A DNA stretch of 64,000 nucleotides from Candidatus Methylomirabilales bacterium (GTDB taxonomy: Bacteria > Methylomirabilota > Methylomirabilia > Methylomirabilales > CSP1-5): assembly GCA_046758505.1 (NCBI GenBank), contig JBHIAH010000003.1, forward strand, positions 1-64,000, written 5' to 3'. Made by a program: the position numbers and the translations under genes. Position 1 is the stretch's first letter. Each line of letters opens with the position of its first letter. Below the pieces are notes generated by a model. That model made no database searches and was not told where the DNA came from. It saw only the letters and a program-made list of their open reading frames with translations. Shown here piece by piece: positions 1-64,000 of this stretch.

Positions 1-52
1 CCTTCGCGACTGCCCCGGTGCTTTTTCCCGCTGATCCTCGCTCCACCTCTTC

Positions 53-1636
53 TCACGCCGTGGCCTCTTTCGCACGTCTTAGCACGCGACCGGCTCGGGC
101 CCCAGTGTGTTCTCCCTCCTCCACCGTGATCACACCGTTCACCAGCACATAGCGGATCCCGTCCGGGTATTGGATTGGGTGTTCGTAGCTCGACCGATCC
201 GCCACCCTCTCGGGATCAAAGAGGACAAGATCGGCGTAGCAGCCGGGCGCGACCAGGCCCCGGTCGGTAAGTCCAAAGCGACGGCACGGGTCCAACGTCA
301 TCTTCCGGACGGCGATCGGAAGATCGAGCAGTCGCTCTTCCCGAACATACGCGCCTAAGACTCGCGGGAAGGTCCCGAACGTCCGGGGGTGGGGGCGACC
401 ACGGCTCAGCGGACCGACGTGGGACCGCACCCCGCTATCGGAACCCACCATCACATAGGGGCGAGCCAGGATCTTTTGAAGGTTCTCCTCAGACATGATG
501 AAAAAGATCGCATCCACCCGGGCCTCCTCCTCGACGAGAAGATCGCAGAGGAATTCGACCGGCCCCTTCCCGGCGAGGGCCGCCGCCTGACTGACGCGCA
601 ATCCCTCGTACCTCCTGTTGGCTTCCCGGGTCACCTCGGCGATCATCATCCGGTCCCACCGCCTGCCGCTGAGCTCGTGTTCGAGCCGCGCCCGGACCGA
701 CGGATCCCGCAATCGAGCGACCTGCTCGACCCGCCTCCCCTCGAGCGCCCACGGCGGGAGGACCGCTTGGAGCTGGGTGTTGGACGCCGTGTAAGGATAG
801 CGATCCGCCGTCACATCCTGGCGGCGCGCGCGCGCCTCTTCGATCAGATGTAGCGCTTCCGGCAGTTTTCCCCAGTTGCGCTCGCCGGAGGTCTTGAGAT
901 GAGAGATCTGAAGGGGGATCTGGGCCTGACGCGCGACATCGAGAATCTCGCGAATCGCTTCCAAGAGCCCATCCCCCTCGCTCCGCATGTGGCAGGCGAG
1001 CACCCCCCCCTCCTCGTGGGCAACGCGCGCCAATGCCACCAGCTCCTCAGGCGAGGCAAAACAGGCGGGGGCGTAAATGAGGCCGGTCGAGAGGCCCAAC
1101 GCCCCCTCGCGCATCCCCTGCCGGACCGCCTGGATCATCGCCGCCATCTCTCGTGCGTCGGGCGGTCTCGCAGCTCCCCCCAGGACGGAGCCCCGGATGG
1201 TGTTGTGGCCGAGGAGGAGACCGAAGTTAATGGAGAGCGCCTCGGCGCCAAGCTGCCCGAAATAGTCCTGGACTCCCTGCCACCGGGAATCGAGACCGTA
1301 CAGCTCCCGATAGGTCTGCGCCCGCTCCTCCCCCCACTCGCCCCAGATCGGCGCGGCGGAATACCCACAGTTCCCCCCGATTTCTGTGGTCACCCCCTGG
1401 CGCACGGCGCTTTCCGCCCGGGGATTGAGCAGCAGAAAGTAATCGGAGTGCGAGTGCACATCCACAAAGCCGGGACAGGCGACGAGCCGGTCCGCCCGGA
1501 TCACCCGTTGGCCCTGGGCCTCGGGGATCTTACCCACGGCCCCGATCCGGTCCCCCGCAACTCCGATGTCCCCCGTGACGGGGGGCGAGCCGGTGCCGTC
1601 CACAACACTCGCACCCGCGATGATCAGATCGAACAT
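53..1636 (-). CDS. N-acyl-D-amino-acid deacylase (D-aminoacylase, amidohydrolase family)
   Basis: 527 aa; VVDGTG N-terminus, PGFVDVHSHSD metal motif, GVTTEIGGNCG, HMRSEG, HPRTFGTFPR, ADLVLFDP; GAGGA RBS upstream. Confidence 0.9.
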   Translation of the reverse strand: MFDLIIAGASVVDGTGSPPVTGDIGVAGDRIGAVGKIPEAQGQRVIRADRLVACPGFVDVHSHSDYFLLLNPRAESAVRQGVTTEIGGNCGYSAAPIWGEWGEERAQTYRELYGLDSRWQGVQDYFGQLGAEALSINFGLLLGHNTIRGSVLGGAARPPDAREMAAMIQAVRQGMREGALGLSTGLIYAPACFASPEELVALARVAHEEGGVLACHMRSEGDGLLEAIREILDVARQAQIPLQISHLKTSGERNWGKLPEALHLIEEARARRQDVTADRYPYTASNTQLQAVLPPWALEGRRVEQVARLRDPSVRARLEHELSGRRWDRMMIAEVTREANRRYEGLRVSQAAALAGKGPVEFLCDLLVEEEARVDAIFFIMSEENLQKILARPYVMVGSDSGVRSHVGPLSRGRPHPRTFGTFPRVLGAYVREERLLDLPIAVRKMTLDPCRRFGLTDRGLVAPGCYADLVLFDPERVADRSSYEHPIQYPDGIRYVLVNGVITVEEGEHTGARAGRVLRRAKEATA

Positions 1637-1647
1637 AATTTCCTCGT

Positions 1648-1674
1648 TGACCGATGACCGATGACCGATGACCG
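1648..1674. repeat. Tandem heptamer repeat (TGACCGA) x~4
   Basis: tgaccga tgaccga tgaccga tgaccg read directly, immediately upstream of the deacylase RBS. Confidence 0.85.
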
Positions 1675-1964
1675 TCTATGATCAAAGCTCCGCTCTGCTC
1701 TGCGCGAGTCGGCGACGGAAGCAGATCCTGAGGAAGGCGGAATCCGGTTTGCGGGCGGCCGGGGTCCCGCCACCGGAGCGTAGCGCAGGCGGGGGTGGCC
1801 GTCCTGATGCATCATGATTCGTTCGGCGCGGAACACAAACACTTCACCAAACCAACCCATGGAGTTTTCCGGCGACGAAGGATGACTTCCCGAGCCGGCT
1901 CAATGTATTTCAACCCCCAAGTCTGACCGTTAATTTCCATCCTTTTCGGGCGTCGGTCATCGGA

Positions 1965-2786
1965 TCAATGCCGGCGGCCGCGGTACTCGAAGACATCGAC
2001 GGGGGAGCCATCGGGGGCGCGCAGGGTTGCGGTATCCCCGTCGTTATTCCAGATGGGGCCATTGGACTGCCAGTAGAGGAGAATCTGATCCCGGGGGTCG
2101 GTGAGATCGACTCCCCGCCCACTCAACAGGAGCACCGAATACCCAGGCTTGAGCCACAGGCCGGGGAAGGTATAGCGGTGCCCGTACCGGTCGGTCACGG
2201 TAAAGCCACCGACCCTCACGGCATTCCCGGTGACATTGGCGATTCGCATATACTCTCCATTCGGATTGAGGCGATCGTTCCCGGGGGCGTTGGCGTGAAG
2301 CGCGGTGATCTTCAAGGGGCCCATGAGGTGTCGCCATATCCCGCGCCGCCCGGCCCGCGCCCGCCGCTCGAGCTCAAGCAATCGATCGTAGTGCTTGAGA
2401 TTCGGTGGAATCACCAGGAGATGGGCGAGCCCCGCCTCGATCAGCCGCGCATTCACCATCTCGCCGTCGAGATACACGTACGCCAACAGACGCTTATACC
2501 CGTCCTCCAGCACCTGATCCTCCTCGAGTCGCACGCGCCTCCCTTCGGTCAGGCGGCGATTCAAGGCAGTCGCCTCGGCGAAATAGGGCTGGCCCCGTTC
2601 GGGAGCATTAATGCCGAGATAGCGAACCCGCCGCCCATCCTGGAGGACGGCCGTATCGCCGTCGATCACACGGCGGATCCTGACGGAGCGTTCCTCCCCG
2701 GCCCCCCGGAGCGGGGCAAGGAGCAGCACGACGAACGCAACCCATGCAACCCACCGCGCCCGTTTACAGCAACGTGATCCGCCCAC
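1965..2786 (-). CDS. Secreted thermonuclease (SNase) with C-terminal lamin-tail-like domain
   Basis: [30 protein letters not shown] SNase motifs; C-terminal NGEYMRIAN...[11 protein letters not shown] typical of LTD. GTG at 2786 follows GAGGAG and gives a signal-peptide-like N-terminus. Confidence 0.85.
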
Positions 2787-3498
2787 GGTATCGCTCCTCG
2801 AGGCGGCGGTTATGCTCGTCCCCACCGGGAAGATTGGCGCTCATGTACACCGGGGGGGAGAGCCCCTCGGCCCGGTACCGCTCCACCACGCCGCAGATGA
2901 GGCGGTTCATCACGAAGGCCCCGGCCACCACCGACGTGGGCCCGACCTTGCCGCCCCACCCGGGATAGGCCACCGCGGCATCCCCCGCCTCCCCGCAATT
3001 ATCCAGGCACAGGTCGACAACCTCAAAGAGGCGCTTCCCGCTCGGGTGCCGGGGGGGGACCCCACTCGAGTGGGCCAGCGAGGTGAGCGCAATCACAAAA
3101 AGCCCCCGCCGCTTGGCGTCGAGGGCCATCTCGACGGGGACGGCATTGATCCCGGAGTTGGATACCACAATCAGCACCTCGCCAGACCGAAGATCGTGCC
3201 GGTCCAGGAGGATCGAGGCCACTCCGGGCAACCGCTCCATCCGTCCGCTCACGGCCGGCGGTGCGAGCGGAGACAGCACGGCTTCCTGAATCAGGTTCAC
3301 CGGAACCAATCCGCCCGCCCGGTGGAAGGCCTCCTGGGCGACCGCGATCGAATGCCCGCTCCCGAAGACGTGGAGGATCCCGTCCTGTTGAAGCGAGTCA
3401 AAGATCGCCTGCGCCCCCCGCTCAAGCGCGGCTCCCTGCGTCTCTTCGATTCGGCCGAGCAGCTTGAGTACGGCCGCCGTGTACGGGTGCGGGTTCAT
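2764..3498 (-). CDS. SIS-domain sugar-phosphate isomerase-like protein
   Basis: [46 protein letters not shown] motifs; ATG at 3498. Confidence 0.85.
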
Positions 3499-3505
3499 GA
3501 GCCCC

Positions 3506-4684
3506 TTACGAGACCATTCCAGAATACTGCTTCCCGGGAACGATCTTTCCCAGCGGGACCGCCTGCCTCGCCCCGGTAGCCGAGGGAAGGTTCCCCGGCT
3601 CTCCCGCAATGGTCACGTACGCCAGAACGGCAAACGCCGTCGCCTCGACCGCCTCAGCCGGAAACCCGACTTCATCGGTCGTGAGGACGTGACGGGGCGC
3701 CAGCCGGGCTCGAAGGCTCTCCCTGAGCCACCGGTTTCGGGCCCCGCCGCCACACAGCAGGACCTCGTCCACCGGGTGCCGCGGAAAGACGTGGGCCTCA
3801 AGGCTTCCCACCAGCGCCTCCACGGAGAAGCGCGAGACGGTGGCAACCAGATCGGCTGGCGAGATTCCTTCCCGCTCGGCCTCGGCGAGGATCTCCGTCA
3901 CCATCCGAGAACCAAATTCCTCCTGGCCGGCACTGCGGGGGGGAGACCGGCGGAAAAAGGGATGGTCGAGGAGTCGCTCGAGGAGCGCCTCGCTTGCGGT
4001 TCCTGACGCGGCCCAGGCGCCGTCGGCGTCGAACGCCGCGGCCCCCCCACTCAGTCGGTGCACCACTCCATCGATCAGCACATTACCCGGTCCCGCGTCA
4101 AAGGCCACGATCTCGGCCCCCAGGGGACCGGGAGGGAGCAGGGTGAGGTTCGAGATTCCCCCAAGGTTTACGATCACGCGGCACCGGTCGGGATGTCCAA
4201 AGAGGAGGGAATGAGGATAGGGGGTGAGGGGTGCCCCTTCCCCCCCCGCTGCCATGTCCCTGGGGCGGAAGTCGGCCACCGTCAAGAGGCCCGTCCGCTC
4301 GGCGATGATACACGGCTCACCAATCTGAAGCGTGCACCGCAGGACGAGATCCCCCTCGGCGAGGGGGGTCGGGAGATGGCAGACGGTCTGGCCGTGGGAG
4401 CCGACGAGGGCCACCGCGGTCGCGGGGGTGTGCGCGGCCTTCAAGAGATCGAGGGCCGCCCGAGCAAAGAGCTCCCCCAGCAACACGTTGAGGCGACAGA
4501 CTTCGCGGAGGGCATCGCGATGGTCGGCGAGATGGAGAACCCGATCACGGACCCCCGGGGGATAGGGACGACGCTCAAAATGGAGGAGGTTGACTCCGAG
4601 TCGGGGACCCCCCGTGATCATCTCGACGAGGGCCGCATCGATCCCATCCGCCGAGGTCCCGGACATGAGTCCAATGACCTTCAG
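3506..4684 (-). CDS. anmK: Anhydro-N-acetylmuramic acid kinase
   Basis: [58 protein letters not shown]. The conserved K-V-I-G-L lies upstream of the ATG at 4666, so the start is placed at CTG 4684. Confidence 0.93.
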
Positions 4685-5859
4685 GGATGCATCCCTCCTG
4701 CAAACTCTTTCTTGACGCGGGATAAGGCCTCCCGATCTCTCAAGAGATCAAGGCCGGTGAGGGCCATGGCCCTGGCCGCCATGAGCATTCCCGCCTCCCC
4801 CGCAGACGAAGCGGAGGCGACGGCGAACTCGGCCATATGACAGCTGACCTCGGGGCCGCAGATGGCAATCGTGGGCTGCAGCGTGGGAACGACCTGGCTC
4901 ACGTTCCCCACATCGGTCGATCCCAGGTCCTCATCCTCTGGACCCTGATCGATCGCTTCGCCCAACGCTTCCAGGTTCTGGCGAAAGAGCTGGGCGAGCG
5001 TATAGTTCACCTTGTGCGGGTGATAGTCGTGCCCCGGCCGCTTCACATGGTACCTGGCCCCTGTGGCTCTCGCGGCTGCATCGAAGCAGTCGAGGACCTT
5101 CTGGTACACCTCGTCCAGGTAGCCCGTGTCCAACGCGCGAACATAGAAGAGGGCCGAGGCGTGGTCCGGGATGATGTTCGGAGCCTTCCCCCCCTCGGTG
5201 ACAATTCCGTGAATCCGCGCCTCGGGCCGGAGGTGTTGGCGGAGGGCATTGATGTTGTTGAAGGTAAGAATGACGGCATCAAGCGCGTTGATCCCCAATT
5301 GCGGAGCCGCCGCGGCATGGGCAGCCTTGCCGAAGAATTCCACCTGGACGTCCCGCATCCCCAGCGCCTTCTTCACCATCTCCGTCCGGTTGCTCGGGTG
5401 GACCAGCATCGCGGCATCGACCTTGCGAAACACCCTCGACTCCACGAGGGGGATCTTACCTCCCCCTTTCTCCTCGGCCGGACATCCCACCAAGACCACA
5501 CGACCGGGAACTTCTCCCAAGAGCGCCTTGAGGGCTAAGGCGGCCCCCACCGAGCCCGCCGCAATCAGATTGTGCCCGCAGGCGTGGCCGATGTCCGGAA
5601 GCGCGTCGTATTCGGCCAGGAAGGCGATGGCGGCCCCCTCGCCCGAGGCGCAGGAAGCCGTGAAGGCGGTGGGAAGCCCCGCCACCCCCCGCTCGACAGA
5701 AAAGCCGTGTTCGTGCATGGTCCGGGTGAGGAGGTCGGCGGCCTGGACTTCGTCGAAGGCGAGTTCGGGGTGGGCGTGGAGGAACCGGCTGATCCGCAGG
5801 AGTTCGGGGCTGAGACGATCGACCTCTGCGATCAGCGCCTGCTTCTGAGTATCCAGCAT
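4681..5859 (-). CDS. M20 family amidohydrolase/peptidase (AbgB/Acy1L2-like)
   Basis: HPELAFDE, EYDALPDIGHACGHN, PAEEKGGGK, GKAAHAA, GSTDVGNVS; ATG at 5859 after GGAGGG. Confidence 0.9.
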   Translation of the reverse strand: MLDTQKQALIAEVDRLSPELLRISRFLHAHPELAFDEVQAADLLTRTMHEHGFSVERGVAGLPTAFTASCASGEGAAIAFLAEYDALPDIGHACGHNLIAAGSVGAALALKALLGEVPGRVVLVGCPAEEKGGGKIPLVESRVFRKVDAAMLVHPSNRTEMVKKALGMRDVQVEFFGKAAHAAAAPQLGINALDAVILTFNNINALRQHLRPEARIHGIVTEGGKAPNIIPDHASALFYVRALDTGYLDEVYQKVLDCFDAAARATGARYHVKRPGHDYHPHKVNYTLAQLFRQNLEALGEAIDQGPEDEDLGSTDVGNVSQVVPTLQPTIAICGPEVSCHMAEFAVASASSAGEAGMLMAARAMALTGLDLLRDREALSRVKKEFAGGMHP

Positions 5860-6346
5860 TTGTCCCTCCGTACGGATGTTCCTCGCGGGCACGTCGCTCA
5901 CACGGTACCACGGAATGAGGAGAGAAACAAGGCGCGTGGGCACCGGCGTCTTCCGTGCTCTTCGGCACAGTGCGGGAGCGATTGACCCCCCCTCCGCAAT
6001 GACTTTTACGCCTCAGCCCCCCGAGCGACAGGAACCTTCTCGAGCGATCGGGAGTTTACGTAACAGGGACGATAAGGAGTGAAGAGGGGAGGATTCCGGA
6101 TCCCCGTGCACCAACCTGCCTATCCTATTCCCGCCGTCGAGTCCCGACATCCAGGCCGCCCGAGCCTCCTCCCATGGCGGCGCCCACTCTTCACGCCCTT
6201 CGCTCCCGAAACCGACCCCTCCAGCCGACCATGGCGTAACGACTGCAAGATGCCTGACAACCGACCATGGCACGGATGGTTACCGGTAAAAGCGAGGGAT
6301 GACCTGCACGGGACCCGGGTTGTGACGGCATCAGCGGAGAAACGGG

Positions 6347-6607
6347 ATGTCAGTCCTTGAGGTACAGAGCCCCAAATCGTATATCGTGTGGGTTGAATGC
6401 GGTCGGATCTATCTGACGGTCGACGAGGGCGGCAAACCCACGATCAAGGCGGACTGGAGCATGGCGGATATTGATGCTGCCCTCAACGCCCTGCGGGAGG
6501 AGGTTCTCGCCCACACCCAGGCCCTGCCGCGTGTCTCGCCGGTGGACGGGGATCGAGACGCCGGGCAAAGACCGCCGCCGAACGTGCAGAGCGGCAGTCG
6601 TGTATAG
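6347..6607 (+). CDS. Small hypothetical protein
   Basis: 86-aa ORF with GGAG upstream and globular-looking composition; no recognisable motif. Confidence 0.45.
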   Translation: MSVLEVQSPKSYIVWVECGRIYLTVDEGGKPTIKADWSMADIDAALNALREEVLAHTQALPRVSPVDGDRDAGQRPPPNVQSGSRV

Positions 6608-6682
6608 GGTCTCAGGGTCGCCGCCGGGCGACATCGACCGGACACAAAGCCCGTCAGGGGACAAGAGACGACGGAGGGAGCA

Positions 6683-6979
6683 ATGAAACTTTTATACGAG
6701 GTTGTCGTCCTGACCTGCCTATTTTTCTACAGTGCCCTCAGCATTGCGCTCCTCGGCCCCTGGATGTATCGCAAGGCCAGATCGCTCCTGGGAGAATTTC
6801 GGCCGTCTTCAGAGGCGACGGGTGAGCCCCAGATGGATTCTGTGGAGGCATCCCCAAACAGTGGTCAAGCTGGAAGCGCGCGGAAGAAAAGACCATTGGG
6901 AGCCCCATCCGTGGCATCGCCGCGGTCACCTCGCTCAGCCTTCGTGACCAGCGGCCTCTCTTTCCCAGCCGGGAAGTAA
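6683..6979 (+). CDS. Small hypothetical membrane-anchored protein
   Basis: GGAGGGAG RBS; hydrophobic N-terminal helix (LLYEVVVLTCLFFYSALSIALLG) followed by a low-complexity tail. Confidence 0.5.
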   Translation: MKLLYEVVVLTCLFFYSALSIALLGPWMYRKARSLLGEFRPSSEATGEPQMDSVEASPNSGQAGSARKKRPLGAPSVASPRSPRSAFVTSGLSFPAGK

Positions 6980-7254
6980 GGGACACTCACCGGGACCGCC
7001 AGGGCGGGCCCTGGTGTTCTAACCGGCTGCCCCGGCCGACCACCACCACCGCTGACCCGATCCTCAAGGACACTCATCTACAGCACCCGATGGCGCCCGG
7101 AGGTCTTTGTCCACCCCAGCCCATGATGCCCTCCCGGTCGCGAGCCGGAAGGGAGCGCCACCGTCCTCACCCACGAACGCCGACCCCGACCTCCCCCATC
7201 CCTGACCCGCTCGTCCCCCTCCCGCAAGACTGATCCCTCCTCGAACGGTCAAGC

Positions 7255-7400
7255 GGTTCACCGTTCACAACCTATTGATTGGTGGTTGGTGGCTCGTGGC
7301 TCACAGACAATTTACGGTTCACTGTTCACTGAAGATAGTTCTCAGAGAAATTCGCAATCCGAAATTCGAAATTGTAAATCGGTTCTCGGTCGTCGGGTCA
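7255..7400. repeat. Patch of degenerate 7-bp-period repeats
   Basis: gttcaccgttcac, gtggctcgtggctc, gttcactgttcactg, aattcgcaatccgaaattcgaaatt. Confidence 0.6.
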
Positions 7401-7403
7401 CGA

Positions 7404-7432
7404 TTGACAGGGGGGACCGGGGGGGGTAAGGT
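7404..7432 (+). promoter_or_regulatory. Sigma70-type promoter
   Basis: TTGACA-N17-TAAGGT upstream of the lipoprotein/TPR pair. Confidence 0.65.
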
Positions 7433-7585
7433 AATGGCCGGCCTGCGGGATCCCCTGGCAGGCGGGCCGAATGGGGAGGGTGGTGGGCCCCACCAGCACG
7501 CGTAGCGCGTTTGCCCGTGTGGGCCCCACGGAATCTCACGGTCATCACCCTCCCGCAGCGAGAATCGACCCTCCACGAGAGCCCC

Positions 7586-8521
7586 ATGGACGACCGTCAC
7601 GATGCTGTTGGATGGCGCCAAACCATCCTTCTCCTTCCCCTCTTCCTCCTGTTCCTCCTCATGGCCGGATGTGCGGGGAGCACGTCAAAAGACCCGCGGT
7701 ACGCACCGGCCGAAAGCCTCCTCGTCATCGTCAATGACTTCCACCGCTTTTCGCGGGAGAACCTCTATCGATTTCCGACGCCCAAGGATAACGCGGGGGT
7801 CAACATCCACAAGGCCACCCTGCTCCGCCTGCAGGATTATGAGCGGGAGCAACCAGGCCGCTACCCGGATGTTATCGCCTTCACCAAGGCGATGGCCTAC
7901 GAACGGCTCCGGGAGTACGGAAAGGCCATGGACTTCTATCGCCTCGTCACCACCATGAGCTCTCCCCTGGCGCCGGAGGCTCAGGGCCACCTCGAGGCGC
8001 TCCGGGACTTCGCGCACCTCATGGAGGGTTATGGAACAGCGGCCACAGATCCTCCGGCCTTCGTCGCCCATCTGGAGGAGAAGGCGGATGCCTGGCGCGG
8101 ATTACACGAGAAATATCGTGGGACGGTATACGGGTATCTCGCCCTCGTCGAGGCGGAGAGGCTCGATCGCCTCAAGGTGGAGTACCTCCAGTCGAACCGG
8201 CACCGCCTGAAGGGGGGGGATGGAGCGGTCATCGAGGCGTACGAGGCCCTCCTCGGGTCCCACGAAGCCAGCAGGCACTCGGATGGATACGTGATTGACT
8301 TCGCCGATTTCTATGTGGTATTGGCAAAGGAATACGTGCGGGCAAACCCCCCGGAGGATCGCACCTTCACCTGGGAGAAATTCTCGCAGTGGGCGGATCG
8401 GGCGCGGCGCCTGTATGCCCGCGTTGCCCAGCGGGACGGTTCCCTGGACAAGCTGGAGGCGCGCGGAAAGCTCCAAGCGCTGGACGCGTACACGCTGAAG
8501 ATTCAGGCCCTGAGCCAGTAG
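7586..8521 (+). CDS. Hypothetical lipoprotein, helical/TPR-like
   Basis: Hydrophobic stretch ending in lipobox LMAG-C; TPR-like segment KAMAYERLREYGKAMDFYRLV. Start uncertain. Confidence 0.75.
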   Translation: MDDRHDAVGWRQTILLLPLFLLFLLMAGCAGSTSKDPRYAPAESLLVIVNDFHRFSRENLYRFPTPKDNAGVNIHKATLLRLQDYEREQPGRYPDVIAFTKAMAYERLREYGKAMDFYRLVTTMSSPLAPEAQGHLEALRDFAHLMEGYGTAATDPPAFVAHLEEKADAWRGLHEKYRGTVYGYLALVEAERLDRLKVEYLQSNRHRLKGGDGAVIEAYEALLGSHEASRHSDGYVIDFADFYVVLAKEYVRANPPEDRTFTWEKFSQWADRARRLYARVAQRDGSLDKLEARGKLQALDAYTLKIQALSQ

Positions 8522-8529
8522 GAGCGGTG

Positions 8530-11013
8530 ATGGAGAGACGGGGCGACCGGTACCGCGTGTTGGCTATTGTGCTCGGGATTGCATCGTGCGTGGTGTTACT
8601 CCCCCCCCGGGCGCTCTCGGCCCCCGCACCCCTCCCGCCGCCCCGGCCCACCTTCGATTTGCCTGACGCGCCTTCCCGGGCTACCCCTTTCGAAGACGGG
8701 AGGACCCAACCACGCTTTTACCCCGATGAGATCGATCGTCGGGTGGGAAGGGCCATCGTCGATGCCTACCTGGGGAATCGGGAAGGCCTCCGGGCCCAGC
8801 TCGACGCCGTCCGCCGTGAGGACGAGGCGCGGCGGGAGGAAGGCAAGCCGGCGACGGGGCTCAGCACCCATCTCCGGGATCTTCTCAACAGCACCCTGAC
8901 CGACCGCGCTGCGTACCTCGCCGCGCAGGAGGCGGCCCTCGATGACGCGTCGAATCCCCATGAGGAGGCTTTGATCGCATGGCGACTGGCACAGGATGAA
9001 CTGACCCGGGCCAATGCGCTCACCCATCGAAGTGTCTTCAATCGGCTGGGGAAGGTCCTGAACCGGCTCCTCCGAGCGATGAATCTCACCGATTTTTTGG
9101 TGGATCCCCTCATGGGACCGGCGATCGACTCCACCCTGGATGTGCTCCTCCACCTGGGGGACCTGAACGGGATGAGCATCGAGGAGCGGAAAGCCTTGGT
9201 CCTGTACCAACGGTTCTTGGCCCGGTATCCCGACGACCCCGAAGCCAAGCGCGTCCAAGGGGATGTGGCCCGCCTCCTGGCCAAGAAGCGCCGGGCTCTC
9301 TTGGCTCAAGAAATCGATCGGGGCGAGAAGGCGCTCCAGGCTGGAGACCTGTGGACGGCGGAGCGCCACTTCGAAGAAGCGCTCGACCTCGATTCCGCCT
9401 CCGAGGCAGCAGGCGGGGGGATGAGGACCGTTCAGTTGCGTCGCTCGGCAAAGCGGGAACGCCGGGCCAGGGCCTTCGCGATCTCGCCACAACCGCTTCC
9501 GTTGACGGATCCCTCAGACGCACGCGTATATTACGACCTCCTTGTGGCCACGACCCGTCTTCAGCCGACACGGATGCGAGAGATGGCGAACACCCTTGCC
9601 AGCCGCCACCAAACGGATCCCCTGTGGGATACGGCCATGGACGCCCTCGCCCTGTCTTACGAACTCGAGGGCCACAAGGATAAGGCGCACCGCATTCTGG
9701 AGGATGTGGCCGACCGCGGCCGGTCACCGTCCCGGCAGGCCCGGGCTCGTCTCCTCCTGAATAGCCCCCGATACAATCAGCTCGCCGCGGTTCGGGCAGC
9801 GGAGCGGCAGCACTTCAAGAACACGGTCTCCTTCATCTTGGGAGGGACTGAAGCATTGCAGGGGACCATCCTCCACAGTCCGACTTCCCTCCTCCTCTAC
9901 GGCACCCCGGCCGGGATCCCTCTGGGCGCAGCCACCGCCGCCGGGATCGGGATTCGCGGGATCCAGGTCTTGACCGGGAACCCCATCTCCCGCAGCGCAA
10001 TCATCGAGGCCGGCGAGCGGTATCTCCGTGAACACCCGCGCCCGGACCCCCACGACCGGGAGGTCAACCGCCTGCTGGCTCAGGCCTACGAGCAGGAGGA
10101 GCGGTACGACCAGGCCATTTACCATTACCGGGAGGCCGGGGCTGATCCGGATACGATCCACGCGCTCGAAGAGCGGGCCGCCGAAACCCTCCTCGATCGC
10201 GCGGACCAGAGCCCGACCCCCCAGAAAAACCGATACCTGCTCGCCATCCTGCGGAACTACCCGGAGACCAAGGCGGCACGGAAGGCCGGACGGGAGTTCC
10301 GGGCGTTCCTCGCGCCCCAGTATCAGGGGCTCCGGCTGAGCAAGGCTTTCCTGCAAGAGCATCCGGCCCTCGTGCGGGAGGGGTTCCGGCTCAAGACGAC
10401 GCTCCTGGACGGTGACGCGGACAACGGCGAGATCGCGGCCGAGGGGGTCACGCTGCTCCGGCCAGACCGGCTGCTGATCACCTTCGAGGGGGCTGGAGGA
10501 ACCTATTCGGAGACCTACGCGGTCGATCGGGCTACCGTGGCGAAGGTGCTCCAGTTGCTGCGCCAGGGCGTGTACCAGGCCGCCCTCCAGGATGACGGCG
10601 ACACGCGCGATGATCCCGGTGGTCGGCCCGATCTCCCCGCCTTCCTCTTCCACAGTGACCCCGAAGAGGAGCGCGTGGGCCAAGAACCAGAGGTTCGCCT
10701 GAAGCGCTACGAGTTTCTCGGCGCAGAGGAGCAACTGGCCCATCCCGCCTTCCCCCTCCCGGAGATTCAGGGGAGTGCCAGTGCAAACGACCTCCGGCTG
10801 GAGGGATTCCTTCCCGTCGAACCCCTTGGCACCCGCCTGTCGGTCGGTCTCGACGAAAAGTCTCCTTTCACGGGCGCCGAGGTTCCCGCCCCGGCCCCCG
10901 TTCCCCTCAACTTTCGCCTGCAGGCCGATCCGGGTTCGCGTTCCCTGCCTTCTATCTCCCCCCAAATCCGCCTGTTCAAAGAAGAGACCAAGGATACCCC
11001 GTTGTATCAGTAA
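8530..11013 (+). CDS. Large exported TPR-containing hypothetical protein
   Basis: AGGAG RBS directly after the upstream stop; signal-like N-terminus; TPR-like motifs (YQRFLARYPDDPEA, LAQAYEQEERYDQAIYHY, LRNYPET). Confidence 0.75.
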   Translation: MERRGDRYRVLAIVLGIASCVVLLPPRALSAPAPLPPPRPTFDLPDAPSRATPFEDGRTQPRFYPDEIDRRVGRAIVDAYLGNREGLRAQLDAVRREDEARREEGKPATGLSTHLRDLLNSTLTDRAAYLAAQEAALDDASNPHEEALIAWRLAQDELTRANALTHRSVFNRLGKVLNRLLRAMNLTDFLVDPLMGPAIDSTLDVLLHLGDLNGMSIEERKALVLYQRFLARYPDDPEAKRVQGDVARLLAKKRRALLAQEIDRGEKALQAGDLWTAERHFEEALDLDSASEAAGGGMRTVQLRRSAKRERRARAFAISPQPLPLTDPSDARVYYDLLVATTRLQPTRMREMANTLASRHQTDPLWDTAMDALALSYELEGHKDKAHRILEDVADRGRSPSRQARARLLLNSPRYNQLAAVRAAERQHFKNTVSFILGGTEALQGTILHSPTSLLLYGTPAGIPLGAATAAGIGIRGIQVLTGNPISRSAIIEAGERYLREHPRPDPHDREVNRLLAQAYEQEERYDQAIYHYREAGADPDTIHALEERAAETLLDRADQSPTPQKNRYLLAILRNYPETKAARKAGREFRAFLAPQYQGLRLSKAFLQEHPALVREGFRLKTTLLDGDADNGEIAAEGVTLLRPDRLLITFEGAGGTYSETYAVDRATVAKVLQLLRQGVYQAALQDDGDTRDDPGGRPDLPAFLFHSDPEEERVGQEPEVRLKRYEFLGAEEQLAHPAFPLPEIQGSASANDLRLEGFLPVEPLGTRLSVGLDEKSPFTGAEVPAPAPVPLNFRLQADPGSRSLPSISPQIRLFKEETKDTPLYQ

Positions 11014-11098
11014 GGCGCGCCGAGGCAATCGTGCCGGGGGGAATCCGTAATCCGCTGACAGCGGACTGCTGACTGCTTTGCTTGATGCGGATGGTGGA

Positions 11099-11899
11099 TC
11101 AGGTGCCGACGCGAAGGGGGAGTGTCAGTTCCTTGAGCAGCGCGATGGCGGAAAAGGCGGCCAGCTTCCCCGTCCGGGGGTTCGTGCTGGGGACATTTTC
11201 GATCTGGGCATGGAGACGACCAAACTCTCCGACCACTTCGATCTCATGGATGTTGTGCTCCGCCGCGGGATCGGCAATGATGGTGACCCGTGTCCGCTCC
11301 GGGCCGACCCCCGTCAGGCTCAATGCCGCGGCCACATTGACATTGGCCGGAAACCCGCGGCAGGCCTCCCGGGCGGAGCCCTCGAAGACGACCCGCGCCT
11401 CAGAAAGACCGCTCAGGTCGATTCCGTGCTCTGTAAGATACGGCGCCCCCTGAAGCCCTCGGGGGGGCTTCCGCGTCCGGATGCTCGCCTGCTTGATCTC
11501 GCCGACCCGAGCCCCCTTGACCCCATCGAGCCCCGCGAGAGCACCAGAGGGGCAGTATATCCGGGCGCCGTGCTGCTCCGCCAGCGCGACCCACTCTTCC
11601 CTGCCGAGGAGGCCGCCAACGCTCAGGACCACGAGATCTTTCCCCCGCGAGAGGGTCGCAGGAACAATCTCGTCCAAGGCCGACTGACTGGCCGCCTCGA
11701 CGACCAGGTCAGCAACCTTCACGAGCTCGGCCAGCGAGAGGATCGCAGGCCGGTGCTTCAGCGCCCCTGCCAGATTCCGGGCCCGATCCGGGTTCCGATC
11801 CGCCACCGCGATCAGGTTCGCCGCAACCTTCTCCTCGTCAATGGCGGCGGCAATGGTGGAGCCGATATTCCCCGCCCCGACAATGCCCACCCGCAGCAT
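11099..11899 (-). CDS. nadX: L-aspartate dehydrogenase
   Basis: GIVGAGNIG, VEAAS, SVGGL, PSGALAGLDG, FEGSAREAC.GFPANVNVAAAL, NPRTGKLAAFS. Confidence 0.9.
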   Translation of the reverse strand: MLRVGIVGAGNIGSTIAAAIDEEKVAANLIAVADRNPDRARNLAGALKHRPAILSLAELVKVADLVVEAASQSALDEIVPATLSRGKDLVVLSVGGLLGREEWVALAEQHGARIYCPSGALAGLDGVKGARVGEIKQASIRTRKPPRGLQGAPYLTEHGIDLSGLSEARVVFEGSAREACRGFPANVNVAAALSLTGVGPERTRVTIIADPAAEHNIHEIEVVGEFGRLHAQIENVPSTNPRTGKLAAFSAIALLKELTLPLRVGT

Positions 11900-11908
11900 G
11901 GTTCCTCC

Positions 11909-13246
11909 TCATCGCCTATGGCCTCGCGCGTCTCTTGGCAGTGAATCTCCTCGGTGCGAGACGACCGTGCGGGCTCGCCGTTCACCGGGCGGCATCGGGT
12001 CCGATGATACGCTCTGATTCACCCGGTCAAAGACATGCCCCTCGTCGTCAATCGCGAGAAAGCTGCGGCTGCGGCTGTCGACCGTGACGAGGATGAAGTG
12101 TCGCGTGCTGGCCGTCTTGGCCAGGTACCAATTTTTCCGGGGTCGTCTGGGCAGTACCCCCCAGGCCCCGTCGCCGAGGTATAACACCCCTTGCGGATCG
12201 ACCCTGCCCCCCCGAATCGGGTACGTACGCTTGTAGACGTGATCGTGGTGTTCAAAGGCGACGTCGACGCCGAACCGCTCAAAGAGGGGAACCCAGTGCT
12301 GGCGGATCTTCGTGCCGACCGAGTAGGTAAAGGGCCGGTTCGACGGATAGGCCGGCACGTGATAGACCACGAAGAGGTGGGGCACATCCTGTCGCTCGGC
12401 CAGCGTCCGACGCAACCAATCCGTTTGCGCACCGCCGATGGTGTGGGTATGGTCAGAGTCCAGCACAACCACGCTTAGATAGCGGCCAAAATCCAAGACC
12501 CGGTAGCCACGCCGGCCGGGCGTGGCGAACAAGCTGTAGAAAAACGGCGCTTTGTCGGGGACTTGCCCAAACCCCCCCCGGACCTCATGGTTGCCAATCG
12601 CAACCAATACCGGGATCAGCCGTCCGTCGGGCGTGACCATGTGCCTCTTCCAGCCTGCCAGCCAACGAAACCAACGCTTCACCGATCTCGGGTTTCCGTT
12701 GGCGTAGGCGATGTCGCCGCCGATGACCGCGAACATCGGACTCTGCTTGGCCGCCTGGCGGCAGGTTTCCTGAAACCATTCGCCGAGCATGTCGAGCGGC
12801 TCCATCGTATCTCCACCCACGACGAACCGGATCGGGGTGCTGACGTCTCGGGGCATGGTGCGGAAGGTGAACGCGACCGAGTTTTTCCCGAAGCGGAACT
12901 GGTAATCGCTCCCGGGCTCCAGGTTCGTCAGTTCGGCCACGTGCACAACCCGATCGGAATGAGGCAACGCGTGGTGCGACCCAACGGCACTGTGCCATCC
13001 CATTTCGTCGACCCGCCGATACTGCACCGTGTCACCCTTTTCGGCACCGCTATGCCACTGGATCGTCATCGTGGTCGTCGGGTCGTGTTGCCAGGTGAGG
13101 TAGACCGCGGGCGGATCAAAGGACCCCCTGCCGTTGCCAGGGGCCGCCCCGGACACCCCAACCGGCACGCTGGATAGTGTCAGGCATACGATCCCTGCTA
13201 TCCCGATGCGGACTACCCTGGACGCTATCGTCCCCACGCGTGGCAT
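11909..13246 (-). CDS. Secreted purple acid phosphatase-family metallophosphoesterase with N-terminal FN3-like domain
   Basis: Signal peptide; LTNLEPGSDYQF; GD, GGDIAY, GNHE, YHVP, HHDHVY metal motifs. Confidence 0.88.
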   Translation of the reverse strand: MPRVGTIASRVVRIGIAGIVCLTLSSVPVGVSGAAPGNGRGSFDPPAVYLTWQHDPTTTMTIQWHSGAEKGDTVQYRRVDEMGWHSAVGSHHALPHSDRVVHVAELTNLEPGSDYQFRFGKNSVAFTFRTMPRDVSTPIRFVVGGDTMEPLDMLGEWFQETCRQAAKQSPMFAVIGGDIAYANGNPRSVKRWFRWLAGWKRHMVTPDGRLIPVLVAIGNHEVRGGFGQVPDKAPFFYSLFATPGRRGYRVLDFGRYLSVVVLDSDHTHTIGGAQTDWLRRTLAERQDVPHLFVVYHVPAYPSNRPFTYSVGTKIRQHWVPLFERFGVDVAFEHHDHVYKRTYPIRGGRVDPQGVLYLGDGAWGVLPRRPRKNWYLAKTASTRHFILVTVDSRSRSFLAIDDEGHVFDRVNQSVSSDPMPPGERRARTVVSHRGDSLPRDARGHRR

Positions 13247-13569
13247 GCGCCCCCTCCGACTCGCGTTCTCCCCTCAGAAAATCCTCACGTGAGCGATGGT
13301 GCGTTCATGCCCCTCTCTTCCACACTCGTTTCATTGCGAGCCCTCCCCGCTTATATTTTAGCATACGTTGCCCCTCCTACCCGAGTGACTATCTGGAAGC
13401 AAGCCATCACTGATCCGTGGCCAAAGGGGAAACGCCCGCCCACAGGCGCGCGTGCTACGCGGGCGGCACTGCATTACATATACGGGATGTGCACCGCTGT
13501 CGGGGGGTTACTGCTTTCTCTCATCTACACGCGAATTGGCGCGGGTCCCTGCATTCTGCCGTTCCGGCA

Positions 13570-14531
13570 TCACCGGTTCAGCTCAATGATGCGGCCAGGC
13601 GTCAGCCGGGCTTCTGCCTCGCCGCGGCAGGAAAACCAGCAGGCTGTGCAGCCGGTGGGTCTGAACGTGTTGGGCGTGTATTCGGTCCGATGTGCTTCGA
13701 CGGGCAATTCGGAGCAGCCCTGCAAGTAGCCCCCGGGGGTGACCTGAAACCATGCGAGCCCGGCCTGGAAGCTGGGGACCGGCTCTTTGAAGTACGCAGG
13801 GATCTTCCGTAAGTAGAAATTGGAATTCCGGATGGTCCGGTGCGTGCGCTTGAAACGCATGAGTTCTTCAACGACGCCCTCGACTCTTTTCAAATCATCC
13901 CCCACGATGGTGTGGGTCGCGTTGTTGGCCTTGCCTTCGAAGTAGCTCGAGTACGAGACGCAGACGCCCAGGCCCTGGCCCAGGCGGGCGATGGGGATAA
14001 TATCATCCAAATTGTTCCTCATCATGAAGGCATTGAAGCTGATGTTGTCAATCCCGCGAGCCTTGAGTTTGCGGATCACGGTCGTGATGTGGTGAAAGAG
14101 GCCACGGATGCCGCGAGAGATATCGTGCCGCTCGCAGGCAAAATCGAGGGAAAAGGTGATCTGGCCAACTCCTGCCTCCCGCAGCTCGACTCCTTTTCCC
14201 TCTGTTATGAGTTGGCCATGCGTGATCACTTGGGTGCAGATAAACGCATATTGTCCTTGATCCGCCTGACAATGGCGGGCAAGTCCTTTCGGAGTAAAGG
14301 CTCGCCGCCTGTGATGTTGATGTACATGGGACCGAATTTCTTGATGATGGGAAGATAGTCTGTGATCCGCGTCTCATCCATTGTTTTCCAGGAGTCGCAG
14401 CAGTCGCAGCGGGCATTGCAGCTCTTGGTGACCTCAAGATTCACGAAGAGTGTGCCGCAGAGACTCTTCTGCTTGAGAAGCTTCACGGCCCCCGCCACGG
14501 CCATGTTCGGCGTAATGTTTTTCGTAATCAT
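13570..14531 (-). pseudogene. Radical SAM protein, frameshifted near 14243
   Basis: ORF 14226-14531 carries CNARCDCC and ITGGEPLLR; ORF 13570-14229 continues with ITHG, FSLD, HDISRG and C-terminal Cys. One extra T in cgttta would join them as MRFICTQVITHG. Could be a sequencing error. Confidence 0.75.
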
Positions 14532-14578
14532 GTAATCTCCCTAACGCTGCATACGCAGCACGCGGCTTGAAAAATGGC

Positions 14579-15583
14579 TTATCCGATTCGTTCAAGAACT
14601 TCCTGATTTCGCATCACTTCTGCCTTGTCCCCAAACGTGGCAAGGCACAGCAGACCAATACCCACCCATACGAGTTCCCTGATCCTCCGGATAAGACCCA
14701 GCGCCAATCCCGCCGCGGGCCCGAGTCCCATGATCTGGAAAATCAAAACCTTGCCAGCCTCCTGCGTACCGGCCTGCCAGGGGACGAAGAATAAGGCCGC
14801 GCTGATAATTAAGGACAGAGATTCGATCACAAAAGCCGTCACCCATGAGGTCGACAGCCCTAAGAAGACGAGGATCAGAAAGATCTCCACGATGCCCTCG
14901 GCCCAGCCCACTAGGTTGAGGACAAGCGATAGCACGAAGTCTCTCCCTTGGTTTTGATACACCGATGCGATGGCCTCGTCCATCCGTTTGATTTTCTCAA
15001 GACGGGCGTGCAAGAACGGTCTGCCCACGTGCCAGGCCGCCAGGGTCCTGGAGAGCCATCCGAACATCCCACGGCGCTGACCGTAGTAAAGGACGGCCAG
15101 GCCCACCGCGATGATCACAAGCGGGAGGACAAGCGCAAGGCGGATCCCAGGGGGCAGGTCAACAGTCGCCAGCGCAAGCGAACCGCCCAGAATCATGATG
15201 AGAAGCTGAGCCAAGACGAACGAATACTTCGCCACCGTCACCGAGGCGAGACCGCTTGACCAGCTCAAGTGGGCCTTCAGCAGCCTAGCCTTCACAGGCT
15301 CCCCTCCCATACTCGCGGATGGAATCAAGTAGTTGAATGCCTCGCCGGCCAGGCGCGCCCTGAGCAGGGCACCGAAAGGAACCTTCCGCTCCGCTCTGGG
15401 AAGGTTCCAGTGCCACGCCCAGGCAAAAATCGTGTGACTGAAAGAGCGCAACGCGACGATGGCGAGGAACCCCCATCCGACCCGACGGAGCTGAAGAAGC
15501 ACATTCTCCCATCCAAGCTCCGCCAGCATGAAAAAGAAGATGGCGAAGCCGATCGCGGCAATAGTTATCTTAAACCCTTTCAT
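14579..15583 (-). CDS. Flippase-like membrane protein (LPG-synthase TM / HpnL-like family)
   Basis: RLAGEAFNYLIPSASMGGEPVKA, FFVPWQAGTQEAG, RRIRELVW; multiple TM helices. Confidence 0.85.
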   Translation of the reverse strand: MKGFKITIAAIGFAIFFFMLAELGWENVLLQLRRVGWGFLAIVALRSFSHTIFAWAWHWNLPRAERKVPFGALLRARLAGEAFNYLIPSASMGGEPVKARLLKAHLSWSSGLASVTVAKYSFVLAQLLIMILGGSLALATVDLPPGIRLALVLPLVIIAVGLAVLYYGQRRGMFGWLSRTLAAWHVGRPFLHARLEKIKRMDEAIASVYQNQGRDFVLSLVLNLVGWAEGIVEIFLILVFLGLSTSWVTAFVIESLSLIISAALFFVPWQAGTQEAGKVLIFQIMGLGPAAGLALGLIRRIRELVWVGIGLLCLATFGDKAEVMRNQEVLERIG

Positions 15584-17063
15584 AGAAAAAGGATGCTCCA
15601 TACAGGACGACGAGTCCCAGCAGATACACGCTGATCCCCACACTCACCATCCACAAAAACCAGGACAACCGCCCGACGAGGGCCAGGAGGAGAACGAGAT
15701 ACGTGTAGTCTCTTCGGGAAAGGCCGTCCAGGACCCGCGTCAAGTGTCCCAGGAGACGGGCGGGCAACCCGGATCTTGTGGCGTGCGAGTCCTGGAAAGG
15801 CGAGAACGACCGGAACGATCCGGAGAAGCCGCCGGACTGGTGGACGAGTAAGAACAAGACGCCCATGCAGGCGAGCGCGCCGCCCGCAGCGACGGCACCT
15901 AACAGCAAGGGAAGCGGCTGGCCGCTCTGGCGGCTGACGCCAAGTCCTATTCCGAAAAATCCTGCCGCGGTGACGAGGCCGTCCCCGACAACGTCGAGGA
16001 TCCCGCCCAAGCGCGATGTTTGGAACTTCAGCCGGGCGATTTCTCCGTCGCAGCCGTCCAAGGTAGATTGGGCCTGAAATAAGAGGGCGCCTCCGATCAT
16101 GGATACGGTCCCCCCCTGCGCGAAGAGCACAGCAGCGACGATCCCCACAACAAAGAGGGCACCTGTGATCTGATTCGGGGTGACAGATGTGTCGGCGAGA
16201 AATCGCGTCACCCGCAGGGAAATCGGGCGGTTCAGTCTTTTGGCGAGAAACCCGTCCTGGGGTTTGGTGAGCTTTTGAAACAGCGACTTTTCGGCAAGCC
16301 TGAGTGCGTCCGGCGTATCCACATCCAGCCAGAAATCTCCGCCGATGTCTAAGGTCCTCACCTGCCGTTGTGCGGCCAGATGACCGATGCCGTCCGAGAG
16401 GGAGCACTCGGTGTGCATTTGGCACCAGCGCAGGGCAGCAAAGAGGGCAGGAGTGCAGAGAAAGAGCCCCGTGTCGATGGCGTTGTAATCGGCCAGGTTT
16501 TTGCCGATGGCCGCGACATGGTGATCTCGGAGGAGCACCTTCGTGGCATCGTCGAGGTCGGGGACCGCGCGGATTTTCCGGTCCACCGCGAGGATCACTT
16601 CTCCGTCTGCAATCGGGGCATGGATCAAGCGCCTGACGGTTTCGTCCGAAAAGAGATGGTCGGACATGCTGAGGAGAAATGGGCCCTCCAGGTAGCCCTC
16701 TGCCGCGAGGACTGAAAGGCCATTTTGCTTCTCCCACTCTGGATTTTCCACCCACTCGATCGCCACCCCCAGATTCCTCGCCGTGATCCATTGCCGGATC
16801 TCGGGACCGCGGTAACCGATCACCACGAGGAACTCCGTTACACCGGCCTCTTTTATCGTCAAGATCGTCCGTTCGAGAAGGGACAGTCCCCCCGCTCGCA
16901 CAAGCGGTTTGGGCCAATGCTGCCTCCCCGGTTCTTGCAAGCGGCCCCCACGGCCGGCGGCGATAATGACCGCTTTCCCAACGGCGTGCGGCTTCGGCGT
17001 TCCTGTCTCGTACCCCTCGGGAACGGCGACACCCCCGAGGGGAACGCGGGATGGCTCAGTCAT
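15570..17063 (-). CDS. Bifunctional nucleotidyltransferase / CDP-alcohol phosphatidyltransferase (IPCT/DIPPS-type fusion)
   Basis: N-domain IIAAGRGGRL, PKPL, NGLS, MSDH, IDTGLF, WLDVDT; C-domain TPNQIT and LDGCDGEIARLKFQTSRLGGILDVVGD CDP-alcohol motif. Confidence 0.88.
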   Translation of the reverse strand: MTEPSRVPLGGVAVPEGYETGTPKPHAVGKAVIIAAGRGGRLQEPGRQHWPKPLVRAGGLSLLERTILTIKEAGVTEFLVVIGYRGPEIRQWITARNLGVAIEWVENPEWEKQNGLSVLAAEGYLEGPFLLSMSDHLFSDETVRRLIHAPIADGEVILAVDRKIRAVPDLDDATKVLLRDHHVAAIGKNLADYNAIDTGLFLCTPALFAALRWCQMHTECSLSDGIGHLAAQRQVRTLDIGGDFWLDVDTPDALRLAEKSLFQKLTKPQDGFLAKRLNRPISLRVTRFLADTSVTPNQITGALFVVGIVAAVLFAQGGTVSMIGGALLFQAQSTLDGCDGEIARLKFQTSRLGGILDVVGDGLVTAAGFFGIGLGVSRQSGQPLPLLLGAVAAGGALACMGVLFLLVHQSGGFSGSFRSFSPFQDSHATRSGLPARLLGHLTRVLDGLSRRDYTYLVLLLALVGRLSWFLWMVSVGISVYLLGLVVLYGASFFYERV

Positions 17064-17275
17064 AGTATTCCACGCCCAAGTGGGTAACCAGATCCTCCCC
17101 GCACAGACCCCAAAGGCTGGTTTCCAATTTCGTGCGCTGGATGAAGCGGTCGTGCTCGGGTTAGAGATCTGGGGCCCTCATCGGACTTTTGCAACCAAAG
17201 GAAAGCCCGTCCTGCACGCCGCACATGCCACTCCTCTGCGCAAGGTCCAGAAAGAGGACGAGGTCCAGGACACCT
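17056..17275 (-). pseudogene. ino1: 3' remnant of an inositol-3-phosphate synthase gene
   Basis: Translates VLDLVLFLDLAQRSGMCGVQDGLSFGCKSPMRAPDL*PEHDRFIQRTKLETSLWGLCGEDLVTHLGVEYYD*, colinear with the C-terminus of the intact Ino1 at 17780-19159; in-frame TAA at 17161-17163. Confidence 0.85.
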
Positions 17276-17779
17276 GGCATACAATCCTCCGATTCATCGC
17301 GCTCGGCCCCAACCTCACATGGCGCTGATGGCATTCTTGCTATGTTACGCTCATACCCCATGCTTTGGGCTCATAGTGTTTAACGCACATTCTCGCAAAT
17401 TATTTCAATCCCATCCAGGGAATTCGCGAGATGCGGATTCTGTCGCCCCTCTCCGTTCTTGCGGGCTTGCCGTTATCCTCCACGACGTCAATTCCCGGAT
17501 CCGGGGACAATGACACGGTGCATGTTTCCATGGTCAGGGTCCCCTTCGGCTTGTGATGAGGCGGGCGCGAAGAGAATTGGAGAAAAGAGAAGTGTTGAAC
17601 TCAAGTTTTCCAGCTTGCTTGGTAGGATGCTGAAACTTCAATTCGTTACATGGGCCGGCTCCGACCCCCCCACCCCTCGGAGCGGGGGGACCTGGCCGAG
17701 GCATCACCGCGCCGACCGGTTGGAGCACCCTATCCGCGGCCGGTCCAGATATCCCCAACGCAACGCCCGGGCGCAGGCT

Positions 17780-19159
17780 TCATCCACGATCGCCCCGTCT
17801 CTGCCCCCCTGCCGATTGCCCACCCTCGTAATAATCCAGACCCGAGTGATCAAGCACCTCTTCGCCTACCAGGATGCGGAGCGTGTTCGTCAGCTTCAGG
17901 TGCTGGATGAATAGGTCGTGTTCGGGCTTGAGGTCCGCACGAGCCATCGGAGACTTGAAGTAGAAGGATAACCACTCTTGAATGCCCGACAGTCGCGCCC
18001 GCTGCGCGAGGTCCAGGAAGAGAATCAGGTCCAGGACGATGGGAGCCGCCAGAATGGAATCTCGGCACAGGAAATTCACTTTGATCTGCATCGGTTGACC
18101 CAACCAGCCGACGATGTCGATATTATCCCAGCCTTCCTTCGCATCTCCCCGCGGGGGATAATACTCGATGCGAATCTTGTGATAATACTGGCCGTACAGA
18201 TCGGGATAGAGATCCGGCTGCAGGATCGAATGCAACACCCCGCTCTTCGTCACCTCCTTTCCCCGGAACGAGCCGGGATCATCCAGCACTTCGCCATCCC
18301 TGTTGCCGAGAATGTTGGTGGAAAACCAGCCTTCGACCCCCAACATCCGGGCCTTCAGGCCAGGGGCGATCACTGTCTTCATCAACGTCTGCCCTGTCTT
18401 AAAGTCTTTCCCCGCGACCGGCACCCCTTGCCTGGCCGCGAGTTCGACGAGCGCCGGGATATCGACCGAGAGATTCGGCGCCCCGTTGGCGAAGGGGATG
18501 CCGCACCGGATGGCGGCATAGGCATAGATCATCGAGGGGGCGATCTCCGGGGCATTGTCCTTCAGCCCGCGCTCGAACGCCTCGAGAGTCTCGTGGGTGG
18601 GCCCGGCCTCAGAAAAGACCTCCGTCGAACCACACCAGATCATGACCGCGCGCTGCACTCCGTGGGCGCCCATGAATGCCTCGATGTCGTGCATGATCGC
18701 CTCGGCCAGATCCATCTTCGTGGAACCGGTCTTGACGTGCTTCCCGTGCAAGTTGCGGACGTACGCCTGCTCGAACACGCCTGGCCACGGCGTGATGGCC
18801 TCGAGTTCCCCTCGAATTGGGGCGAGCGTTTCGGCCGGCAGGACACCCGCAACGCAGGCAGACTGGTAGGCGTCCTCGGGAAAGATGTCCCACCCACCGA
18901 AGACAAGATCCTCAAGATGGGCCAACGGTACCAGGTCCTTGATCGGAACGAAGCGCGGCTGGGTCCGTTTGCCCAGCCGAACCTTTTGCATCTGGGTCAG
19001 CGAACCATACGGGTTGGCGAGTCCTCTGTTCACGAGATAGACCCCCGCGATGAGAGTCGTGCTCACCGCCCCCAGGCCCGGCAGCAGGACTCCGAGCCTG
19101 CCCCGCGCCGGCGCAATGTCTCTGGATAGCTCGGGATAAAACGAACTCCGTTCACTCAT
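17780..19159 (-). CDS. ino1: Myo-inositol-1(3)-phosphate synthase
   Basis: GLGAVSTT, FGGWD, CGSTE, FANGAP, AGKDFKTGQT, WFSTNILGNRDG, YYPPRGDAKEGWD, CRDSILAAP; ATGA overlap with the upstream gene. Confidence 0.95.
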   Translation of the reverse strand: MSERSSFYPELSRDIAPARGRLGVLLPGLGAVSTTLIAGVYLVNRGLANPYGSLTQMQKVRLGKRTQPRFVPIKDLVPLAHLEDLVFGGWDIFPEDAYQSACVAGVLPAETLAPIRGELEAITPWPGVFEQAYVRNLHGKHVKTGSTKMDLAEAIMHDIEAFMGAHGVQRAVMIWCGSTEVFSEAGPTHETLEAFERGLKDNAPEIAPSMIYAYAAIRCGIPFANGAPNLSVDIPALVELAARQGVPVAGKDFKTGQTLMKTVIAPGLKARMLGVEGWFSTNILGNRDGEVLDDPGSFRGKEVTKSGVLHSILQPDLYPDLYGQYYHKIRIEYYPPRGDAKEGWDNIDIVGWLGQPMQIKVNFLCRDSILAAPIVLDLILFLDLAQRARLSGIQEWLSFYFKSPMARADLKPEHDLFIQHLKLTNTLRILVGEEVLDHSGLDYYEGGQSAGGQRRGDRG

Positions 19160-20415
19160 GGCAACCTCTCCTCGCGATGTGAGGGGAGACGAGCGGTCCA
19201 CAGCAACACGAGAAAGAATATCGGAGCGCCCACCCCCGCTAGGGCCAAAAACCACGCCGCCTTTCCGAACGCCGAGAACAGGACCACGCCGTAGATGAAG
19301 TCTCGGCGAGCCAGCCAGTCCAACAGACGCGACAAGCCCGGTCCCGGCGATCGTACAAGCGAGGTAAAGAGCGGGCCATCCGCGTCCTTCGCTCGCATGG
19401 TATGCCAATACGCAAACCCGGCCGAGCCGACGGAGCCGGCGACCGCCAAGGCCCCGAGTAGCAAGGGCCACGTCGCCTGAGTGGCCAGACTCCACCCGAC
19501 CGCCATACAGAGGAACACGGCGACATGCACCACGTTATCTCCCCAGAAATCGAACAGGCCGCCCCAGCGAGACTCCTGAAGCTTCAACCGTGCCAGCTCG
19601 CCGTCGCAGCCATCCAGGATGGAGTGCAACAGAAAGAGCAGCCCGCCTGCCAGCTGATACGCCGCGCTGGATGACAGAAAAAAGGGGGCACCCACCAGCC
19701 CAATCCCTACACTCACCGCGGTCATGGCCCCGGGCGTCATGCCGGTCGAGACCAGCCGGCGCGTAATCCCCAGAGAGATCCGCCGCTCGACGTGACGCGA
19801 CATGAACCCCTCGTTCTCCTTGATCAGCCCGCGTAGGAGCCACGCCTCGGCGTTCGGGACATCGCGGGGCGTGCCGACAGCCATCACTCCCTCCCGACCC
19901 AGGGGCTGATATACAGGCGTGACGAGCTGGGCCAGCGCGGCGAAGAGGTCCGACGCCCCGAGGCCGCCCGACACTACCGGGAGGATCGCCCGCGCATCAA
20001 CCGCGTCAATCACCGCCACCAACTTTCCATCCCCATACAGCTGCCCCGGTGCGATCGGCATTTCCAGCAGCGCCCGTAACCACTTCGGCCGCGGAAGGAC
20101 GTTCGCCGCCAGCAACACCAGTCGCCCGGCCGGGAGCGGCGGGATCGGATCACCGGGCGAGAGCACGGTGACTCGTGAGCTATCGAGGAGAGGGGTGATC
20201 TCCGCGGGGGTCGGGGTGAGGATCAGAATCTGCCCGAAGCCGGCCCGACGGGCTGCCACCACACTCCGATGCAGCAGGGGAAGACCCAAGAGCATCGTAC
20301 CGGGCGACACTGGTGCCTCTCCATCCGCGTTATCGGGTGGGACGAGTAAGAGACTCGACGGCGTCACGCCCTCTTCGGAGTGCCGGCCTGCCGTCCCGGC
20401 GCTCACCGATTCCAT
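19156..20415 (-). CDS. CDP-alcohol phosphatidyltransferase-family protein with degenerate N-terminal nucleotidyltransferase-like domain
   Basis: LDGCDGELARLKLQESRWGGLFDFWGD motif and RRDF in the TM region; N-terminus GLPLLHRSVVAARRAG resembles an NTP transferase but lacks AAGxGxR. Confidence 0.85.
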   Translation of the reverse strand: MESVSAGTAGRHSEEGVTPSSLLLVPPDNADGEAPVSPGTMLLGLPLLHRSVVAARRAGFGQILILTPTPAEITPLLDSSRVTVLSPGDPIPPLPAGRLVLLAANVLPRPKWLRALLEMPIAPGQLYGDGKLVAVIDAVDARAILPVVSGGLGASDLFAALAQLVTPVYQPLGREGVMAVGTPRDVPNAEAWLLRGLIKENEGFMSRHVERRISLGITRRLVSTGMTPGAMTAVSVGIGLVGAPFFLSSSAAYQLAGGLLFLLHSILDGCDGELARLKLQESRWGGLFDFWGDNVVHVAVFLCMAVGWSLATQATWPLLLGALAVAGSVGSAGFAYWHTMRAKDADGPLFTSLVRSPGPGLSRLLDWLARRDFIYGVVLFSAFGKAAWFLALAGVGAPIFFLVLLWTARLPSHREERLP

Positions 20416-21485
20416 TTCCCCTCCTCCGCTCCGCGCGCTCCAACCAACGCCGACGGCCCGGGAACGGGAAGCGACGCCCCGCCCTGCCTGCTCGACTCTT
20501 GGGCGAGGGCCACAAGGGTGGCACAGAGAGAGGCCTCCGCGAGGTTCCCACCCCCCACGGTCGAGCCACCGCTCACCGCCGTCACGAAGCCGCTGGCCAC
20601 GCCTGCGAACCAGTCGGCGTGATGCGATCCCTCGGATAACGGCGGCGAAAAGGTCCATCGCCGCTCGGGCCGCCCGGATGCCTCTTGACGCAGCACCACC
20701 GTGCTGTCCTCAACACGCATTGTTCCCCGTGTGCCGTGCAGCTCCGCGACGTTTCGCCTCACATCAGCCGCCCAGGTGAGGTACACCTCAACCGCCGCCT
20801 GTGGGAGCTCGAGTCGCACGGTCGCCGTATCCTCCAGCGGGACCTGCGTGAACCGCCGGGTTTCAAGCCGGGCGCTGACCCGAGCCGGCGCCTGACCCAA
20901 CCAGCCCTGCAGCACATAGAACGCATGCCACCCATGGTCCACGAGCACCCCCCCGCCCGCGGTGGCCGGATCGAGCCGCCAGTTGCCAGCGCGGTCCCCA
21001 CCACCCGCGGCCGGTTTCGTCCGCAGCGTCTCCCAGCGGCAGCCCCTCACCTCTCCAATCGCGTCCTGCTGCAGCAGGTCCCGGACCCATCGGATGATCG
21101 GCGCATGGTGCCAGTTGTGGACGGTGTGCAGCACCCGGTCGGTCTCCGCGACGAGCGCCACCAACCCGCCGAGGTCCTCCACCCGACTCACCAAGGGCTT
21201 TTCGCAGAGGACATGCAGGCGGTGCTCAAGGGCGGTCCGGACCAGCCCTGCATGCGTTGCGGGCGGGGTGCAGATATCCACGAAATCGAGTCGCTCCGCC
21301 GTCAGGAGGTCCTCGACGGAGTCGTACCAGTGGACCGAGGGGAGGTGACACTGCAGTTCCCGCTCCCCTGTCCGGCACGGATCGCTTGCAGCCACAATGG
21401 CAACATCCCGGTGCTCCAGCCATCCCGGAAGATGCCCGTGGATGGCGACATTCCCCACCCCGACGATCGCTCCCCGGCAGGTCAT
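20403..21485 (-). CDS. Gfo/Idh/MocA family oxidoreductase
   Basis: GAIVGVGNVA, DICTPPATH, HVLCEKPL, GGGVLVDHGWH, LEDTA. Confidence 0.9.
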   Translation of the reverse strand: MTCRGAIVGVGNVAIHGHLPGWLEHRDVAIVAASDPCRTGERELQCHLPSVHWYDSVEDLLTAERLDFVDICTPPATHAGLVRTALEHRLHVLCEKPLVSRVEDLGGLVALVAETDRVLHTVHNWHHAPIIRWVRDLLQQDAIGEVRGCRWETLRTKPAAGGGDRAGNWRLDPATAGGGVLVDHGWHAFYVLQGWLGQAPARVSARLETRRFTQVPLEDTATVRLELPQAAVEVYLTWAADVRRNVAELHGTRGTMRVEDSTVVLRQEASGRPERRWTFSPPLSEGSHHADWFAGVASGFVTAVSGGSTVGGGNLAEASLCATLVALAQESSRQGGASLPVPGPSALVGARGAEEGKWNR

Positions 21486-21486
21486 C

Positions 21487-22815
21487 CTATCCAAGCCCCC
21501 ACTGCTCGGCGACCACGGTCATGGCTTCATCCAGGATCGCCAGCCCCTGCAGTGCGGTCTCCTCGCTGATAACCAACGGGGGATTGATGCGGATGATGTG
21601 CGAATAACACATCGCCACCAGACCCCGCCGCAGGCACTCGTGAAAGAGCGCCCGCGTTGCCTCCCTCGGCAGGGGCTCTTTCGTAGTGCGGTCCTTCACC
21701 AGCTCGAGCCCGAGCATCAGCCCCTTTCCCCGCACGTCTCCCACACATCGAAATTTCTCTTTGAATGCTTCGAGTCTCGCCAGCATGACCGCCCCGACGC
21801 GTTCCGCATTTGTGACCAGGTCCTCTTTCAGAATGATTTCCAATGAGGCGAGGCCGGCGGCGGCGGCGAGCGGATTGCCCCCGTAACTCGATGAGCTCCC
21901 GCTGGGATTGGCAAAGGGCTTCGCCCGGGTCAGTTCCTCCGTCGAGATGACCCCGCTGACCGGAAACCCGCCTCCCAACCCCTTGCCCACCGTCACCACA
22001 TCCGGCACCACCCCCTCATGATCGCACCCCCACATCTTCCCGGTCCGTCCGAAGCCGGTCAGCATTTCATCGGCGATCAAGAGCGCGTCGTGCTCCTTGG
22101 CAATCGCCTGGACCGCCCGGAGAAAGCCCTCCGGGGGGATCACATTCCCGGCCGTGCCTTGCATCGGTTCGACGATAATCGCGGCAATTTCCCCCTGCGT
22201 CTGATACCGGATAACATGGCGAAGGTGCTCCGCACAGGCAATCCCACAGCCCGGGAAGGTCAGGTTCAAGGGGCACCGGTAGCAGTTGGCGTAGGGTGAG
22301 ACGTAGAGACCCGGCATGAACGGACCCAGATGTTGCTTAAAGTCGTCCCCGAGGAGTCCCAACACCCCCCCCGTCTTCCCGTGAAAGCCCCCCCAGAACC
22401 CGATAAACTCAAACTTGCGGGTCGCCGACTTGGCCAGCCGGAGGGCGGCTTCCACCGCCTCTGCACCCCCCGAGAACAGCTGGATGCGCGTGAGCCCGTG
22501 CGGGCTGACAGAGGCGAGACGCTCGAGGAACCGGGTACGAGTCTCCGTCGTGAAGCTGCCGAACGTGAGCCGATCGATCTGCCGCTTCAACGCATCCACA
22601 TAGGTCGGATGACAGTGGCCGACGCTGCCGACGCCGATCCCGGCAATGAAATCAACGTACTCGTTCCCATCCTCGTCGATCAGCGTGCACCCTTGCCCCC
22701 GGGCCATGGCCACCCCCGAGTAGAGGGCGATCGACTGAAGCCCGGGGGCCATGTGGTGTTGCTCCCGCCCGACGATCTCTCGCGAGCGGGGACCCGGTAC
22801 GTTCCGCCCCATCAC
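21487..22815 (-). CDS. Class III PLP-dependent aminotransferase
   Basis: DFIAGIGVGSVGH, SGGAEAVE, GGFHGKT, IIVEPMQG, IADEMLTGFGRTG, PDVVTVGKGLGGG, VRGKGLM. Confidence 0.92.
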   Translation of the reverse strand: MMGRNVPGPRSREIVGREQHHMAPGLQSIALYSGVAMARGQGCTLIDEDGNEYVDFIAGIGVGSVGHCHPTYVDALKRQIDRLTFGSFTTETRTRFLERLASVSPHGLTRIQLFSGGAEAVEAALRLAKSATRKFEFIGFWGGFHGKTGGVLGLLGDDFKQHLGPFMPGLYVSPYANCYRCPLNLTFPGCGIACAEHLRHVIRYQTQGEIAAIIVEPMQGTAGNVIPPEGFLRAVQAIAKEHDALLIADEMLTGFGRTGKMWGCDHEGVVPDVVTVGKGLGGGFPVSGVISTEELTRAKPFANPSGSSSSYGGNPLAAAAGLASLEIILKEDLVTNAERVGAVMLARLEAFKEKFRCVGDVRGKGLMLGLELVKDRTTKEPLPREATRALFHECLRRGLVAMCYSHIIRINPPLVISEETALQGLAILDEAMTVVAEQWGLG

Positions 22816-23651
22816 ACCGATCCCCCGGTGAAACGCGCCTCCAAGTATGACGCAATCCGCGCCGACGCTTCATCCCGGTAGAGCGCGAAGCTGGGCCACG
22901 CATTCACATCGATTAACACCGGCACTCCCTCCCTCCCCACGATGGCATCCCCCCCGTACACCTCGAGGCCTAACACTGCCGCCGCCCGTTGTGCCAATGT
23001 GGCGAGTGCGGTCGGATCGAAGGGGAAGCCGGCCAGTTGCTGATCCCTGTGGTAGAACCACTGGAACCATGACTCCCGCCCCTGCAGGCGGCCGGGGTCG
23101 CCTACCCCGTAGAATTTGATCAGGTCGCCCGGCACATGCCCCTGAATCACCGCCCCGGGAATGCCGCGGTCGGCGAGGTGACGGAGGGCCTCATCCACTG
23201 CCGCCCTGGTGGGCGCAAACACCACATCGCCTTCCCGGATGTTATGCACATCGGCCCGTTTCACCCACACCCGTTCAGGGACAGGCGGGGCGGCCGATGC
23301 CGTCGAGACGATGACACTCGGCGGAAATGAGACGCCCGCCCGGTGAAAGAGGGGAATCATCCGGTCCCGATACGTGTTCAGAACTGCCGAGGGGCTATTG
23401 ACCTGAAGCACCCCCTCCATCTCGGGGCGCCGAAGCAGACGGAGGATCCCCGGACGCTCACACATCAGGAAGATGAACGCCACCGGGTGCTCGATGACCC
23501 CGCCCACCTCGTCCGGGTTCTTCAGACTGACCTGAAATCCCCTGGCTTCGAGATGTTTGGCGGTCAGGCGCAGGATTTCTGCATCATCAAATTCCCGACC
23601 CGGCGAATGGGGGCGCTCCCGAAAAATCCCGAGGCAGCAGTGACGGCTCAC
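22812..23651 (-). CDS. ATP-grasp fold protein (ITPK1-like motif pattern)
   Basis: VWVKR, IQGHVPGDLIKFYGV, GLEVYGGDAIV, LIDVNAWPSF; GTGA overlaps at both ends. Confidence 0.75.
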   Translation of the reverse strand: MSRHCCLGIFRERPHSPGREFDDAEILRLTAKHLEARGFQVSLKNPDEVGGVIEHPVAFIFLMCERPGILRLLRRPEMEGVLQVNSPSAVLNTYRDRMIPLFHRAGVSFPPSVIVSTASAAPPVPERVWVKRADVHNIREGDVVFAPTRAAVDEALRHLADRGIPGAVIQGHVPGDLIKFYGVGDPGRLQGRESWFQWFYHRDQQLAGFPFDPTALATLAQRAAAVLGLEVYGGDAIVGREGVPVLIDVNAWPSFALYRDEASARIASYLEARFTGGSV

Positions 23652-24367
23652 GTTGCACCCCCCGACTGGCCTCGCCGTGGCTGATCGTTCTGGTGGGCCA
23701 GCGTCTCGGCGAGGGCGACATCCTCGGCCCGGTCCACATCCACCACGGCCGGAAGGACCACCCCGTACAGCGGCTCTCCCCGCTGCAGAAGCCACACCAG
23801 GAACTCCCGCAGCCGTTTCACCTCGGGCGGAGGAGACAGCCGCCGCACCCGCTCGGGGACGAGATACAGGCCGGCGGTCACCACGTCGCCGGAGTCCCCA
23901 CCGAGGCTGGCGACGCGACCCGACGCATCCAGGGTGACCCATAACGGTCTTTCATCATCCACGAGCGGAGTCACCGCGAGGACACTGGCGTCTGGCGGAA
24001 ACAGCCGCGCCGCTCTCACGAACGTCCGGAACCCTTCTTCAGGGCACCAGGCATCCACCGTGGAAATCAGGGCACGACCGGCGCCCAGGCGCCCGGCCAC
24101 TTCCCGAAAGCTCTCCAGCGACGAGTCGGTCGTCTTCACAATGACCTGAAGGTCGAGACGGGGGAAGCGGGCCCGCGCCCAGGTCTCGCACTCGCGTGCC
24201 TGCTCATTGACGATGATCACCAGGGACGAGACACCCGCCCCCAGCAGATTTCGGATGGTGTGCTCGATCAGGGGGATGCCAGCTACAGGAACCAGGGGCT
24301 TCGGCATGGTCCAGCCTGCCTGCCGCAGGCGGGCGCCTGCGCCCGCCGCGATGATCCCCCCGCGCAT
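23648..24367 (-). CDS. Sugar-phosphate nucleotidyltransferase (NTP transferase)
   Basis: GGIIAAGAGARL, PKPLVPVAGIPLIE, STVD, TAGLY, VDVDRAED. Confidence 0.88.
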   Translation of the reverse strand: MRGGIIAAGAGARLRQAGWTMPKPLVPVAGIPLIEHTIRNLLGAGVSSLVIIVNEQARECETWARARFPRLDLQVIVKTTDSSLESFREVAGRLGAGRALISTVDAWCPEEGFRTFVRAARLFPPDASVLAVTPLVDDERPLWVTLDASGRVASLGGDSGDVVTAGLYLVPERVRRLSPPPEVKRLREFLVWLLQRGEPLYGVVLPAVVDVDRAEDVALAETLAHQNDQPRRGQSGGAT

Positions 24368-24381
24368 GATCGCCTCACCGT

Positions 24382-25107
24382 TCACAACAACAACTCCCGC
24401 AACCCCTCGAGGGTGTGGACCACCGCGTCGCCCGGACAGCACGGCCCTTCCTCGGGAGCCACCTCGGGCGTCAACCAAACGTGAGCCATTCCGACCTCGC
24501 GGGCCCCGGCCATGTCCCGCCGCAACGAATCTCCCACAAAGACCGCCTGTGCCGGCATAGCCTGCAACGCCGTCAATGCCGACCAAAAGATCCGCGGATC
24601 CGGCTTGACGCATCCGACGTTCACCGAGTCGACAACGACCGTCAGGAACGGACTCAGTCCGACCTCGTGGCAGACCGTGGCGAGGTTCCCGTAGAAATTC
24701 GAGACGATCCCGAGCCGATACCGGCGACTCAGGTGATCCAAGAGGGACACGTTGGAGGAGAGGCAGTCCCGGGCCTCATTCAGGAACCGCGTGGCGATCC
24801 GTCCACTTCGCCCGGCATTCCGCACGCCCAGACCGTCGGTCAGCCCCTGTACCAGTCGCCCGACGGTATCCTCAAACGAAAGCGTGGCAGGAATGGCACC
24901 GACCAGCGCATCATCGGCGGCGTAGAACGCCGGGGCAAATTGCTCGGATGAGAGCTCCACGCCTTCATCCCGGTACAAGCGGAAGAAACGCTCCTTCCAG
25001 GCAACGCCATTGGCATCCAAGGTGCCACCAAAATCGAACAGCACAGCGGTCCGCGCAGCGTGATCCAGCTCCGGCTGTGGACGTTGGTGCTGTTGCATTC
25101 CGTTCAT
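24382..25107 (-). CDS. HAD-family hydrolase/phosphatase
   Basis: LFDFGGTLD, IVSNFYGN, KPDPRIF, FVGDSLRRDMAGA. The second Asp of the DxD motif is Gly. Confidence 0.88.
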   Translation of the reverse strand: MNGMQQHQRPQPELDHAARTAVLFDFGGTLDANGVAWKERFFRLYRDEGVELSSEQFAPAFYAADDALVGAIPATLSFEDTVGRLVQGLTDGLGVRNAGRSGRIATRFLNEARDCLSSNVSLLDHLSRRYRLGIVSNFYGNLATVCHEVGLSPFLTVVVDSVNVGCVKPDPRIFWSALTALQAMPAQAVFVGDSLRRDMAGAREVGMAHVWLTPEVAPEEGPCCPGDAVVHTLEGLRELLL

Positions 25108-26123
25108 GCCAGCGATTTCTTGCTTGGCGAATCTGAGAGGGCCGCCCGAACAAACCGCCCGGCGTGTCTCTTCAACAAGACCACCAACCCCGGGATCACC
25201 CAGACCAGCTCCCGCCCCCGACGCACAATCCCGTAGGCGACCCCCTGTGCGGCCGGAAGGCCCAGCAGGACAAAAACCCCGACCCGCACCCCCTCCGCGC
25301 TGCCCACCCGCCCCGGGACAAAGGTGAGGAGCGAGTTGAGGGTCAACGCGAGCGCCTCGACGGCCACGGCTGTCACCCACCCTTCCGTCGGGGACAGAAG
25401 ACGCAGGACCACGTAGGTTTCCAGGAACCCGCCAGTCCACCCCACGAGGCACCAGCCCATCGCGGCAGCAAACGATCGCCTGTGCGTCCCGTAGAACGTC
25501 TGAATCCTGGTATCGAACTCTTCCGCCAATGGTTGATACGGCTTGAGACGGGACGCCAAGAGCTTCCAGCGGGCCAGCCGATGCAGGACCGGCGCGAAGG
25601 TCCCCTTGCGCAGCGCCCACGTCAAGAGGAGGAGACCCCCTCCCAGGCCAGCAAGGATGGCCGCGGCGGCCAGCTTGACCGGAGCCGAGAGATCAAATTG
25701 GGTCAGGCAGAGGCCCACGCCCCCCACCAGCAACACCCATTGCGCCAAGAGCTCGGCGTGCTTGTGAACCGTGACCGAAGCGACCGCATGCCCAAGTCCC
25801 AGGATCTCTCCCGACAGATGGGCCTTCACCGGTTCTCCCGCAAGATTGCCCGACGGGACGAGGTAGTTGATCGAATCACCAGCGAGGTATACCGCGAACA
25901 GGTTCCGGAAGTGTGAAGACCGCACGGGGGGGTCAATGAGCACCCACCATCCAGTCATGAAGGCAAGTTGCGCAAACAGATAGAGGACCACGAGGCCGAC
26001 AAACCACCCCCCGATCGCCGTCAGGTTCGTCTGAATGGCCGGCCACCCCACCACCCAGAGGATCCAGGCGATCAGGCCAACCCCGGCCACAACCAACCCG
26101 GCACTCCCAAGCTGCTTCAGCAT
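25104..26123 (-). CDS. Flippase-like membrane protein (LPG-synthase TM / HpnL-like family)
   Basis: YLAGDSINYLVPSGNLAGEPVKA, FVPGRVGSAEG, RRGRELVW; multi-TM. Confidence 0.85.
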   Translation of the reverse strand: MLKQLGSAGLVVAGVGLIAWILWVVGWPAIQTNLTAIGGWFVGLVVLYLFAQLAFMTGWWVLIDPPVRSSHFRNLFAVYLAGDSINYLVPSGNLAGEPVKAHLSGEILGLGHAVASVTVHKHAELLAQWVLLVGGVGLCLTQFDLSAPVKLAAAAILAGLGGGLLLLTWALRKGTFAPVLHRLARWKLLASRLKPYQPLAEEFDTRIQTFYGTHRRSFAAAMGWCLVGWTGGFLETYVVLRLLSPTEGWVTAVAVEALALTLNSLLTFVPGRVGSAEGVRVGVFVLLGLPAAQGVAYGIVRRGRELVWVIPGLVVLLKRHAGRFVRAALSDSPSKKSLA

Positions 26124-26494
26124 CCGTCGCTCACCCACCTGCCGCGCTCCCGCGCCATCTACCGACGCTGTCGTAACAGAGAAAAACCCCACCGTGTGTC
26201 AGGCGCTCCGCCTCGGAGGCCTGGCCGGCGGCCGGTTTCAGTCTCCAGGCGCGGATGTTCCGGTGGCATACGTGGCCAGGGGCGGTCTCTCCCCTCACCC
26301 GACAACACGCGTGGTCGGCGGGGGGAAAAGACAACCCTCCCACTCCAGGAGCCCGGGGGGGCGCGGCTCGGGGAGAGGGCTCTTGCGCATATCCCTTCTG
26401 CGAGAGGGCCACGGCACCGCTCTCCCAGCTGACAGATCCCACTCGTATCATAAGTTCTTAGTATACATGACCTCGCCGTGGGGAAAAAAGAGAA

Positions 26495-28426
26495 TTAGGC
26501 TGGCCTGGTTGACAGGGCCTCTCGGTAAACGCCGAGGGCCCAAACAGGGAAATAGATCGGGTAAAGGTGATACTTCAGGAAGAAAACGCGGGGAAAGCCG
26601 GTCCCGTTCCAGAAGGCATCGTCCCAGGAGCCGTCCGGTCGCTGGGTTTCGAGCAGGTACCGGATCCCCCGTGCCACGGCCGGGCTCCTCTCCTCCCCTG
26701 CCGCGAGAAGGCCGAGGAGGGCCCAGGCGGTCTGGCTGGGCATACTCTCCCCTTTCCCGGCGAGGGCAGGATCCATATAGCTCAGCAGGGTCTCGCCCCA
26801 GCCGCCGTCCTCATTCTGGCACCCCTCCACCCAGTGAACGGCCCGGCGGACGTACGGGGCGTTCAGATCCTCCCCGATCGCCCCGAGACCGCGGAGGACC
26901 GACCACGTCCCATAAATGTAATTCGCCCCCCATCGACCATACCAGCCGCCGTGCGCGCATTGGGTCTCTTTGATGAAGGCCAGCGCCCTGGCCGCCTGGG
27001 GATGCGACGGGCGCAGGTTGAAGATGCCCAGGGTCTCCAGCCCGCGTCCCGCCAAATCCTCGGTGGGCGGATCGAGGAGGGCCCCGTGGTCAGCAAAGGG
27101 AATGTTATTGAGGAGCAAATGGTCGTTGTCCGCGTCAAAAGAGCCCCATCCCCCATTCTCCGACTGCATCCCAAGAAACCAACCAAGCCCAACTTCGATG
27201 GCCTGCCGCACATCGGGCCGATCCGGGAGCTTGAGCTTCTTGAGGGCCATCAACACCATCGCGGTGTCATCCGTATCGGGATAGAAGTCGTTCCGAAACT
27301 GGAATGGCCATCCCCCGGGGGGGAGGTGCGGGCGCTTCACCTGCCAGTCGCCCCGGCGCAGAATTTGCTCCTGAAAAAGCCAGTCGGCAGCTTGCAACAG
27401 CGCGGGGTCGTCCGGAGAGAGACCGGACTCCACCAGGGCGTTCACCGCAAGGGATGTATCCCAGACGGGAGAGAGACAGGGTTGGAGATGGAAGCTGTCG
27501 GCCTCCTCGATCCCCAGCCGCTCGATCTCCTTCCACCCTTCGGCCATCTTCGGATGATCTTCGGCGTAGCCCACGCTGTGCAAGGCCATCACGGCATTGG
27601 CCATGGCCGGATAGATCCCCCCGAATCCCCCGGGCCCCATCCGCTTCAGGGTCCATGCCAGGGCCTGCTGGCGCGCCCGCGCCCGGAAGGGGCGCGGGGC
27701 CCACCGTTCCAGTCCGGGGAGGAGCGTATCCAGCCCGATGAAGAAGTTCTTCCAGGAGAAGAGGTGCTCGGTGCGGGGAAATCGCAGATCGGCCTCGGCC
27801 CGGGACGGCAGGTACAGCTCATCAATGTCCGCGCCCGGGGGGATCGCACAGACCGGCTTCAGATCCATGAGGATGAGCAGGGGGACGACAACCGTTCGAG
27901 ACCAGTATGAGACCTCATAGAGGTTAAAATAGGAGAGGCGCGGGAGGAGCATGATCTCGACCGGCATGGTCGGCACCCCCCGCCAGTCGTACTGTCCGAA
28001 GAGGGCCAGGGCGATCTTGGTAAAGACGTTCGCCTTGGTCACCCCCCCCTTGGCCAGGATGTTCTCCCGCGCCCGGCGCATGAAGGGCTCGTCGGGTGAA
28101 TGCCCCATGAGCTTGAAGGCGAAGTAGGCCTTCACCGTGGCACTGATATCACTGGGGCTTCCCGGGAAGAGATCCCATCCCCCATCGGAGAGCTGCTTGG
28201 CCTGGAGGTAATTGGCGGCCTTCCGCTCCCGGTCGCGATCCACCCGACCCAGAAAGTGGCGGAGCATGATGTACTCCGAGGTCAGGGTGCTATCCGCCTC
28301 CAGTTCGCCAAGCCAGAACCCCTCGGGATGCTGGAGGCTCAGGAGATACTTTTGCGCCCGCCGAATAGCCCCTTCCAGGATCTCAGCCGTGGGACCGACG
28401 TCACCCGTCGAAGATGACAAACGCAT
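26495..28426 (-). CDS. shc: Squalene-hopene cyclase
   Basis: Catalytic YPDTDDT (DxDD), QPCLSPVWDT, QW repeats (QHPEGFW, QNEDGGW, QRPDGSW), GTGFPRVFFLKYHLY. Confidence 0.97.
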   Translation of the reverse strand: MRLSSSTGDVGPTAEILEGAIRRAQKYLLSLQHPEGFWLGELEADSTLTSEYIMLRHFLGRVDRDRERKAANYLQAKQLSDGGWDLFPGSPSDISATVKAYFAFKLMGHSPDEPFMRRARENILAKGGVTKANVFTKIALALFGQYDWRGVPTMPVEIMLLPRLSYFNLYEVSYWSRTVVVPLLILMDLKPVCAIPPGADIDELYLPSRAEADLRFPRTEHLFSWKNFFIGLDTLLPGLERWAPRPFRARARQQALAWTLKRMGPGGFGGIYPAMANAVMALHSVGYAEDHPKMAEGWKEIERLGIEEADSFHLQPCLSPVWDTSLAVNALVESGLSPDDPALLQAADWLFQEQILRRGDWQVKRPHLPPGGWPFQFRNDFYPDTDDTAMVLMALKKLKLPDRPDVRQAIEVGLGWFLGMQSENGGWGSFDADNDHLLLNNIPFADHGALLDPPTEDLAGRGLETLGIFNLRPSHPQAARALAFIKETQCAHGGWYGRWGANYIYGTWSVLRGLGAIGEDLNAPYVRRAVHWVEGCQNEDGGWGETLLSYMDPALAGKGESMPSQTAWALLGLLAAGEERSPAVARGIRYLLETQRPDGSWDDAFWNGTGFPRVFFLKYHLYPIYFPVWALGVYREALSTRPA

Positions 28427-28465
28427 CTCCCTTCCCCGCCGATCGTTGGGGCGGGACCGAATCGA

Positions 28466-29152
28466 TCAGTTGATGAAGAACGAGACCCCGATCATCAACA
28501 AGCTGTCGTTAATCCCGTCATTGTCGGAGTGGATCCCGGCGTTCGAGATATGATGGAACCGCCATTCCCCCGTGAAGGCCGTCCGCTCCGAAACGAAGTA
28601 ATGAAACCCCACTCCCCCCTGGGGGGTAAAATTGAACCCATCTTGCTGCGACTTGAGGCCAATGTCCAAAAAGATGATGCCTGCCCCGAACTCCACAAAG
28701 GGGATGAAATTGCCCCCGCCCTTGGGCAGAAAATTGTACCGGAACATCGCGGTGATCCCACCGGCAAAGCCATCCTCGGGCTCGAAGTTGACGAGAAACG
28801 CCCCTTCCCCGAGTAGCTCAAGGTTTCCCCGGTACCAGGCTTTCCCTCCCATGGGGTCACTGATCCCGATCCCCCAGCGCGGAGCCGCATAGAAAAACCG
28901 CACATCCTCCAGTTCGCCATTGTCGGTCCCGCCGAGGGGGAGAGCATGCCCGTATCCTACCGAGAGCCCAATTTCCTGTTTGCCCAGCCTGAACAAATCC
29001 GCCGGGGATCCCTGGGCTGCCTTCTCCGGCTTCTCGGGAGACTCGGAGCCGGCGCCGGCTGCCCATCCCTCCTTCGGAAGGAGAAGCATCATCACAACCG
29101 TCACGGACAGCACCACCCTGTACGGCTGTCTCCTGGGAGCCCCCTTTCTCAC
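28466..29152 (-). CDS. PagL-like (lipid A 3-O-deacylase / acyloxyacyl hydrolase family) outer-membrane beta-barrel
   Basis: Signal peptide; amphipathic strands; PFVEFGAG, FNFTPQGGVG, WRFHHISNAGIHSDNDGIN with the H-x-S-N catalytic motif. Confidence 0.8.
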   Translation of the reverse strand: MRKGAPRRQPYRVVLSVTVVMMLLLPKEGWAAGAGSESPEKPEKAAQGSPADLFRLGKQEIGLSVGYGHALPLGGTDNGELEDVRFFYAAPRWGIGISDPMGGKAWYRGNLELLGEGAFLVNFEPEDGFAGGITAMFRYNFLPKGGGNFIPFVEFGAGIIFLDIGLKSQQDGFNFTPQGGVGFHYFVSERTAFTGEWRFHHISNAGIHSDNDGINDSLLMIGVSFFIN

Positions 29153-29171
29153 CCTGACCTCGCAGACCCGC

Positions 29172-29807
29172 TCATTCTTCGGCCCGCTTGACGCGCATTT
29201 TCTTGACCAGCTCGTCGAACGAGGAGGTCCGGATGATCCTGTTGAACTGTGACTGATAATTGGTGACGATGCTCACCCCGTCGATCACGACATCGAACAG
29301 CTCCCATTGCCCGGTGCGGCGCTGCAGTCGATAATCGACCGGCAGGCGATCCCCCCGCTTGTCCACGAGGACCGTCTGCACGAGGGCCTTGGTCCCATCC
29401 ACCGATTGTCCTTTATAGATGATCCGCTGCTTCGGCAGTGAATCCAGGACCATTCGGCTGTAGGAGCGCTCGAAGAGCTCCCCGAACAGGGCCACGAAGT
29501 CTTGCCGCTGCTTTCCCGTCAACGTGGCCCAATGGGCATTCAGGGATCGCTCCGCCATCTCCGCATAGTTGAACCGGGCGGCGATCAGCTTTCGAATCTC
29601 CCGTTTCCGCCTCCCTTCCAACTCCGGCCCCTGCAGGGCGGGATCCTTCAGGACGTGCAGGGCCCTCTCCAGGATGTCCCGGACCCGATCGAGGGGCGCA
29701 CCTTCGGCTGCCCTGACCGAGACGGGCAAGAGCAGTCCCGGCAAAAGGATTCCGAGCCACAAGATGCGGCATACCCGAAAGCCGTGCCGCCGCTTGGATC
29801 TTCTCAT
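29172..29807 (-). CDS. MlaC/Ttg2D (HpnM-like) periplasmic lipid-binding protein
   Basis: FNYAEMAERSL, LFERSY, VDYRL, FDVVIDGVSIVTNYQSQF. Confidence 0.9.
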   Translation of the reverse strand: MRRSKRRHGFRVCRILWLGILLPGLLLPVSVRAAEGAPLDRVRDILERALHVLKDPALQGPELEGRRKREIRKLIAARFNYAEMAERSLNAHWATLTGKQRQDFVALFGELFERSYSRMVLDSLPKQRIIYKGQSVDGTKALVQTVLVDKRGDRLPVDYRLQRRTGQWELFDVVIDGVSIVTNYQSQFNRIIRTSSFDELVKKMRVKRAEE

Positions 29808-32578
29808 CTCAAAGGCCTCCGCTCTAGTGGCCGCTCGTGGTCCCTCTCCCCGTGCGGCAGTTGCCAGGACCCTTGGGCGTATCGACCCGCGTGCGGAGCC
29901 TCCCCCACCGGTTCCACCTTCCTCGCACCGTAGAGGACCCAGAGGAAGGCCGGGAGAACCGTCAGTGAGGCCAGGAGGATGCTCCCCACCCCGACGGACA
30001 AGAGGAAGCCAAGACTAAAGATTCCTCGGTGGCTGGCGACCATCAGGCTGCCAAACCCCACCATGGTGGTGGACGCAGAGAGAAAGACCGCCCGGCCCGT
30101 GCTATTGGCGATGATGGAGCCCTTGCCTTCCTCCTGCAGACACCGCTTCACGATGTGCAGACCATTCATGATCCCGTACCCGGCAATGAGGGGGAGCAGA
30201 ATGAGGTTGGCCAAATTAAAGTTGATCTTAAACAGTTCCATCAATCCGAGGGTCCAGGCCCCCCCGACCACAAGGGGGAGCACCGCCAGGAGCAGATGCC
30301 CCAGGCTGCCGAAGGACCAGAGGATCACCACAACCATTGCAGCCGCCGCGTACAGCCCGCCGAGCAGATACCCCCTCTCCATATTGTGGCCGTCTTCCCA
30401 GGCGGTCACCGGGTCCCCGATGATATCCGGATCCACCGAATGGACATCCCGCACAAACCTTTGGACGCCCTCGCGGCCCCAGCTATTCCCCTGCGGAAAC
30501 ACCTTGAGGAGATAGGTCCCCTTCGTGCCGACGAACCGATCCCTGAGCTGTCGCGGCAAGTCCGCCACCGTCATGGGCCTCGCCTTCAGATTTTTCCGGA
30601 GCACGGTGATTTTCTTCTCGAAGTCGGCAAAGAGGCCGGCCTGGATCGTACCCAGCGATCGTCTCCACTGCGCGGCATCGCCTTTTTTCAACCGGGCCTT
30701 GATGGCGTCCAGGAGCCGCCGCGCCTCCTCCAGCTCCCTATCTGACGCCGAGCTGAAACGCTCCTTATCCCCCAGCTTGAATCGCATGCGCCCAAGGGTC
30801 GCCTGAAGCGCCTTGACGTCCACCGGTTCCAGCCGCCCGAAACGGGGAGCAAGCCCATGCAGGGGGGCACGAAGTGCCCGAATGATACGTAGCTTGCTGG
30901 CTGCATTCTTCGGCAGGAAGGAGAAGACGGTCTGGACGCGATCGACCGACGGGAGCGCTTCCAGGCTGGCCTTTTTGGTCTGGACTTCCTTCGCCGACCG
31001 GGCCAGTCCGATCCCGTACCAGGTCGATGTCCCACCGTCGGCAAGGAGCCGGCGCTCCCACTGTACCGATTCCGTCCCCTGCGCCTGAAGCTCCAGGAGG
31101 TTGAACTCGATCCGAATCTTGCCGAGGGCGGGAAGAGCGGCCACGGCCAGCACGCCCGCCCCGGCGATCATGATTCGGGGATGATGACTCCACCGTTCCA
31201 AGACCCCGAGGAACGACGCCGGCCGGGAGCCAAACCGCGCCCCCTCCGTCTGCTCGCTCACGACCAGCAGCGCCGGAAGCACGGTAAGGGTTGCCCCAAG
31301 GCAGAGGAGCAGGCCACTCCCTGTGATAAAGCCGAGCTCCACGAGACCCTTAAAATTGGTGAGCAGCAGACTGTAGAAGGCGACCACCGTGGTGATCGCG
31401 CCCGTCACGATCGTCACCGCCCGGTGAAAGGTATTCTCGAGCGCGTCAGCGGCATCCCGACCGGCTGCCCGCTCTTCCTCGTACCGCTCCAACAGATGGA
31501 TGTTGTAATCAATGCCCAATCCGATGAGGATCGGGATAAACATGGCGCTCAGGATATTGAGGGACCCGACGGTGAGCGTGATGAACCCCAGGGTCCAGGC
31601 AACTCCCATAGCCAGGCTGATGAGGGCCCGGAGCGGGGTGAGGAGGCTTCTCCAGAACAGGAGAAACAGAATGCTCACCCCCACGAGCGACAGGATGGTG
31701 GCCCTCGTCGCATCCCGTTTCGCGGTCACGATTTCGTCTGATGCCAGGGCATCCGACCCCGTGACCCCCGCTTCGATGCCCGGGTAGACTTGACGCAGCT
31801 CAGCGATCGCCGTGCGGATCCGCCGGATCGACTCCCGCTTCGGCACCAGGGTGCGCCCGCCTGTACCACGGGCCCTGGCCAGGAGGAGGAGGTACCTCTT
31901 ATCCTCGGTGAGGAGATACCCTCCGGAAACCGGCTCCTTCCCGGCACCCAACCACTCTGCCCAGGGGGAAGCAGTGGTGTGGAGGCCCCTCAATCCGTCA
32001 TTGACCTGCCGGAGCAGGGCGTTCAGGAAGGTAAGATCCACCTGCCCCGATTTCGCCTTTTCCTCCTCCAAGAAGCCGGTGAAGAGATGCCCCACCACCG
32101 CCTGCCCCATCTCCCGGTTGATTCCGGTAAAGAGGGTGTTGAGCCCTGGCGCGGCGGTGAGTTCCTGGATCAGCACCCGGTGGTCCTCAATCTTCTGGCG
32201 CAATGTCTGGAGCTCGTCCCGGGACAGGTACTGGAGGCCATGCGCTTCGAAGGGGGCATCGTCAACCCGATAGAACAGCTCCGTGATATGGTCCGGGTCC
32301 TTCTGGAGGCGGGTGGCCAGGGCCGAGACGAACTGCTTGGCCCGGCCGAGATCAGAGGCATCTACCACCACCACGATACTGTCTCGGTCCGGGAACTCCC
32401 GCTTGTAGGCCTGTTTGAGTGTGAGGAGACGTTTCCCGGTAAAGATCAGCTCCGATCGACTGGGGTGAATCTCTAGCCACTGCATCGCCGCCAGCAGAGA
32501 AGCGAATGCGAGCAGACTCGTCAGCAACAAGACGACCCGGGGATGCCGAAGGATCATACGAGACCACTGCTGGGCCAT
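29804..32578 (-). CDS. hpnN: Hopanoid-associated RND/MMPL transporter
   Basis: 924 aa with two TM blocks; GVTG, ILIGLGIDYNIH, NFKGLVELG, FNLANL, STTMVGFGSL..ASHRG; located next to shc. Confidence 0.88.
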   Translation of the reverse strand: MAQQWSRMILRHPRVVLLLTSLLAFASLLAAMQWLEIHPSRSELIFTGKRLLTLKQAYKREFPDRDSIVVVVDASDLGRAKQFVSALATRLQKDPDHITELFYRVDDAPFEAHGLQYLSRDELQTLRQKIEDHRVLIQELTAAPGLNTLFTGINREMGQAVVGHLFTGFLEEEKAKSGQVDLTFLNALLRQVNDGLRGLHTTASPWAEWLGAGKEPVSGGYLLTEDKRYLLLLARARGTGGRTLVPKRESIRRIRTAIAELRQVYPGIEAGVTGSDALASDEIVTAKRDATRATILSLVGVSILFLLFWRSLLTPLRALISLAMGVAWTLGFITLTVGSLNILSAMFIPILIGLGIDYNIHLLERYEEERAAGRDAADALENTFHRAVTIVTGAITTVVAFYSLLLTNFKGLVELGFITGSGLLLCLGATLTVLPALLVVSEQTEGARFGSRPASFLGVLERWSHHPRIMIAGAGVLAVAALPALGKIRIEFNLLELQAQGTESVQWERRLLADGGTSTWYGIGLARSAKEVQTKKASLEALPSVDRVQTVFSFLPKNAASKLRIIRALRAPLHGLAPRFGRLEPVDVKALQATLGRMRFKLGDKERFSSASDRELEEARRLLDAIKARLKKGDAAQWRRSLGTIQAGLFADFEKKITVLRKNLKARPMTVADLPRQLRDRFVGTKGTYLLKVFPQGNSWGREGVQRFVRDVHSVDPDIIGDPVTAWEDGHNMERGYLLGGLYAAAAMVVVILWSFGSLGHLLLAVLPLVVGGAWTLGLMELFKINFNLANLILLPLIAGYGIMNGLHIVKRCLQEEGKGSIIANSTGRAVFLSASTTMVGFGSLMVASHRGIFSLGFLLSVGVGSILLASLTVLPAFLWVLYGARKVEPVGEAPHAGRYAQGSWQLPHGERDHERPLERRPLR

Positions 32579-32608
32579 GACCGGTTTTGCCCCTCCTGCG
32601 GATCCCGA

Positions 32609-33247
32609 TTATCGCTTGCGGGTGGGAACAGTGCTCAGCGCTTCGGCTTCCTGCTTGACCCGCATCTTTCGGAGAAGGTTAGCATACGAGGAGGTCTGGA
32701 TGATGCGGTTGAACTGGGTTCGGTAGTTACTCACCAGGCTGACGCCTTCGACCACCACATCGTAGACCTTCCACTGGCCGGTGCGGCGGATGACTTTGTA
32801 ATCAATGGGGATATCAATATGCTCCTTCTCGCTGACGATCTTGGTCCGGACGACCCCATACCTTTTATCCGCCTGCTCCTTGGTATAGAGGATTTCTTGA
32901 TCCGTGTACGATTCGAGCTTCTTGTGATACGACCGCTCCAAGAGATCGGCAAAAAGGTCCACGAACTCTTTTCGCTCCTTGGGTGTCCGCTTGCGCCAAT
33001 GTATGCCGAGGGAGCGCCTCGCCATTTCCGCGAAGTCGAACCGGGTAAAGATGACGGCTCTCAGCTGCGTCCGCCGCACCTCCTCCTTCTCGGGGGCCTT
33101 CAGTGCCGGGTCCCTCAAGATATCCAGGACCCGGTTAATCGTGGCCTTCACCTGGGCCGTCGGCCCCTCCTGGGCAAAGGACAAGGTCGAAAAAACCAGG
33201 ATACCGATCCCGGTAAGGATCAGGGTCTGCCGTGTCACCCTACGCAT
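32609..33247 (-). CDS. MlaC/Ttg2D (HpnM-like) periplasmic lipid-binding protein, second copy
   Basis: FDFAEMARRSLG, LLERSY, IDYK, WKVYDVVVEGVSLVSNYRTQF. Confidence 0.92.
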   Translation of the reverse strand: MRRVTRQTLILTGIGILVFSTLSFAQEGPTAQVKATINRVLDILRDPALKAPEKEEVRRTQLRAVIFTRFDFAEMARRSLGIHWRKRTPKERKEFVDLFADLLERSYHKKLESYTDQEILYTKEQADKRYGVVRTKIVSEKEHIDIPIDYKVIRRTGQWKVYDVVVEGVSLVSNYRTQFNRIIQTSSYANLLRKMRVKQEAEALSTVPTRKR

Positions 33248-33295
33248 CGTCTCCCCTCCTGAATGGTCTCAAGCCGGTCCGCCTCCCCGTTCACC

Positions 33296-34699
33296 CTACC
33301 GTACCGAGAACCCCCGCACAGCCTCCCCCGTCGCAAAGGCCAGGTTGGCCAGCGCAATCCGTTGATTGTAGATGGCGCGAAAATTATCCGTCCGCATCTC
33401 GGCATAGGTCTTCAGCGCGTCGGCGAGCTCCCTGGCCTCCCCAATCCCCAGGTCGAAGTTCGCCACGGCCGTCACCAGCCACCGGCGGGCCTCGCGATAG
33501 CCCCGTTTGGTTGTCTCCATGTCCTTCTGGGCTTTTTGCAACTCCAGGTGGGCCTTCCGCACTTGGAGGGGGATCCCGTGATCGGCAAAATCTCGCTTGT
33601 GGAGCAGCTTGGTATATTCCGCCTCGGCCTCGTGGATCTTTCCTTTCGTGATCCCGAAGTCGAAGTGCCACTTCAGGCCGAGGACGACCCCCCCCTGGGC
33701 GTGTTGGAGTGGATCGGTGATGATCGGGACCTCACTGAAGTCCCGGTTGGTGCTCTGAGCCACATCGGCTAAGAACGCCGCATAAAAGACGGGATACTGG
33801 TCCGCGGCGGCGGCGTCGACGAGGGCCTTTCGAGCCTTGATCCCCTCCCGCAGCTGCACGAACTCGGGGCGGTGCTCCTTGGCCGTTTCGATATAGCTCT
33901 CGACGCCCCTGGCTTCTGCCTTGACCGGCACCAGGGTCTTGTCCGCCAATTCGAACTCGACCCTTTCATCAAGCTGGAGGACCATGCGCAGCGCACCCTT
34001 GGCGAGCGTGAGCCCCTCCTCGGCCTCGTCAATGCCCTTGTCCACCTGTGCCCGGAAGGCCCGCAGCTTGTACACGTCGACCCAGGTGGCCGCGGGGGAG
34101 CCGGCCTTCACTTGGCGTTCGGCCTTGTCCAGGGCCTTCTGAAGCTCATCCCGGATCCCATCGACGAACTCCCGAATTTCGTGGGCCAGCAGGTACCCGT
34201 AGTAGAACTGCTTGACCTGGAGGGCCACCTCGGAGGCCTTCTGATCGACGGCCGCCTCGCTCACGTCGATGCCGCGCGCTGCCGCCTCGCGGAAGGCGCT
34301 GATCTTCCCGAACGTGTACAGGGGCTGGATCAGGGTGATCACGGCCCGGCCGAAGGCGCCGTTGATCACCGGGTCCGAGGTCTTCGAATTGGACTTGATG
34401 GTCCCGTCGCTCCCCCCGGACCTCGCGAGATCCGACTCGGGCGAGGGGCCTCCGAAGATGTTCGCCTCGAGCTGCGCCCACTTGGCCGCCTCCGCCTGTT
34501 GCTGTTTGCTCCGGCTCATATCCACGCCAGCCCGGGCCTCCTTGACTTGGGGGCTCACCTCGAGCGCCCGCTTCACGGCCTCGTCCAGGCTGATGACCAG
34601 CTTCTTCGGTTCACCCGGCGGCTGCCCCTGCGCAGCCGCCGAAAGGGGCGCCAGCACGATCAAGATAAGAGAGATGCCGGATGCGACAATTGCGGCCAT
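33296..34699 (-). CDS. TolC-family outer-membrane efflux protein
   Basis: Signal peptide; ISLDEAVKRAL, QPLYTFGKI, VKQFYY, RPE, two OEP-like repeats. Confidence 0.88.
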   Translation of the reverse strand: MAAIVASGISLILIVLAPLSAAAQGQPPGEPKKLVISLDEAVKRALEVSPQVKEARAGVDMSRSKQQQAEAAKWAQLEANIFGGPSPESDLARSGGSDGTIKSNSKTSDPVINGAFGRAVITLIQPLYTFGKISAFREAAARGIDVSEAAVDQKASEVALQVKQFYYGYLLAHEIREFVDGIRDELQKALDKAERQVKAGSPAATWVDVYKLRAFRAQVDKGIDEAEEGLTLAKGALRMVLQLDERVEFELADKTLVPVKAEARGVESYIETAKEHRPEFVQLREGIKARKALVDAAAADQYPVFYAAFLADVAQSTNRDFSEVPIITDPLQHAQGGVVLGLKWHFDFGITKGKIHEAEAEYTKLLHKRDFADHGIPLQVRKAHLELQKAQKDMETTKRGYREARRWLVTAVANFDLGIGEARELADALKTYAEMRTDNFRAIYNQRIALANLAFATGEAVRGFSVR

Positions 34700-34736
34700 G
34701 GCACGCCTCCTCTATGCTATGACGGTTCCTCAGCCC

Positions 34737-35177
34737 TCAGAATTTGCCAAAAATAAAACTGCCGATCAGCTCCTCGATATCAATGGGCGGTTCGGTTTCG
34801 TGGATTGTGCCTCCGGGGGGGATGAGCTCATCGGACCCCCCGGGACTCAACCGCACATACTTCTCGCCGATGAGTCCCTTCGTCTTGATAGAGGCGATCG
34901 TGTCCTCCTGCAGCTCGACGCCATTGTCGATCCGCAGCGTGACCCGTGCCTGGTAATCGACCAACGCGATGTCCTCGACCCGACCGATCTGCACCCCGGC
35001 GATCTCCACGGCCGTCCCTTCCTTCAATCCCCCCACGGTGGGGAAGTCGGCGGTCACCGTGTATCCCGAGAGTCCAAAGACCTGCATCTTGCCCAACCGC
35101 ACAGAGATATAGGTGAGGGCGAAAATGCCCAGGAGCAGGAACAGACCCACCACCACTTCGAGATCCACCCGTCTCAT
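34737..35177 (-). CDS. mlaD: MCE-domain protein MlaD
   Basis: VGLF, VGGLKEGTAVEIAGVQIGRV, ASIKTKGLIGEKYV, DIEELIG. Confidence 0.92.
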   Translation of the reverse strand: MRRVDLEVVVGLFLLLGIFALTYISVRLGKMQVFGLSGYTVTADFPTVGGLKEGTAVEIAGVQIGRVEDIALVDYQARVTLRIDNGVELQEDTIASIKTKGLIGEKYVRLSPGGSDELIPPGGTIHETEPPIDIEELIGSFIFGKF

Positions 35178-35188
35178 CGTGCGCACCC

Positions 35189-35935
35189 TCAGTCCGGCTG
35201 GATCGGGCCCTCCGGATCGCCGGTGATGAACTGTCGGACCACGGGAGTGGCGGAAGACTGGATCGCCTCCGGCGGTCCCACCTCGACCACCACCCCATGG
35301 TGGAGCATCGCCACCTGGTCGGCAATGCCAAAGATCTCGGGGATCTCGTGGCTCACCAGGATGGCCGTAAACCCGATGCGCCGATGCAGGTCGAGGATCA
35401 GCCGGTGAATTGCATTGACCATAATCGGATCGAGGCCGGTTGTCGGTTCGTCAAAGAGCACAATCTCGGGTTCCATGGTCAGGGCGCGGGCCAGCGCAAC
35501 CCGTTTCTTCATCCCCCCGCTCACCTCGGCGGGATACTTAGGGCCCATGTCCGCAAGCCCCACCTGCTTCAACAAGGTTAAGGTCTTCTCCCGGATGGCC
35601 TCGTCGGGCAGCCGGGTTTTCTCCCGAAGGGGGAAGGCGACGTTCTCGTGAACGGTCAACGAATCGAAGAGCGCCCCCCCCTGAAAGACCACGCCGAATC
35701 GCTCCCTGAGCCGGTCGAGGGCCCGCCCGCGGATGTGCGTGATCTCCACGCCACCGATAAGAATCTGGCCTGCATCCGGTTTGAGGAGACCCATCAGATG
35801 CTTGAGGAGGACGCTCTTGCCACCGCCACTCCTGCCGATGATGACCAGGATCTCCCCCTGACCGACCTGCAGGTTTACTCCCCGAAGAACCTGCTGCCCC
35901 CCGAAGGACTTATGCACATTGCGGATCTCGACCAT
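35189..35935 (-). CDS. mlaF: Mla-type ABC transporter ATP-binding protein
   Basis: GRSGGGKS, FQGGALFDSL, SGGMKKRVALARA, FDEPTTGLDP. Confidence 0.93.
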   Translation of the reverse strand: MVEIRNVHKSFGGQQVLRGVNLQVGQGEILVIIGRSGGGKSVLLKHLMGLLKPDAGQILIGGVEITHIRGRALDRLRERFGVVFQGGALFDSLTVHENVAFPLREKTRLPDEAIREKTLTLLKQVGLADMGPKYPAEVSGGMKKRVALARALTMEPEIVLFDEPTTGLDPIMVNAIHRLILDLHRRIGFTAILVSHEIPEIFGIADQVAMLHHGVVVEVGPPEAIQSSATPVVRQFITGDPEGPIQPD

Positions 35936-35947
35936 GGGCCCCCAGGC

Positions 35948-36721
35948 CTATATCACCAACAGCACCGAGCCGAGGAAGTAATCCCAGACCAGGATCAACA
36001 CCGAGGAGAGAACCACCGCCTCCGTGGTGGCCCGGCTCACTCCCTCTGCTCCGTAGCTGGTATAAAATCCCTTGTAGCACGAGACCCACGTCACCAGGAG
36101 TCCAAAGCTCACCGATTTGAGGATCCCCTGGGTCACATCCCGAAGGCTCACGTAGGTCTCCATCTGCCCGAAATAGGTCCCCTCCCCGACGCCCAAGAGC
36201 TTCACGCCTACGAGATACCCTCCGTAAATCCCCACCAGATCGAAAATCGCGGTGAGGAGGGGAAACGTGATCAGGCCGGCCAAGATGGTCGGGACGATCA
36301 AGTATCGCATGGGGTTGAGTGCCATCACGGTGAGCGCATCGATCTGTTCGCTGATGCGCATGATCCCGATTTCAGCCGTCAAAGCCGAGCCAGCCCGCCC
36401 CGTGACCATCAGGGCGGAGAGGACCGGTCCTAACTCGCGGATGAGGCTTAGGGCTACCGCCGAGCCCAGGAAGGCCTCCGAGCCGAACTTCCTCAACGTA
36501 TAGAACACTTGCAGGCCCAGGACCATTCCGGTAAAAGCCCCGGTGAGCACGATCACCGAGAGGGATTTGGCCCCGATGAAGTGGATCCGGGCGACCATGC
36601 GCCGCCACTTCAGGGGAGGGACAAAGGCCCAGAAAATGGCGGAGCTCAGAAAGATCACCATTCGTCCGCCGTCCCGGAGGAATTGCAGGAACCACTGTCC
36701 GAGGAGTTCCAGGACCCTCAT
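35948..36721 (-). CDS. mlaE: Mla-type ABC transporter permease
   Basis: RELGPVLSALMVTGRAGSALTAEIGIMRISEQIDAL, GAEGVSRATT. Confidence 0.94.
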   Translation of the reverse strand: MRVLELLGQWFLQFLRDGGRMVIFLSSAIFWAFVPPLKWRRMVARIHFIGAKSLSVIVLTGAFTGMVLGLQVFYTLRKFGSEAFLGSAVALSLIRELGPVLSALMVTGRAGSALTAEIGIMRISEQIDALTVMALNPMRYLIVPTILAGLITFPLLTAIFDLVGIYGGYLVGVKLLGVGEGTYFGQMETYVSLRDVTQGILKSVSFGLLVTWVSCYKGFYTSYGAEGVSRATTEAVVLSSVLILVWDYFLGSVLLVI

Positions 36722-36873
36722 GGCCCTCCTTCACAGAGCATGGAGATTCCGTCGCGCAACGTACCGTAGCGCCAGGCCAAGACCCCTGATTTTACTCCCC
36801 GAGAAATATGGTGGCAAGCATGAAAAACTCCCCCCCACAGCAGGCCAAAGATCACGCCCGTTTTGAAGTCTAC

Positions 36874-36904
36874 TGTATAAAGTATAAAAACGACCAAATG
36901 TCAA
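36874..36904 (-). promoter_or_regulatory. Probable promoter of the mlaE-shc operon
   Basis: Perfect TTGACA on the minus strand followed by an AT-rich TTTATACA 17-19 nt downstream; exact -10 ambiguous. Confidence 0.45.
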
Positions 36905-37026
36905 GAATATCCGGGCCTTTCTCGAAGACGCCCCGCCGACCCCTGGCGCTTCGGACCACCCCCCTCCCAGGACAGATCCAGGGGGACGGGCCAGACGCGG
37001 CCCCTCGTGCCGGGCGATTTTTTTGG

Positions 37027-37055
37027 TTGCAAAATTGGCGCATCCGCCTTAGGCT
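37027..37055 (+). promoter_or_regulatory. Sigma70-type promoter of the cruF-like/hpnH operon
   Basis: TTGCAA-N17-TAGGCT, ~40 nt before the ATG at 37095. Confidence 0.55.
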
Positions 37056-37094
37056 GAATGCTCACGTGCGAACCACGATCTCGCGAGGAAGTCG

Positions 37095-38015
37095 ATGGAT
37101 TCGGTCTTCTCGCTGTTGCTCGGGACCCTTGTGCTGCGGCCGTACGTCTTCGCCTTCCTGTTCCTCTATCTCTTCGCGGCCGTGGCCGACATGGGATGGC
37201 GGCGGACCCTCCTCTTCACCCTGGTGGGGTGGGGTGTCGCGTTTACCGCCGAATCCCTCTCCATCCGGGTGGGGATTCCCTTCGGTCTCTATCATTATCT
37301 GCCCACTACCGCCCATCGAGAGCTCTGGATCGCCGGGGTCCCCTTCATGGATTCTCTCTCTTTTATCTTCCTGGCCTATGCAAGCTGGAGCCTCGCCTCC
37401 CTGGCGCTGCTCCCCCCGTGTAAGGATGGGGAGCGACGGTGGGCCTTCTCGGTCCCGTACCGAGGCCGATTTCGTCCTCCCGTTCTCCTGCTCACCGTCC
37501 TCTTCTTTGTCCTCATCGACATCGTGGTAGACCCCATCGCCGTCCGGGGGGACCGCTGGTTTCTCGGCCAGATCTTTTACTACCCCGAGCCCGGTGCCTA
37601 CTTTGGGGTCCCGGTCTCCAATTTCATCGGCTGGGGGGTGGTGGGGAGCACAATCATGGCCCTCTTTACGCTCCTCGAGCGACGGATCGATCGCGGCCCG
37701 CCGGCCTGGGCGGTAGAGCTTCCCCTGCGCCCCCTGTATGGACCGGCGCTCTACTACCTCGTCCTGGCGTTTTCCCTCACCGTCACCTGGCTGATCGGGG
37801 AGCAGACACTGCTCCTCGTCGGGCTCTTCATCTACGGCCCCCTCACCACCCTCCTGGCGGTGACGATCGCCGCCCGGTGGCGGGAGGGACAGCAGGCGGC
37901 CATAGGGAATCTCAAGCCACGGCAAGGCGTTCTCTCCTCAGGGAACATCCCCTCGAACGGCCGGGGATCGCTCCCCGTGGAGGTCATGTGGAAGGAGGAC
38001 CAGCACCTCGAATAG
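37095..38015 (+). CDS. CruF-like membrane protein (carotenoid hydratase / DUF422-like family)
   Basis: AESLSIRVGIPFGLYHY, IAGVP, DIVVDP, YFGVPVSNFIGW duplicated-motif pattern; multi-TM. Confidence 0.75.
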   Translation: MDSVFSLLLGTLVLRPYVFAFLFLYLFAAVADMGWRRTLLFTLVGWGVAFTAESLSIRVGIPFGLYHYLPTTAHRELWIAGVPFMDSLSFIFLAYASWSLASLALLPPCKDGERRWAFSVPYRGRFRPPVLLLTVLFFVLIDIVVDPIAVRGDRWFLGQIFYYPEPGAYFGVPVSNFIGWGVVGSTIMALFTLLERRIDRGPPAWAVELPLRPLYGPALYYLVLAFSLTVTWLIGEQTLLLVGLFIYGPLTTLLAVTIAARWREGQQAAIGNLKPRQGVLSSGNIPSNGRGSLPVEVMWKEDQHLE

Positions 38016-38080
38016 GCAGACATCCTGACCGGTGCCGACCCAGCACACGCGCACGATCGGTCTGAAGGAGGCCATACACG

Positions 38081-39103
38081 ATGGCAGTTCCGATATCGCA
38101 AGCGTTCACCGTTGCCCGCTACGTCCTCCGTCAAAAGATACGAGGGAATAAGCACTATCCCCTCGTGCTCATGCTCGAGCCCCTCTTTCGCTGCAACCTG
38201 GCCTGTGCCGGGTGCGGCAAGATCCAATACCCCGAGCACGTGCTGGCCCGACGCCTGACGCCGGAAGAGTGCTGGGCAGCCGCCGAAGAATGCGGGGCAC
38301 CGATTGTGAGTATTCCCGGCGGAGAGCCTCTCATCCATCCCGAACTGCCCGAGATCGTTCGGGGATTGATCGAGCGGAAGAAGTACGTGTACCTCTGCAC
38401 CAATGCCCTGCTCATGGAACGAAAGCTTCCCGAGTACACGCCGTCCAAATATCTCACCTTCAGCGTCCACATGGACGGCCTCAAGGAAGACCACGACATC
38501 GCCGTGTGCCGGGACGGGGTGTACGATATCGCGGTCCGCGCGATCAAGGCCGCCCTGGGGCGCGGCTTCCGCGTGACGACCAACACCACCCTCTTCGAAG
38601 GCGCGAACCCGCCACGGGTCCGGCAATTCTTCGACTCCATGATGGAGTTAGGCGTCGAGGGGATGACGATCTCGCCGGGCTATAGCTACCAGAAGGCCCC
38701 CGATCAAGAGCACTTCCTGCGGCGCCACCGCACCACGCAGCTCTTCGCGGCCATCCTCGGCAATCCGAAGCGGCATTGGGCCTTTAACCAGTCCCCCCTG
38801 TTCCTCGAATTCCTCATGGGGAAGCGAGACTACCAGTGCACGCCCTGGGGAAACCCCACCTACAACATCTTCGGCTGGCAGCGCCCCTGCTACCTGTTGC
38901 AGGACGGCTATGCACCGACCTTCAAGGAACTGATAGAAACCACCCACTGGGACCGGTACGGGACCGGCAGAAACGACAAGTGCGCCGACTGCATGGTGCA
39001 CTGCGGCTACGAGGCCAGCGCGGTGGATGATACGTTCAGTTCATGGGCAGCGTTCGCCCGGACGGTCCAATTGACCCTTCGGCCGAATTCATCAAAGGGA
39101 TGA
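38081..39103 (+). CDS. hpnH: Adenosyl-hopene transferase (radical SAM)
   Basis: YPLVLMLEPLFRCNLACAGCGKI, SIPGGEPL, CTPWGNPT, WQRPCYL, KCADCMVHCGYE; GGAGG RBS. Confidence 0.96.
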   Translation: MAVPISQAFTVARYVLRQKIRGNKHYPLVLMLEPLFRCNLACAGCGKIQYPEHVLARRLTPEECWAAAEECGAPIVSIPGGEPLIHPELPEIVRGLIERKKYVYLCTNALLMERKLPEYTPSKYLTFSVHMDGLKEDHDIAVCRDGVYDIAVRAIKAALGRGFRVTTNTTLFEGANPPRVRQFFDSMMELGVEGMTISPGYSYQKAPDQEHFLRRHRTTQLFAAILGNPKRHWAFNQSPLFLEFLMGKRDYQCTPWGNPTYNIFGWQRPCYLLQDGYAPTFKELIETTHWDRYGTGRNDKCADCMVHCGYEASAVDDTFSSWAAFARTVQLTLRPNSSKG

Positions 39104-39110
39104 ACGATCC

Positions 39111-39503
39111 ATGCCCCAGGAAACAAAGAGGGACGGATCCGAACGGCCGCGGTGGGAGGGGCGCTCTTTCCGCCTCGAGAATCACGCGGAGCTCTACGAG
39201 GTGATCGAGGCGGCCTTCGACTATCGGGGCGACGTGACCCTCGAGCTCCGGGACCGGTCGCGAATCGAAGGGTACGTCTCCAACCGCAACACGGAAGGGA
39301 CCGAGCCGTACATCCACCTTTTTCCCAAGGACCAGCCCGGGACCATAACGATACCGTACGCGGATATTATGGCCATCGAGTTCTCGGGGGAAGACACCGC
39401 CTTTGGAAAATCCTGGGACGCCTGGATGACCAAAAGCGAGGCGTTGCGCAATGCCGAAGACGAAAGAGTTCGCGCCGAGGCCCAGGCCCGCGGGGACCTC
39501 TAG
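39111..39503 (+). CDS. Hypothetical protein between hpnH and hpnG
   Basis: 130 aa, starts 7 nt after the hpnH stop; globular beta-rich core AFDYRGDVTLEL...IEGYV...FSGEDTAFGKSW. Confidence 0.75.
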   Translation: MPQETKRDGSERPRWEGRSFRLENHAELYEVIEAAFDYRGDVTLELRDRSRIEGYVSNRNTEGTEPYIHLFPKDQPGTITIPYADIMAIEFSGEDTAFGKSWDAWMTKSEALRNAEDERVRAEAQARGDL

Positions 39504-39523
39504 GGCCGCACTCCCTACTGCGC

Positions 39524-39585
39524 GATGACCGGTGACCGCTATCCGATGACCGTAAGGAACCACGGCGTCCTTTTTCGGTCGTCGG
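39524..39585. repeat. REP-like palindromic element
   Basis: ccgatgaccg-taaggaaccacggcgtccttttt-cggtcgtcgg hairpin; similar copy at 48873-48933. Confidence 0.7.
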
Positions 39586-39805
39586 TTCAGACTCACTACC
39601 GGGAGGGCAGGTCCCCCTGCGGCGCTCGGCGGTGGCCTCGCCGGGCACGCCCCTGGTTGTATCGTGTGAATCTGGGGAGAGGTGAGTTGGAGGGGCCCGA
39701 GGAACGACGCCACCCCGGTCTGGAATTCCTCGCTCGAGCGTCCTAAGTGATGTACGGGGTTTCGGGGAGGCCACCGGGGGCCTTGATCGCTCGGAACACG
39801 GTGAG

Positions 39806-40555
39806 GTGAGGATTTCTCGATTGGCTCCCGGCCCGGCGGCCATCGTGGTGGCCCTCTCTCGGGAGGCCGCCCCCATAGCCAGGCATCTGGGTCTCCGCAG
39901 GCACGGGGTGCAGAGGGGCGTGACGCAGTACCGCGGTGGGGACGAGCGCATCCACCTCCTGCAAGTGGGGATGGGCCCCCGCGGAGCTGCCCGGGCCCTT
40001 GGTTGCCTGGAAGAGAAACAGCCCGCCCTGCTTCTGTCGGCAGGCTTCTGTGGAGGGGTTGGGACCGAGGTGAGCCTGGGGGACATGCTTGTCGCGTCCC
40101 AGGTGGTCCGACATACCGGGTCCTTTCCCGCCGACCCCCTTCTTCTCAAGACCGCAAGCCGCGTGCTCAAGACGATCGGGCTTTCCTTCCATGTGGGCAC
40201 CATCCTCACGGTCGATGAGGTCGTCGCCCCAGGTGAAGGGATGCGCGAAATGGGGGACCTGCAAATCCAGGCCGTGGACATGGAGAGTGCGTATCTGGCC
40301 GAAGGGGCGAGGCAACAGGGGATCCCCTTCCTGGCAATGAGAGTCGTCTCGGATACCCCGGCCGAGCCCTGGGCGGCCGAAGGGAAGCTCTTCGTGGAAC
40401 CGGACGGCCGCCTCAAGCCGGTGTCGCTCGCGGCCTCCCTCCTCCGCCATCCCGTGTGGATCCCCCAGTTGCTCCGTGTCGGGTCCACGCTCCGACGGGC
40501 CACGCGTCGGCTCGCCCGGGGGATCGAAGCCCTCCTGAAGGAGCTGAACGCGTGA
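39806..40555 (+). CDS. hpnG: Adenosylhopane nucleosidase-like phosphorylase
   Basis: VALSREA, GMGP, LSAGFCGG, AVDMES, MRVVSD (PNP/MTAN fold); downstream of hpnH. Confidence 0.8.
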   Translation: MRISRLAPGPAAIVVALSREAAPIARHLGLRRHGVQRGVTQYRGGDERIHLLQVGMGPRGAARALGCLEEKQPALLLSAGFCGGVGTEVSLGDMLVASQVVRHTGSFPADPLLLKTASRVLKTIGLSFHVGTILTVDEVVAPGEGMREMGDLQIQAVDMESAYLAEGARQQGIPFLAMRVVSDTPAEPWAAEGKLFVEPDGRLKPVSLAASLLRHPVWIPQLLRVGSTLRRATRRLARGIEALLKELNA

Positions 40556-40826
40556 GGGCGCTCGTTCTCCGGCCCCGCGAAGAAGACCCTCCTTCAGGAC
40601 CTCACCGAGGCCGCCGGATTCCAGGGGGTGGAACGGACAACCAGCAGGGAGGAGCCCCCGGCGGTTGGGTCGTGACTCCCCGGGGGGACGGGGTCCGCCT
40701 TTCCGCTGACTTGAACCGGGACGGGGGATCGGGACGAGAAGGTTCCCCGGGCTTCACGCTCCCCCCGAGGCCATCACCCTGCGCCTCCGGCGGGCGGCAG
40801 TGAGAATTGACTGAGGAGAGGGAGTC

Positions 40827-41822
40827 GTGAAGAGGCCCTGGGGCAAGATAGCAGCGCTCTGTCTCGGCCTCTTCCTCTTCCTGTGGATCCTCGGACGGGT
40901 CGGACTCGCTGAGACGCTCGCTCTGATCCGTCAGGTCGGCTGGAGTTTTCCGCCCCTCCTCCTCCCGTCCGTGTTGATGTGGGCCCTTTTTTCCCTGGGC
41001 TGGTGGTGGACCCTCCCCTCGGGGGTGCCCTTCCCTCACCTCCTCCTGATCCGAGCGGCGGGTGAGGCGGTCAACACCATTACGCCCCTGGCGTACGTGG
41101 GGGGTGAACCGCTCAAGGCCTCGCTGCTCTGCCGCCTCGGCATTCCCCTCACCGACGGTCTCGCCTCGGTTGTGGTCACGAAAACCATCGCCGCCTCGGC
41201 GTATTGTCTCTTTATCTTCGCGGGGCTCGCCACTGCCCTCATCGGCACCAGGAATTCCACGTCCGCCCTCGTGGGGGGGGCCGGCGCGGGACTCTTCCTC
41301 GCCATTGCGGTCGTCGTTCTGTACTACAGCCAGCGGCGGGGGCTCTTTTCGCTCCTCCACCGCCTGGTCTATCGGCTCGGCGTCAGGGGCGAGGCCTGGA
41401 TGGCCAAACGCGAAGTGCTCGAGAGCCTGGACGCCAAGATCGTGACCCTCTACCAAAGCCGGAAGCGCCTCTCGGGCTGCCTGGTTTTTTCTCTGCTTGG
41501 CTGGTTCGTGAGCCCCATCGAGACCTACTTCTTTCTCTGGGCCCTGGGAACGCCCGTGGACCTCATTACCGTGATCGTAATCCAGGCGCTGGTGCTCGGC
41601 GTCAAGGCCGCCAGCTTCTTCATTCCGGGCAGCCTGGGGGCCCAGGAGGGGGGAAACGTTTTGATCTTCGTCGGCCTCGGCATGGGCGCGGACATCGCCA
41701 TGGCCTACAGTCTGTTGCGCAGGGCCCGGGAGGTCGCCTGGATCCTCCTCGGCGCCGTGGTCCTCACACGATTCGGGTGGGGGGAACTCAAGGCGCTGCC
41801 CGAGACGGAGCCAGGATCATGA
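40827..41822 (+). CDS. Flippase-like membrane protein (HpnL-like / LPG-synthase TM)
   Basis: RAAGEAVNTITPLAYVGGEPLKA, FFIPGSLGAQEGG, RRAREVAW. Confidence 0.85.
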   Translation: MKRPWGKIAALCLGLFLFLWILGRVGLAETLALIRQVGWSFPPLLLPSVLMWALFSLGWWWTLPSGVPFPHLLLIRAAGEAVNTITPLAYVGGEPLKASLLCRLGIPLTDGLASVVVTKTIAASAYCLFIFAGLATALIGTRNSTSALVGGAGAGLFLAIAVVVLYYSQRRGLFSLLHRLVYRLGVRGEAWMAKREVLESLDAKIVTLYQSRKRLSGCLVFSLLGWFVSPIETYFFLWALGTPVDLITVIVIQALVLGVKAASFFIPGSLGAQEGGNVLIFVGLGMGADIAMAYSLLRRAREVAWILLGAVVLTRFGWGELKALPETEPGS

Positions 41823-42820
41823 AGGCGCTGGTGACCGGAGCGACCGGCTTCGTCGGGGCAAACCTCATCCGGGAGCTTCTCAAAGACGGCACAGCCGTGC
41901 GAGCCCTGGTGCGCGCCGGAAGTCCACGCACCACCCTCGAGGGGCTCGACATCGAAACGGTCAATGGAGACCTCCAGGACCGGGACAGCCTGCGGGATGC
42001 ACTCAAGGGGTGCCGGGTTCTGTACCACGTGGCCGCCCGCTACAGCCTTGCCTCAAGGGATGCGGCCGAGATGTACCGGGCCAATGTGGAGGGGACCCGA
42101 AACATCCTGGAGGTTGCGTTGGAGCTCGGCGTCGAGCGGGCCGTCTATACCAGCACGGTGGGGGCCCTGGGGATCCCCAAGGATCACCGCCCCGGAACCG
42201 AGGAGACTCCGGTGACCCTAGCAGAGATGGTCGGCTCCTACAAGCGGTCCAAGTTCCTGGCCGAGCGGGAGGCGGAGCGGATCGGAGGCCTGGGGCTGCC
42301 GGTGGTCATCGTCAATCCCTCCACGCCGGTGGGGCCCTGGGATGTCAAGCCGACCCCGACCGGCCGGATGATCGTGGATTACCTCAAGGGGCGGATGTTC
42401 GGGTACATCCATACCGGTCTCAATCTGGTCCACGTCCGGGATGTGGCGCGGGGCCACATCCTGGCAGCCCGGAAAGGGCGGGTCGGGGAAAAGTATATCC
42501 TGGGAAACCAGAATCTCACGCTGCGCGAGATCTTTAGGATGCTCGAGCAGATCTCCGGAGTCCCCGCCCCGCGCTTCAGGATCCCCTATCCGGTTGCCCT
42601 CGTGGCCGCGGGCGCCTCCGAGGGGTACGCCCGGTTGCGCCGGCAGGAACCGCAGATCCCATGGACTGGGGTCCGCATGGCGCGCAAGATGATGTTCTTT
42701 AACCCTGCGAAGGCCGTCCGCGAACTGCAGTTCCCCCAGACGCCGGTCGCCGAGGCGCTCCGAGAGGCCGTCGACTGGTACTGGGCCCGCGGATACGCTC
42801 CCCGCCCGAAGGGGGCCTAG
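41819..42820 (+). CDS. hpnA: Hopanoid-associated NAD-dependent epimerase/dehydratase
   Basis: ALVTGATGFVG, HVAARY, YTST, YKRSK, NPSTPVGPWDVKPTPTG; ATGA overlap. Confidence 0.92.
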   Translation: MKALVTGATGFVGANLIRELLKDGTAVRALVRAGSPRTTLEGLDIETVNGDLQDRDSLRDALKGCRVLYHVAARYSLASRDAAEMYRANVEGTRNILEVALELGVERAVYTSTVGALGIPKDHRPGTEETPVTLAEMVGSYKRSKFLAEREAERIGGLGLPVVIVNPSTPVGPWDVKPTPTGRMIVDYLKGRMFGYIHTGLNLVHVRDVARGHILAARKGRVGEKYILGNQNLTLREIFRMLEQISGVPAPRFRIPYPVALVAAGASEGYARLRRQEPQIPWTGVRMARKMMFFNPAKAVRELQFPQTPVAEALREAVDWYWARGYAPRPKGA

Positions 42821-42842
42821 CCTTGCAAGAACAAGAAGAGGC

Positions 42843-42871
42843 TTGGTAGAGTGCCAAAGGCCGCCTATAAT
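42843..42871 (+). promoter_or_regulatory. Internal sigma70-type promoter for ispA-hpnD
   Basis: TTGGTA-N17-TATAAT upstream of the GGGGGAG RBS and GTG at 42900. Confidence 0.6.
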
Positions 42872-42899
42872 CCAAGCGATCAACCATGAGGGGGGAGAC

Positions 42900-43790
42900 G
42901 TGGACCTGAAGGCGTATCTCGAAGAGCGACGGGCCGTGGTAGAGGCCGGCCTGAAGCGCTACATCCCGGGGGAGGAAACGATGCCCCCCGAGCTTCACCG
43001 GGCCATGCACTACAGCTTGTTCGCCGGGGGGAAGCGCCTGCGGCCGACCCTGACGATCGCCGCCGCGGAGGCGGTCGGCGGGGTCGCCGAAGCGGTGCTG
43101 CCCGTCGCGTGCGCCTTCGAATACATCCACACCTACTCCCTGGTTCACGACGACCTCCCGGCCATGGATGATGACGATCTGCGGCGGGGTCGCCCCACCT
43201 GTCACAAGGTCTTTGGCGAGGCCATGGCCATCCTGGCAGGCGATGCCCTCCTCACGGAGGCCTTTGTGCTCCTCGCGAATCCCGCGCACGTCGGCCACCT
43301 CGATCCGAGGCTCCTCCGGACGGTGATCCACGAGATCGCCCATGCCGCCGGGTCGCAGGGCATGGTGGGGGGACAGGCGGTGGACATCCTCTCCGAGGGG
43401 AAGGCCGTCGAGCTGTCCCTCCTGCATTACATCCATACCCACAAGACCGGGGCCCTGATCCTGTGTGCCCTGCGGGCGGGAGCCCACCTAGGCGGTGCCA
43501 CCGCGGAAGCACTCGACGCCGTCACGCGATACGGGAAGGCGGCCGGACTCGCCTTTCAGATCGCCGACGACATCCTGGACATCGAAGGCGAAGAGGCGCT
43601 GCGGGGAAAGAAGGTGGGCGGCGATGCGAGCCGCGGCAAGGCCACCTATCCGGCGCTGGTGGGACTTGCGGAGGCCAAACGGGAAGCGCAGCGGCTCGTC
43701 CGCGAGGCACTGGACGCCATCGCCTCGTTCGATCACCACGCCGATCCCCTCCGGGAGATTGCCCGCTTTATCATCTCGCGAAAGGCGTAA
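42900..43790 (+). CDS. ispA: Farnesyl diphosphate synthase (polyprenyl synthetase)
   Basis: GGKRLRP, HDDLPAMDDDDLRRG, GQAVD, HKTG, FQIADDILD, KATYP. Confidence 0.93.
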   Translation: MDLKAYLEERRAVVEAGLKRYIPGEETMPPELHRAMHYSLFAGGKRLRPTLTIAAAEAVGGVAEAVLPVACAFEYIHTYSLVHDDLPAMDDDDLRRGRPTCHKVFGEAMAILAGDALLTEAFVLLANPAHVGHLDPRLLRTVIHEIAHAAGSQGMVGGQAVDILSEGKAVELSLLHYIHTHKTGALILCALRAGAHLGGATAEALDAVTRYGKAAGLAFQIADDILDIEGEEALRGKKVGGDASRGKATYPALVGLAEAKREAQRLVREALDAIASFDHHADPLREIARFIISRKA

Positions 43791-43793
43791 GGC

Positions 43794-44660
43794 ATGCCCG
43801 AGGCCGTGGCCACCCTGGTCAAGAAGAGTCAATCCAGCTTCTACTACTCCTTTCTGTTTCTGCCCCGGCCGAAGCGAGAGGCGATCTATGCCGTGTACGC
43901 GCTCTCCCGCTCGGTAGACGATATCGCCGACGACCCCGGTGATGTGGCGGAAAAAGCCGAGCGCCTGAAGGCCTGGCGAGAGGAGCTGGACCGGTGCTAC
44001 GCGGGACGGCCAACGCATCCCATCACCACACAGCTCCGGGACTGTCTCGACCGCTACCCGGTCCCCCAGCGCTACTTCGAGGAGCTGCTCGCCGGGGTGG
44101 AGATGGACCTCACCATCTCTCGATACTCCACCTTCGCCGACCTCCACCGCTACTGCTATCGCGTGGCCTCCGTCGTGGGACTGATCTGCATCGAGATATT
44201 CGGCTACCGCCACGAGACGACGAAGGCGTACGCGGTCAACCTCGGTCTGGCCCTGCAGCTCACCAACATCCTCCGGGATCTGAAAACGGACGGCCGGCGT
44301 GGGCGCATCTACCTCCCCCAGGAAGATCTCCAGCGCTTCGAATACCGCGAGGACGATCTCCTGAACGGCCGGTATACTCCCGCCTTCTTCTCCCTCATGC
44401 GCTTTGAGGCGGACCGCGCCCGCGAGTCGTTCCGACAGGCAGCAGCGAGTCTGCACCCGGAGGACCGGAAAAACATGGTGGCCGCCGAGATTATGGGACG
44501 GATCTACCGGGAGACCCTAGAGGCCATCGAGCGGAAGAACTACCGGGTCTTCGGGGACCGGATCGCCCTGTCCACGGCCCGGAAGCTCCAGCTCGCCCTC
44601 ACGACCTGGACCCAGCACCGGTTCACGGTTCAGGGTTCAGGGTTCAGGGTCAAGGGCTGA
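43794..44660 (+). CDS. hpnD: Presqualene diphosphate synthase (squalene/phytoene synthase family)
   Basis: SSFYYSF, VDDIAD, YCYRVASVVG, LGLALQLTNILRD, GRIYLP; hopanoid-cluster context. Confidence 0.85.
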   Translation: MPEAVATLVKKSQSSFYYSFLFLPRPKREAIYAVYALSRSVDDIADDPGDVAEKAERLKAWREELDRCYAGRPTHPITTQLRDCLDRYPVPQRYFEELLAGVEMDLTISRYSTFADLHRYCYRVASVVGLICIEIFGYRHETTKAYAVNLGLALQLTNILRDLKTDGRRGRIYLPQEDLQRFEYREDDLLNGRYTPAFFSLMRFEADRARESFRQAAASLHPEDRKNMVAAEIMGRIYRETLEAIERKNYRVFGDRIALSTARKLQLALTTWTQHRFTVQGSGFRVKG

Positions 44661-44815
44661 GGTTCAAAACCTAAAAATGGCGGCCGGCTTCTTACCATGA
44701 ACTACGAACTATGAACCCTGAACCGAGCCGGCGGTCATCGGTCGTCGGACTTAGGCGAGCTCCCTTCGGGGCTGAGCCTCAGGGTCGAAGACAGTCGAGC
44801 CGTCATCGGTCACCT
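44619..44815. repeat. Heptamer-based inverted repeat plus CGGTCAT-type repeats
   Basis: ggttcagggttca (in the hpnD 3' end) pairs with tgaaccctgaacc at 44712-44724; cggtcatcggtcgtcgg at ~44732 and gtcatcggtca at ~44802. Confidence 0.7.
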
Positions 44816-44830
44816 TGGAAGGCGGACATC

Positions 44831-45880
44831 GTGAGCCGGATACCAAAAATGATGCAGGGGGCGGTCTATCGGGGGAATGGGCAGATTCGCCTGGAATCGC
44901 TCCCCGTCCCGACGATCGGCCCTGGGGAGCTCCTGGTCAGGGTCACGGGGTGCGGACTGTGCGCGACCGACGTGGGCAAGGTCGATCACGCCCTGGTCAC
45001 GCCGCCCGCCGTCCTCGGACACGAGGTCGCAGGCACAGTGGCGGCCCTGGGCGACGGGGTACAGGGACGGACGATCGGCGAGCGGGTGGTGGTCTCCCAC
45101 CATGTCCCCTGCTACGCCTGCCATTACTGCAAACATGGCAATTTTTCCATGTGCCGCACCTTCAAAGCCTCCCATATCGACCCGGGAGGCTTCGCCGAGT
45201 ACATTCGGGTCCCGGCCCTGAATGTCCAATACGCCACCTTTCCGATCCCGCCCCATCTCGAGGACGAAGAGGCGGCCTTCACCGAACCCCTCGCCTGCTG
45301 CCTCCGGGCGGTCAAGCGGCTGTCTCCCCTTCTCCACGACACGGTCCTCCTGTTCGGATTGGGCTCGATCGGCCTCATGCTCCTCCAGGTCCTGAAGCTC
45401 TATCGGGCCCGGGTCATCGGCCTGGATCTTCTGCCGGATCGCCTGGAGGCTGCGAACACCCTGGGGGCGGACCTGACCCTCAACCCGGGACGGGCAGATG
45501 TGGCCCAGGCGGCGCGGGATGTCACCGACGGCCGTGGTGCCGATGGGGCCATCTTGACGGCGGGGGGGCCGCGGGCCTTTGCACAGGCGATCGAGGCCCT
45601 CAGGGATGGCGGTGTCCTCATGCTGTTTGCCTCGGACCCGAGCCGCCCCGTGGTGGATCTGGATACCCACCGGCTCTTTCACCGGGAACTTAGCATTGTG
45701 AGCAGCTACTCCCCTTCCAGCATCGAGCTTCGGGAGGCCCTCACCCTTCTCGGCGACCGATCCGTCTTGGTCAAGGCCCTGCTCACCCATCGGGTGCCTC
45801 TTGCCGAGCTCGAGCGCGGCATGCGTTTGTTCCGGGAGAGGGAAGCCCTCAAGGTCTTCGTCGCGATGGAGAAAGAATGA
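44831..45880 (+). CDS. Zinc-dependent MDR dehydrogenase (sorbitol/threonine dehydrogenase-like)
   Basis: CGLCATD, LGHE, CYACHYC..G..SMC, GGFAEY, EPLACC, GLGSIG. Start is GTG 44831 or ATG 44849. Confidence 0.88.
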   Translation: MSRIPKMMQGAVYRGNGQIRLESLPVPTIGPGELLVRVTGCGLCATDVGKVDHALVTPPAVLGHEVAGTVAALGDGVQGRTIGERVVVSHHVPCYACHYCKHGNFSMCRTFKASHIDPGGFAEYIRVPALNVQYATFPIPPHLEDEEAAFTEPLACCLRAVKRLSPLLHDTVLLFGLGSIGLMLLQVLKLYRARVIGLDLLPDRLEAANTLGADLTLNPGRADVAQAARDVTDGRGADGAILTAGGPRAFAQAIEALRDGGVLMLFASDPSRPVVDLDTHRLFHRELSIVSSYSPSSIELREALTLLGDRSVLVKALLTHRVPLAELERGMRLFREREALKVFVAMEKE

Positions 45881-46905
45881 AGGCGGTCATGTTCTACCGC
45901 CCCGGGGATATCCGGGTTGAGGACGTTGCCACGCCGACGCCCGCACCCGGAGAGGTCCTGGTCCGGATCGGGGCAGCACTGACCTGCGGAACGGACCTCA
46001 AGACGTATCGCCGGGGCCACCCCGTGATGATCAAGAAGACCCCCGCGCTCTTCGGCCACGAGTGGGCCGGGACGGTCGAGGCGGTGGGGGAGGGAGTCGC
46101 GCACGTGCAGGTGGGGGATCGGGTGGTCGGGGCCAACTCCGCCCCGTGCCACCGCTGCTTTCCCTGCCGGATCGGACGGCTCAACCTCTGTGAGGACCTT
46201 CAATTCTTGAACGGCGCCTATGCCGAGTACCTCCGCGTCCCGAGCCGCATCGTCGAGCAGAATCTCCTCCCCCTCCCGGCGCATCTCGGCTTCGCCCAGG
46301 CCGCCCTCCTCGAGCCGTTAGCCTGCGCCCTTTACGGGATCGAGCGCTCCGGAGTCAGGCTCGGGCAGACCCTCTGCATCTTCGGGACCGGACCGATGGG
46401 CTTGCTCCTTACCCAGTTGGCGAAGAGGCAGGGGGTCAGGGTCATCATGGTCGGGAAGGGGGAGTTTCGGTTGGGCAAAGCCGCCGAGGCGGGTGCCGAT
46501 GCAATCCTCGATGCGGCCCGGGGCGAGAAGGTGATCGCCGAGGTCCGGCGTTTAAGCCCCGAGGGCCGTGGTGCCGACGTCACCATCGAGGCCACGGGGA
46601 GACCCGAGGTGTGGGAACAGGCCGTCGAGGCGACGCGCAAGGCGGGAACCGTGGTCCTCTTCGGGGGCTGCGAGCCGGGGACGAGCTTTCGGGTGGATAC
46701 GCGGCGGATGCACTACGAGGAGCTCGTGCTCCTCGGCGTCTTTCACCACACCCCCCGGCACATCCGCGAGGCCCTGAGCCTCCTTGACCAGGGGTTGGTG
46801 GATGCTCCCCTGTTGCTGACGCACCAGATGGCCCTCTCTTCGCTCCCCGAGGCCTTCGAGCTCCTGGCCCGGGGAGAGGCCATCAAGGTCATCCTAACAC
46901 CTTGA
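45877..46905 (+). CDS. Zinc-dependent MDR dehydrogenase, second paralogue
   Basis: TCGTD, FGHE, CHRCFPC...NLC, GAYAEY, EPLAC, GTGPMG; ATGA overlap. Confidence 0.88.
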   Translation: MKAVMFYRPGDIRVEDVATPTPAPGEVLVRIGAALTCGTDLKTYRRGHPVMIKKTPALFGHEWAGTVEAVGEGVAHVQVGDRVVGANSAPCHRCFPCRIGRLNLCEDLQFLNGAYAEYLRVPSRIVEQNLLPLPAHLGFAQAALLEPLACALYGIERSGVRLGQTLCIFGTGPMGLLLTQLAKRQGVRVIMVGKGEFRLGKAAEAGADAILDAARGEKVIAEVRRLSPEGRGADVTIEATGRPEVWEQAVEATRKAGTVVLFGGCEPGTSFRVDTRRMHYEELVLLGVFHHTPRHIREALSLLDQGLVDAPLLLTHQMALSSLPEAFELLARGEAIKVILTP

Positions 46906-47869
46906 GGGATCGAGCGCCCCTGCTCTCTTCCGGAAGATCCCGCTGAATCTCGGGCGGCAGGGCAAAGACCACATCCTCCCTGATGCCGTCCAGCTCCTTC
47001 ACCCCGCTCACACCCATCCGGTGGAAATAGTCGACCGCTTCCCGAACCAGATGCTCGGGGGCCGAGGCGCCCGCCGTAATGCCCACCGTCTGGACGCCCT
47101 CGAGCCACCCGGGTTCGATTTGGGAGACATCATCGATGAGATAAGCCCGCACCCCCACCGCCTCGGCCACCTCGACGAGCCGGTTCGAGTTCGAGCTGTT
47201 GGTCGAGCCGATGACGAGGAGCAGATCCACCACGCCGGTCATCTCTTTGACGGCCATCTGGCGATTCTGGGTGGCGTAGCAGATGTCATCCTTGGGCGGA
47301 AAGACGGCGGTCGGGAAACGCCGCCTTAGCACCGCGATGACCTCTCGCGTGTCGTCGATGCTCAACGTGGTCTGGGTGATGACCGCAACCCGATCCGGCT
47401 CCGGGATCTGCACCGCTTCCGCCTCCTCCACCGAACCGACCAGGAGCATCCGACCGGGGACATGGCCCATGGTGCCGATCACCTCGTCGTGGCCGGCATG
47501 TCCCACCAGAATAATCCATCGCCCCTGTCGGGCAAATTTCAGGGCCTCGTGATGGACCTTGGTGACCAGCGGGCACGTGGCGTCGATGACCTGCAGTTGC
47601 TTGGCTGCCGCCTGGGCCCGGACCGCCGGGGAAATCCCGTGTGCACTGAAGATGACCCGGGCACCATCGGGCACCTCTTCCAGGTCATCCACAAACACCG
47701 CCCCGCGGCCGCGCAGCTCCTCGACCACGTGGGCGTTATGGACGATCTCCTTCCGGACATACACCGGGGTGCCGTACAGCTCCAAGGCGAGATTCACGAT
47801 ATCGATTGCCCGGTCCACACCCGCGCAGAACCCGCGCGGCGCCGCCAAGATCACTCGTGTGAGACCCAT
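46889..47869 (-). CDS. ispH: 4-hydroxy-3-methylbut-2-enyl diphosphate reductase
   Basis: PRGFCAGV, IVHN, FSAHG, DATCPLV, QTT, DICYATQNRQ, SSNS, TAGASAPE. Confidence 0.97.
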   Translation of the reverse strand: MGLTRVILAAPRGFCAGVDRAIDIVNLALELYGTPVYVRKEIVHNAHVVEELRGRGAVFVDDLEEVPDGARVIFSAHGISPAVRAQAAAKQLQVIDATCPLVTKVHHEALKFARQGRWIILVGHAGHDEVIGTMGHVPGRMLLVGSVEEAEAVQIPEPDRVAVITQTTLSIDDTREVIAVLRRRFPTAVFPPKDDICYATQNRQMAVKEMTGVVDLLLVIGSTNSSNSNRLVEVAEAVGVRAYLIDDVSQIEPGWLEGVQTVGITAGASAPEHLVREAVDYFHRMGVSGVKELDGIREDVVFALPPEIQRDLPEESRGARSLKVLG

Positions 47870-47888
47870 ACATCCCCCCGTGATATGG

Positions 47889-48416
47889 TCAGCCCGCCTT
47901 CTCCAGGGCCTTGACCAGCTCCCGGCAGAACGCGGGAAGATCGTCTGGCTTTCGAGAGGTGATGAGGTTGCCATCCACCACCACCTCCTGGTCTACAAAG
48001 CGCGCCCCGGCATTCACCATATCGTCCCTGATGGAGAAAAAGCCGGTGACCGTCTTACCCCGGAGGATCCCCGCCGAGCAGAGGACCCAGCCGGCATGAC
48101 AGATGGCCGCCACCACCCTGCCCGCCTCAAAGGCCTCCCTGACCAGGCGGACCATGGCCGCCGAACGTCGCATCAGGTCGGGCGCATAGCCTCCGGGAAT
48201 GACCAGCGCATCAAAATCGGTCCCCGTGACCTCGTCGGCGGGCGCATCCACCGTGACCGGATAGCCATGTTTGCTGGTGACCGTCTTTGCCGCTGCTGTC
48301 CCGATGATCCTGACCGTCCCCCCTTCTTCCGTGAGCCGATAGTAGGGGACCCACAGCTCCATCTCCTGATAGAGGTTTTCGGCCAGGATCGCAATCCGCT
48401 TGCCCTGGAGCCGCAT
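47889..48416 (-). CDS. PfpI/DJ-1 family protein
   Basis: YQEMELWVP, ALVIPGGYAPD, AAICHAG, VVDGNLITSR.PDD. Confidence 0.92.
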   Translation of the reverse strand: MRLQGKRIAILAENLYQEMELWVPYYRLTEEGGTVRIIGTAAAKTVTSKHGYPVTVDAPADEVTGTDFDALVIPGGYAPDLMRRSAAMVRLVREAFEAGRVVAAICHAGWVLCSAGILRGKTVTGFFSIRDDMVNAGARFVDQEVVVDGNLITSRKPDDLPAFCRELVKALEKAG

Positions 48417-48461
48417 TCTCGCTTTCCTCCCCCCCAGGAATCTGCTACGTATGTTAGACTG

Positions 48462-48490
48462 AGTCTAGCCGAGCCCCCCGGCAACGTCAA
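48462..48490 (-). promoter_or_regulatory. Sigma70-type promoter for pfpI-ispH
   Basis: TTGACG-N17-TAGACT on the minus strand. Confidence 0.65.
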
Positions 48491-48538
48491 GTGCTTTCGG
48501 GGAGGGGCCTTAGACCCTGCGTCGCACAGGAGAGGACC

Positions 48539-48832
48539 GTGGACGTTGGCTTTCTCCGAGCGTCAGAGGGCTTATCCCGTATCCGGGTCTTCGGGTTCTG
48601 GCCGGCGGCCCAGGACCCCTTTGCCGATCACTTCACCATCTGGGTTCACGAGTTTCTCGGCGATGATCTCGAGGGAGAATCCCGCTTCCGCGCCGTCCCC
48701 ATGGCCGGGCTCAAGCCGGCCAACCTGGAGTTTCACGGGGAAGGTCGAACGCTTGAAGAGGCGCTGGCCAAGGCGATTAGCCCGATGCGGGGCAAATCGA
48801 TGAAAGAGATCTTCTTCCCGCCGGCGGAGTGA
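48539..48832 (+). CDS. Small hypothetical protein
   Basis: AGGAGAGG RBS before the GTG at 48539; 97 aa, protein-like composition. Confidence 0.55.
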   Translation: MDVGFLRASEGLSRIRVFGFWPAAQDPFADHFTIWVHEFLGDDLEGESRFRAVPMAGLKPANLEFHGEGRTLEEALAKAISPMRGKSMKEIFFPPAE

Positions 48833-48872
48833 CCCGCCGCCATCCAACGGCTGGAGCCGGCAGCCGTGCCTC

Positions 48873-48933
48873 GCTGACCGATGAAGGCAAGAACGACGGT
48901 GTCTTTGCGGTCATCGGTCGGCGGTCGTCGGTC
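48873..48933. repeat. REP-like palindromic element
   Basis: gctgaccgatga...gcaagaacgacggtgtctttgc...tcatcggtcggc hairpin between convergent genes; similar to 39543-39585. Confidence 0.7.
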
Positions 48934-49027
48934 CCACCCCACGCTGTATGCCCCGGGTCGTGCGTTCTTCGGCGTCATCCACGCGTACAACCGTTCCGTA
49001 TCTTCCCGCCGACCGCTTCCTCTCTTC

Positions 49028-49522
49028 CTAGTCCGCTCCCCGTGCGCCCAACTGCTTATCCAACATCAACAGCGCGGCGGGCTGGTCTCCGATCATCGTT
49101 AGCTGCTCCACAATGTCGCCGGCCGTTCGCTCTTCCTCGACCTGCTCGGTGATGAACCACTGGAGCATCACCTGGGTCGCGTAGTCATTCTCTTTGGCCG
49201 CCAGCTCGTACAGGTGGTGGATCATGCCGGTCACCTTCCGCTCGTGCTCCAACGCCTGCTGGAACACATCCACCGCCGACTTGAACTGTGCAGGCGGTTG
49301 CTCCACGGCCTGGAGGACGACGCGGGCCCCCCGCCCTTGGATAAAGTCGAACAGCTTCATCGCGTGCGACGCTTCCTCCTCGCTCTGCACGCGCATCCAC
49401 CGCGCACAGCCCTGCAGGTGAACCGTCTCGAAGTGGGCCGCCATCGAGAGGTACAGATACGCGGAGTAAAACTCATGCTTGATCTGGGTATTGATCGCAT
49501 CCTGGAGCGCCTTGCTCAACAT
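49028..49522 (-). CDS. ftnA: Non-heme ferritin
   Basis: EFYSAYLYLSM, QSEEEASHA, EHE, DYAT..LQWFITEQVEEE ferroxidase residues. Confidence 0.93.
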   Translation of the reverse strand: MLSKALQDAINTQIKHEFYSAYLYLSMAAHFETVHLQGCARWMRVQSEEEASHAMKLFDFIQGRGARVVLQAVEQPPAQFKSAVDVFQQALEHERKVTGMIHHLYELAAKENDYATQVMLQWFITEQVEEERTAGDIVEQLTMIGDQPAALLMLDKQLGARGAD

Positions 49523-49718
49523 GGGTATTCCTCTCCTTTCCGTGAAAGAGGTTTCGTGCGTCCTGGCTAGGTCCGCTGTCGGGTGCGCCGTCCCCTCATT
49601 TCAAATTTTCGATGTCGGATTTCGAATTGAAAGCCAGCCGTACTCTTGCCCAATCCTAAATGCGCAATCCCCGATCCGAAATTCGCGGAGCTGATTGCTA
49701 ACAGCTTCCCCCGCCGAC

Positions 49719-50609
49719 CTACGAGGGGGGAACCACCTGCAACAGCAGAAAGGCCTGGGCCTCCTTGGAGAGAGGGTACGGCACCAGTCCCACGGGACCT
49801 AGCCACGTGTTGTACAAGGCAATATACTTCCGACTCTCGATCGCCTCCATCAAGGTGTGATTCACGAGATCCCGAAATCGCGAGTCATTTTCCCGCATGG
49901 CAAAGGCGTAAGGCTCATAGCTGATGGGGTCGCCCACGATCCGCCAGGCGGCCGGATCCCCCGCGGTGACCTTTAGGCCGGCCAGGACAACCCCGTCGTT
50001 GGTATAGGCATCGATCGTGCCGGCCTGGAGCGCCTGGAACCCCCGGGAGGCACTATCGTACAACACCAGGCGCGCCCGAGGCTCCAGCTTCTGAATGGTG
50101 TCCGCATTTGTCGTCCCTCGGTCCGCGCCCACTCGCTTTCCCACCAGATTCGCATGGCTCTGAATCCGGCTGTCGCCCCGGACCAGCAGTTGTTGGCCCG
50201 TGACGAACACCGTGATGGAAAAATCCACCAGTCGGTCGCGCTCACGGGTATTGGTCATGACTTCCGCGATCATGTCCACCGTCCCGTCCCGGAGCCGGGG
50301 AATCCGCGTGGCAGGGGTGACCCGGACGAACTTTAACTCGACCAGGTGCCCCAGCTCCCGCTCCACCCGCTGGCGGACCATCCGGGCCAGGGCGACCGAA
50401 AATCCCTGCCACTCGCCCCGATTATTCCGAACGGAAAAGGGAATGGCATCCGGCTGGGTGCCGACCGTGAAAACGCCCGTTCGTGCAATCCTTGTCAGGG
50501 TCGGCTCGTCGCGAGACGACCGTGGCTCTTCCCCGCCAGGCCTGGCACTGGCACACGAGGAGAGTCCCAGCGCCACGCCTACCGCCAAGACCCATGTCCA
50601 TCGCCACAT
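49719..50609 (-). CDS. Amino-acid ABC transporter substrate-binding lipoprotein (GltI-like)
   Basis: Lipobox LSS-C; IPFS, TRIP.L..G.VD, TNTRER...VDFS, GTT, SYEPY; no permease nearby. Confidence 0.85.
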   Translation of the reverse strand: MWRWTWVLAVGVALGLSSCASARPGGEEPRSSRDEPTLTRIARTGVFTVGTQPDAIPFSVRNNRGEWQGFSVALARMVRQRVERELGHLVELKFVRVTPATRIPRLRDGTVDMIAEVMTNTRERDRLVDFSITVFVTGQQLLVRGDSRIQSHANLVGKRVGADRGTTNADTIQKLEPRARLVLYDSASRGFQALQAGTIDAYTNDGVVLAGLKVTAGDPAAWRIVGDPISYEPYAFAMRENDSRFRDLVNHTLMEAIESRKYIALYNTWLGPVGLVPYPLSKEAQAFLLLQVVPPS

Positions 50610-51259
50610 GATTTCCTCCTACCCTTCTTCTGTCACTGCGCAGAAGTTGGACCCCACGGGGGCCGCCAAGGGATGACGAGTTCCTTATAACCCTACCTCC
50701 CCGAGCGGGAACAGGCCAGCACTAAATTCAATCGCATTCTGCCTCGCGAGCTGAACTTATCGCGCCTTCTCCCACACCTTTCACTCTTCAAAGCCTGCCA
50801 TTTGAAGCCTGTGGCCATCAACGGGGGGCTTGGAACGCCCACCCCTCGGCTGAAGGATCATGAGTAAGCGCCGAAGGCCTCCCTTGCTCAATTTTCAATG
50901 GCCAAAAGCCCCTATCGGGCATGCCGGACTGATCCCGGGTCAGCGCACCCGTCGGTGGCCAGTCCGCTCAGGCCCAGGGAGGATTTGGAGCTCCACCACG
51001 GTAATTGACCGAGACAACGCTTTGATACAACTTCCGCGGTACGGCAGCCAGGAAATCACACGGACACGCCAATGATCTTGCTTCAGGGGACTCGTAACAT
51101 TCCTCGATCCCAGATCAACCTATACCAATCAGTACCGAAAAGTTCTTCGGCCCCCCCGTAGGATCTGCGGGGGGTCGGAAGAGGGCTGGTCGGCGGCAAG
51201 GGCTTTCTGCAAGATTGCAATGAGGGAGAGTAAAATGCGACCACCGGCAAAACGATACA

Positions 51260-51481
51260 CTAGAGCGAGACGAGGCGGTGCTTGATGGCATACCGGATCA
51301 ATGCGGCGTTGGTGCGGAGGTCCAGGTCCGCCATCAGCCGGTACTTGTGATATTCCACCGTTCGGGGGGATATCTTCAGCAGGGCGCCGATCTCCCTGGC
51401 GGAGCGCCCCTCGGCCACCAACCGCAGCACCTCCCGTTGCCGGGGCGTGAGCTTCAGAGCTGTCTTCTGCCTTGCGCTCAT
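51260..51481 (-). CDS. Stand-alone LuxR/NarL-type HTH protein
   Basis: LTPRQREVLRLVAEGRSAREIG..L.ISPRTVEYHK; own GGAG RBS; 73 aa. Confidence 0.85.
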   Translation of the reverse strand: MSARQKTALKLTPRQREVLRLVAEGRSAREIGALLKISPRTVEYHKYRLMADLDLRTNAALIRYAIKHRLVSL

Positions 51482-51615
51482 TGTCTACTCCACCAAAGCA
51501 GGTCGGATCACACCATGCCGTCTGCACCCTCTCGTGATTCTGGCGCGGAAGGGCGACTGACGCTTAAGCCGGCACGCCCAGCTCCCCACCCGCAACTCTT
51601 GCCCTGTACGCCCGT

Positions 51616-51852
51616 TTATTCGAGCTCGTCAATGCTGTATGCGATGGGGGTCCCCCACCATCCTTCACTTTTGGCCTGCTTCATTTCCGCTTGGGTCAAC
51701 GCAGGTTTCTCCCCACCGCGCAGGGAATACTGCGCATGGGTCCACGAGGCAAAGTGGGGGCCGCCTGGCGGAATCCCGGTGCTGTTCGCACAGGCGCTGA
51801 CACCTCCGGCCATGATGAGTCCCAGTATCACGAAGCCAACTTTCTTCCGCAT
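51616..51852 (-). CDS. Small lipoprotein
   Basis: GAGGAGGGGG RBS; MRKK + hydrophobic stretch + VSA-C lipobox; 78 aa. Confidence 0.75.
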   Translation of the reverse strand: MRKKVGFVILGLIMAGGVSACANSTGIPPGGPHFASWTHAQYSLRGGEKPALTQAEMKQAKSEGWWGTPIAYSIDELE

Positions 51853-51940
51853 GATCCCCCTCCTCTGTCGATCCTCCTGCGCCCTTGGGTTCGTGCAATC
51901 CCACACGACCTCAGGCTAGCTCTGGCACATCGCCCGCAGC

Positions 51941-51981
51941 AACTCGTAGAATTACGAGTTTTTTGGAAATCACTTACGAGG
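51941..51981 (-). promoter_or_regulatory. Operator-like motif, copy A
   Basis: Perfect palindrome AACTCGTA-N4-TACGAGTT plus distal half-site TTACGAGG; overlaps the -35 of TTGCTG-N18-TAGCCT. Confidence 0.7.
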
Positions 51982-52031
51982 GCCTGGAAGACCCGTGAGG
52001 CCGGGCGGGCCTGGTAGGCCAAATGAGGAAC

Positions 52032-52445
52032 CTACGGCGTTCGCCCCTCGTGATCCCTCACGGCCGGGGAGACGTACGTGCGGCCTTGGAGGACCTCGCG
52101 GACCGCCGGGATCAAATCGGTAGCCACGGACCGCTTGAGGACAAAACCCACAGCGCCTGAGGCCAGGGCCTCCTTCACTACCGCCGGTTCGTCATAAACG
52201 CTCAGCAGGATGACTTTGAGTTCTGGGTTGCGGCTCTTGAGGCGACGCGCAATGTTGCCATCCTTGGAGACCGGGAGTGAGAGATCCACCACGGCGAGGC
52301 CCGGATTGAACATATCTACGGACTCAAACAGCGATTCGTCGTCGGTGACCATCACCACCACCGGAAACATGGTTTCCAATAGATCCCTGATCCCTTCGAG
52401 CATGTTCCGGTGGCGATCTGCGACGAGCACGCGGCCCGGTTTCAT
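52032..52445 (-). CDS. Receiver-only response regulator (NarL-type REC)
   Basis: VLVAD, VVDLSLP, VILLS, GFVLK, GRTYVSP, then stop with no HTH. Confidence 0.85.
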   Translation of the reverse strand: MKPGRVLVADRHRNMLEGIRDLLETMFPVVVMVTDDESLFESVDMFNPGLAVVDLSLPVSKDGNIARRLKSRNPELKVILLSVYDEPAVVKEALASGAVGFVLKRSVATDLIPAVREVLQGRTYVSPAVRDHEGRTP

Positions 52446-52494
52446 CGTTGTCCCCGTTTTTTTTGATCGGGCGTCGGACAGACCCAGGGTGACG

Positions 52495-52680
52495 TCACCG
52501 AAGCGCCGTGGCCCGTCGGGATGAACTCGCGAAGGCGTGATGCTTAGGAGTTCCCTCGCGCGGCAAGTTCCGCCTCCGCTTACACCGAGGACAGATCCAC
52601 ACCGGTACTATGGTTCGGGAATGCGGGCCGAGGACCATGTAGGTCCGCCGGCATCGCGAACAGCTTGCCAAAAGAGGCAT
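52495..52680 (-). CDS. Putative small zinc-ribbon protein
   Basis: AGGGAGGGGGG RBS; MPLLAS-CSRC-x20-CPRC-KRRR; 61 aa; lies downstream of a predicted promoter. Confidence 0.55.
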   Translation of the reverse strand: MPLLASCSRCRRTYMVLGPHSRTIVPVWICPRCKRRRNLPREGTPKHHAFASSSRRATALR

Positions 52681-52796
52681 CCGTTCCCCCCTCCCTTCTC
52701 TGGATGACAACGACCAACGGGCAATATCATGGTCTCCCAGGGGGTCCCCAACCCTGCGACTCCTCGAAGCCGGACATCGGGGCGGGGTGCAATAGG

Positions 52797-52864
52797 ACGA
52801 TACGCAAGAGGGACGCCCCTCACAACTCGTGAATGTACGGGTTTTTTGAAGATTATTTACGAGG
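52797..52864 (-). promoter_or_regulatory. Operator-like motif, copy B, with promoter
   Basis: 52824-52864 matches copy A at 32/41 nt by hand alignment; overlaps TTGTGA-N17-TATCGT. Confidence 0.7.
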
Positions 52865-53301
52865 TCCCAGACCATCCCGGAAGGTCGGAGCGTCCTCGGA
52901 GGCGATTGTAATGTAATCGGTAAGAATCCTGCGTGGCTGACCGTACAACGGTTCAGCCGCCTGCCTGAAGGTACAAGTCCTCCGCCACTTGACAACTGGA
53001 TTGGCCTCTGGTAATGAATCTCCCGCCGGATGCCGCCCCTACGAGACATTGGCAGTCAGAGAACGCCCATACAGAGGTCGGTCGCGGAGAGGTGACAACT
53101 TCTCGCCGCTCTCCCACGGCGTGGGGACCGGTTTCCTCGGAATCGGGGTCGCGCTTCCCATTGTGACCGGATGTGTGGGCTCGCCGCTCGGGCATCGGTG
53201 TGTAAATACATCCAGCCAAGGGTTCCGGTCCGGCGAAGGGTCTGTGGAGCCGACCGGGCGTTGCGTTCGTTTGTGGACCGCGCCCTCTATGCGAGGAGCG
53301 A

Positions 53302-54147
53302 ATGATGCATTTAAGGTTCGATCCTGTCGCCCGGGTCGACAATATCAGTCGGGCTGACTTCCAGCGCGGATTCCTCGAGCCCCATCGTCCGGTGGTCATC
53401 AGGGATCTCGCCGCGTCATGGCCCGCCCTGAAAAAATGGTCCCCCCACTATTTCAAAGAACAATACGGCCAGACACGGGTCAGGGTGTACGATGCCAGCT
53501 TTATAGAACCGGGCCAAACTTACATGTCCAATGTGCAATACCTCTCGCTCGAACATTATCTCGATCTCGTCCTCACCACATCCATGGACCTGCGGATGTT
53601 TTTGTACAACATTATGAGTGAGATTCCAGAACTCAAGGACGACATCATTTTCCCTCCGATTGCAACGGGCTTTTCCAGGAGATTCATCTTCATGTTCTTC
53701 GGCTGTCGGGGATCAGTCACGCCCATGCATTATGACATCGACATGGCCCATGTATTTCACACGCCGATCTACGGGAAGAAAAGGGTGATGCTCTTCCCGC
53801 ATGGCGAATCGAAAAATCTGTACCGGCATCCGTTCACCACACGCAGTTACGTCGACGTGGATAAGCCCGATTTTCACACATTCCCGAGATTGAAAAATGT
53901 CAAGGGCTCGCAGGTCCTCCTGGAACCTGGCGAAACGCTATTCATCCCGAGTGGCTACTGGCATCACATCGTGTACGAAGAAGGGGGGTACGCGGTATCC
54001 CTGCGCTCTCCTCACCAGTCCCTGGCAAAGCGGATGGAAGGCGTCTTGAATCTTGGCGTCATGTCCCCGATCGACAGAATCATGAACACGATCCTCTCCG
54101 ACGCGTGGTTTCGTTGGAAGGAGCGAAAAGCTCGCGAAGCAGCCTGA
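53302..54147 (+). CDS. JmjC / cupin-8 Fe(II)/2-oxoglutarate oxygenase
   Basis: RPVVI, WPALKKW, FFGCRGSVTPMHYD (HxD), GKKRV.LF, LEPGETLFIPSGYWHH; GAGGAG RBS. Confidence 0.88.
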   Translation: MMHLRFDPVARVDNISRADFQRGFLEPHRPVVIRDLAASWPALKKWSPHYFKEQYGQTRVRVYDASFIEPGQTYMSNVQYLSLEHYLDLVLTTSMDLRMFLYNIMSEIPELKDDIIFPPIATGFSRRFIFMFFGCRGSVTPMHYDIDMAHVFHTPIYGKKRVMLFPHGESKNLYRHPFTTRSYVDVDKPDFHTFPRLKNVKGSQVLLEPGETLFIPSGYWHHIVYEEGGYAVSLRSPHQSLAKRMEGVLNLGVMSPIDRIMNTILSDAWFRWKERKAREAA

Positions 54148-54199
54148 AGATCACCCGTCCACCACCCCCGGGTGCCAGATCCCTACCGATCTCTGAACA

Positions 54200-54240
54200 C
54201 CTCGTAAATTTTACATAGAATGCCCGTAATGGTGCGGGTT
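54200..54240 (+). promoter_or_regulatory. Operator-like motif, copy C (inverted)
   Basis: CCTCGTAA-N15-CCCGTA-N4-TGCGGGTT, same spacing as the reverse complement of copies A and B. Confidence 0.6.
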
Positions 54241-54602
54241 ACCGCTGTTCCCCCCCTGCACTAGGGGCACCAGGCGTCTGCCCCGAGAAGTGGGCCATGG
54301 TTACGATCCCGGAGACCTCAGACGCCCAGAGAACTGATGTCTCGCGGTTTTCTCACCAAGTCCGGCCATTCCCCCTATCGGCAAGTAGGCGAAAACGTGC
54401 TTGTTCGACAGCCCCTTGGCACGAAACTCGCACTTTACCAGGGCACGTTCCGACGTCTCGTATCCAAAACAGACTGGCACTACCATACGTCCTGCCCGTC
54501 CACCAGACCAGCCCCCCTCAAACGGTGTGGGCAGGGATAGGGCAAGGACACGGGTCTCTTGATAGAACATCACCGGCGGCATCTCGATCGGGGAGCTGTT
54601 CG

Positions 54603-55418
54603 ATGAAGAAGACGAAAGGCGAGATCAATGAGGGCCGCTTCACGGTCCCGTATAGAATCTATGGGGACGCCGAGAAGAGCATCGTCTGTGTCAGTGGCGC
54701 CCAGCAAACCATGGCCATATGGCGGTCCTTCGTATTACACTTCTCCAGGGACTATCGTGTCGTCGTTTTCGATCCTCCGGGGCAGGGGCACGCACGGATT
54801 CTGTCCGGCCCCACCGCTATATCTTTAGACGAACAGGTCGAGGTGCTCCGTAAGATCGTGTTCGCAACGCATCGTGATGATCCGGTGATCCTCGCGGCGG
54901 CTTCCTGGGGAACCATTGTGGCGGCCGGGTTTACGGCGCGATACCCTGGGATGGTCCGCAAACTTCTGCTCGGCAGCTTCGGGATCAAACCGAATAAGAA
55001 GATGCTCGATATCATCAAAGAAGGGCAAACGTTGCATGAACAGAAGCGAGGTCATCAGATCGCTCAATTGATTGTAGAAAATTTCGGACACCGATTGAAT
55101 GATACTTACAAGAACAGAATACTTGACCAGTTCCTCCGCATGGACCAGGAGCAGTTTGGGTCATTTTACGCAATGTCTGAGCTCATAGAAAATGCAAGGG
55201 ACATCAACGATCACGTGCCATTACACAATATTACAGCACAGACCTTGGTCATCAACGGTGAATACGATGACATTATTGATCTGGAGGATGCTGACATTGT
55301 GGCCACTCGCATCCCCGATTGCGAAGTCAGAATTGTGCAAGGGGCCGGACATTTTTTACATCATGAACGCGAACGGGACGACATTCTGCAGATGTACGGT
55401 GAGTTCTTTTCTCGATGA
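54603..55418 (+). CDS. Alpha/beta hydrolase, RhlA/PhaG-like
   Basis: VSGA..T, VVVFDPPGQG, DEQVEVL, ASWG nucleophile elbow, INGEYD...EDA, GAGHFL; GGGAG RBS. Confidence 0.75.
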   Translation: MKKTKGEINEGRFTVPYRIYGDAEKSIVCVSGAQQTMAIWRSFVLHFSRDYRVVVFDPPGQGHARILSGPTAISLDEQVEVLRKIVFATHRDDPVILAAASWGTIVAAGFTARYPGMVRKLLLGSFGIKPNKKMLDIIKEGQTLHEQKRGHQIAQLIVENFGHRLNDTYKNRILDQFLRMDQEQFGSFYAMSELIENARDINDHVPLHNITAQTLVINGEYDDIIDLEDADIVATRIPDCEVRIVQGAGHFLHHERERDDILQMYGEFFSR

Positions 55419-55491
55419 CGCTCCCCGTTGCGGGAGGTGGTGCGGCGTGTCGTGCCCCAACATGTGACCGAGCCGGGCAGCGACGGGGCCG

Positions 55492-56133
55492 TCACACCGA
55501 GGAGATACCGTGCTTGGCTGCAAACTGGATCAATTCCGCATTCGTGCGCAGTCCGAGATCTTCCATCATGCGGTACTTGTGAAATTCCACCGTCCTGGGA
55601 GATATATTCAGATGAGAGGCGATTTCCTTTGCGGACCAACCTTCGGCGATCAACTGGAGCACCTCGCGCTGCCGAAGTGTCAGTTTGTGAAGGGGATCGT
55701 CGCGTTGGCGGGATCGATCCATGAAAGACTGGAGCACATCTTTCGCAATCATGGGGGTCACATACGTCCGGCCCCTCAGGGCTTCACGAATCGCCGCGAT
55801 CAGTTCGGAGGGTGCCGAGTGTTTCAAGACGTAACCCGATGCGCCGGCTTCAAAGGCCCGCGTCGCATACGTCACATCAGGGTGCATGGTTAAAAAGATG
55901 ACCTTCGCCCGCGAGTCGGCCTTCTTGAGTTGTCGGGCGGCTTCGATGCCGTTGAGCAACGGCATGGAAATGTCCGCCACGATCACATCCGGATCCAGCT
56001 CCTTTGCCGCCCCCACCAGCGCCCGGCCGTCTTCTACGGTCCCTACGAGCTCGAACTCCGGTTCCAGAAGACTTCGGAGTCCCTCGACGACGATCCTGTG
56101 ATCATCGGCCAGAAGCACGCGCGGCCGTTTCAT
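55492..56133 (-). CDS. NarL/FixJ-family response regulator
   Basis: LLADDH, ADISMP, FLTMH, GYVLK, plus C-terminal LuxR HTH; ATGA overlap with the kinase. Confidence 0.94.
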   Translation of the reverse strand: MKRPRVLLADDHRIVVEGLRSLLEPEFELVGTVEDGRALVGAAKELDPDVIVADISMPLLNGIEAARQLKKADSRAKVIFLTMHPDVTYATRAFEAGASGYVLKHSAPSELIAAIREALRGRTYVTPMIAKDVLQSFMDRSRQRDDPLHKLTLRQREVLQLIAEGWSAKEIASHLNISPRTVEFHKYRMMEDLGLRTNAELIQFAAKHGISSV

Positions 56134-58145
56134 ACCTCCCTCCTCGTCAAAGGTACGCGGACCTCGATCGCTGTCCCTTGTCCCGGCCGAGACTGCACGA
56201 ACAGTTCGCCCTCAACCAGCCGGGCTCGCTCTTCCATGCTGGCCAAGCCCAGCCCCGCTTTCCCGCGCACGTGCGCGGGATCGAACCCGACGCCAGCATC
56301 CTCGATGGAGAGAAGGATATCGCTGCCGTTTCCCGCCAGGCTGATATGAGCCTTCTTCGTTTGAGCATGTTTTGCGATGTTCCTCAGACCTTCTTGTGCA
56401 ATGCGATATAAACAGAGGGCCACATCCCGGGGAAGGCCCGGGGGGACATCCTGTGGCTCATACTTGACCGAGATACCTTCCCGCTGCGAAAAGCTGCTGC
56501 ACTCGGCCTCGATCGCGTTGACCAATCCCAGATCATCGAGGATCGAGGGGTGAAGCTGGCGAGAGATGACATGGACATCCGCAGATAGCTTCACCACTTG
56601 CTCTTTCATTTTCCGAAGCTTCCCAACGATGGGATCTCCTGATGACTCCAGATGTTGTTCGAGCTTCCCGGCTTCGATGGCAAGCACGGCCAATCTTTGG
56701 GTCAAATCGTCGTGGAGCTCGCGGGCCAACCGCCGACGCTCCTCTTCCTGGGCGGACAGCAGTTTCCCCGTGAGCATGTGGAGACCCTTTTCGCTCTTTC
56801 GAAGGGCCGCCTCGCTCTCCCGGAGCGCCTCGTCAGCCCGCTTGCGCTCGGTGATGTCCCGCCAGACCGACCGGCTTTGGACAATCCTCCCTTCCTCGTC
56901 CCGGACCGCAGAGACGCTCAAGCTCACTCCAAGCTTACTCCCATCTTTCCGTCTCAATTGAAGTTCCCTGTCACGCACCTCCCCGGCCTCCTGGAATTCC
57001 TGGAATGTTTCCTTTGCGTCCTCCAGGCAATCGAGGTGGTACATCTCAAAGATGTGGCGACTGAGAATCTCTTCCTTCGCGTATCCCGTCTTGGCCACCA
57101 ACATCCGGTTGCACCGCGCGATTGCCCCCGTTGCTGCATCCACCGAACAAAACATGTCTGGCGCGTTCTCGTAAAGATCTCGATATTGTTCTTCGGACAC
57201 CCGCAGTGCCTGCTCCGCCCGCTTGCGATGCACAATTTCAGCCTCAAGGTCTCGACTGGTTTCTGTGAGTTCCTGGGTGCGAAACTCCACTTCTCGGCGA
57301 AGGACGGCCGGCTGTCGGACGAGGTAATAGATGAGACCCGCAACCGCACTGCTCGCCAGGACCACCAGGACGATCTCTCCCGGCAGCGACGATGAGTAGG
57401 GCCATCCGCCCCGGGGCGCGACCGCCAACGTCCATCTTCCATTCGGTACTTCGATCTCAAACGGAATGGCGTCCCGGAGGTCCGCCTTGGCCGACCGCGC
57501 AAATACGACCCGCGCTCTTCTGTCCGGGTCAATGCGCGAGAGTTCATAGTCGTAGCCCCGCTCAACCAGGCGGTTCAGCTTGCTTACCTCAAGCAAGTCG
57601 GCCAGGTGAATCAGGGCGATCGTGAAGCCCCAGAATCGGTCGCCCCCAGTTTCATCGGGGACAAAAACTGGCAAGCGGCCGATGACAGCCACGCCACCCT
57701 GAATCAAGGTGAATGGTCCGGCCAGCGTCAATGTGCGCGATTCAATCGCCTTCCAGGCCTCGGTCCGCCGCCGGGGGTCGTTCAAGAGGTCATGGCCGAT
57801 CGCCGCTTCGTTGCCCGCCAACGGATATATCTGCGTGACCACGCTGTTGGGTGCCAGCTGTAAGCTATTGATCCCTCCATAGCTTTTGATGATCTCGGCC
57901 GCGAGGGCGTCGAAGTTATCGATCCTTCCGCTCTGGTGCACAATCGAGGCGAGGGCAAACGTCGATGACAGCGAGCGGTCGAGTTGCCGCTCCAGCAGAT
58001 GGGCGTGGGCACTGCCGATCTCCCTGGTCATGTGGTGGTATGCATCGGCATGGCGACGCTCGGCGACATTGGTAAAGGCGCCTCCGGCCGCCAGTACCAC
58101 GAAAAACGCGATGGCCGACAGAAATACCGGGTGAAGTTTAGTCAC
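56130..58145 (-). CDS. CHASE-PAS sensor histidine kinase (HisKA_3 type)
   Basis: Two TM helices around YPLAGNEAAIGHDL...LAGPFTLIQGG (CHASE); PAS/PAC ending RDITERK; ERRRLARELHD, QEGLRNIAKHA, DAGVGF, GLGL. Confidence 0.92.
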   Translation of the reverse strand: MTKLHPVFLSAIAFFVVLAAGGAFTNVAERRHADAYHHMTREIGSAHAHLLERQLDRSLSSTFALASIVHQSGRIDNFDALAAEIIKSYGGINSLQLAPNSVVTQIYPLAGNEAAIGHDLLNDPRRRTEAWKAIESRTLTLAGPFTLIQGGVAVIGRLPVFVPDETGGDRFWGFTIALIHLADLLEVSKLNRLVERGYDYELSRIDPDRRARVVFARSAKADLRDAIPFEIEVPNGRWTLAVAPRGGWPYSSSLPGEIVLVVLASSAVAGLIYYLVRQPAVLRREVEFRTQELTETSRDLEAEIVHRKRAEQALRVSEEQYRDLYENAPDMFCSVDAATGAIARCNRMLVAKTGYAKEEILSRHIFEMYHLDCLEDAKETFQEFQEAGEVRDRELQLRRKDGSKLGVSLSVSAVRDEEGRIVQSRSVWRDITERKRADEALRESEAALRKSEKGLHMLTGKLLSAQEEERRRLARELHDDLTQRLAVLAIEAGKLEQHLESSGDPIVGKLRKMKEQVVKLSADVHVISRQLHPSILDDLGLVNAIEAECSSFSQREGISVKYEPQDVPPGLPRDVALCLYRIAQEGLRNIAKHAQTKKAHISLAGNGSDILLSIEDAGVGFDPAHVRGKAGLGLASMEERARLVEGELFVQSRPGQGTAIEVRVPLTRREV

Positions 58146-58285
58146 AATGAAGGTCCGGTCAGACGTTGGCTTGGTATCCCACGTCCTCGGTACTCGATCC
58201 GGGCCCGCCGCGTCCCATACATCCGGACGGCGCGCCCTGGATCGACGACGACTTTTGCATACCCCCCCTTTCCGGGAGGAGATTC

Positions 58286-58314
58286 AGTATGCCCGGCGGG
58301 GCAACGAGTGTCAA
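58286..58314 (-). promoter_or_regulatory. Sigma70-type promoter for the kinase/regulator pair
   Basis: TTGACA-N17-CATACT on the minus strand. Confidence 0.65.
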
Positions 58315-58338
58315 GGCATGTCCCCATTCGTGTTGAGC

Positions 58339-58743
58339 TCATCTGCCGGAGCGCCTTCGACCTAGGAAAATTCCCAGGAACAACCCGATGATCAAGGCCC
58401 CGGCCCATTTCCTCTCGTCCCCAATCGCTACGAACCGGGTGCCTTCCGACGTCACCTCCACGACCCCGACGGGGCTGGCGGTCAACCCTGCCCCTCCGCC
58501 CTCCTCAGCCCCCTCGTTCTGTGCCTTGCTTTCACCCTTCTTCTTTTTGTTTCTGGAACACCCACAGAAGCCATACGCCACGCGAGCCACAGGAACAATG
58601 GTCTTGCCCTCAGCCACCATGGGTTCTCCATACACGGTCTTGACATTGGCACTCTTCTGCAAACGCTCCCCGAGGGACTGGAAAAACTGTTGGATGCTCA
58701 CGACATCGCTCCTCATGACAGAAGGTTTTGCCAGCACGCTCAT
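58339..58743 (-). CDS. YtfJ/GerW-family protein
   Basis: VKTVYGEP...KTIVPVARVAYGF, GGGAG...PVGVVEV; C-terminal TM helix. Confidence 0.8.
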   Translation of the reverse strand: MSVLAKPSVMRSDVVSIQQFFQSLGERLQKSANVKTVYGEPMVAEGKTIVPVARVAYGFCGCSRNKKKKGESKAQNEGAEEGGGAGLTASPVGVVEVTSEGTRFVAIGDERKWAGALIIGLFLGIFLGRRRSGR

Positions 58744-58946
58744 GGCTCCTCATTGCAGAACCCCTGATCGGGCGGGCGTCCGTTTCTCAGGGGATTCTTC
58801 GGGAGATTTTCCGCCGCTCCCGAAAGCCATGCCCGTCCTCCCCCCTCGCGATCCTCAACCCGCCTTTCCCCGGTGTCTCCGTGGGGCGGCCATTATACAC
58901 CAAGACCCCGCTATTCTTCTCAGGTCCCCCACGGCGCCCACTGTCG

Positions 58947-60326
58947 CTAGGCAGAGCGCGGATCCAGCGTCACCAAGACACCATGCCGCGGCCGGAGGGC
59001 GATCATCGGGTGCGGCTCGACCGGGTGGCCAGGGACGGGGGCCAGCCGGTAAATCTGAGCCACCATCGCCACAATCAGCTGGGCTTCCATCAGGGCAAAG
59101 TGCATGCCCATGCACATGCGCGGCCCGCCCCCAAAGGGAAAATAGGCGTACCGCGGGCGCGACGCGACCCGCTCTGGCGTAAAGCGCTCCGGGTCGAAGG
59201 CCTCGGGATCCTCCCAGAAGGCCGGGTGGCGGTGCATCACATACGGGCTGAGCAGGACCACGGAGTCTGCGGGGATATGATAGCCGCCGATCTCATCATC
59301 TTCGATCGGGCTGCGCGCGGTGAGCCAAGTCGGGGGGTAGAGCCGCATCGCCTCCTCGATCACCATCCGGACGTACGGAAGGTGGGCAAGGTCGTGAAAG
59401 GCCGGGGCCCCCCCGCCCAGGACCGCGGCGAGTTTCCCGTGAAGCCGGCGTTGCATGTGGGGGTACATGGTAAGCAAGTGCCAGGTCCACGCCAGCGCAT
59501 TGGCCGTCGGTTCGTGTCCAGCGATAAAGAGTGTCATCACCTGGTCACGGACTTCCGCATCGCTCAGCCCCTCACCCGTCTCCGCGTCGCGCGCGGACAG
59601 CAGCATGGAAAGGAGGTCGCCGGTCTCGTGCGCGCTTTTGCGGCGGGCGGCGATCATGCGGTACGCGATCCGGTCCAGGGTGCGCAGGGCATGCCGAAAC
59701 TGCCGGTTGCGGGGCGTGGGCATGTGCTCGCCCAGATCGCAAAAGGCCCATGCCCGATCGTTGACATACTCCAGGGCAATTGTCAGGGCGCGGCGCACCG
59801 CGTCCACCTCCCCCTCTACGTCGGTACTGAAGAGCGTTTTGACGGCGATGCCCTGGGTTAGACGCATCATCTCAGCCGCAATATCGAGCGCCTCGCCCCG
59901 CGCCGCGACGGCCCGCCAACGCTCCAGCATCGTCGCCGTGGCGTCGGTCATAACCCGAGCCAGCGCCGCGATCCGCTGCGGAGAAAAGGCCGGTTCCATC
60001 AGGTGCCGTTGGCGACGCCAGAGGTCGCCCTCGCTCACGGTCACCCCCTCGCCGAAGAGGACCTTGACCTTTTCGACGCGCGTCGGTTTGCGGTAGTTGC
60101 GGTAATGGTCCTGCAGAACGTATTTCACGTGGTCGGGGTGGTTTAGCAGGTAGACCCGGTGAAACCCCAGACGCAGGGAGACCACATCGCCATACTGCCG
60201 CGCAGCACCGAGGAAGAACTCGAGCGGGTTCTTCCACGCCTGGGGCAGCACACCCAGAAGGGGGAAGCCGCGGGGGCCGGGGGCAGCCTTGAGCGCGGGG
60301 ACACCGGGTGAGAGAACGCTGCTCAT
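58947..60326 (-). CDS. Cytochrome P450
   Basis: AGHEPT I-helix, EAMR (ExxR), PERF, FGGGPRMCMG heme motif. Confidence 0.95.
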   Translation of the reverse strand: MSSVLSPGVPALKAAPGPRGFPLLGVLPQAWKNPLEFFLGAARQYGDVVSLRLGFHRVYLLNHPDHVKYVLQDHYRNYRKPTRVEKVKVLFGEGVTVSEGDLWRRQRHLMEPAFSPQRIAALARVMTDATATMLERWRAVAARGEALDIAAEMMRLTQGIAVKTLFSTDVEGEVDAVRRALTIALEYVNDRAWAFCDLGEHMPTPRNRQFRHALRTLDRIAYRMIAARRKSAHETGDLLSMLLSARDAETGEGLSDAEVRDQVMTLFIAGHEPTANALAWTWHLLTMYPHMQRRLHGKLAAVLGGGAPAFHDLAHLPYVRMVIEEAMRLYPPTWLTARSPIEDDEIGGYHIPADSVVLLSPYVMHRHPAFWEDPEAFDPERFTPERVASRPRYAYFPFGGGPRMCMGMHFALMEAQLIVAMVAQIYRLAPVPGHPVEPHPMIALRPRHGVLVTLDPRSA

Positions 60327-60355
60327 TATCTTCTCTCTACTCTATCCGGCAAACG

Positions 60356-61219
60356 CTACGTTCTATCCAGAGCCATCTCGATCCGCGCGTGGTGGGCACG
60401 GATCGGATCAAGGAATCCCACCCTTGCCGGATCGTTGGTACGGAGCCTCAGGGCATACGGGCCCTCTCCCCGGTCGTTCAGGGCGTCACAAAGAGGACCC
60501 CCTTTCCCCGGCGGCTCGGCCAGGGAAAGGGAGGTAGAGCCGAGGACAAAGTCCACCGTGGGCACGTCCCGCCATCGCGGGGCAGCGTCCCGCGAAGGGC
60601 CCACACCGAGCAGCGTGTGATACCGGGATACACTGATATCACGGTTAACCACCAGTACTAAGACGTCTGTAATCCCCGTCACGCCGCTCCCGTGCCGCCG
60701 GGCGGCGCCACCGGGGACACGCAACGACCTCGGCGTCACATCGGCACACAGAAAGGGCAGATCGTAGGTGTCGGGAATGCCGAACTGCCAGGAGACCTGC
60801 TGCCCATCCGGCCGCGATCGGCCTCCGGACAGGGGGCCCTCAACGGCAAGCCCGCGACCCCGCGCTTCGGCGACCGCCGCCTCGATCGCCGACGGGAGCA
60901 GCGCAAAGTCCACCAACCCCTCCCCGGCACTTTGCCACGGTCGCACGCGGCGCTCGGCGGGTGACACCGGAAGGGTGCTTAATTCATGCGCGCGGATCTG
61001 TTTCGGGACTCTGCGATCCGGAGAGGCGGGCCGGTCTGTGAAGGCGATCAACTCCAGGTAGCTACCGTCCGCAAAGGCGATCAGTGCGTTATGGCTTCCC
61101 CGGCCCGTATGCTCACCCCCCGCGACGACGGAAAAGCCGAGACCAGCGTAGTCCTCGGTCGCGACGGCAAGGTCGTCAACCAGGATGACGACATGGTCGA
61201 GGCGAAACGTGACTCCCAT
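60356..61219 (-). CDS. VOC / glyoxalase-like protein
   Basis: LDHVVILVDDL, GGEH..SHNALI.F.DGSYLELI, RPDG...W, PFLC.D.TPR. Confidence 0.85.
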   Translation of the reverse strand: MGVTFRLDHVVILVDDLAVATEDYAGLGFSVVAGGEHTGRGSHNALIAFADGSYLELIAFTDRPASPDRRVPKQIRAHELSTLPVSPAERRVRPWQSAGEGLVDFALLPSAIEAAVAEARGRGLAVEGPLSGGRSRPDGQQVSWQFGIPDTYDLPFLCADVTPRSLRVPGGAARRHGSGVTGITDVLVLVVNRDISVSRYHTLLGVGPSRDAAPRWRDVPTVDFVLGSTSLSLAEPPGKGGPLCDALNDRGEGPYALRLRTNDPARVGFLDPIRAHHARIEMALDRT

Positions 61220-61342
61220 TCCAGCTCACATGCGTTTGCGTTGCAGGTTACAGATTGGCACCGATGCCGGAACCCTCGCCGCTCACGTGCCGCCCCGGCG
61301 ATGCGGACCGTCTGGCCCAAAGGCGAGCCTCGCTGGTTCGGC

Positions 61343-62350
61343 TCACTTTCGCAAACGATCGACCGTCACCGCGTTGGGGCACGCACGCCCCTGTTCACAG
61401 TCACTCAGATTGGCGAGGGTCGTCTCGGCAATACTTCGAAGGGCCTGTTCCGTAAAAAAGGCCTGATGGCCGGTGATAATGACGTTTGGAAAGGTGAGCA
61501 GGCGCGCAAAGACATCATCCTGGATCACCCGACCGGACAGATCCTCGAAGAACAGATCCGCTTCTTCCTCGTAGACGTCCAGACCAAGATACCCGATTTG
61601 CCCCGACTTCAGGGCGTCAATGACCGCCCCAGTGTCAATGACGGCGCCGCGGCTCGTATTGATCAACATGACGCCGGGTTTCATCTGGCCCAGCACTGCA
61701 GGATTGATCAGATGATGCGTGTCAGGCGTCAGCGGGCAGTGCAGGGTCACGATATCCGATCTGGCGAGAAGCTCCGAGAGCGACACGTAATGCACGCCCA
61801 GCGCCTCACACTCGGGATTGCGGAAGGGATCGTGCGCCTGCAACTGACACCCAAATCCTTTCATGATTCGCGCAATGACGGCGCCGATCTTCCCCGTGCC
61901 CACGATTCCGACCGTCCGGCCGCAGAGGTCGAATCCCAGGAGCCCCTCGAGGGCAAAGTTGCCTTCTCGAACCCGGGCATGGGCTCGATGAATCTTTCGG
62001 TTAAGCGCCAGGATCAAGGCCACCGCGTGTTCGGCCACCGCGTGGGGTGAATAGGCGGGGACGCGCACAACGCTCAGTCCCAGGTCGGCGGCGGCTGCCA
62101 GATCCACGTTATTGAATCCGGCACAGCGCAGGGCAATCACGCGAGTCCCCTGGCGGGCAAGCGCCCCCAACACGCTCGCATCCAGCCGATCGTTCACGAA
62201 CACGCACACCGCCGGGAATCCCGCCGCGAGCGTGCTCGTCTCGTGCGTCAGATGCGGCTCGAAAAAGACAAGGCCGTGGCCGTGTGCCGCATTGGCGGCC
62301 TCCAGAAAGGTTCGATCGTAGGGCTTCGTGCTAAAGACTGCGACCTTCAT
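61343..62350 (-). CDS. ldhA: D-lactate dehydrogenase-like 2-hydroxyacid dehydrogenase
   Basis: [58 protein letters not shown]. Confidence 0.9.
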
Positions 62351-62550
62351 AGCGTCTCCCGTATCCCCTCCCGCCCTACTTCGTCCAACGAGGGTAGCCC
62401 ATTCTCCGTTCCCCGGTCCGCCTGCAGCCATTCGACCCCTCGAATCGTTCAGCGCCACAAGGAATAATGGATCGCCGTTCCACTGCCGACTTTCTCCCTT
62501 CCCTGCCAGGTGTTCCGGATGCTCAGGAAAGGACGTGCCGGATCGTTCAC

Positions 62551-63516
62551 TTAGATATTGATCTCGATCACGGTCGGGCAGTGGTCGGATGCCTTGGGAT
62601 CATTTTGGCCAACCCCGTCGAACCTCGGACCCGTATATCGCGTCGCGCGCCTGGGCATGCCCCGCCGCTCGATCGCCGGGACCGCCTTCGGATTCGCACG
62701 CGCTAAGGCCTTTGAGAGCAAGAGGTAGTCGAGTTGCCTGTATTCACGCCTACCGTCATAGTAGTGTGTCCATCGCTCGTGCTCCGGCAAGCGCCCGACG
62801 ACGTTCTCCACCCATGGCTGCCCCAAGAGCGGCTCGAGGCCTGCCGAGGGGAGGTAGTCGTTGAGATCACCCAGCACCACCCACGCCGCCGTTCCCGGGT
62901 CGTTTCCAAACCGATCCTGCAGAATCCGACGGACCGCCTCGGCCTGCACCTTCCGCCGCGCCATCGTCCGGGCCCGCCCGCCGACCATGGATTTGAAGTG
63001 GTTCACGAACACCGGCAAGACGGTATGCCGGGAGAGCTGGATTCCCACCTCCAGGCAGTCCCGCGAGAACACAAAGCTCCTCCCCCCGCGGGTTCGCTCG
63101 AACTGGTGCGTGCGGATGTAGGCCAAAGGATACGTGCTCAAGAGCGCCACGTCGATGAGCCGCGGGTCGTTGCCGTCAATGAGCGCCTTGTACGTGTACC
63201 CGTGCCGCCCCAGAAACGCGCTGATAAATCGCTTCAGCGTGTCCATCCCCTCGATTTCTTGGAGACCGAGAATGTCCGCCTTGATCGCCTTCATGGCCTG
63301 CGCGGTGAGCTGCCGGTTTTGCTCCCTAAACGGCTTGAACCTGGTCTTATCAACCGTCCAGCCGTCCTTCACCACGTCCTGGAGCTCCTGCGGGCTGTAC
63401 GGCCGATAGCGGTAGCCCCGCCTGCCGTCAGGCTTTTGGTATCGCTCCCGCACCCCCTTGAACCGAAAACGGGCAAACAGGTTCTCCGCGTTGAACGTCC
63501 CGATGCGAACTTTCAT
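62551..63516 (-). CDS. Endonuclease/exonuclease/phosphatase family protein
   Basis: [42 protein letters not shown]. Confidence 0.9.
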
Positions 63517-63549
63517 GGGTCTCCCTCTCGTTCCCCCTTCTGGACCATC

Positions 63550-64000
63550 TTACTCGGTGTCGCAAGGCGGGTTTTTGACCTTCAGGCTCTCGAGCGTCTG
63601 GGAGGTGAGGGCCGTCTCCAGTTTCCAGTGCGGATCCGCCTGGGCGTCCCCCTTCTTCATCAAGAGCCATTCCTTCCCTGTCCCCCGCCCCTTCATGAAC
63701 GCCAAGGCGAAGGCGCCCTTGAGTTTTTTTCCCCGAAGTTCAAAGGCGAGCTTCCCGGCCTTGATTCCTTCGAGGGGATCCCTCTCGAGCGGGACATAGG
63801 TCCCCTCGTCCCAGATGACCACAGGCCCCGCCCCATAGCTCCCCTCGGGGATGATCCCCTCAAAGTCGGCATACACCAGGGGATGGTCCGCCACCATCAC
63901 CGCCAGCCGCTTCTCCGCCGGATTCATGGACGGGCCCTTGGGGACCGCCCACGACTTGAGGACCCCCCCCATCTCCAGCCGGAAATCGTAATGGAGTCGG
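63550..64000 (-). CDS. LigD 3'-phosphoesterase-domain protein (5' end beyond the window)
   Basis: [28 protein letters not shown]...DHP, YGAG.V.IWD.G; stop at 63550 with no ligase domain after it. Confidence 0.88.

What the first reader, a model, noticed from the sequence alone, without database searches (positions are those of the whole stretch)
17780..26123. Eight-gene inositol-phosphate/aminocyclitol headgroup operon attached to the hopanoid cluster
Seen: eight minus-strand genes, overlapping or nearly abutting, directly downstream of shc: flippase-like, HAD, nucleotidyltransferase, ATP-grasp, class III aminotransferase, Gfo/Idh/MocA, CDP-alcohol transferase, ino1. Known: Ino1 + cytidylyltransferase + CDP-alcohol transferase + phosphatase is the logic of inositol-lipid and di-inositol-phosphate synthesis. 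The usual hopanoid headgroup genes hpnI/hpnK/hpnJ/hpnB are not in this window. Inference: the operon builds a CDP-activated, possibly aminated or extra-phosphorylated inositol and attaches it to a lipid acceptor, perhaps a bacteriohopanepolyol, which would be a headgroup I do not know as described.
Basis: partly seen in the sequence, partly recalled or inferred. Interest (0 to 1): 0.85.

Follow-up and report, generated by a model that had tools for sequence, protein, structure and literature searches.

The report
Hopanoid-linked amino-inositol head-group operon
Eight tightly coupled genes beside the hopanoid cyclase most likely build an amino-inositol-phosphate head group for a membrane lipid; their transferase lineage tracks hopanoid producers so closely that the lipid may be a hopanoid itself, a compound I could not find described.

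Summary
The operon is real: eight intact minus-strand genes with overlapping stops and starts, 371 bp after shc, in a Methylomirabilales genome. Five genes match the unproven 'alternative inositol-lipid cluster' of Phocaeicola vulgatus (Heaver 2022). An ATP-grasp protein with ITPK1-type kinase motifs, not named in that paper, sits in both clusters. A Gfo/aminotransferase pair is added here. The scan reported this operon before in other genomes.

The operon comes with two distantly related transferases. Short-type loci (Bacteroidota, Ignavibacteria, Gemmatimonadetes) track ceramide genes: ceramide-synthase-like gene in 29/29 genomes, shc in 4/29. Long-type loci (AF2299-like, as here) track hopanoids: shc in 37/38, never beside sphingolipid genes. 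In an evenly drawn 401-genome phylum sample, 33/35 genomes with this transferase family have shc, against 36/366 others; only 1 of 94 ceramide-only genomes has it.

Best reading: CDP-aminoinositol is transferred to an extended hopanoid (about 0.45). Rivals are a glycerolipid (0.27), ceramide (0.12; this genome also encodes it) and a soluble solute. All enzyme steps are inferred; no product has been observed.

The parts
25104..26123 (-). LPG_synthase_TM / HpnL-like membrane protein, probable flippase (339 aa)
   Evidence: PF03706 E 4e-30; TIGR00374 over cut-off, TIGR03476 HpnL 116 bits, below cut-off 195.65
24382..25107 (-). HAD-family hydrolase, probable inositol-phosphate phosphatase (241 aa); motif I is DxGGTxD, lacking the usual second Asp
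   Evidence: PF00702/PF13419; D25, S136, K168, D193, D198 conserved in at least 94 of 100 aligned sequences
23648..24385 (-). Stand-alone nucleotidyltransferase, probable CTP:(amino)inositol-phosphate cytidylyltransferase (245 aa)
   Evidence: PF12804/PF00483; GxGxR and PKP motifs present, G15/G17/R19/K29 in at least 106 of 110 aligned sequences
22812..23651 (-). ATP-grasp protein with ITPK1-type motifs, probable inositol or inosamine kinase (279 aa)
   Evidence: ATP-grasp fold; K179, D248, N250 invariant in 108 of 108 labelled homologues; aligns to KFY and D-x-N of AtITPK4 and human ITPK1, where RimK and PsnB have R and E-x-N; fused to NTP, HAD or CDP-OH domains in other proteins
21487..22815 (-). 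Class III PLP aminotransferase, probable inosose aminotransferase (442 aa)
   Evidence: PF00202 E 1e-102; D249 and PLP lysine K278 in 96 of 96; no NCBIfam equivalog among the 25 best shown reaches cut-off
20403..21485 (-). Gfo/Idh/MocA oxidoreductase, probable inositol dehydrogenase (360 aa)
   Evidence: PF01408/PF22725; EKP and DxxxH conserved in 86 of 86; weak similarity to inositol and scyllo-inositol dehydrogenases
19156..20415 (-). AF2299-like CDP-alcohol phosphotransferase ('long type', 419 aa) with a degenerate N-terminal nucleotidyltransferase-like domain
   Evidence: PF01066; signature DGCDGELAR...G...D...D intact; best PDB sequence and fold match AF2299 (4o6m/4o6n), then IPCT-DIPPS (4mnd); N-domain lacks GxGxR
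17780..19159 (-). myo-inositol-1-phosphate synthase Ino1/MIPS (459 aa)
   Evidence: PF07994 E 5e-96, PF01658
26495..28426 (-). Squalene-hopene cyclase shc, last gene of the upstream mlaEFD-OEP-mlaC-hpnN-mlaC-pagL-shc run
   Evidence: TIGR01507 798 bits, over cut-off
17060..17247 (-). Decayed 3' remnant of a second ino1 (in-frame stop), overlapping the start of the IPCT/DIPPS-like gene
   Evidence: 52% identity to ino1 residues 383-445; translation; intact ino1 at this position in G011/L107
15570..17063 (-). Bifunctional IPCT/DIPPS-like enzyme with an intact nucleotidyltransferase motif (second, simpler inositol module)
   Evidence: NF041135 243 bits, below cut-off 580; falls in the same large transferase clade as the long type
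14579..15643 (-). Second HpnL-like / LPG_synthase_TM gene (true start probably near 15600)
   Evidence: PF03706, TIGR03476 177 bits
13570..14531 (-). Radical SAM gene split into two frames
   Evidence: collinear in one frame in G011/L107; no indel in four DNA runs

Best explanation
The operon makes an amino-inositol-phosphate head group, activates it with CTP and transfers it to a membrane lipid, most likely the side-chain hydroxyl of an extended (C35) hopanoid. Proposed route: Ino1 makes L-myo-inositol-1-phosphate from glucose-6-phosphate (established for the family). HAD and the ITPK1-like kinase move the phosphate to another ring position. Gfo and the aminotransferase turn one ring OH into NH2 through an inosose. 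The nucleotidyltransferase forms CDP-aminoinositol. The AF2299-like transferase links it by a phosphodiester to the lipid. The HpnL-like protein flips the product, and HpnN/MlaC export it. Shown: the genes, their intact motifs, conserved order and co-occurrence. Inferred: every substrate, the order of steps and the acceptor.
For: (1) The five-gene core is the cluster that Heaver et al. propose for inositol lipids in B. vulgatus, which does make PI-dihydroceramide (passages read). (2) The ATP-grasp gene also sits in six-gene clusters with no aminotransferase, so it need not act on an amine; its motifs are ITPK-type and invariant with or without the aminotransferase. ITPK1 phosphorylates inositol monophosphates, and its Lokiarchaeal homologues flank inositol-phosphate synthase genes (PMC6900528, section 6 and abstract read). 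(3) Across 79 loci the transferase is swapped along with the lipid context. Long type, n=38: shc in genome 37, ceramide-synthase-like 22, hopanoid gene in the fetched DNA 11 (21 with dxs), spt/bCerS in the locus 0. Short type, n=29: shc 4, ceramide-synthase-like 29, hopanoid gene in locus 0, spt/bCerS in locus 12. Twelve loci were unclassified. (4) Even sample of 401 genomes of one phylum: 33 of 35 with this transferase family have shc, against 36 of 366 without. The family is in 15 of 34 shc-only, 18 of 35 shc+ceramide, 1 of 94 ceramide-only and 1 of 238 neither genomes. Of the two exceptions, G545 has hpnH and G334 has hpnN beside the gene. (5) hpnH, needed for C35 hopanoids, is in 78 of 80 such genomes, chosen among shc-positive ones. 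(6) Adjacency to hopanoid genes recurs in different arrangements: shc (own genus), hpnN-mlaC (another family of the order, Rokubacteria, Pseudolabrys, Deltaproteobacteria), hpnH (Nitrospirae), dxs-ispH-hpnD/G/A/H-shc (Thermoanaerobaculia). (7) This genome has hpnH and hpnG but no hpnI/J/K/B over cut-off, so its hopanoid side chain has no known head-group enzymes.
Against: No product has been observed, and my searches found no phospho-inositol hopanoid in print. [quoted passage not shown] Methylomirabilis record carries the operon (L039). One long-type genome (G072, labelled Chloroflexia) has no shc, hpnH or ceramide synthase hit; it is 1 of 121 in its order. shc is near universal in the own order (56 of 61) while the ATP-grasp gene is in 20 of 61, so co-occurrence there says nothing. 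In the complete genome G036 the operon abuts hpnN-mlaC but lies far from shc. This genome also encodes cerR-spt-bCerS plus a PAP2_3 protein, and 17 of 21 full operons in the phylum sample have a ceramide-synthase-like hit. 27 of 38 long-type loci show no hopanoid-specific gene in the fetched DNA (many are truncated). Related genomes are not independent, so the Fisher P of 1e-26 overstates the case. Diacylglycerol is universal and cannot be excluded by co-occurrence.
Confidence: 0.45

Rival explanations
1. The same head group is put on a glycerolipid (diacyl- or ether-glycerol), giving a phosphatidyl-aminoinositol. The hopanoid link reflects a shared membrane-ordering or export regulon, not a shared molecule.
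For: Heaver et al. propose CDP-inositol + DAG for the related cluster and cite CDP-inositol as precursor of dialkylether inositol lipids. Characterised CDP-alcohol transferases act on glycerolipids or small polyols (recalled). DAG is universal, which fits G072, a carrier with neither shc nor ceramide synthase. The operon is an accessory insertion in its own genus.
Against: It does not explain why 33 of 35 carriers have shc against a 10% background, why 1 of 238 genomes with neither shc nor ceramide synthase carries the family, or why the transferase clade changes together with the neighbouring lipid genes.
Confidence: 0.27
2. The acceptor is ceramide, directly or through the PAP2_3/AUR1-like enzyme, giving an amino-inositol phosphoceramide as the short-type operons probably do.
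For: G000 encodes cerR-spt-bCerS and an adjacent PAP2_3 protein. 17 of 20 ATP-grasp carriers in the order and 17 of 21 full operons in the phylum sample have a bCerS-like hit. B. vulgatus makes PI-DHC.
Against: 16 of 38 long-type genomes lack a bCerS-like hit (Rokubacteria, Pseudolabrys, Terrimicrobiaceae, Nitrospirae), none of 38 has spt/bCerS in the locus, and only 1 of 94 ceramide-only genomes has the family.
Confidence: 0.12
3. The product is a soluble phosphodiester (an aminated di-inositol-phosphate-like compatible solute), not a lipid.
For: The closest solved relatives are AF2299 and IPCT-DIPPS. The DNA runs holding the stretch are labelled hydrothermal vent metagenome (they may be the source).
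Against: NF041135 scores 87 bits against a cut-off of 580. A flippase-like gene and lipid exporters travel with the operon. Many carriers come from groundwater, soil-core or peat records (titles). A solute would not track shc.
Confidence: 0.08
4. Reversed chemistry: the ATP-grasp enzyme phosphorylates the lipid (or acts as a ligase), the nucleotidyltransferase makes a CDP-lipid, the transferase adds inositol-1-phosphate PIPS-style, and HAD removes the last phosphate.
For: It uses kinase and phosphatase without a relay. A ceramide kinase starts head-group assembly in Caulobacter (passage read). Fold searches rank RimK, LysX and Ddl ligases with or slightly above ITPK1 (Z 21.9-21.1 against 18.7).
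Against: The ATP-grasp protein and nucleotidyltransferase have no hydrophobic segment. The ATP-grasp active site is invariant across ceramide-type and hopanoid-type operons, which suits one shared small substrate.
Confidence: 0.08

Closest known systems
Putative 'alternative' inositol-lipid cluster of Bacteroides (Phocaeicola) vulgatus and Prevotella (Heaver et al. 2022, PMC9246714)
   Same: MIPS, NTP transferase, CDP-alcohol phosphotransferase, HAD and lysyl-PG-synthase-like gene. The ATP-grasp gene is there too, between NTP and CDP-OH (29 of 30 Phocaeicola loci; one such protein is named P. vulgatus), though 'ATP-grasp' occurs in neither the main text nor the held supplements.
   Different: Adds Gfo and a class III aminotransferase. 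Uses a different transferase clade (23% over 121 aa; DGCDGELAR against DSADGQLAR). Sits with hopanoid, not sphingolipid, genes. The paper itself says the functions are unconfirmed.
AF2299 and IPCT-DIPPS of Archaeoglobus fulgidus (PDB 4o6m, 4mnd); di-myo-inositol-phosphate and CDP-inositol ether-lipid routes
   Same: Two-domain architecture and CDP-alcohol transferase signature; Ino1 plus cytidylyltransferase logic.
   Different: The N-terminal domain looks inactive and the cytidylyltransferase is a separate gene; kinase, phosphatase, oxidoreductase, aminotransferase and flippase are added; the DIP equivalog cut-off is not met.
ITPK1-family inositol phosphate kinases (eukaryotes, Asgard archaea; PMC6900528, PMC8024741)
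   Same: ATP-grasp fold, K-F-Y and D-x-N-x-x-P motifs, and location next to an inositol-phosphate synthase gene.
   Different: Bacterial and shorter. Only 10 of 97 family members touch PF05770, at best E 0.002, fewer than touch RimK (15 of 97). The passages read place ITPK in eukaryotes and archaea only.
Hopanoid head-group routes HpnI/HpnK/HpnJ (glucosaminyl-BHT, cyclitol ether) and HpnO (aminotriol)
   Same: Would also put an amino-cyclitol or amino group on a C35 hopanoid. An HpnL-like gene is present; HpnL function is still unknown (PMC12324291, PMC12583986, passages read).
   Different: No glycosyltransferase, deacetylase or ring-contracting radical SAM enzyme in the genome. The link would be a phosphodiester made from a CDP donor.
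Inosamine formation in aminoglycoside, rhizopine and validamycin pathways (recalled, no call)
   Same: A dehydrogenase plus aminotransferase converts a cyclitol OH to NH2.
   Different: Here the pair is embedded in a CDP-head-group lipid operon; regiochemistry is unknown.

Membership tests
B. vulgatus-type alternative inositol-lipid cluster | MIPS, NTP transferase, CDP-alcohol transferase, HAD and LPG-synthase-like gene clustered | tested here: met
B. vulgatus-type alternative inositol-lipid cluster | Transferase orthologous to the Bacteroidota enzyme | tested here: not met
   Separate clade (short-type clade support 0.998); 23% identity over 121 aa
B. vulgatus-type alternative inositol-lipid cluster | Product is PI-DAG or PI-dihydroceramide | not testable with these tools
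   needs lipidomics
IPCT/DIPPS di-myo-inositol-phosphate pathway | Transferase reaches the IPCT/DIPPS equivalog cut-off with an active fused cytidylyltransferase | tested here: not met
   NF041135 87 bits against 580; N-domain lacks GxGxR
AF2299-like CDP-alcohol phosphotransferases | N-terminal nucleotidyltransferase-like domain plus membrane CDP-AP domain with intact signature | tested here: met
ITPK1 kinases | ATP-grasp fold with D-x-N metal motif and K-F-Y lysine | tested here: met
ITPK1 kinases | Pfam PF05770 at the gathering threshold | tested here: not met
   0 families for the window protein; 10 of 97 members weak, best E 0.002
ITPK1 kinases | Fold closer to ITPK1 than to ATP-grasp ligases | tested here: inconclusive
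   ArgX Z 21.9 (rmsd 2.7, 248 aligned), RimK 21.3, human ITPK1 18.7 (rmsd 3.0, 249 aligned)
ITPK1 kinases | Inositol-phosphate kinase activity | not testable with these tools
   needs an assay
HpnL (TIGR03476) | Score above cut-off 195.65 | tested here: not met
   116 bits; the same Pfam family is also in hopanoid-free Bacteroidota clusters
HpnI/K/J/B hopanoid head-group pathway | hpnI, hpnK, hpnJ or hpnB in the genome | tested here: not met
   none over cut-off in G000, 96.8% complete
Hopanoid-modifying system (proposed) | Carriers encode shc and hpnH | tested here: met
   37 of 38 long-type genomes; 33 of 35 in the phylum sample; hpnH 78 of 80 among shc-positive carriers; one clear exception, G072
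Hopanoid-modifying system (proposed) | Product contains a hopane skeleton | not testable with these tools
   needs LC-MS/MS or an enzyme assay

The most novel reading that the evidence does not exclude
A clade of AF2299-like CDP-alcohol phosphotransferases makes phospho-hopanoids: bacteriohopanepolyols carrying a phosphodiester-linked (amino)inositol head. One portable head-group module, with a bacterial ITPK1-like kinase, is plugged onto ceramide in Bacteroidota, Ignavibacteria and Gemmatimonadetes and onto hopanoids in Methylomirabilota, Rokubacteria, Thermoanaerobaculia, Deltaproteobacteria and others, simply by swapping the transferase and exporter.
Probability: 0.4. Interest if true: 0.88.

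Novelty: new variant of a known kind. Interest (0 to 1): 0.7.

Why it matters
If the acceptor is a hopanoid, this is a lipid class I could not find described, made by abundant uncultured soil, groundwater and methane-cycling bacteria. It would affect how hopanoid biomarkers are read and give HpnL-like proteins a concrete context. Even with a glycerolipid or ceramide acceptor, an amino-inositol phospholipid was not found in my searches, and its head group is isobaric with hexosamine-phosphate (same formula, by arithmetic), so it may be hiding in existing lipidomes. The ATP-grasp protein is a directly testable candidate for a bacterial ITPK1-like inositol kinase. It also fills an unexplained gap in the gut P. 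vulgatus inositol-lipid cluster, where genetics is available.

Tried and rejected
Literature: 10 searches of the held library. 'hopanoid + inositol + Methylomirabilis' gave 1 irrelevant paper. 'inosamine + phospholipid + headgroup' gave 0. 'CDP-inositol + vulgatus + kinase + inositol lipid' gave 2, neither seen to name a kinase in the cluster (I read passages of one, the other only as a listing). Searches on Methylomirabilis lipids gave no primary lipid paper. 'bacteriohopane/hopanoid/CDP-alcohol/inositol/hpnL' gave 13 listings; none showed bacteriohopane, CDP-alcohol and inositol together. Subscription papers are not covered, so absence from print is not established. PMC9385802 had no passage on AF2299 or DIPPS.

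Searches for amine-specific residues in the ATP-grasp protein (79 with aminotransferase against 29 without) found none that is convincing; the active site is the same. Pfam, the protein atlas and fold searches do not assign the ATP-grasp family. Promoter and terminator scans were at chance level. No RNA holder was listed, so expression is untested.

I rejected the idea that the aminotransferase/Gfo pair acts on the hopanoid side chain like HpnO, because the pair occurs inside short-type operons in 12 genomes without shc. I rejected shc co-occurrence within the own order as evidence, because shc is in 56 of 61. No complex prediction was run.

Dropped rows: locus L091/G104 (unpublished) was left out. 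It is included in the 37/50 tally,, in the tree, and as one of 12 rows of the ceramide-synthase alignment A3; no conclusion depends on it. In one search the weak hit of G064 (E 7e-17) was counted as no ceramide synthase. The search for related loci returned only the best 80 of at least 592 matches, so one search is biased to close relatives. The phylum searches scored only the top 3-4 candidates per genome.

Full report
Observation. The eight genes are real, intact and translationally coupled. They run from 26123 to 17780 on the minus strand and start 371 nt after shc. Pfam assigns LPG_synthase_TM, HAD, NTP transferase, aminotransferase III, Gfo/Idh/MocA, CDP-alcohol phosphotransferase and inositol-1-phosphate synthase. 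The fourth gene has no family hit; its model is an ATP-grasp fold. The closest named homologue is from a Ca. Methylomirabilales bacterium. Upstream lie shc, pagL-like, mlaC, hpnN, mlaC, a TolC-like gene and mlaDFE; on the other strand are hpnH, hpnG, a third hpnL-like gene, hpnA, ispA and hpnD. hpnI, hpnJ, hpnK and hpnB do not reach cut-off anywhere in the 96.8%-complete genome.

Conservation. The ATP-grasp gene is in 20 of 61 genomes of the order, and the 19 fetched loci show the same gene order wherever the contig allows; L014 lacks the Gfo/aminotransferase pair. shc is in 56 of 61, so the operon is accessory. In the own family the slot after shc is variable: nothing, a phosphatase, a glycosyltransferase, a lone long-type transferase, ino1 + IPCT/DIPPS + radical SAM, or the eight genes. 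This window holds the eight genes followed by remains of the simpler module. A scan of GTDB genomes found at least 592 relatives, of which 80 were kept: Rokubacteria, Nitrospirae, Thermoanaerobaculia, Deltaproteobacteria, Pseudolabrys, Verrucomicrobia, Ignavibacteria, Gemmatimonadetes and Bacteroidota.

What is known. Heaver et al. [quoted passage not shown] They state that the functions are unconfirmed and that B. vulgatus makes PI-dihydroceramide. The ATP-grasp gene is not mentioned. Yet it is in 38 of 54 genomes of the Phocaeicola genus sample and lies between the NTP transferase and the transferase in 29 of 30 loci examined; one such protein is named P. vulgatus. The window's operon is therefore an extended relative of a published but untested cluster. 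Earlier scan reports on other genomes reached the same reading; I had recorded it before looking.

The ATP-grasp protein. It is fused to the nucleotidyltransferase, HAD or transferase domains in some proteins, so it is a pathway member. K179 and D248-x-N250 are invariant in 108 of 108 labelled homologues, with or without the aminotransferase. In HMMER alignments these match KFY and D-x-N of AtITPK4 and D-x-N of human ITPK1, where RimK and PsnB have R and E-x-N. ITPK1 phosphorylates inositol monophosphates, and Lokiarchaeal homologues flank inositol-phosphate synthase genes (PMC6900528, abstract passages and section 6). Against this, Pfam and fold scores do not prefer ITPK1 over ligases. An inositol or inosamine kinase is my inference, at about 0.7.

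The amination pair. The Gfo and class III aminotransferase keep their catalytic residues and are usually present or absent together. They occur in 12 short-type genomes without shc, so they modify the head group, not the hopanoid. Conversion of inositol through an inosose to an inosamine is inferred from recalled pathway logic.

The acceptor. The operon carries one of two distant transferases (trees; motifs). The short type (about 310 aa) is found with serine palmitoyltransferase (NF047600 over cut-off) and a GNAT ceramide-synthase-like gene; that label is recalled from the known spt-bCerS-cerR trio (passage) and has no family model. The long type, as here, is AF2299-like. Tally over 79 loci: long, n=38, shc 37, bCerS-like 22, hopanoid gene in locus 11, sphingolipid gene in locus 0; short, n=29, shc 4, bCerS-like 29, hopanoid gene in locus 0, sphingolipid gene in locus 12; 12 unclassified. 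The four short-type genomes that do have shc keep the operon beside spt/bCerS.

To reduce selection bias I searched 401 genomes drawn evenly from the phylum of G087. The long-type profile hit 35 at E<=1e-40 (7 above 400 bits), shc 69 and bCerS-like 129. 33 of 35 have shc against 36 of 366; 19 of 35 have bCerS-like against 110 of 366; only 1 of 94 ceramide-only and 1 of 238 neither genomes carry the family. Neighbourhoods were fetched for 34 of the 35; with G087's known locus, 21 show the operon, and many show hpnN, mlaC, hpnA, hpnH or shc. These hits fall into roughly eight groups of the gene tree (my count), so the effective sample is far smaller than 35, but still well above a 17% background. 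hpnH is in 78 of 80 shc-positive carriers.

Evidence against a hopanoid acceptor. No such lipid was found in print. The only M. oxyfera hopanoids I saw cited are BHP-hexol and its 3-methyl form (review passage). G072 has the long-type operon without shc, hpnH or bCerS and is alone among 121 genomes of its order. G000 itself encodes cerR-spt-bCerS, a PAP2_3 protein and a third IPCT/DIPPS-like gene on contig C1, and 17 of 21 full operons in the phylum sample also have a bCerS-like hit. DAG cannot be excluded by any co-occurrence test. Expression was not testable.

Verdict. Inositol-derived, CDP-activated lipid head group: about 0.8. Aminated: about 0.75. Acceptor: hopanoid 0.45, glycerolipid 0.27, ceramide 0.12, soluble solute 0.08, reversed chemistry 0.08. 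It works like the B. vulgatus-type and CDP-inositol routes but fails membership of the DIP pathway, the HpnI/K/J pathway and orthology with the Bacteroidota transferase. I class it as a new variant of a known, unproven kind, with a credible chance of a new lipid class. Claims touching the unpublished genome G104 are listed under Tried and rejected; none is needed for the verdict. bioRxiv supplements were not consulted; Table S3 of PMC12324291 (genes near shc) could bear on whether this linkage was already tabulated.

Noticed in passing
window 17060-17247 and 13570-17063: Second inositol module directly downstream: decayed ino1 3' remnant, IPCT/DIPPS-like gene, hpnL-like gene and a radical SAM gene split into two frames. 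In G011 (L107) ino1, IPCT/DIPPS and an unsplit radical SAM gene follow shc without the eight-gene operon, which suggests interchangeable modules.
   Followed up: partly
window 11909-13246: Purple-acid-phosphatase-like gene follows the operon in four same-genus genomes and follows shc alone in G001.
   Followed up: partly
G000:C1:143023-147419 (L155): cerR-like, spt, bCerS-like cluster plus a convergent PAP2_3 (AUR1-like) gene: this genome probably makes ceramides. A bCerS-like gene is in 33 of 61 genomes of the order.
   Followed up: partly
G000:C1:129748-131070 (L154): Third IPCT/DIPPS-like gene, on a separate branch of the transferase tree.
   Followed up: partly
L124-L153 (Phocaeicola genus): The gut 'alternative' inositol-lipid cluster contains the uncharacterised ATP-grasp gene between the NTP transferase and the CDP-alcohol transferase; a testable candidate bacterial ITPK1-like kinase.
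   Followed up: yes
L041, L052, L054, L059, L060, L064 (Acidobacteriota): Two paralogous operons diverge around dxs-ispH, one with and one without the Gfo/aminotransferase pair: possibly both inositol and amino-inositol versions in one cell.
   Followed up: partly
P0121, P0131, P0146: Natural fusions: NTP-ATP-grasp, ATP-grasp-CDP-alcohol transferase, HAD-NTP-ATP-grasp.
   Followed up: partly
window 24382-25107: HAD motif I is DxGGTxD in 98 of 100 aligned sequences, without the usual general acid/base Asp; it may work as a phosphotransferase or need another acid/base.
   Followed up: no
window 44711-46905 and 37095-38015: Two zinc-dependent dehydrogenases after hpnD and a CruF-like hydratase before hpnH. 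The enzyme reducing ribosylhopane to BHT is said to be unknown, so the dehydrogenases are candidates.
   Followed up: no
L076, L080-L082, L092-L094 (Ignavibacteria-type loci): mlaEFD genes are embedded inside the short-type operon, whereas long-type operons pair with hpnN-mlaC-OEP: the exporter seems to swap with the transferase.
   Followed up: partly
G080, G082, G084; G036: hpnH has an in-frame insertion in G080, G082 and G084 (438-440 aa frame) and appears split in two frames in G036.
   Followed up: no
L042 (G072): The only long-type locus without shc has the same gene arrangement as the Pseudolabrys loci and is unique in its order sample: recent transfer or mis-binning.
   Followed up: partly

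What the first reader, a model, noticed from the sequence alone, without database searches (positions are those of the whole stretch)
22812..23651. ATP-grasp protein with inositol-phosphate-kinase (ITPK1-like) signatures next to ino1
Seen: DLIKFYGVG, GLEVYGGDAIV and LIDVNAWPSF. Known: RimK-type ligases typically read D-x-R and E-V-N-x-x-P at these positions, while ITPK1 inositol phosphate kinases read K-V-Y/F-V-x-G and V-I-D-I-N-x-F-P. Inference: the K-for-R and D-for-E pattern plus ino1 in the same operon suggests a bacterial inositol-phosphate kinase, i.e. inositol bis/polyphosphate synthesis in a bacterium. The resemblance is recalled by eye, not computed.
Basis: partly seen in the sequence, partly recalled or inferred. 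Interest (0 to 1): 0.8.

Follow-up and report, generated by a model that had tools for sequence, protein, structure and literature searches.

The report
Orphan ATP-grasp enzyme of inositol-lipid operon
This gene encodes a widespread, unnamed ATP-using enzyme that is a fixed but overlooked part of a bacterial operon for inositol-based membrane-lipid head groups, and it most likely adds a phosphate to an inositol phosphate rather than joining amino acids.

Summary
A 279-aa minus-strand gene (22812-23651) carries the three quoted motifs, which are invariant across the family.

It folds as an ATP-grasp enzyme but matches no Pfam or NCBIfam model. Homology to ITPK1 is not shown. The best sequence and fold matches are ligases (RimK, PsnB, ArgX/LysX, CPS). 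ITPK1 matches only at the C-terminal Mg2+ motif, below significance, and at a lower fold score (Z 18.2 against 20.6-21.8).

Context still favours a kinase:
- The gene sits in a conserved block: HAD, NTP-transferase, ATP-grasp, (aminotransferase, Gfo/Idh), CDP-alcohol transferase, MIPS.
- It is fused to the nucleotidyltransferase in several genomes.
- It keeps its partners where the amine module is missing.
- It lacks RimK's R-x-N-x3-G-G motif.
- It lies in the "alternative inositol-lipid cluster" of Phocaeicola, Prevotella and Tannerella, whose known lipid is plain inositol-phospho-ceramide, so its step leaves no trace in the product.
- In Runella and Dyadobacter a myo-inositol-kinase-like PfkB replaces MIPS while the ATP-grasp gene stays.

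Best reading (about 0.45): an inositol-monophosphate kinase that makes a transient bisphosphate for CDP activation, not polyphosphate signalling.

The scan had already flagged this operon on other genomes.

The parts
22812..23651 (-). The finding: a 279-aa orphan ATP-grasp enzyme. Proposed ATP and Mg2+ residues are K131, K179, D235, D248 and N250. Other family invariants are R11, S16-P17, D23, N85, R95 and H136.
   Evidence: There is no Pfam or NCBIfam family.
23648..24373 (-). Stand-alone nucleotidyltransferase (NTP_transf_3). Its stop overlaps the ATP-grasp start. The two are fused in other genomes.
   Evidence: Pfam 3.8e-11. Fusions. Adjacent to 72 of 88 family copies and in 73 of 80 Bacteroidota loci.
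24382..25113 (-). HAD-IA hydrolase with an atypical motif I, D-[YF]-G-G-T, which lacks Asp at +2.
   Evidence: Near 71 of 88 copies and in 71 of 80 Bacteroidota loci.
25104..26192 (-). LPG_synthase_TM / HpnL-like membrane protein (flippase-like).
21487..22815 (-). Class-III aminotransferase. An accessory amine module, absent from 22 of 88 family copies in the first set and from all 80 Bacteroidota loci.
20403..21494 (-). Gfo/Idh/MocA oxidoreductase (weakly IolG-like). Partner of the aminotransferase.
19156..20412 (-). CDP-alcohol phosphotransferase. Its roughly 200-aa N-terminal domain is not recognised as an intact nucleotidyltransferase.
   Evidence: Near 76 of 88 copies.
17780..19153 (-). 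myo-Inositol-1-phosphate synthase (ino1 / MIPS).
   Evidence: PF07994, 2.5e-96.
15570..17063 (-). IPCT/DIPPS-like fusion of a nucleotidyltransferase and a CDP-alcohol transferase. This is a second, simpler CDP-inositol module.
   Evidence: NF041135, 242.7 bits against a cut-off of 580.
14579..15643 (-). Second LPG_synthase_TM flippase-like protein.

Best explanation
The gene encodes a catalytically intact member of an unnamed ATP-grasp family. This family is a core enzyme of a widespread operon for inositol-phosphate lipid head groups.

Most likely it is a kinase, not a ligase. It would phosphorylate a ring hydroxyl of the inositol monophosphate supplied by MIPS, or in some Bacteroidota by a PfkB inositol kinase. 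The product would be an inositol bisphosphate. The proposed later steps are:
1. The adjacent, sometimes fused, nucleotidyltransferase turns one phosphate into a CDP ester.
2. The CDP-alcohol transferase passes the phospho-inositol to a membrane alcohol such as ceramide, diacylglycerol or, here, an unknown lipid.
3. The HAD enzyme removes the spare phosphate, either before activation or after transfer.

In this window's version, the Gfo/Idh oxidoreductase and aminotransferase additionally aminate the ring.

Shown: fold, conserved ATP/Mg2+ residues, synteny, fusions and phyletic pattern. Inferred: kinase chemistry, substrate, order of steps and the role of the HAD.
For: 1. The enzyme looks intact. 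The AlphaFold model has pLDDT 86 and an ATP-grasp fold. K131, K179, D235, D248 and N250 are invariant in 155 sequences.

2. It is tied to head-group activation.
- Among 88 family copies in 80 loci from many phyla, a same-strand neighbour within 6 kb is a CDP-alcohol transferase in 76, an NTP transferase in 72 and a HAD in 71.
- In 80 Bacteroidota loci the counts are 79, 73 and 71.
- Fusion proteins occur. Six of nine long representatives are NTP-transferase + ATP-grasp. The other three are HAD + NTP + ATP-grasp, ATP-grasp + HAD, and ATP-grasp + CDP-alcohol transferase.
- Single open frames span NTP and ATP-grasp in L001 and L002. Open frames of 506-532 aa are seen in four phylum relatives.

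3. It does not depend on the amine.
- 22 of 88 copies, and 80 of 80 Bacteroidota loci, lack the aminotransferase.
- Residues of the N-terminal loop vary with lineage, not with presence of the amine module.

4. The step is traceless.
- Tannerella forsythia ATCC 43037 carries NTP, ATP-grasp, CDP-alcohol transferase and HAD in a row.
- Its inositol lipids are plain 1-P-myo-inositol dihydroceramides, and no other lipid took up labelled inositol (passages of PMC4587543).
- The gene order in a Phocaeicola MAG matches the 'alternative cluster' of Heaver et al., whose hosts make PI-DHC.

5. It is not simply the inositol kinase.
- In 17 of 80 Bacteroidota loci a PfkB kinase occupies the MIPS slot while the ATP-grasp and HAD genes remain.
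- The best solved relatives of that PfkB are the myo-inositol kinases TM0415 (2.4e-31) and TK2285 (8.5e-8).
- T. forsythia has a 51%-identical orthologue elsewhere in its genome.

6. RimK's R-S-N-x-x-x-G-G motif aligns to W-F-x-W-F-Y-x-x. The Arg is not conserved and the Asn position is F or Y in nearly all members.

7. There is a precedent. ITPK1, an ATP-grasp kinase, phosphorylates Ins3P and Ins1P (abstract and passages of PMC6900528). The family shares ITPK1's D-x-N-x-[FW]-P-S-[FY] Mg2+ motif.
Against: - No assay exists, and nothing in the sequence proves a kinase.
- The nearest relatives by sequence profile are ligases: PsnB 2.9e-5 and RimK 3.4e-5, each over the whole domain. ITPK1 reaches only 0.014-0.024 over 40 residues.
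- Fold ranking also puts ligases first: CPS Z 21.8, ArgX 21.0, RimK 20.6, against ITPK1 18.2 at rank 18. The Foldseek top 50 are all ligases.
- The central region holding the K-motif has no detectable similarity to ITPK1.
- No conserved Arg sits where ITPK1's R212 or RimK's Arg would lie.
- The HAD lacks the Asp+2 general acid/base in 38 of 38 sequences. Its proposed role as the phosphatase that removes the spare phosphate is therefore uncertain.
- The PfkB specificity is inferred from relatives that phosphorylate different positions.
- Inositol bisphosphate and CDP-inositol-phosphate have not been reported in these bacteria, as far as my searches show.
Confidence: 0.45

Rival explanations
1. 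Carboxylate-amine or carboxylate-hydroxyl ligase. The enzyme would form an acyl phosphate and attach an amino acid or small acid to the (amino)inositol head group, in the manner of RimK, LysX or Ddl.
For: - The best sequence and fold matches are ligases.
- In this window the gene directly precedes an aminotransferase that could supply an amine nucleophile.
- MprF-type flippase homologues lie in the cluster.
Against: - The family persists without the aminotransferase in 22 of 88 copies and in 80 of 80 Bacteroidota loci.
- Known lipids of cluster-bearing T. forsythia and of B. vulgatus / P. veroralis are undecorated.
- RimK's R-x-N-x3-G-G motif is absent.
- The flippase homologue also accompanies the Bacteroides thetaiotaomicron-type cluster, in a paper whose text never mentions ATP-grasp.
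Confidence: 0.2
2. Kinase for the free cyclitol. The HAD would first dephosphorylate the MIPS product. The free inositol, or inosamine after oxidation and transamination, would then be re-phosphorylated by the ATP-grasp enzyme at the position that the nucleotidyltransferase needs. This resembles the phosphatase, dehydrogenase, aminotransferase and kinase order of streptomycin biosynthesis (recalled).
For: - Every gene of the window's version receives a role.
- It would explain a shift of the phosphate from the 3- to the 1-position.
- T. forsythia uses only exogenous inositol, and no inositol kinase had been identified there.
Against: - In 17 of 80 Bacteroidota loci a myo-inositol-kinase-like PfkB sits in the same operon as the ATP-grasp and HAD genes. 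This order would make the PfkB, HAD and ATP-grasp steps futile or redundant.
- T. forsythia keeps the HAD although it has no MIPS, and it has a PfkB orthologue.
Confidence: 0.12
3. The ATP-grasp enzyme and the nucleotidyltransferase activate the other partner. They would phosphorylate and then CDP-activate an alcohol other than inositol phosphate. Inositol phosphate would be the acceptor, as in PIP, AIP or DIPP synthases, and the HAD would remove its phosphate.
For: - The CDP-alcohol transferases score weakly against AIP and PIP synthase models, enzymes that use inositol phosphate as acceptor.
- The HAD would have a natural role.
Against: - The final lipid in T. forsythia holds only ceramide, phosphate and inositol. 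The 'other alcohol' would therefore have to be ceramide.
- A soluble sugar-phosphate-type nucleotidyltransferase and an ATP-grasp enzyme acting on a lipid are without precedent that I know of (recall).
Confidence: 0.08

Closest known systems
ITPK1 / inositol 1,3,4-trisphosphate 5/6-kinase family (Pfam PF05770; PDB 2qb5, 1z2n)
   Same: - ATP-grasp fold (Z 17.3-18.2, about 245 residues aligned).
- Asp rather than Glu in the D-x-N Mg2+ motif, followed by [FW]-P-S-[FY].
- Lys where RimK has Arg in the strand before the active site (the ITPK1 side is recalled, plus K199 named).
- ITPK1 accepts Ins3P, the MIPS product.
   Different: - No significant sequence match: PF05770 scores 11.6-13.1 bits against a cut-off of 23, in 4 of 10 members, at the C-terminus only.
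- No conserved equivalent of R212.
- The fold is closer to ligases.
- The setting is a lipid head-group operon, not soluble polyphosphate synthesis.
RimK / LysX-ArgX / PsnB-type ATP-grasp ligases
   Same: - Best profile hits (E about 3e-5 over residues 52-262).
- Best fold matches (Z 20.5-21.0).
- Same three-domain size of about 280 aa.
   Different: - No Pfam RimK hit over threshold.
- The R-x-N-x3-G-G motif is missing.
- D replaces E in the Mg2+ motif, and K replaces R.
- The genomic partners are a nucleotidyltransferase, a CDP-alcohol transferase and a HAD, not peptide or amino-acid pathways.
'Putative alternative inositol lipid cluster' of Bacteroides (Phocaeicola) vulgatus and Prevotella (Heaver et al. 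2022, PMC9246714)
   Same: - Same core genes: NTP transferase, CDP-alcohol transferase, HAD, MIPS and an LPG-synthase-like protein.
- A Phocaeicola MAG shows the order NTP, ATP-grasp, transferase, flippase, HAD.
   Different: - The paper's text never mentions the ATP-grasp gene (0 occurrences). Its proposed pathway gives that gene no role and gives the HAD an ad hoc one.
- The window's version adds an oxidoreductase and aminotransferase pair and sits beside hopanoid genes.
CDP-inositol routes: IPCT/DIPPS of hyperthermophiles and IPCT/BEPIS of Rhodothermus marinus (Jorge et al. 2015, known to me only through Megson et al.)
   Same: MIPS, a cytidylyltransferase and a CDP-alcohol transferase. The head group, not the lipid, is CDP-activated.
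   Different: As described, those operons consist of MIPS, IPCT and BEPIS, with no ATP-grasp or HAD. The window also holds an IPCT/DIPPS-like fusion of that simpler kind (15570-17063).
PIP synthase plus PIP phosphatase route (mycobacteria, B. thetaiotaomicron BT_1523 / BT_1525)
   Same: The logic of a phosphorylated lipid intermediate that a phosphatase then trims. This is what the proposed model predicts.
   Different: There the lipid is CDP-activated, and the spare phosphate comes directly from Ins3P. No extra kinase is needed.

Membership tests
ATP-grasp superfamily | Three-domain ATP-grasp fold | tested here: met
   AF2 model with pLDDT 86.2. At least 500 Foldseek PDB hits at E <= 0.001, all of the top 50 being ATP-grasp enzymes. 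VIA Z up to 21.8 over 1-279.
ATP-grasp superfamily | Two ATP-binding Lys residues and the D/E...D/E-x-N Mg2+ ligands | tested here: met
   K131, K179, D235, D248 and N250 are invariant in 155 sequences. They align to the RimK equivalents.
ITPK1 / Ins134_P3_kin (PF05770) | Match to the family model above its gathering score | tested here: not met
   No hit at E <= 0.01. At E <= 10, 4 of 10 members score 11.6-13.1 bits against a cut-off of 23, at the C-terminus only. The window protein itself has none.
ITPK1 / Ins134_P3_kin (PF05770) | Domain-wide sequence similarity to solved ITPK1 structures | tested here: not met
   Profile against PDB gives E 0.014-0.12, confined to query residues 214-261. 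The central 86 residues alone find no ITPK1.
ITPK1 / Ins134_P3_kin (PF05770) | Inositol-phosphate contact residues (H167, K199 and R212 of human ITPK1, as named in PMC6900528) | tested here: inconclusive
   H136 and K179 are invariant in comparable stretches. No conserved Arg follows (position 197 is R/Q/H/K/Y/F). No residue-level structural alignment was available.
ITPK1 / Ins134_P3_kin (PF05770) | Phosphoryl transfer to inositol phosphates | not testable with these tools
   Needs an enzyme assay.
RimK / GshB / LysX-type ligases (PF08443) | Match to the RimK model above its gathering score | tested here: not met
   None at E <= 0.01. 2 of 10 members score 11.5-12.9 bits against a cut-off of 21.
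RimK / GshB / LysX-type ligases (PF08443) | R-x-N-x-x-x-G-G motif. It is seen as F-R-S-N-L-H-R-G-G in three RimK sequences. Its role in acyl-phosphate and substrate binding is recalled. | tested here: not met
   It aligns to W-F-(R/Q/Y/F)-W-F-Y-(H/P)-x-(D/E)-x. The Asn position is F or Y in nearly all members and the Arg is not conserved.
'Alternative inositol-lipid cluster' (Heaver et al. 2022) | Clustered NTP transferase, CDP-alcohol transferase, HAD and MIPS | tested here: met
   Window genes. The same block appears in 160 loci, including Phocaeicola, Prevotellaceae, Parabacteroides and Tannerella.

The most novel reading that the evidence does not exclude
This is the founding member, not yet recognised, of a bacterial family of ITPK-like inositol-phosphate kinases. 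It would make an inositol bisphosphate that is then CDP-activated. That would define a third route to inositol lipids: head group activated as CDP-inositol-phosphate, with the spare phosphate trimmed by a HAD enzyme. The route would operate in gut and oral Bacteroidota (Phocaeicola, Prevotella, Parabacteroides, Tannerella). An aminated version would operate in NC10, Rokubacteria, Acidobacteriota, Nitrospirota and other phyla.
Probability: 0.35. Interest if true: 0.75.

Novelty: new variant of a known kind. Interest (0 to 1): 0.6.

Why it matters
- Inositol phosphates beyond the monophosphate are regarded as a eukaryotic and Asgard-archaeal trait. A bacterial ATP-grasp inositol-phosphate kinase would change that view.
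- It would also supply the missing step in the unproven 'alternative' inositol-lipid pathway of abundant gut and oral Bacteroidota. In that pathway two conserved genes, the ATP-grasp and the HAD, currently have no convincing role.
- The family is large: 1002 clusters at 50% identity and roughly 600 or more species genomes per scan.
- It has no Pfam or NCBIfam model.
- It occurs in cultured, tractable strains (Runella, Dyadobacter, Sphingobacterium, Parabacteroides), so the question can be tested directly.

Tried and rejected
- Pfam and NCBIfam scans of the protein found no family. A lenient scan of 10 members gave only sub-threshold C-terminal hits.
- A PF05770 search of the window's own genome and 14 control genomes found nothing anywhere, so it is uninformative.
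- I could not obtain ITPK1 sequences or coordinates from the tools. No profile-profile or residue-level structural comparison with ITPK1 was therefore made.
- The central 86 residues searched alone against PDB gave only chance hits.
- The protein atlas returned only the family's own unnamed clusters. One of them has RimK on 14% of its members.
- Specificity-determining positions between clusters with and without the aminotransferase: only L27/F, T93/C and V135/F differ, and these track lineage. This gives no evidence that the substrate differs.
- The HAD compared with lipid-phosphate phosphatases: 10 of 39 weakly match PF09419 (Gep4-type PGP phosphatase), with best E 4.7e-4. The PDB neighbours are generic HAD-IA proteins. 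Not decisive.
- Literature searches for any paper linking an ATP-grasp enzyme to CDP-inositol or bacterial inositol lipids found none. The library lacks most subscription papers. Jorge et al. 2015 was not read.
- No complex-prediction job was run, because I make no binding claim.
- I rejected the idea that the hopanoid neighbours define the function. The family's core partners are the same in Bacteroidota, where the loci I annotated show no hopanoid genes.
Full report
**The observation**

Window 22812-23651 on the minus strand translates without stops to 279 residues. It contains DLIKFYGVG (176-184), GLEVYGGDAIV (228-238) and LIDVNAWPSF (246-255). The GTG start overlaps the stop of the upstream gene as GTGA. 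Homologues are 273-284 aa long and cover 96-100% of this form. The 376-aa ORF listed is therefore an over-extension. The gene is single-copy in its 2.99-Mb genome, which is 96.8% complete. Earlier scan notes and the nearest database hits place the genome in Methylomirabilales (NC10).

**What the protein is**

Neither Pfam nor NCBIfam recognises it. A lenient scan of ten diverse members gave only sub-threshold, C-terminal matches:
- Ins134_P3_kin in 4 of 10 members;
- RimK in 2 of 10;
- ATPgrasp_ST in 2 of 10;
- TTL and ATP-grasp_3 in 1 each.

An AlphaFold2 model built from 19 homologues is confident (pLDDT 86.2, pTM 0.86) and shows an ATP-grasp fold. Foldseek's top 50 PDB chains are all ligases: Ddl, RimK, PsnB and ArgX.

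An alignment-independent search of 48,161 chains ranks them as follows:
- CPS, Z 21.8
- ArgX, 21.0
- LysX, 20.8
- RimK, 20.6
- human ITPK1, 18.2 (rank 18)
- PPIP5K2, 17.9
- Entamoeba ITPK1, 17.6

A family profile against PDB sequences finds PsnB (2.9e-5) and RimK (3.4e-5) across the domain. ITPK1 entries reach only E 0.014-0.024, over residues 214-255. The central 86 residues alone find nothing relevant. The protein is thus an orphan ATP-grasp family, marginally nearer to ligases. ITPK1 homology is not demonstrated.

**Conserved residues**

In 155 members from 160 loci the invariant residues are R11, S16, P17, D23, M63, N85, R95, W129, K131, H136, D142, V143, G175, K179, G233-G234-D235, D248, N250, W252-P253-S254-F255. 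R132 and R259 are nearly invariant.

Against RimK:
- K131 and K179 take the places of the ATP Lys and of RimK's 'D-I-R' Arg.
- D235, D248 and N250 are the Mg2+ ligands, with Asp where RimK has Glu.
- RimK's F-R-S-N-L-H-R-G-G aligns to W-F-x-W-F-Y-x-x-x-x. The Arg is not conserved, and the Asn position is Phe or Tyr.

The D-x-N-x-[FW]-P-S-[FY] stretch does resemble Entamoeba ITPK1. That K199 of human ITPK1 lies in a K-V-F-V-V-G strand is my recollection. The paper I read names only H167, K199 and R212 as conserved inositol-phosphate contacts.

**Genomic context in the window**

The gene lies in a minus-strand chain of overlapping or abutting genes:
1. LPG_synthase_TM / HpnL-like protein
2. HAD
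3. NTP_transf_3
4. ATP-grasp
5. class-III aminotransferase
6. Gfo/Idh/MocA oxidoreductase
7. CDP-alcohol transferase
8. MIPS

An IPCT/DIPPS-like fusion and a second flippase-like gene follow. The squalene-hopene cyclase gene, an MMPL transporter, MlaC and HpnH lie nearby.

**Conservation of the context**

The family is large. There are 1949 database relatives and 1002 clusters at 50% identity. At least 596 of the scanned species genomes carry it. So do 45 of 81 sampled genomes of the phylum, or 36 of 65 high-quality ones. That tally includes one unpublished genome, and the distribution is patchy even within the genus.

In the 80 best loci, which span Methylomirabilota/Rokubacteria, Nitrospirota, Acidobacteriota, Verrucomicrobiota, Desulfobacterota, Gemmatimonadota, Ignavibacteria and Bacteroidota, there are 88 copies. 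Same-strand neighbours within 6 kb are:

| Neighbour | Copies of 88 |
|---|---|
| CDP-alcohol transferase | 76 |
| NTP transferase | 72 |
| HAD | 71 |
| aminotransferase | 66 |
| Gfo/Idh | 61 |
| flippase-like | 57 |
| MIPS | 28 |

Some loci are truncated, so they are lower bounds. Twenty-two copies lack the aminotransferase.

A second scan centred on Bacteroidota gave 80 loci:
- CDP-alcohol transferase in 79;
- NTP transferase in 73;
- HAD in 71;
- MIPS in 46;
- a PfkB kinase in 17 (both MIPS and PfkB in one locus; neither within 8 kb in 18);
- aminotransferase or Gfo/Idh in none.

**Fusions**

Nine long representatives were scanned:
- Six are NTP-transferase + ATP-grasp.
- One is HAD + NTP-transferase + ATP-grasp.
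- One is ATP-grasp + HAD.
- One is ATP-grasp + CDP-alcohol transferase.

At the DNA level, single open frames span both domains in L001 and L002. Four phylum relatives have open frames of 506-532 aa over the match.

**Link to published work**

Heaver et al. [quoted passage not shown] It comprises NTP transferase BVU_RS13095, phosphatidyltransferase BVU_RS13105, HAD BVU_RS13115 and MIPS, with an LPG-synthase-like gene nearby. Its hosts make PI-DHC.

'ATP-grasp' occurs nowhere in the text. A Phocaeicola MAG shows the order NTP, ATP-grasp, CDP-alcohol transferase, LPG_synthase_TM, HAD. This matches the gaps in those locus tags. The ATP-grasp gene therefore appears to be an unremarked member of that cluster. 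This is an inference, because I did not see the B. vulgatus record itself.

Tannerella forsythia ATCC 43037 carries NTP, ATP-grasp, CDP-alcohol transferase and HAD in a row. Megson et al. 2015 (passages read) report that:
- its inositol lipids are 1-P-myo-inositol dihydroceramides, about 25% of membrane lipid;
- inositol is solely exogenous;
- no MIPS, IMPase, inositol kinase or IPCT could be identified;
- no other lipid incorporated labelled inositol.

**Why a kinase**

1. Adjacency and fusion with a sugar-phosphate-type nucleotidyltransferase is the usual arrangement for a kinase that makes the phosphomonoester to be nucleotide-activated. This is established pathway logic and remains an inference here.
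2. The family does not need the amine module. Its N-terminal loop variants (G-R-E..D against N-H-I..N) occur both with and without that module. A ligase that uses the inosamine amine is therefore unlikely to be the family's function.
3. In T. forsythia, B. vulgatus and P. veroralis the end product is undecorated. The ATP-dependent step therefore leaves no trace, as a phosphate later removed would.
4. In Runella, Dyadobacter and Larkinella a PfkB kinase replaces MIPS while the ATP-grasp and HAD genes remain.
   - The best solved relatives of that PfkB are the myo-inositol kinases TM0415 (2.4e-31) and TK2285 (8.5e-8) (activities from passages of PMC5931981).
   - T. forsythia and P. distasonis have orthologues elsewhere, at 51% and 55% identity. 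In P. distasonis the orthologue lies beside an MFS transporter.
   - The ATP-grasp enzyme is thus not merely the inositol kinase. It most simply acts on inositol monophosphate.
5. The RimK-type acyl-phosphate motif is missing.
6. ITPK1 shows that an ATP-grasp enzyme can phosphorylate Ins3P and Ins1P.

**Proposed mechanism (inferred)**

1. MIPS or PfkB supplies InsP.
2. The ATP-grasp enzyme converts it to InsP2.
3. The nucleotidyltransferase makes CDP-InsP.
4. The CDP-alcohol transferase couples this to a lipid alcohol, giving lipid-P-InsP.
5. The HAD removes the spare phosphate, giving lipid-P-Ins.

Alternatively the HAD trims InsP2 before activation, which would move the phosphate from position 3 to position 1. 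Either order gives every conserved gene a role. Either also parallels the PIP-synthase/PIP-phosphatase logic of the B. thetaiotaomicron-type cluster. In this window the Gfo/Idh and aminotransferase pair would aminate the ring at an undetermined stage. The lipid acceptor is unknown.

**Caveats**

- No chemistry has been shown.
- Ligases remain the closest relatives by sequence and fold.
- No conserved Arg occupies the position of ITPK1 R212 or of RimK's Arg.
- The HAD reads D-[YF]-G-G-T-[LI]-D in 38 of 38 aligned sequences, so it lacks the Asp+2 general acid/base of canonical HAD phosphatases. It keeps the S, K and G-D-S-x3-D motifs. It may therefore be an atypical phosphatase or a phosphotransferase.
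- The PfkB's product position is unknown. TM0415 makes Ins1P and TK2285 makes Ins3P.
- I could not run a residue-level structural comparison with ITPK1.

**Earlier notes of this scan**

At least ten earlier notes on other genomes describe the same operon as an (aminated) inositol head-group pathway related to Heaver's cluster. I reached the Heaver link independently. One note (e1-7411021) prompted me to look for the kinase 'salvage' version, which I then found. The summaries I saw do not assign the ATP-grasp step.

**Verdict**

- The protein is an uncharacterised family within a known superfamily, with a directly testable role in a pathway relevant to abundant gut, oral and soil bacteria.

Noticed in passing
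window 24382-25113 (-) and 38 homologues in loci L001-L157: The operon's HAD enzyme reads F-D-[YF]-G-G-T-[LI]-D in motif I. Gly replaces the Asp+2 general acid/base in 38 of 38 aligned sequences. Motifs II-IV (S138, K170, G-D-S-x3-D) are intact. This is atypical for a HAD phosphatase and may indicate a long-lived phospho-enzyme or a phosphotransferase.
   Followed up: partly
L078/L081 (Runella defluvii) 13680-14660 in L078; L083-L095, L104, L108, L112: In 17 of 80 Bacteroidota loci a PfkB kinase takes the place of MIPS in the operon. Its closest solved relatives are the myo-inositol kinases TM0415 and TK2285. Tannerella forsythia and Parabacteroides distasonis carry orthologues elsewhere (51% and 55% identity). 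This is a candidate for the inositol kinase reported as unidentified in T. forsythia.
   Followed up: partly
L030, L039, L041, L045-L047, L050, L053 (Acidobacteriota): These genomes carry a second, paralogous mini-cluster: flippase-like, HAD, ATP-grasp and CDP-alcohol transferase, with no NTP transferase, aminotransferase or oxidoreductase. It lies a few kb from the full cluster, on the opposite strand.
   Followed up: partly
L001 9089-10810; L002 8765-10807; G005, G028, G030, G057: The NTP-transferase and ATP-grasp domains lie in one open reading frame (open frames of 506-681 codons). These are natural fusions of the two enzymes.
   Followed up: yes
L058, L078, L081-L095, L124 and others: In Bacteroidota, a large CarboxypepD_reg + DUF5686 protein, a DUF4833 protein and a fatty-acid hydroxylase often flank the operon (25, 19 and 13 of 80 loci). 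Heaver et al. also noted the carboxypeptidase-regulatory-like neighbour (BT_1527 homologue).
   Followed up: no
window 19156-20412 (-); L034, L042, L051, L030: The CDP-alcohol transferase of the operon carries an N-terminal domain of about 200 aa. Pfam does not recognise it as an intact nucleotidyltransferase (best NTP_transf_3 E 0.098, in the window protein only).
   Followed up: partly
window 26495-28426, 29804-32578, 38081-39103: The operon sits inside a hopanoid and lipid-transport region: squalene-hopene cyclase, an MMPL/HpnN-like transporter, MlaC, a PagL-like protein, and HpnH-like radical SAM + DUF3463. In the Bacteroidota loci that I annotated (L058, L072, L078, L124) I saw no hopanoid genes. 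The link to hopanoids is therefore not a property of the ATP-grasp family as a whole.
   Followed up: partly
L056 9776-12139: ATP-grasp and aminotransferase appear in one open frame, but the ATP-grasp match is split into two pieces. This looks like a frameshift or assembly error in a long-read MAG rather than a real fusion.
   Followed up: no
own genus: The gene is patchy among close relatives. It was found in 5 of 10 genomes of the window's genus (counting the window's own) and in 16 of 35 genera sampled in the phylum. This suggests repeated loss or transfer of the operon.
   Followed up: no
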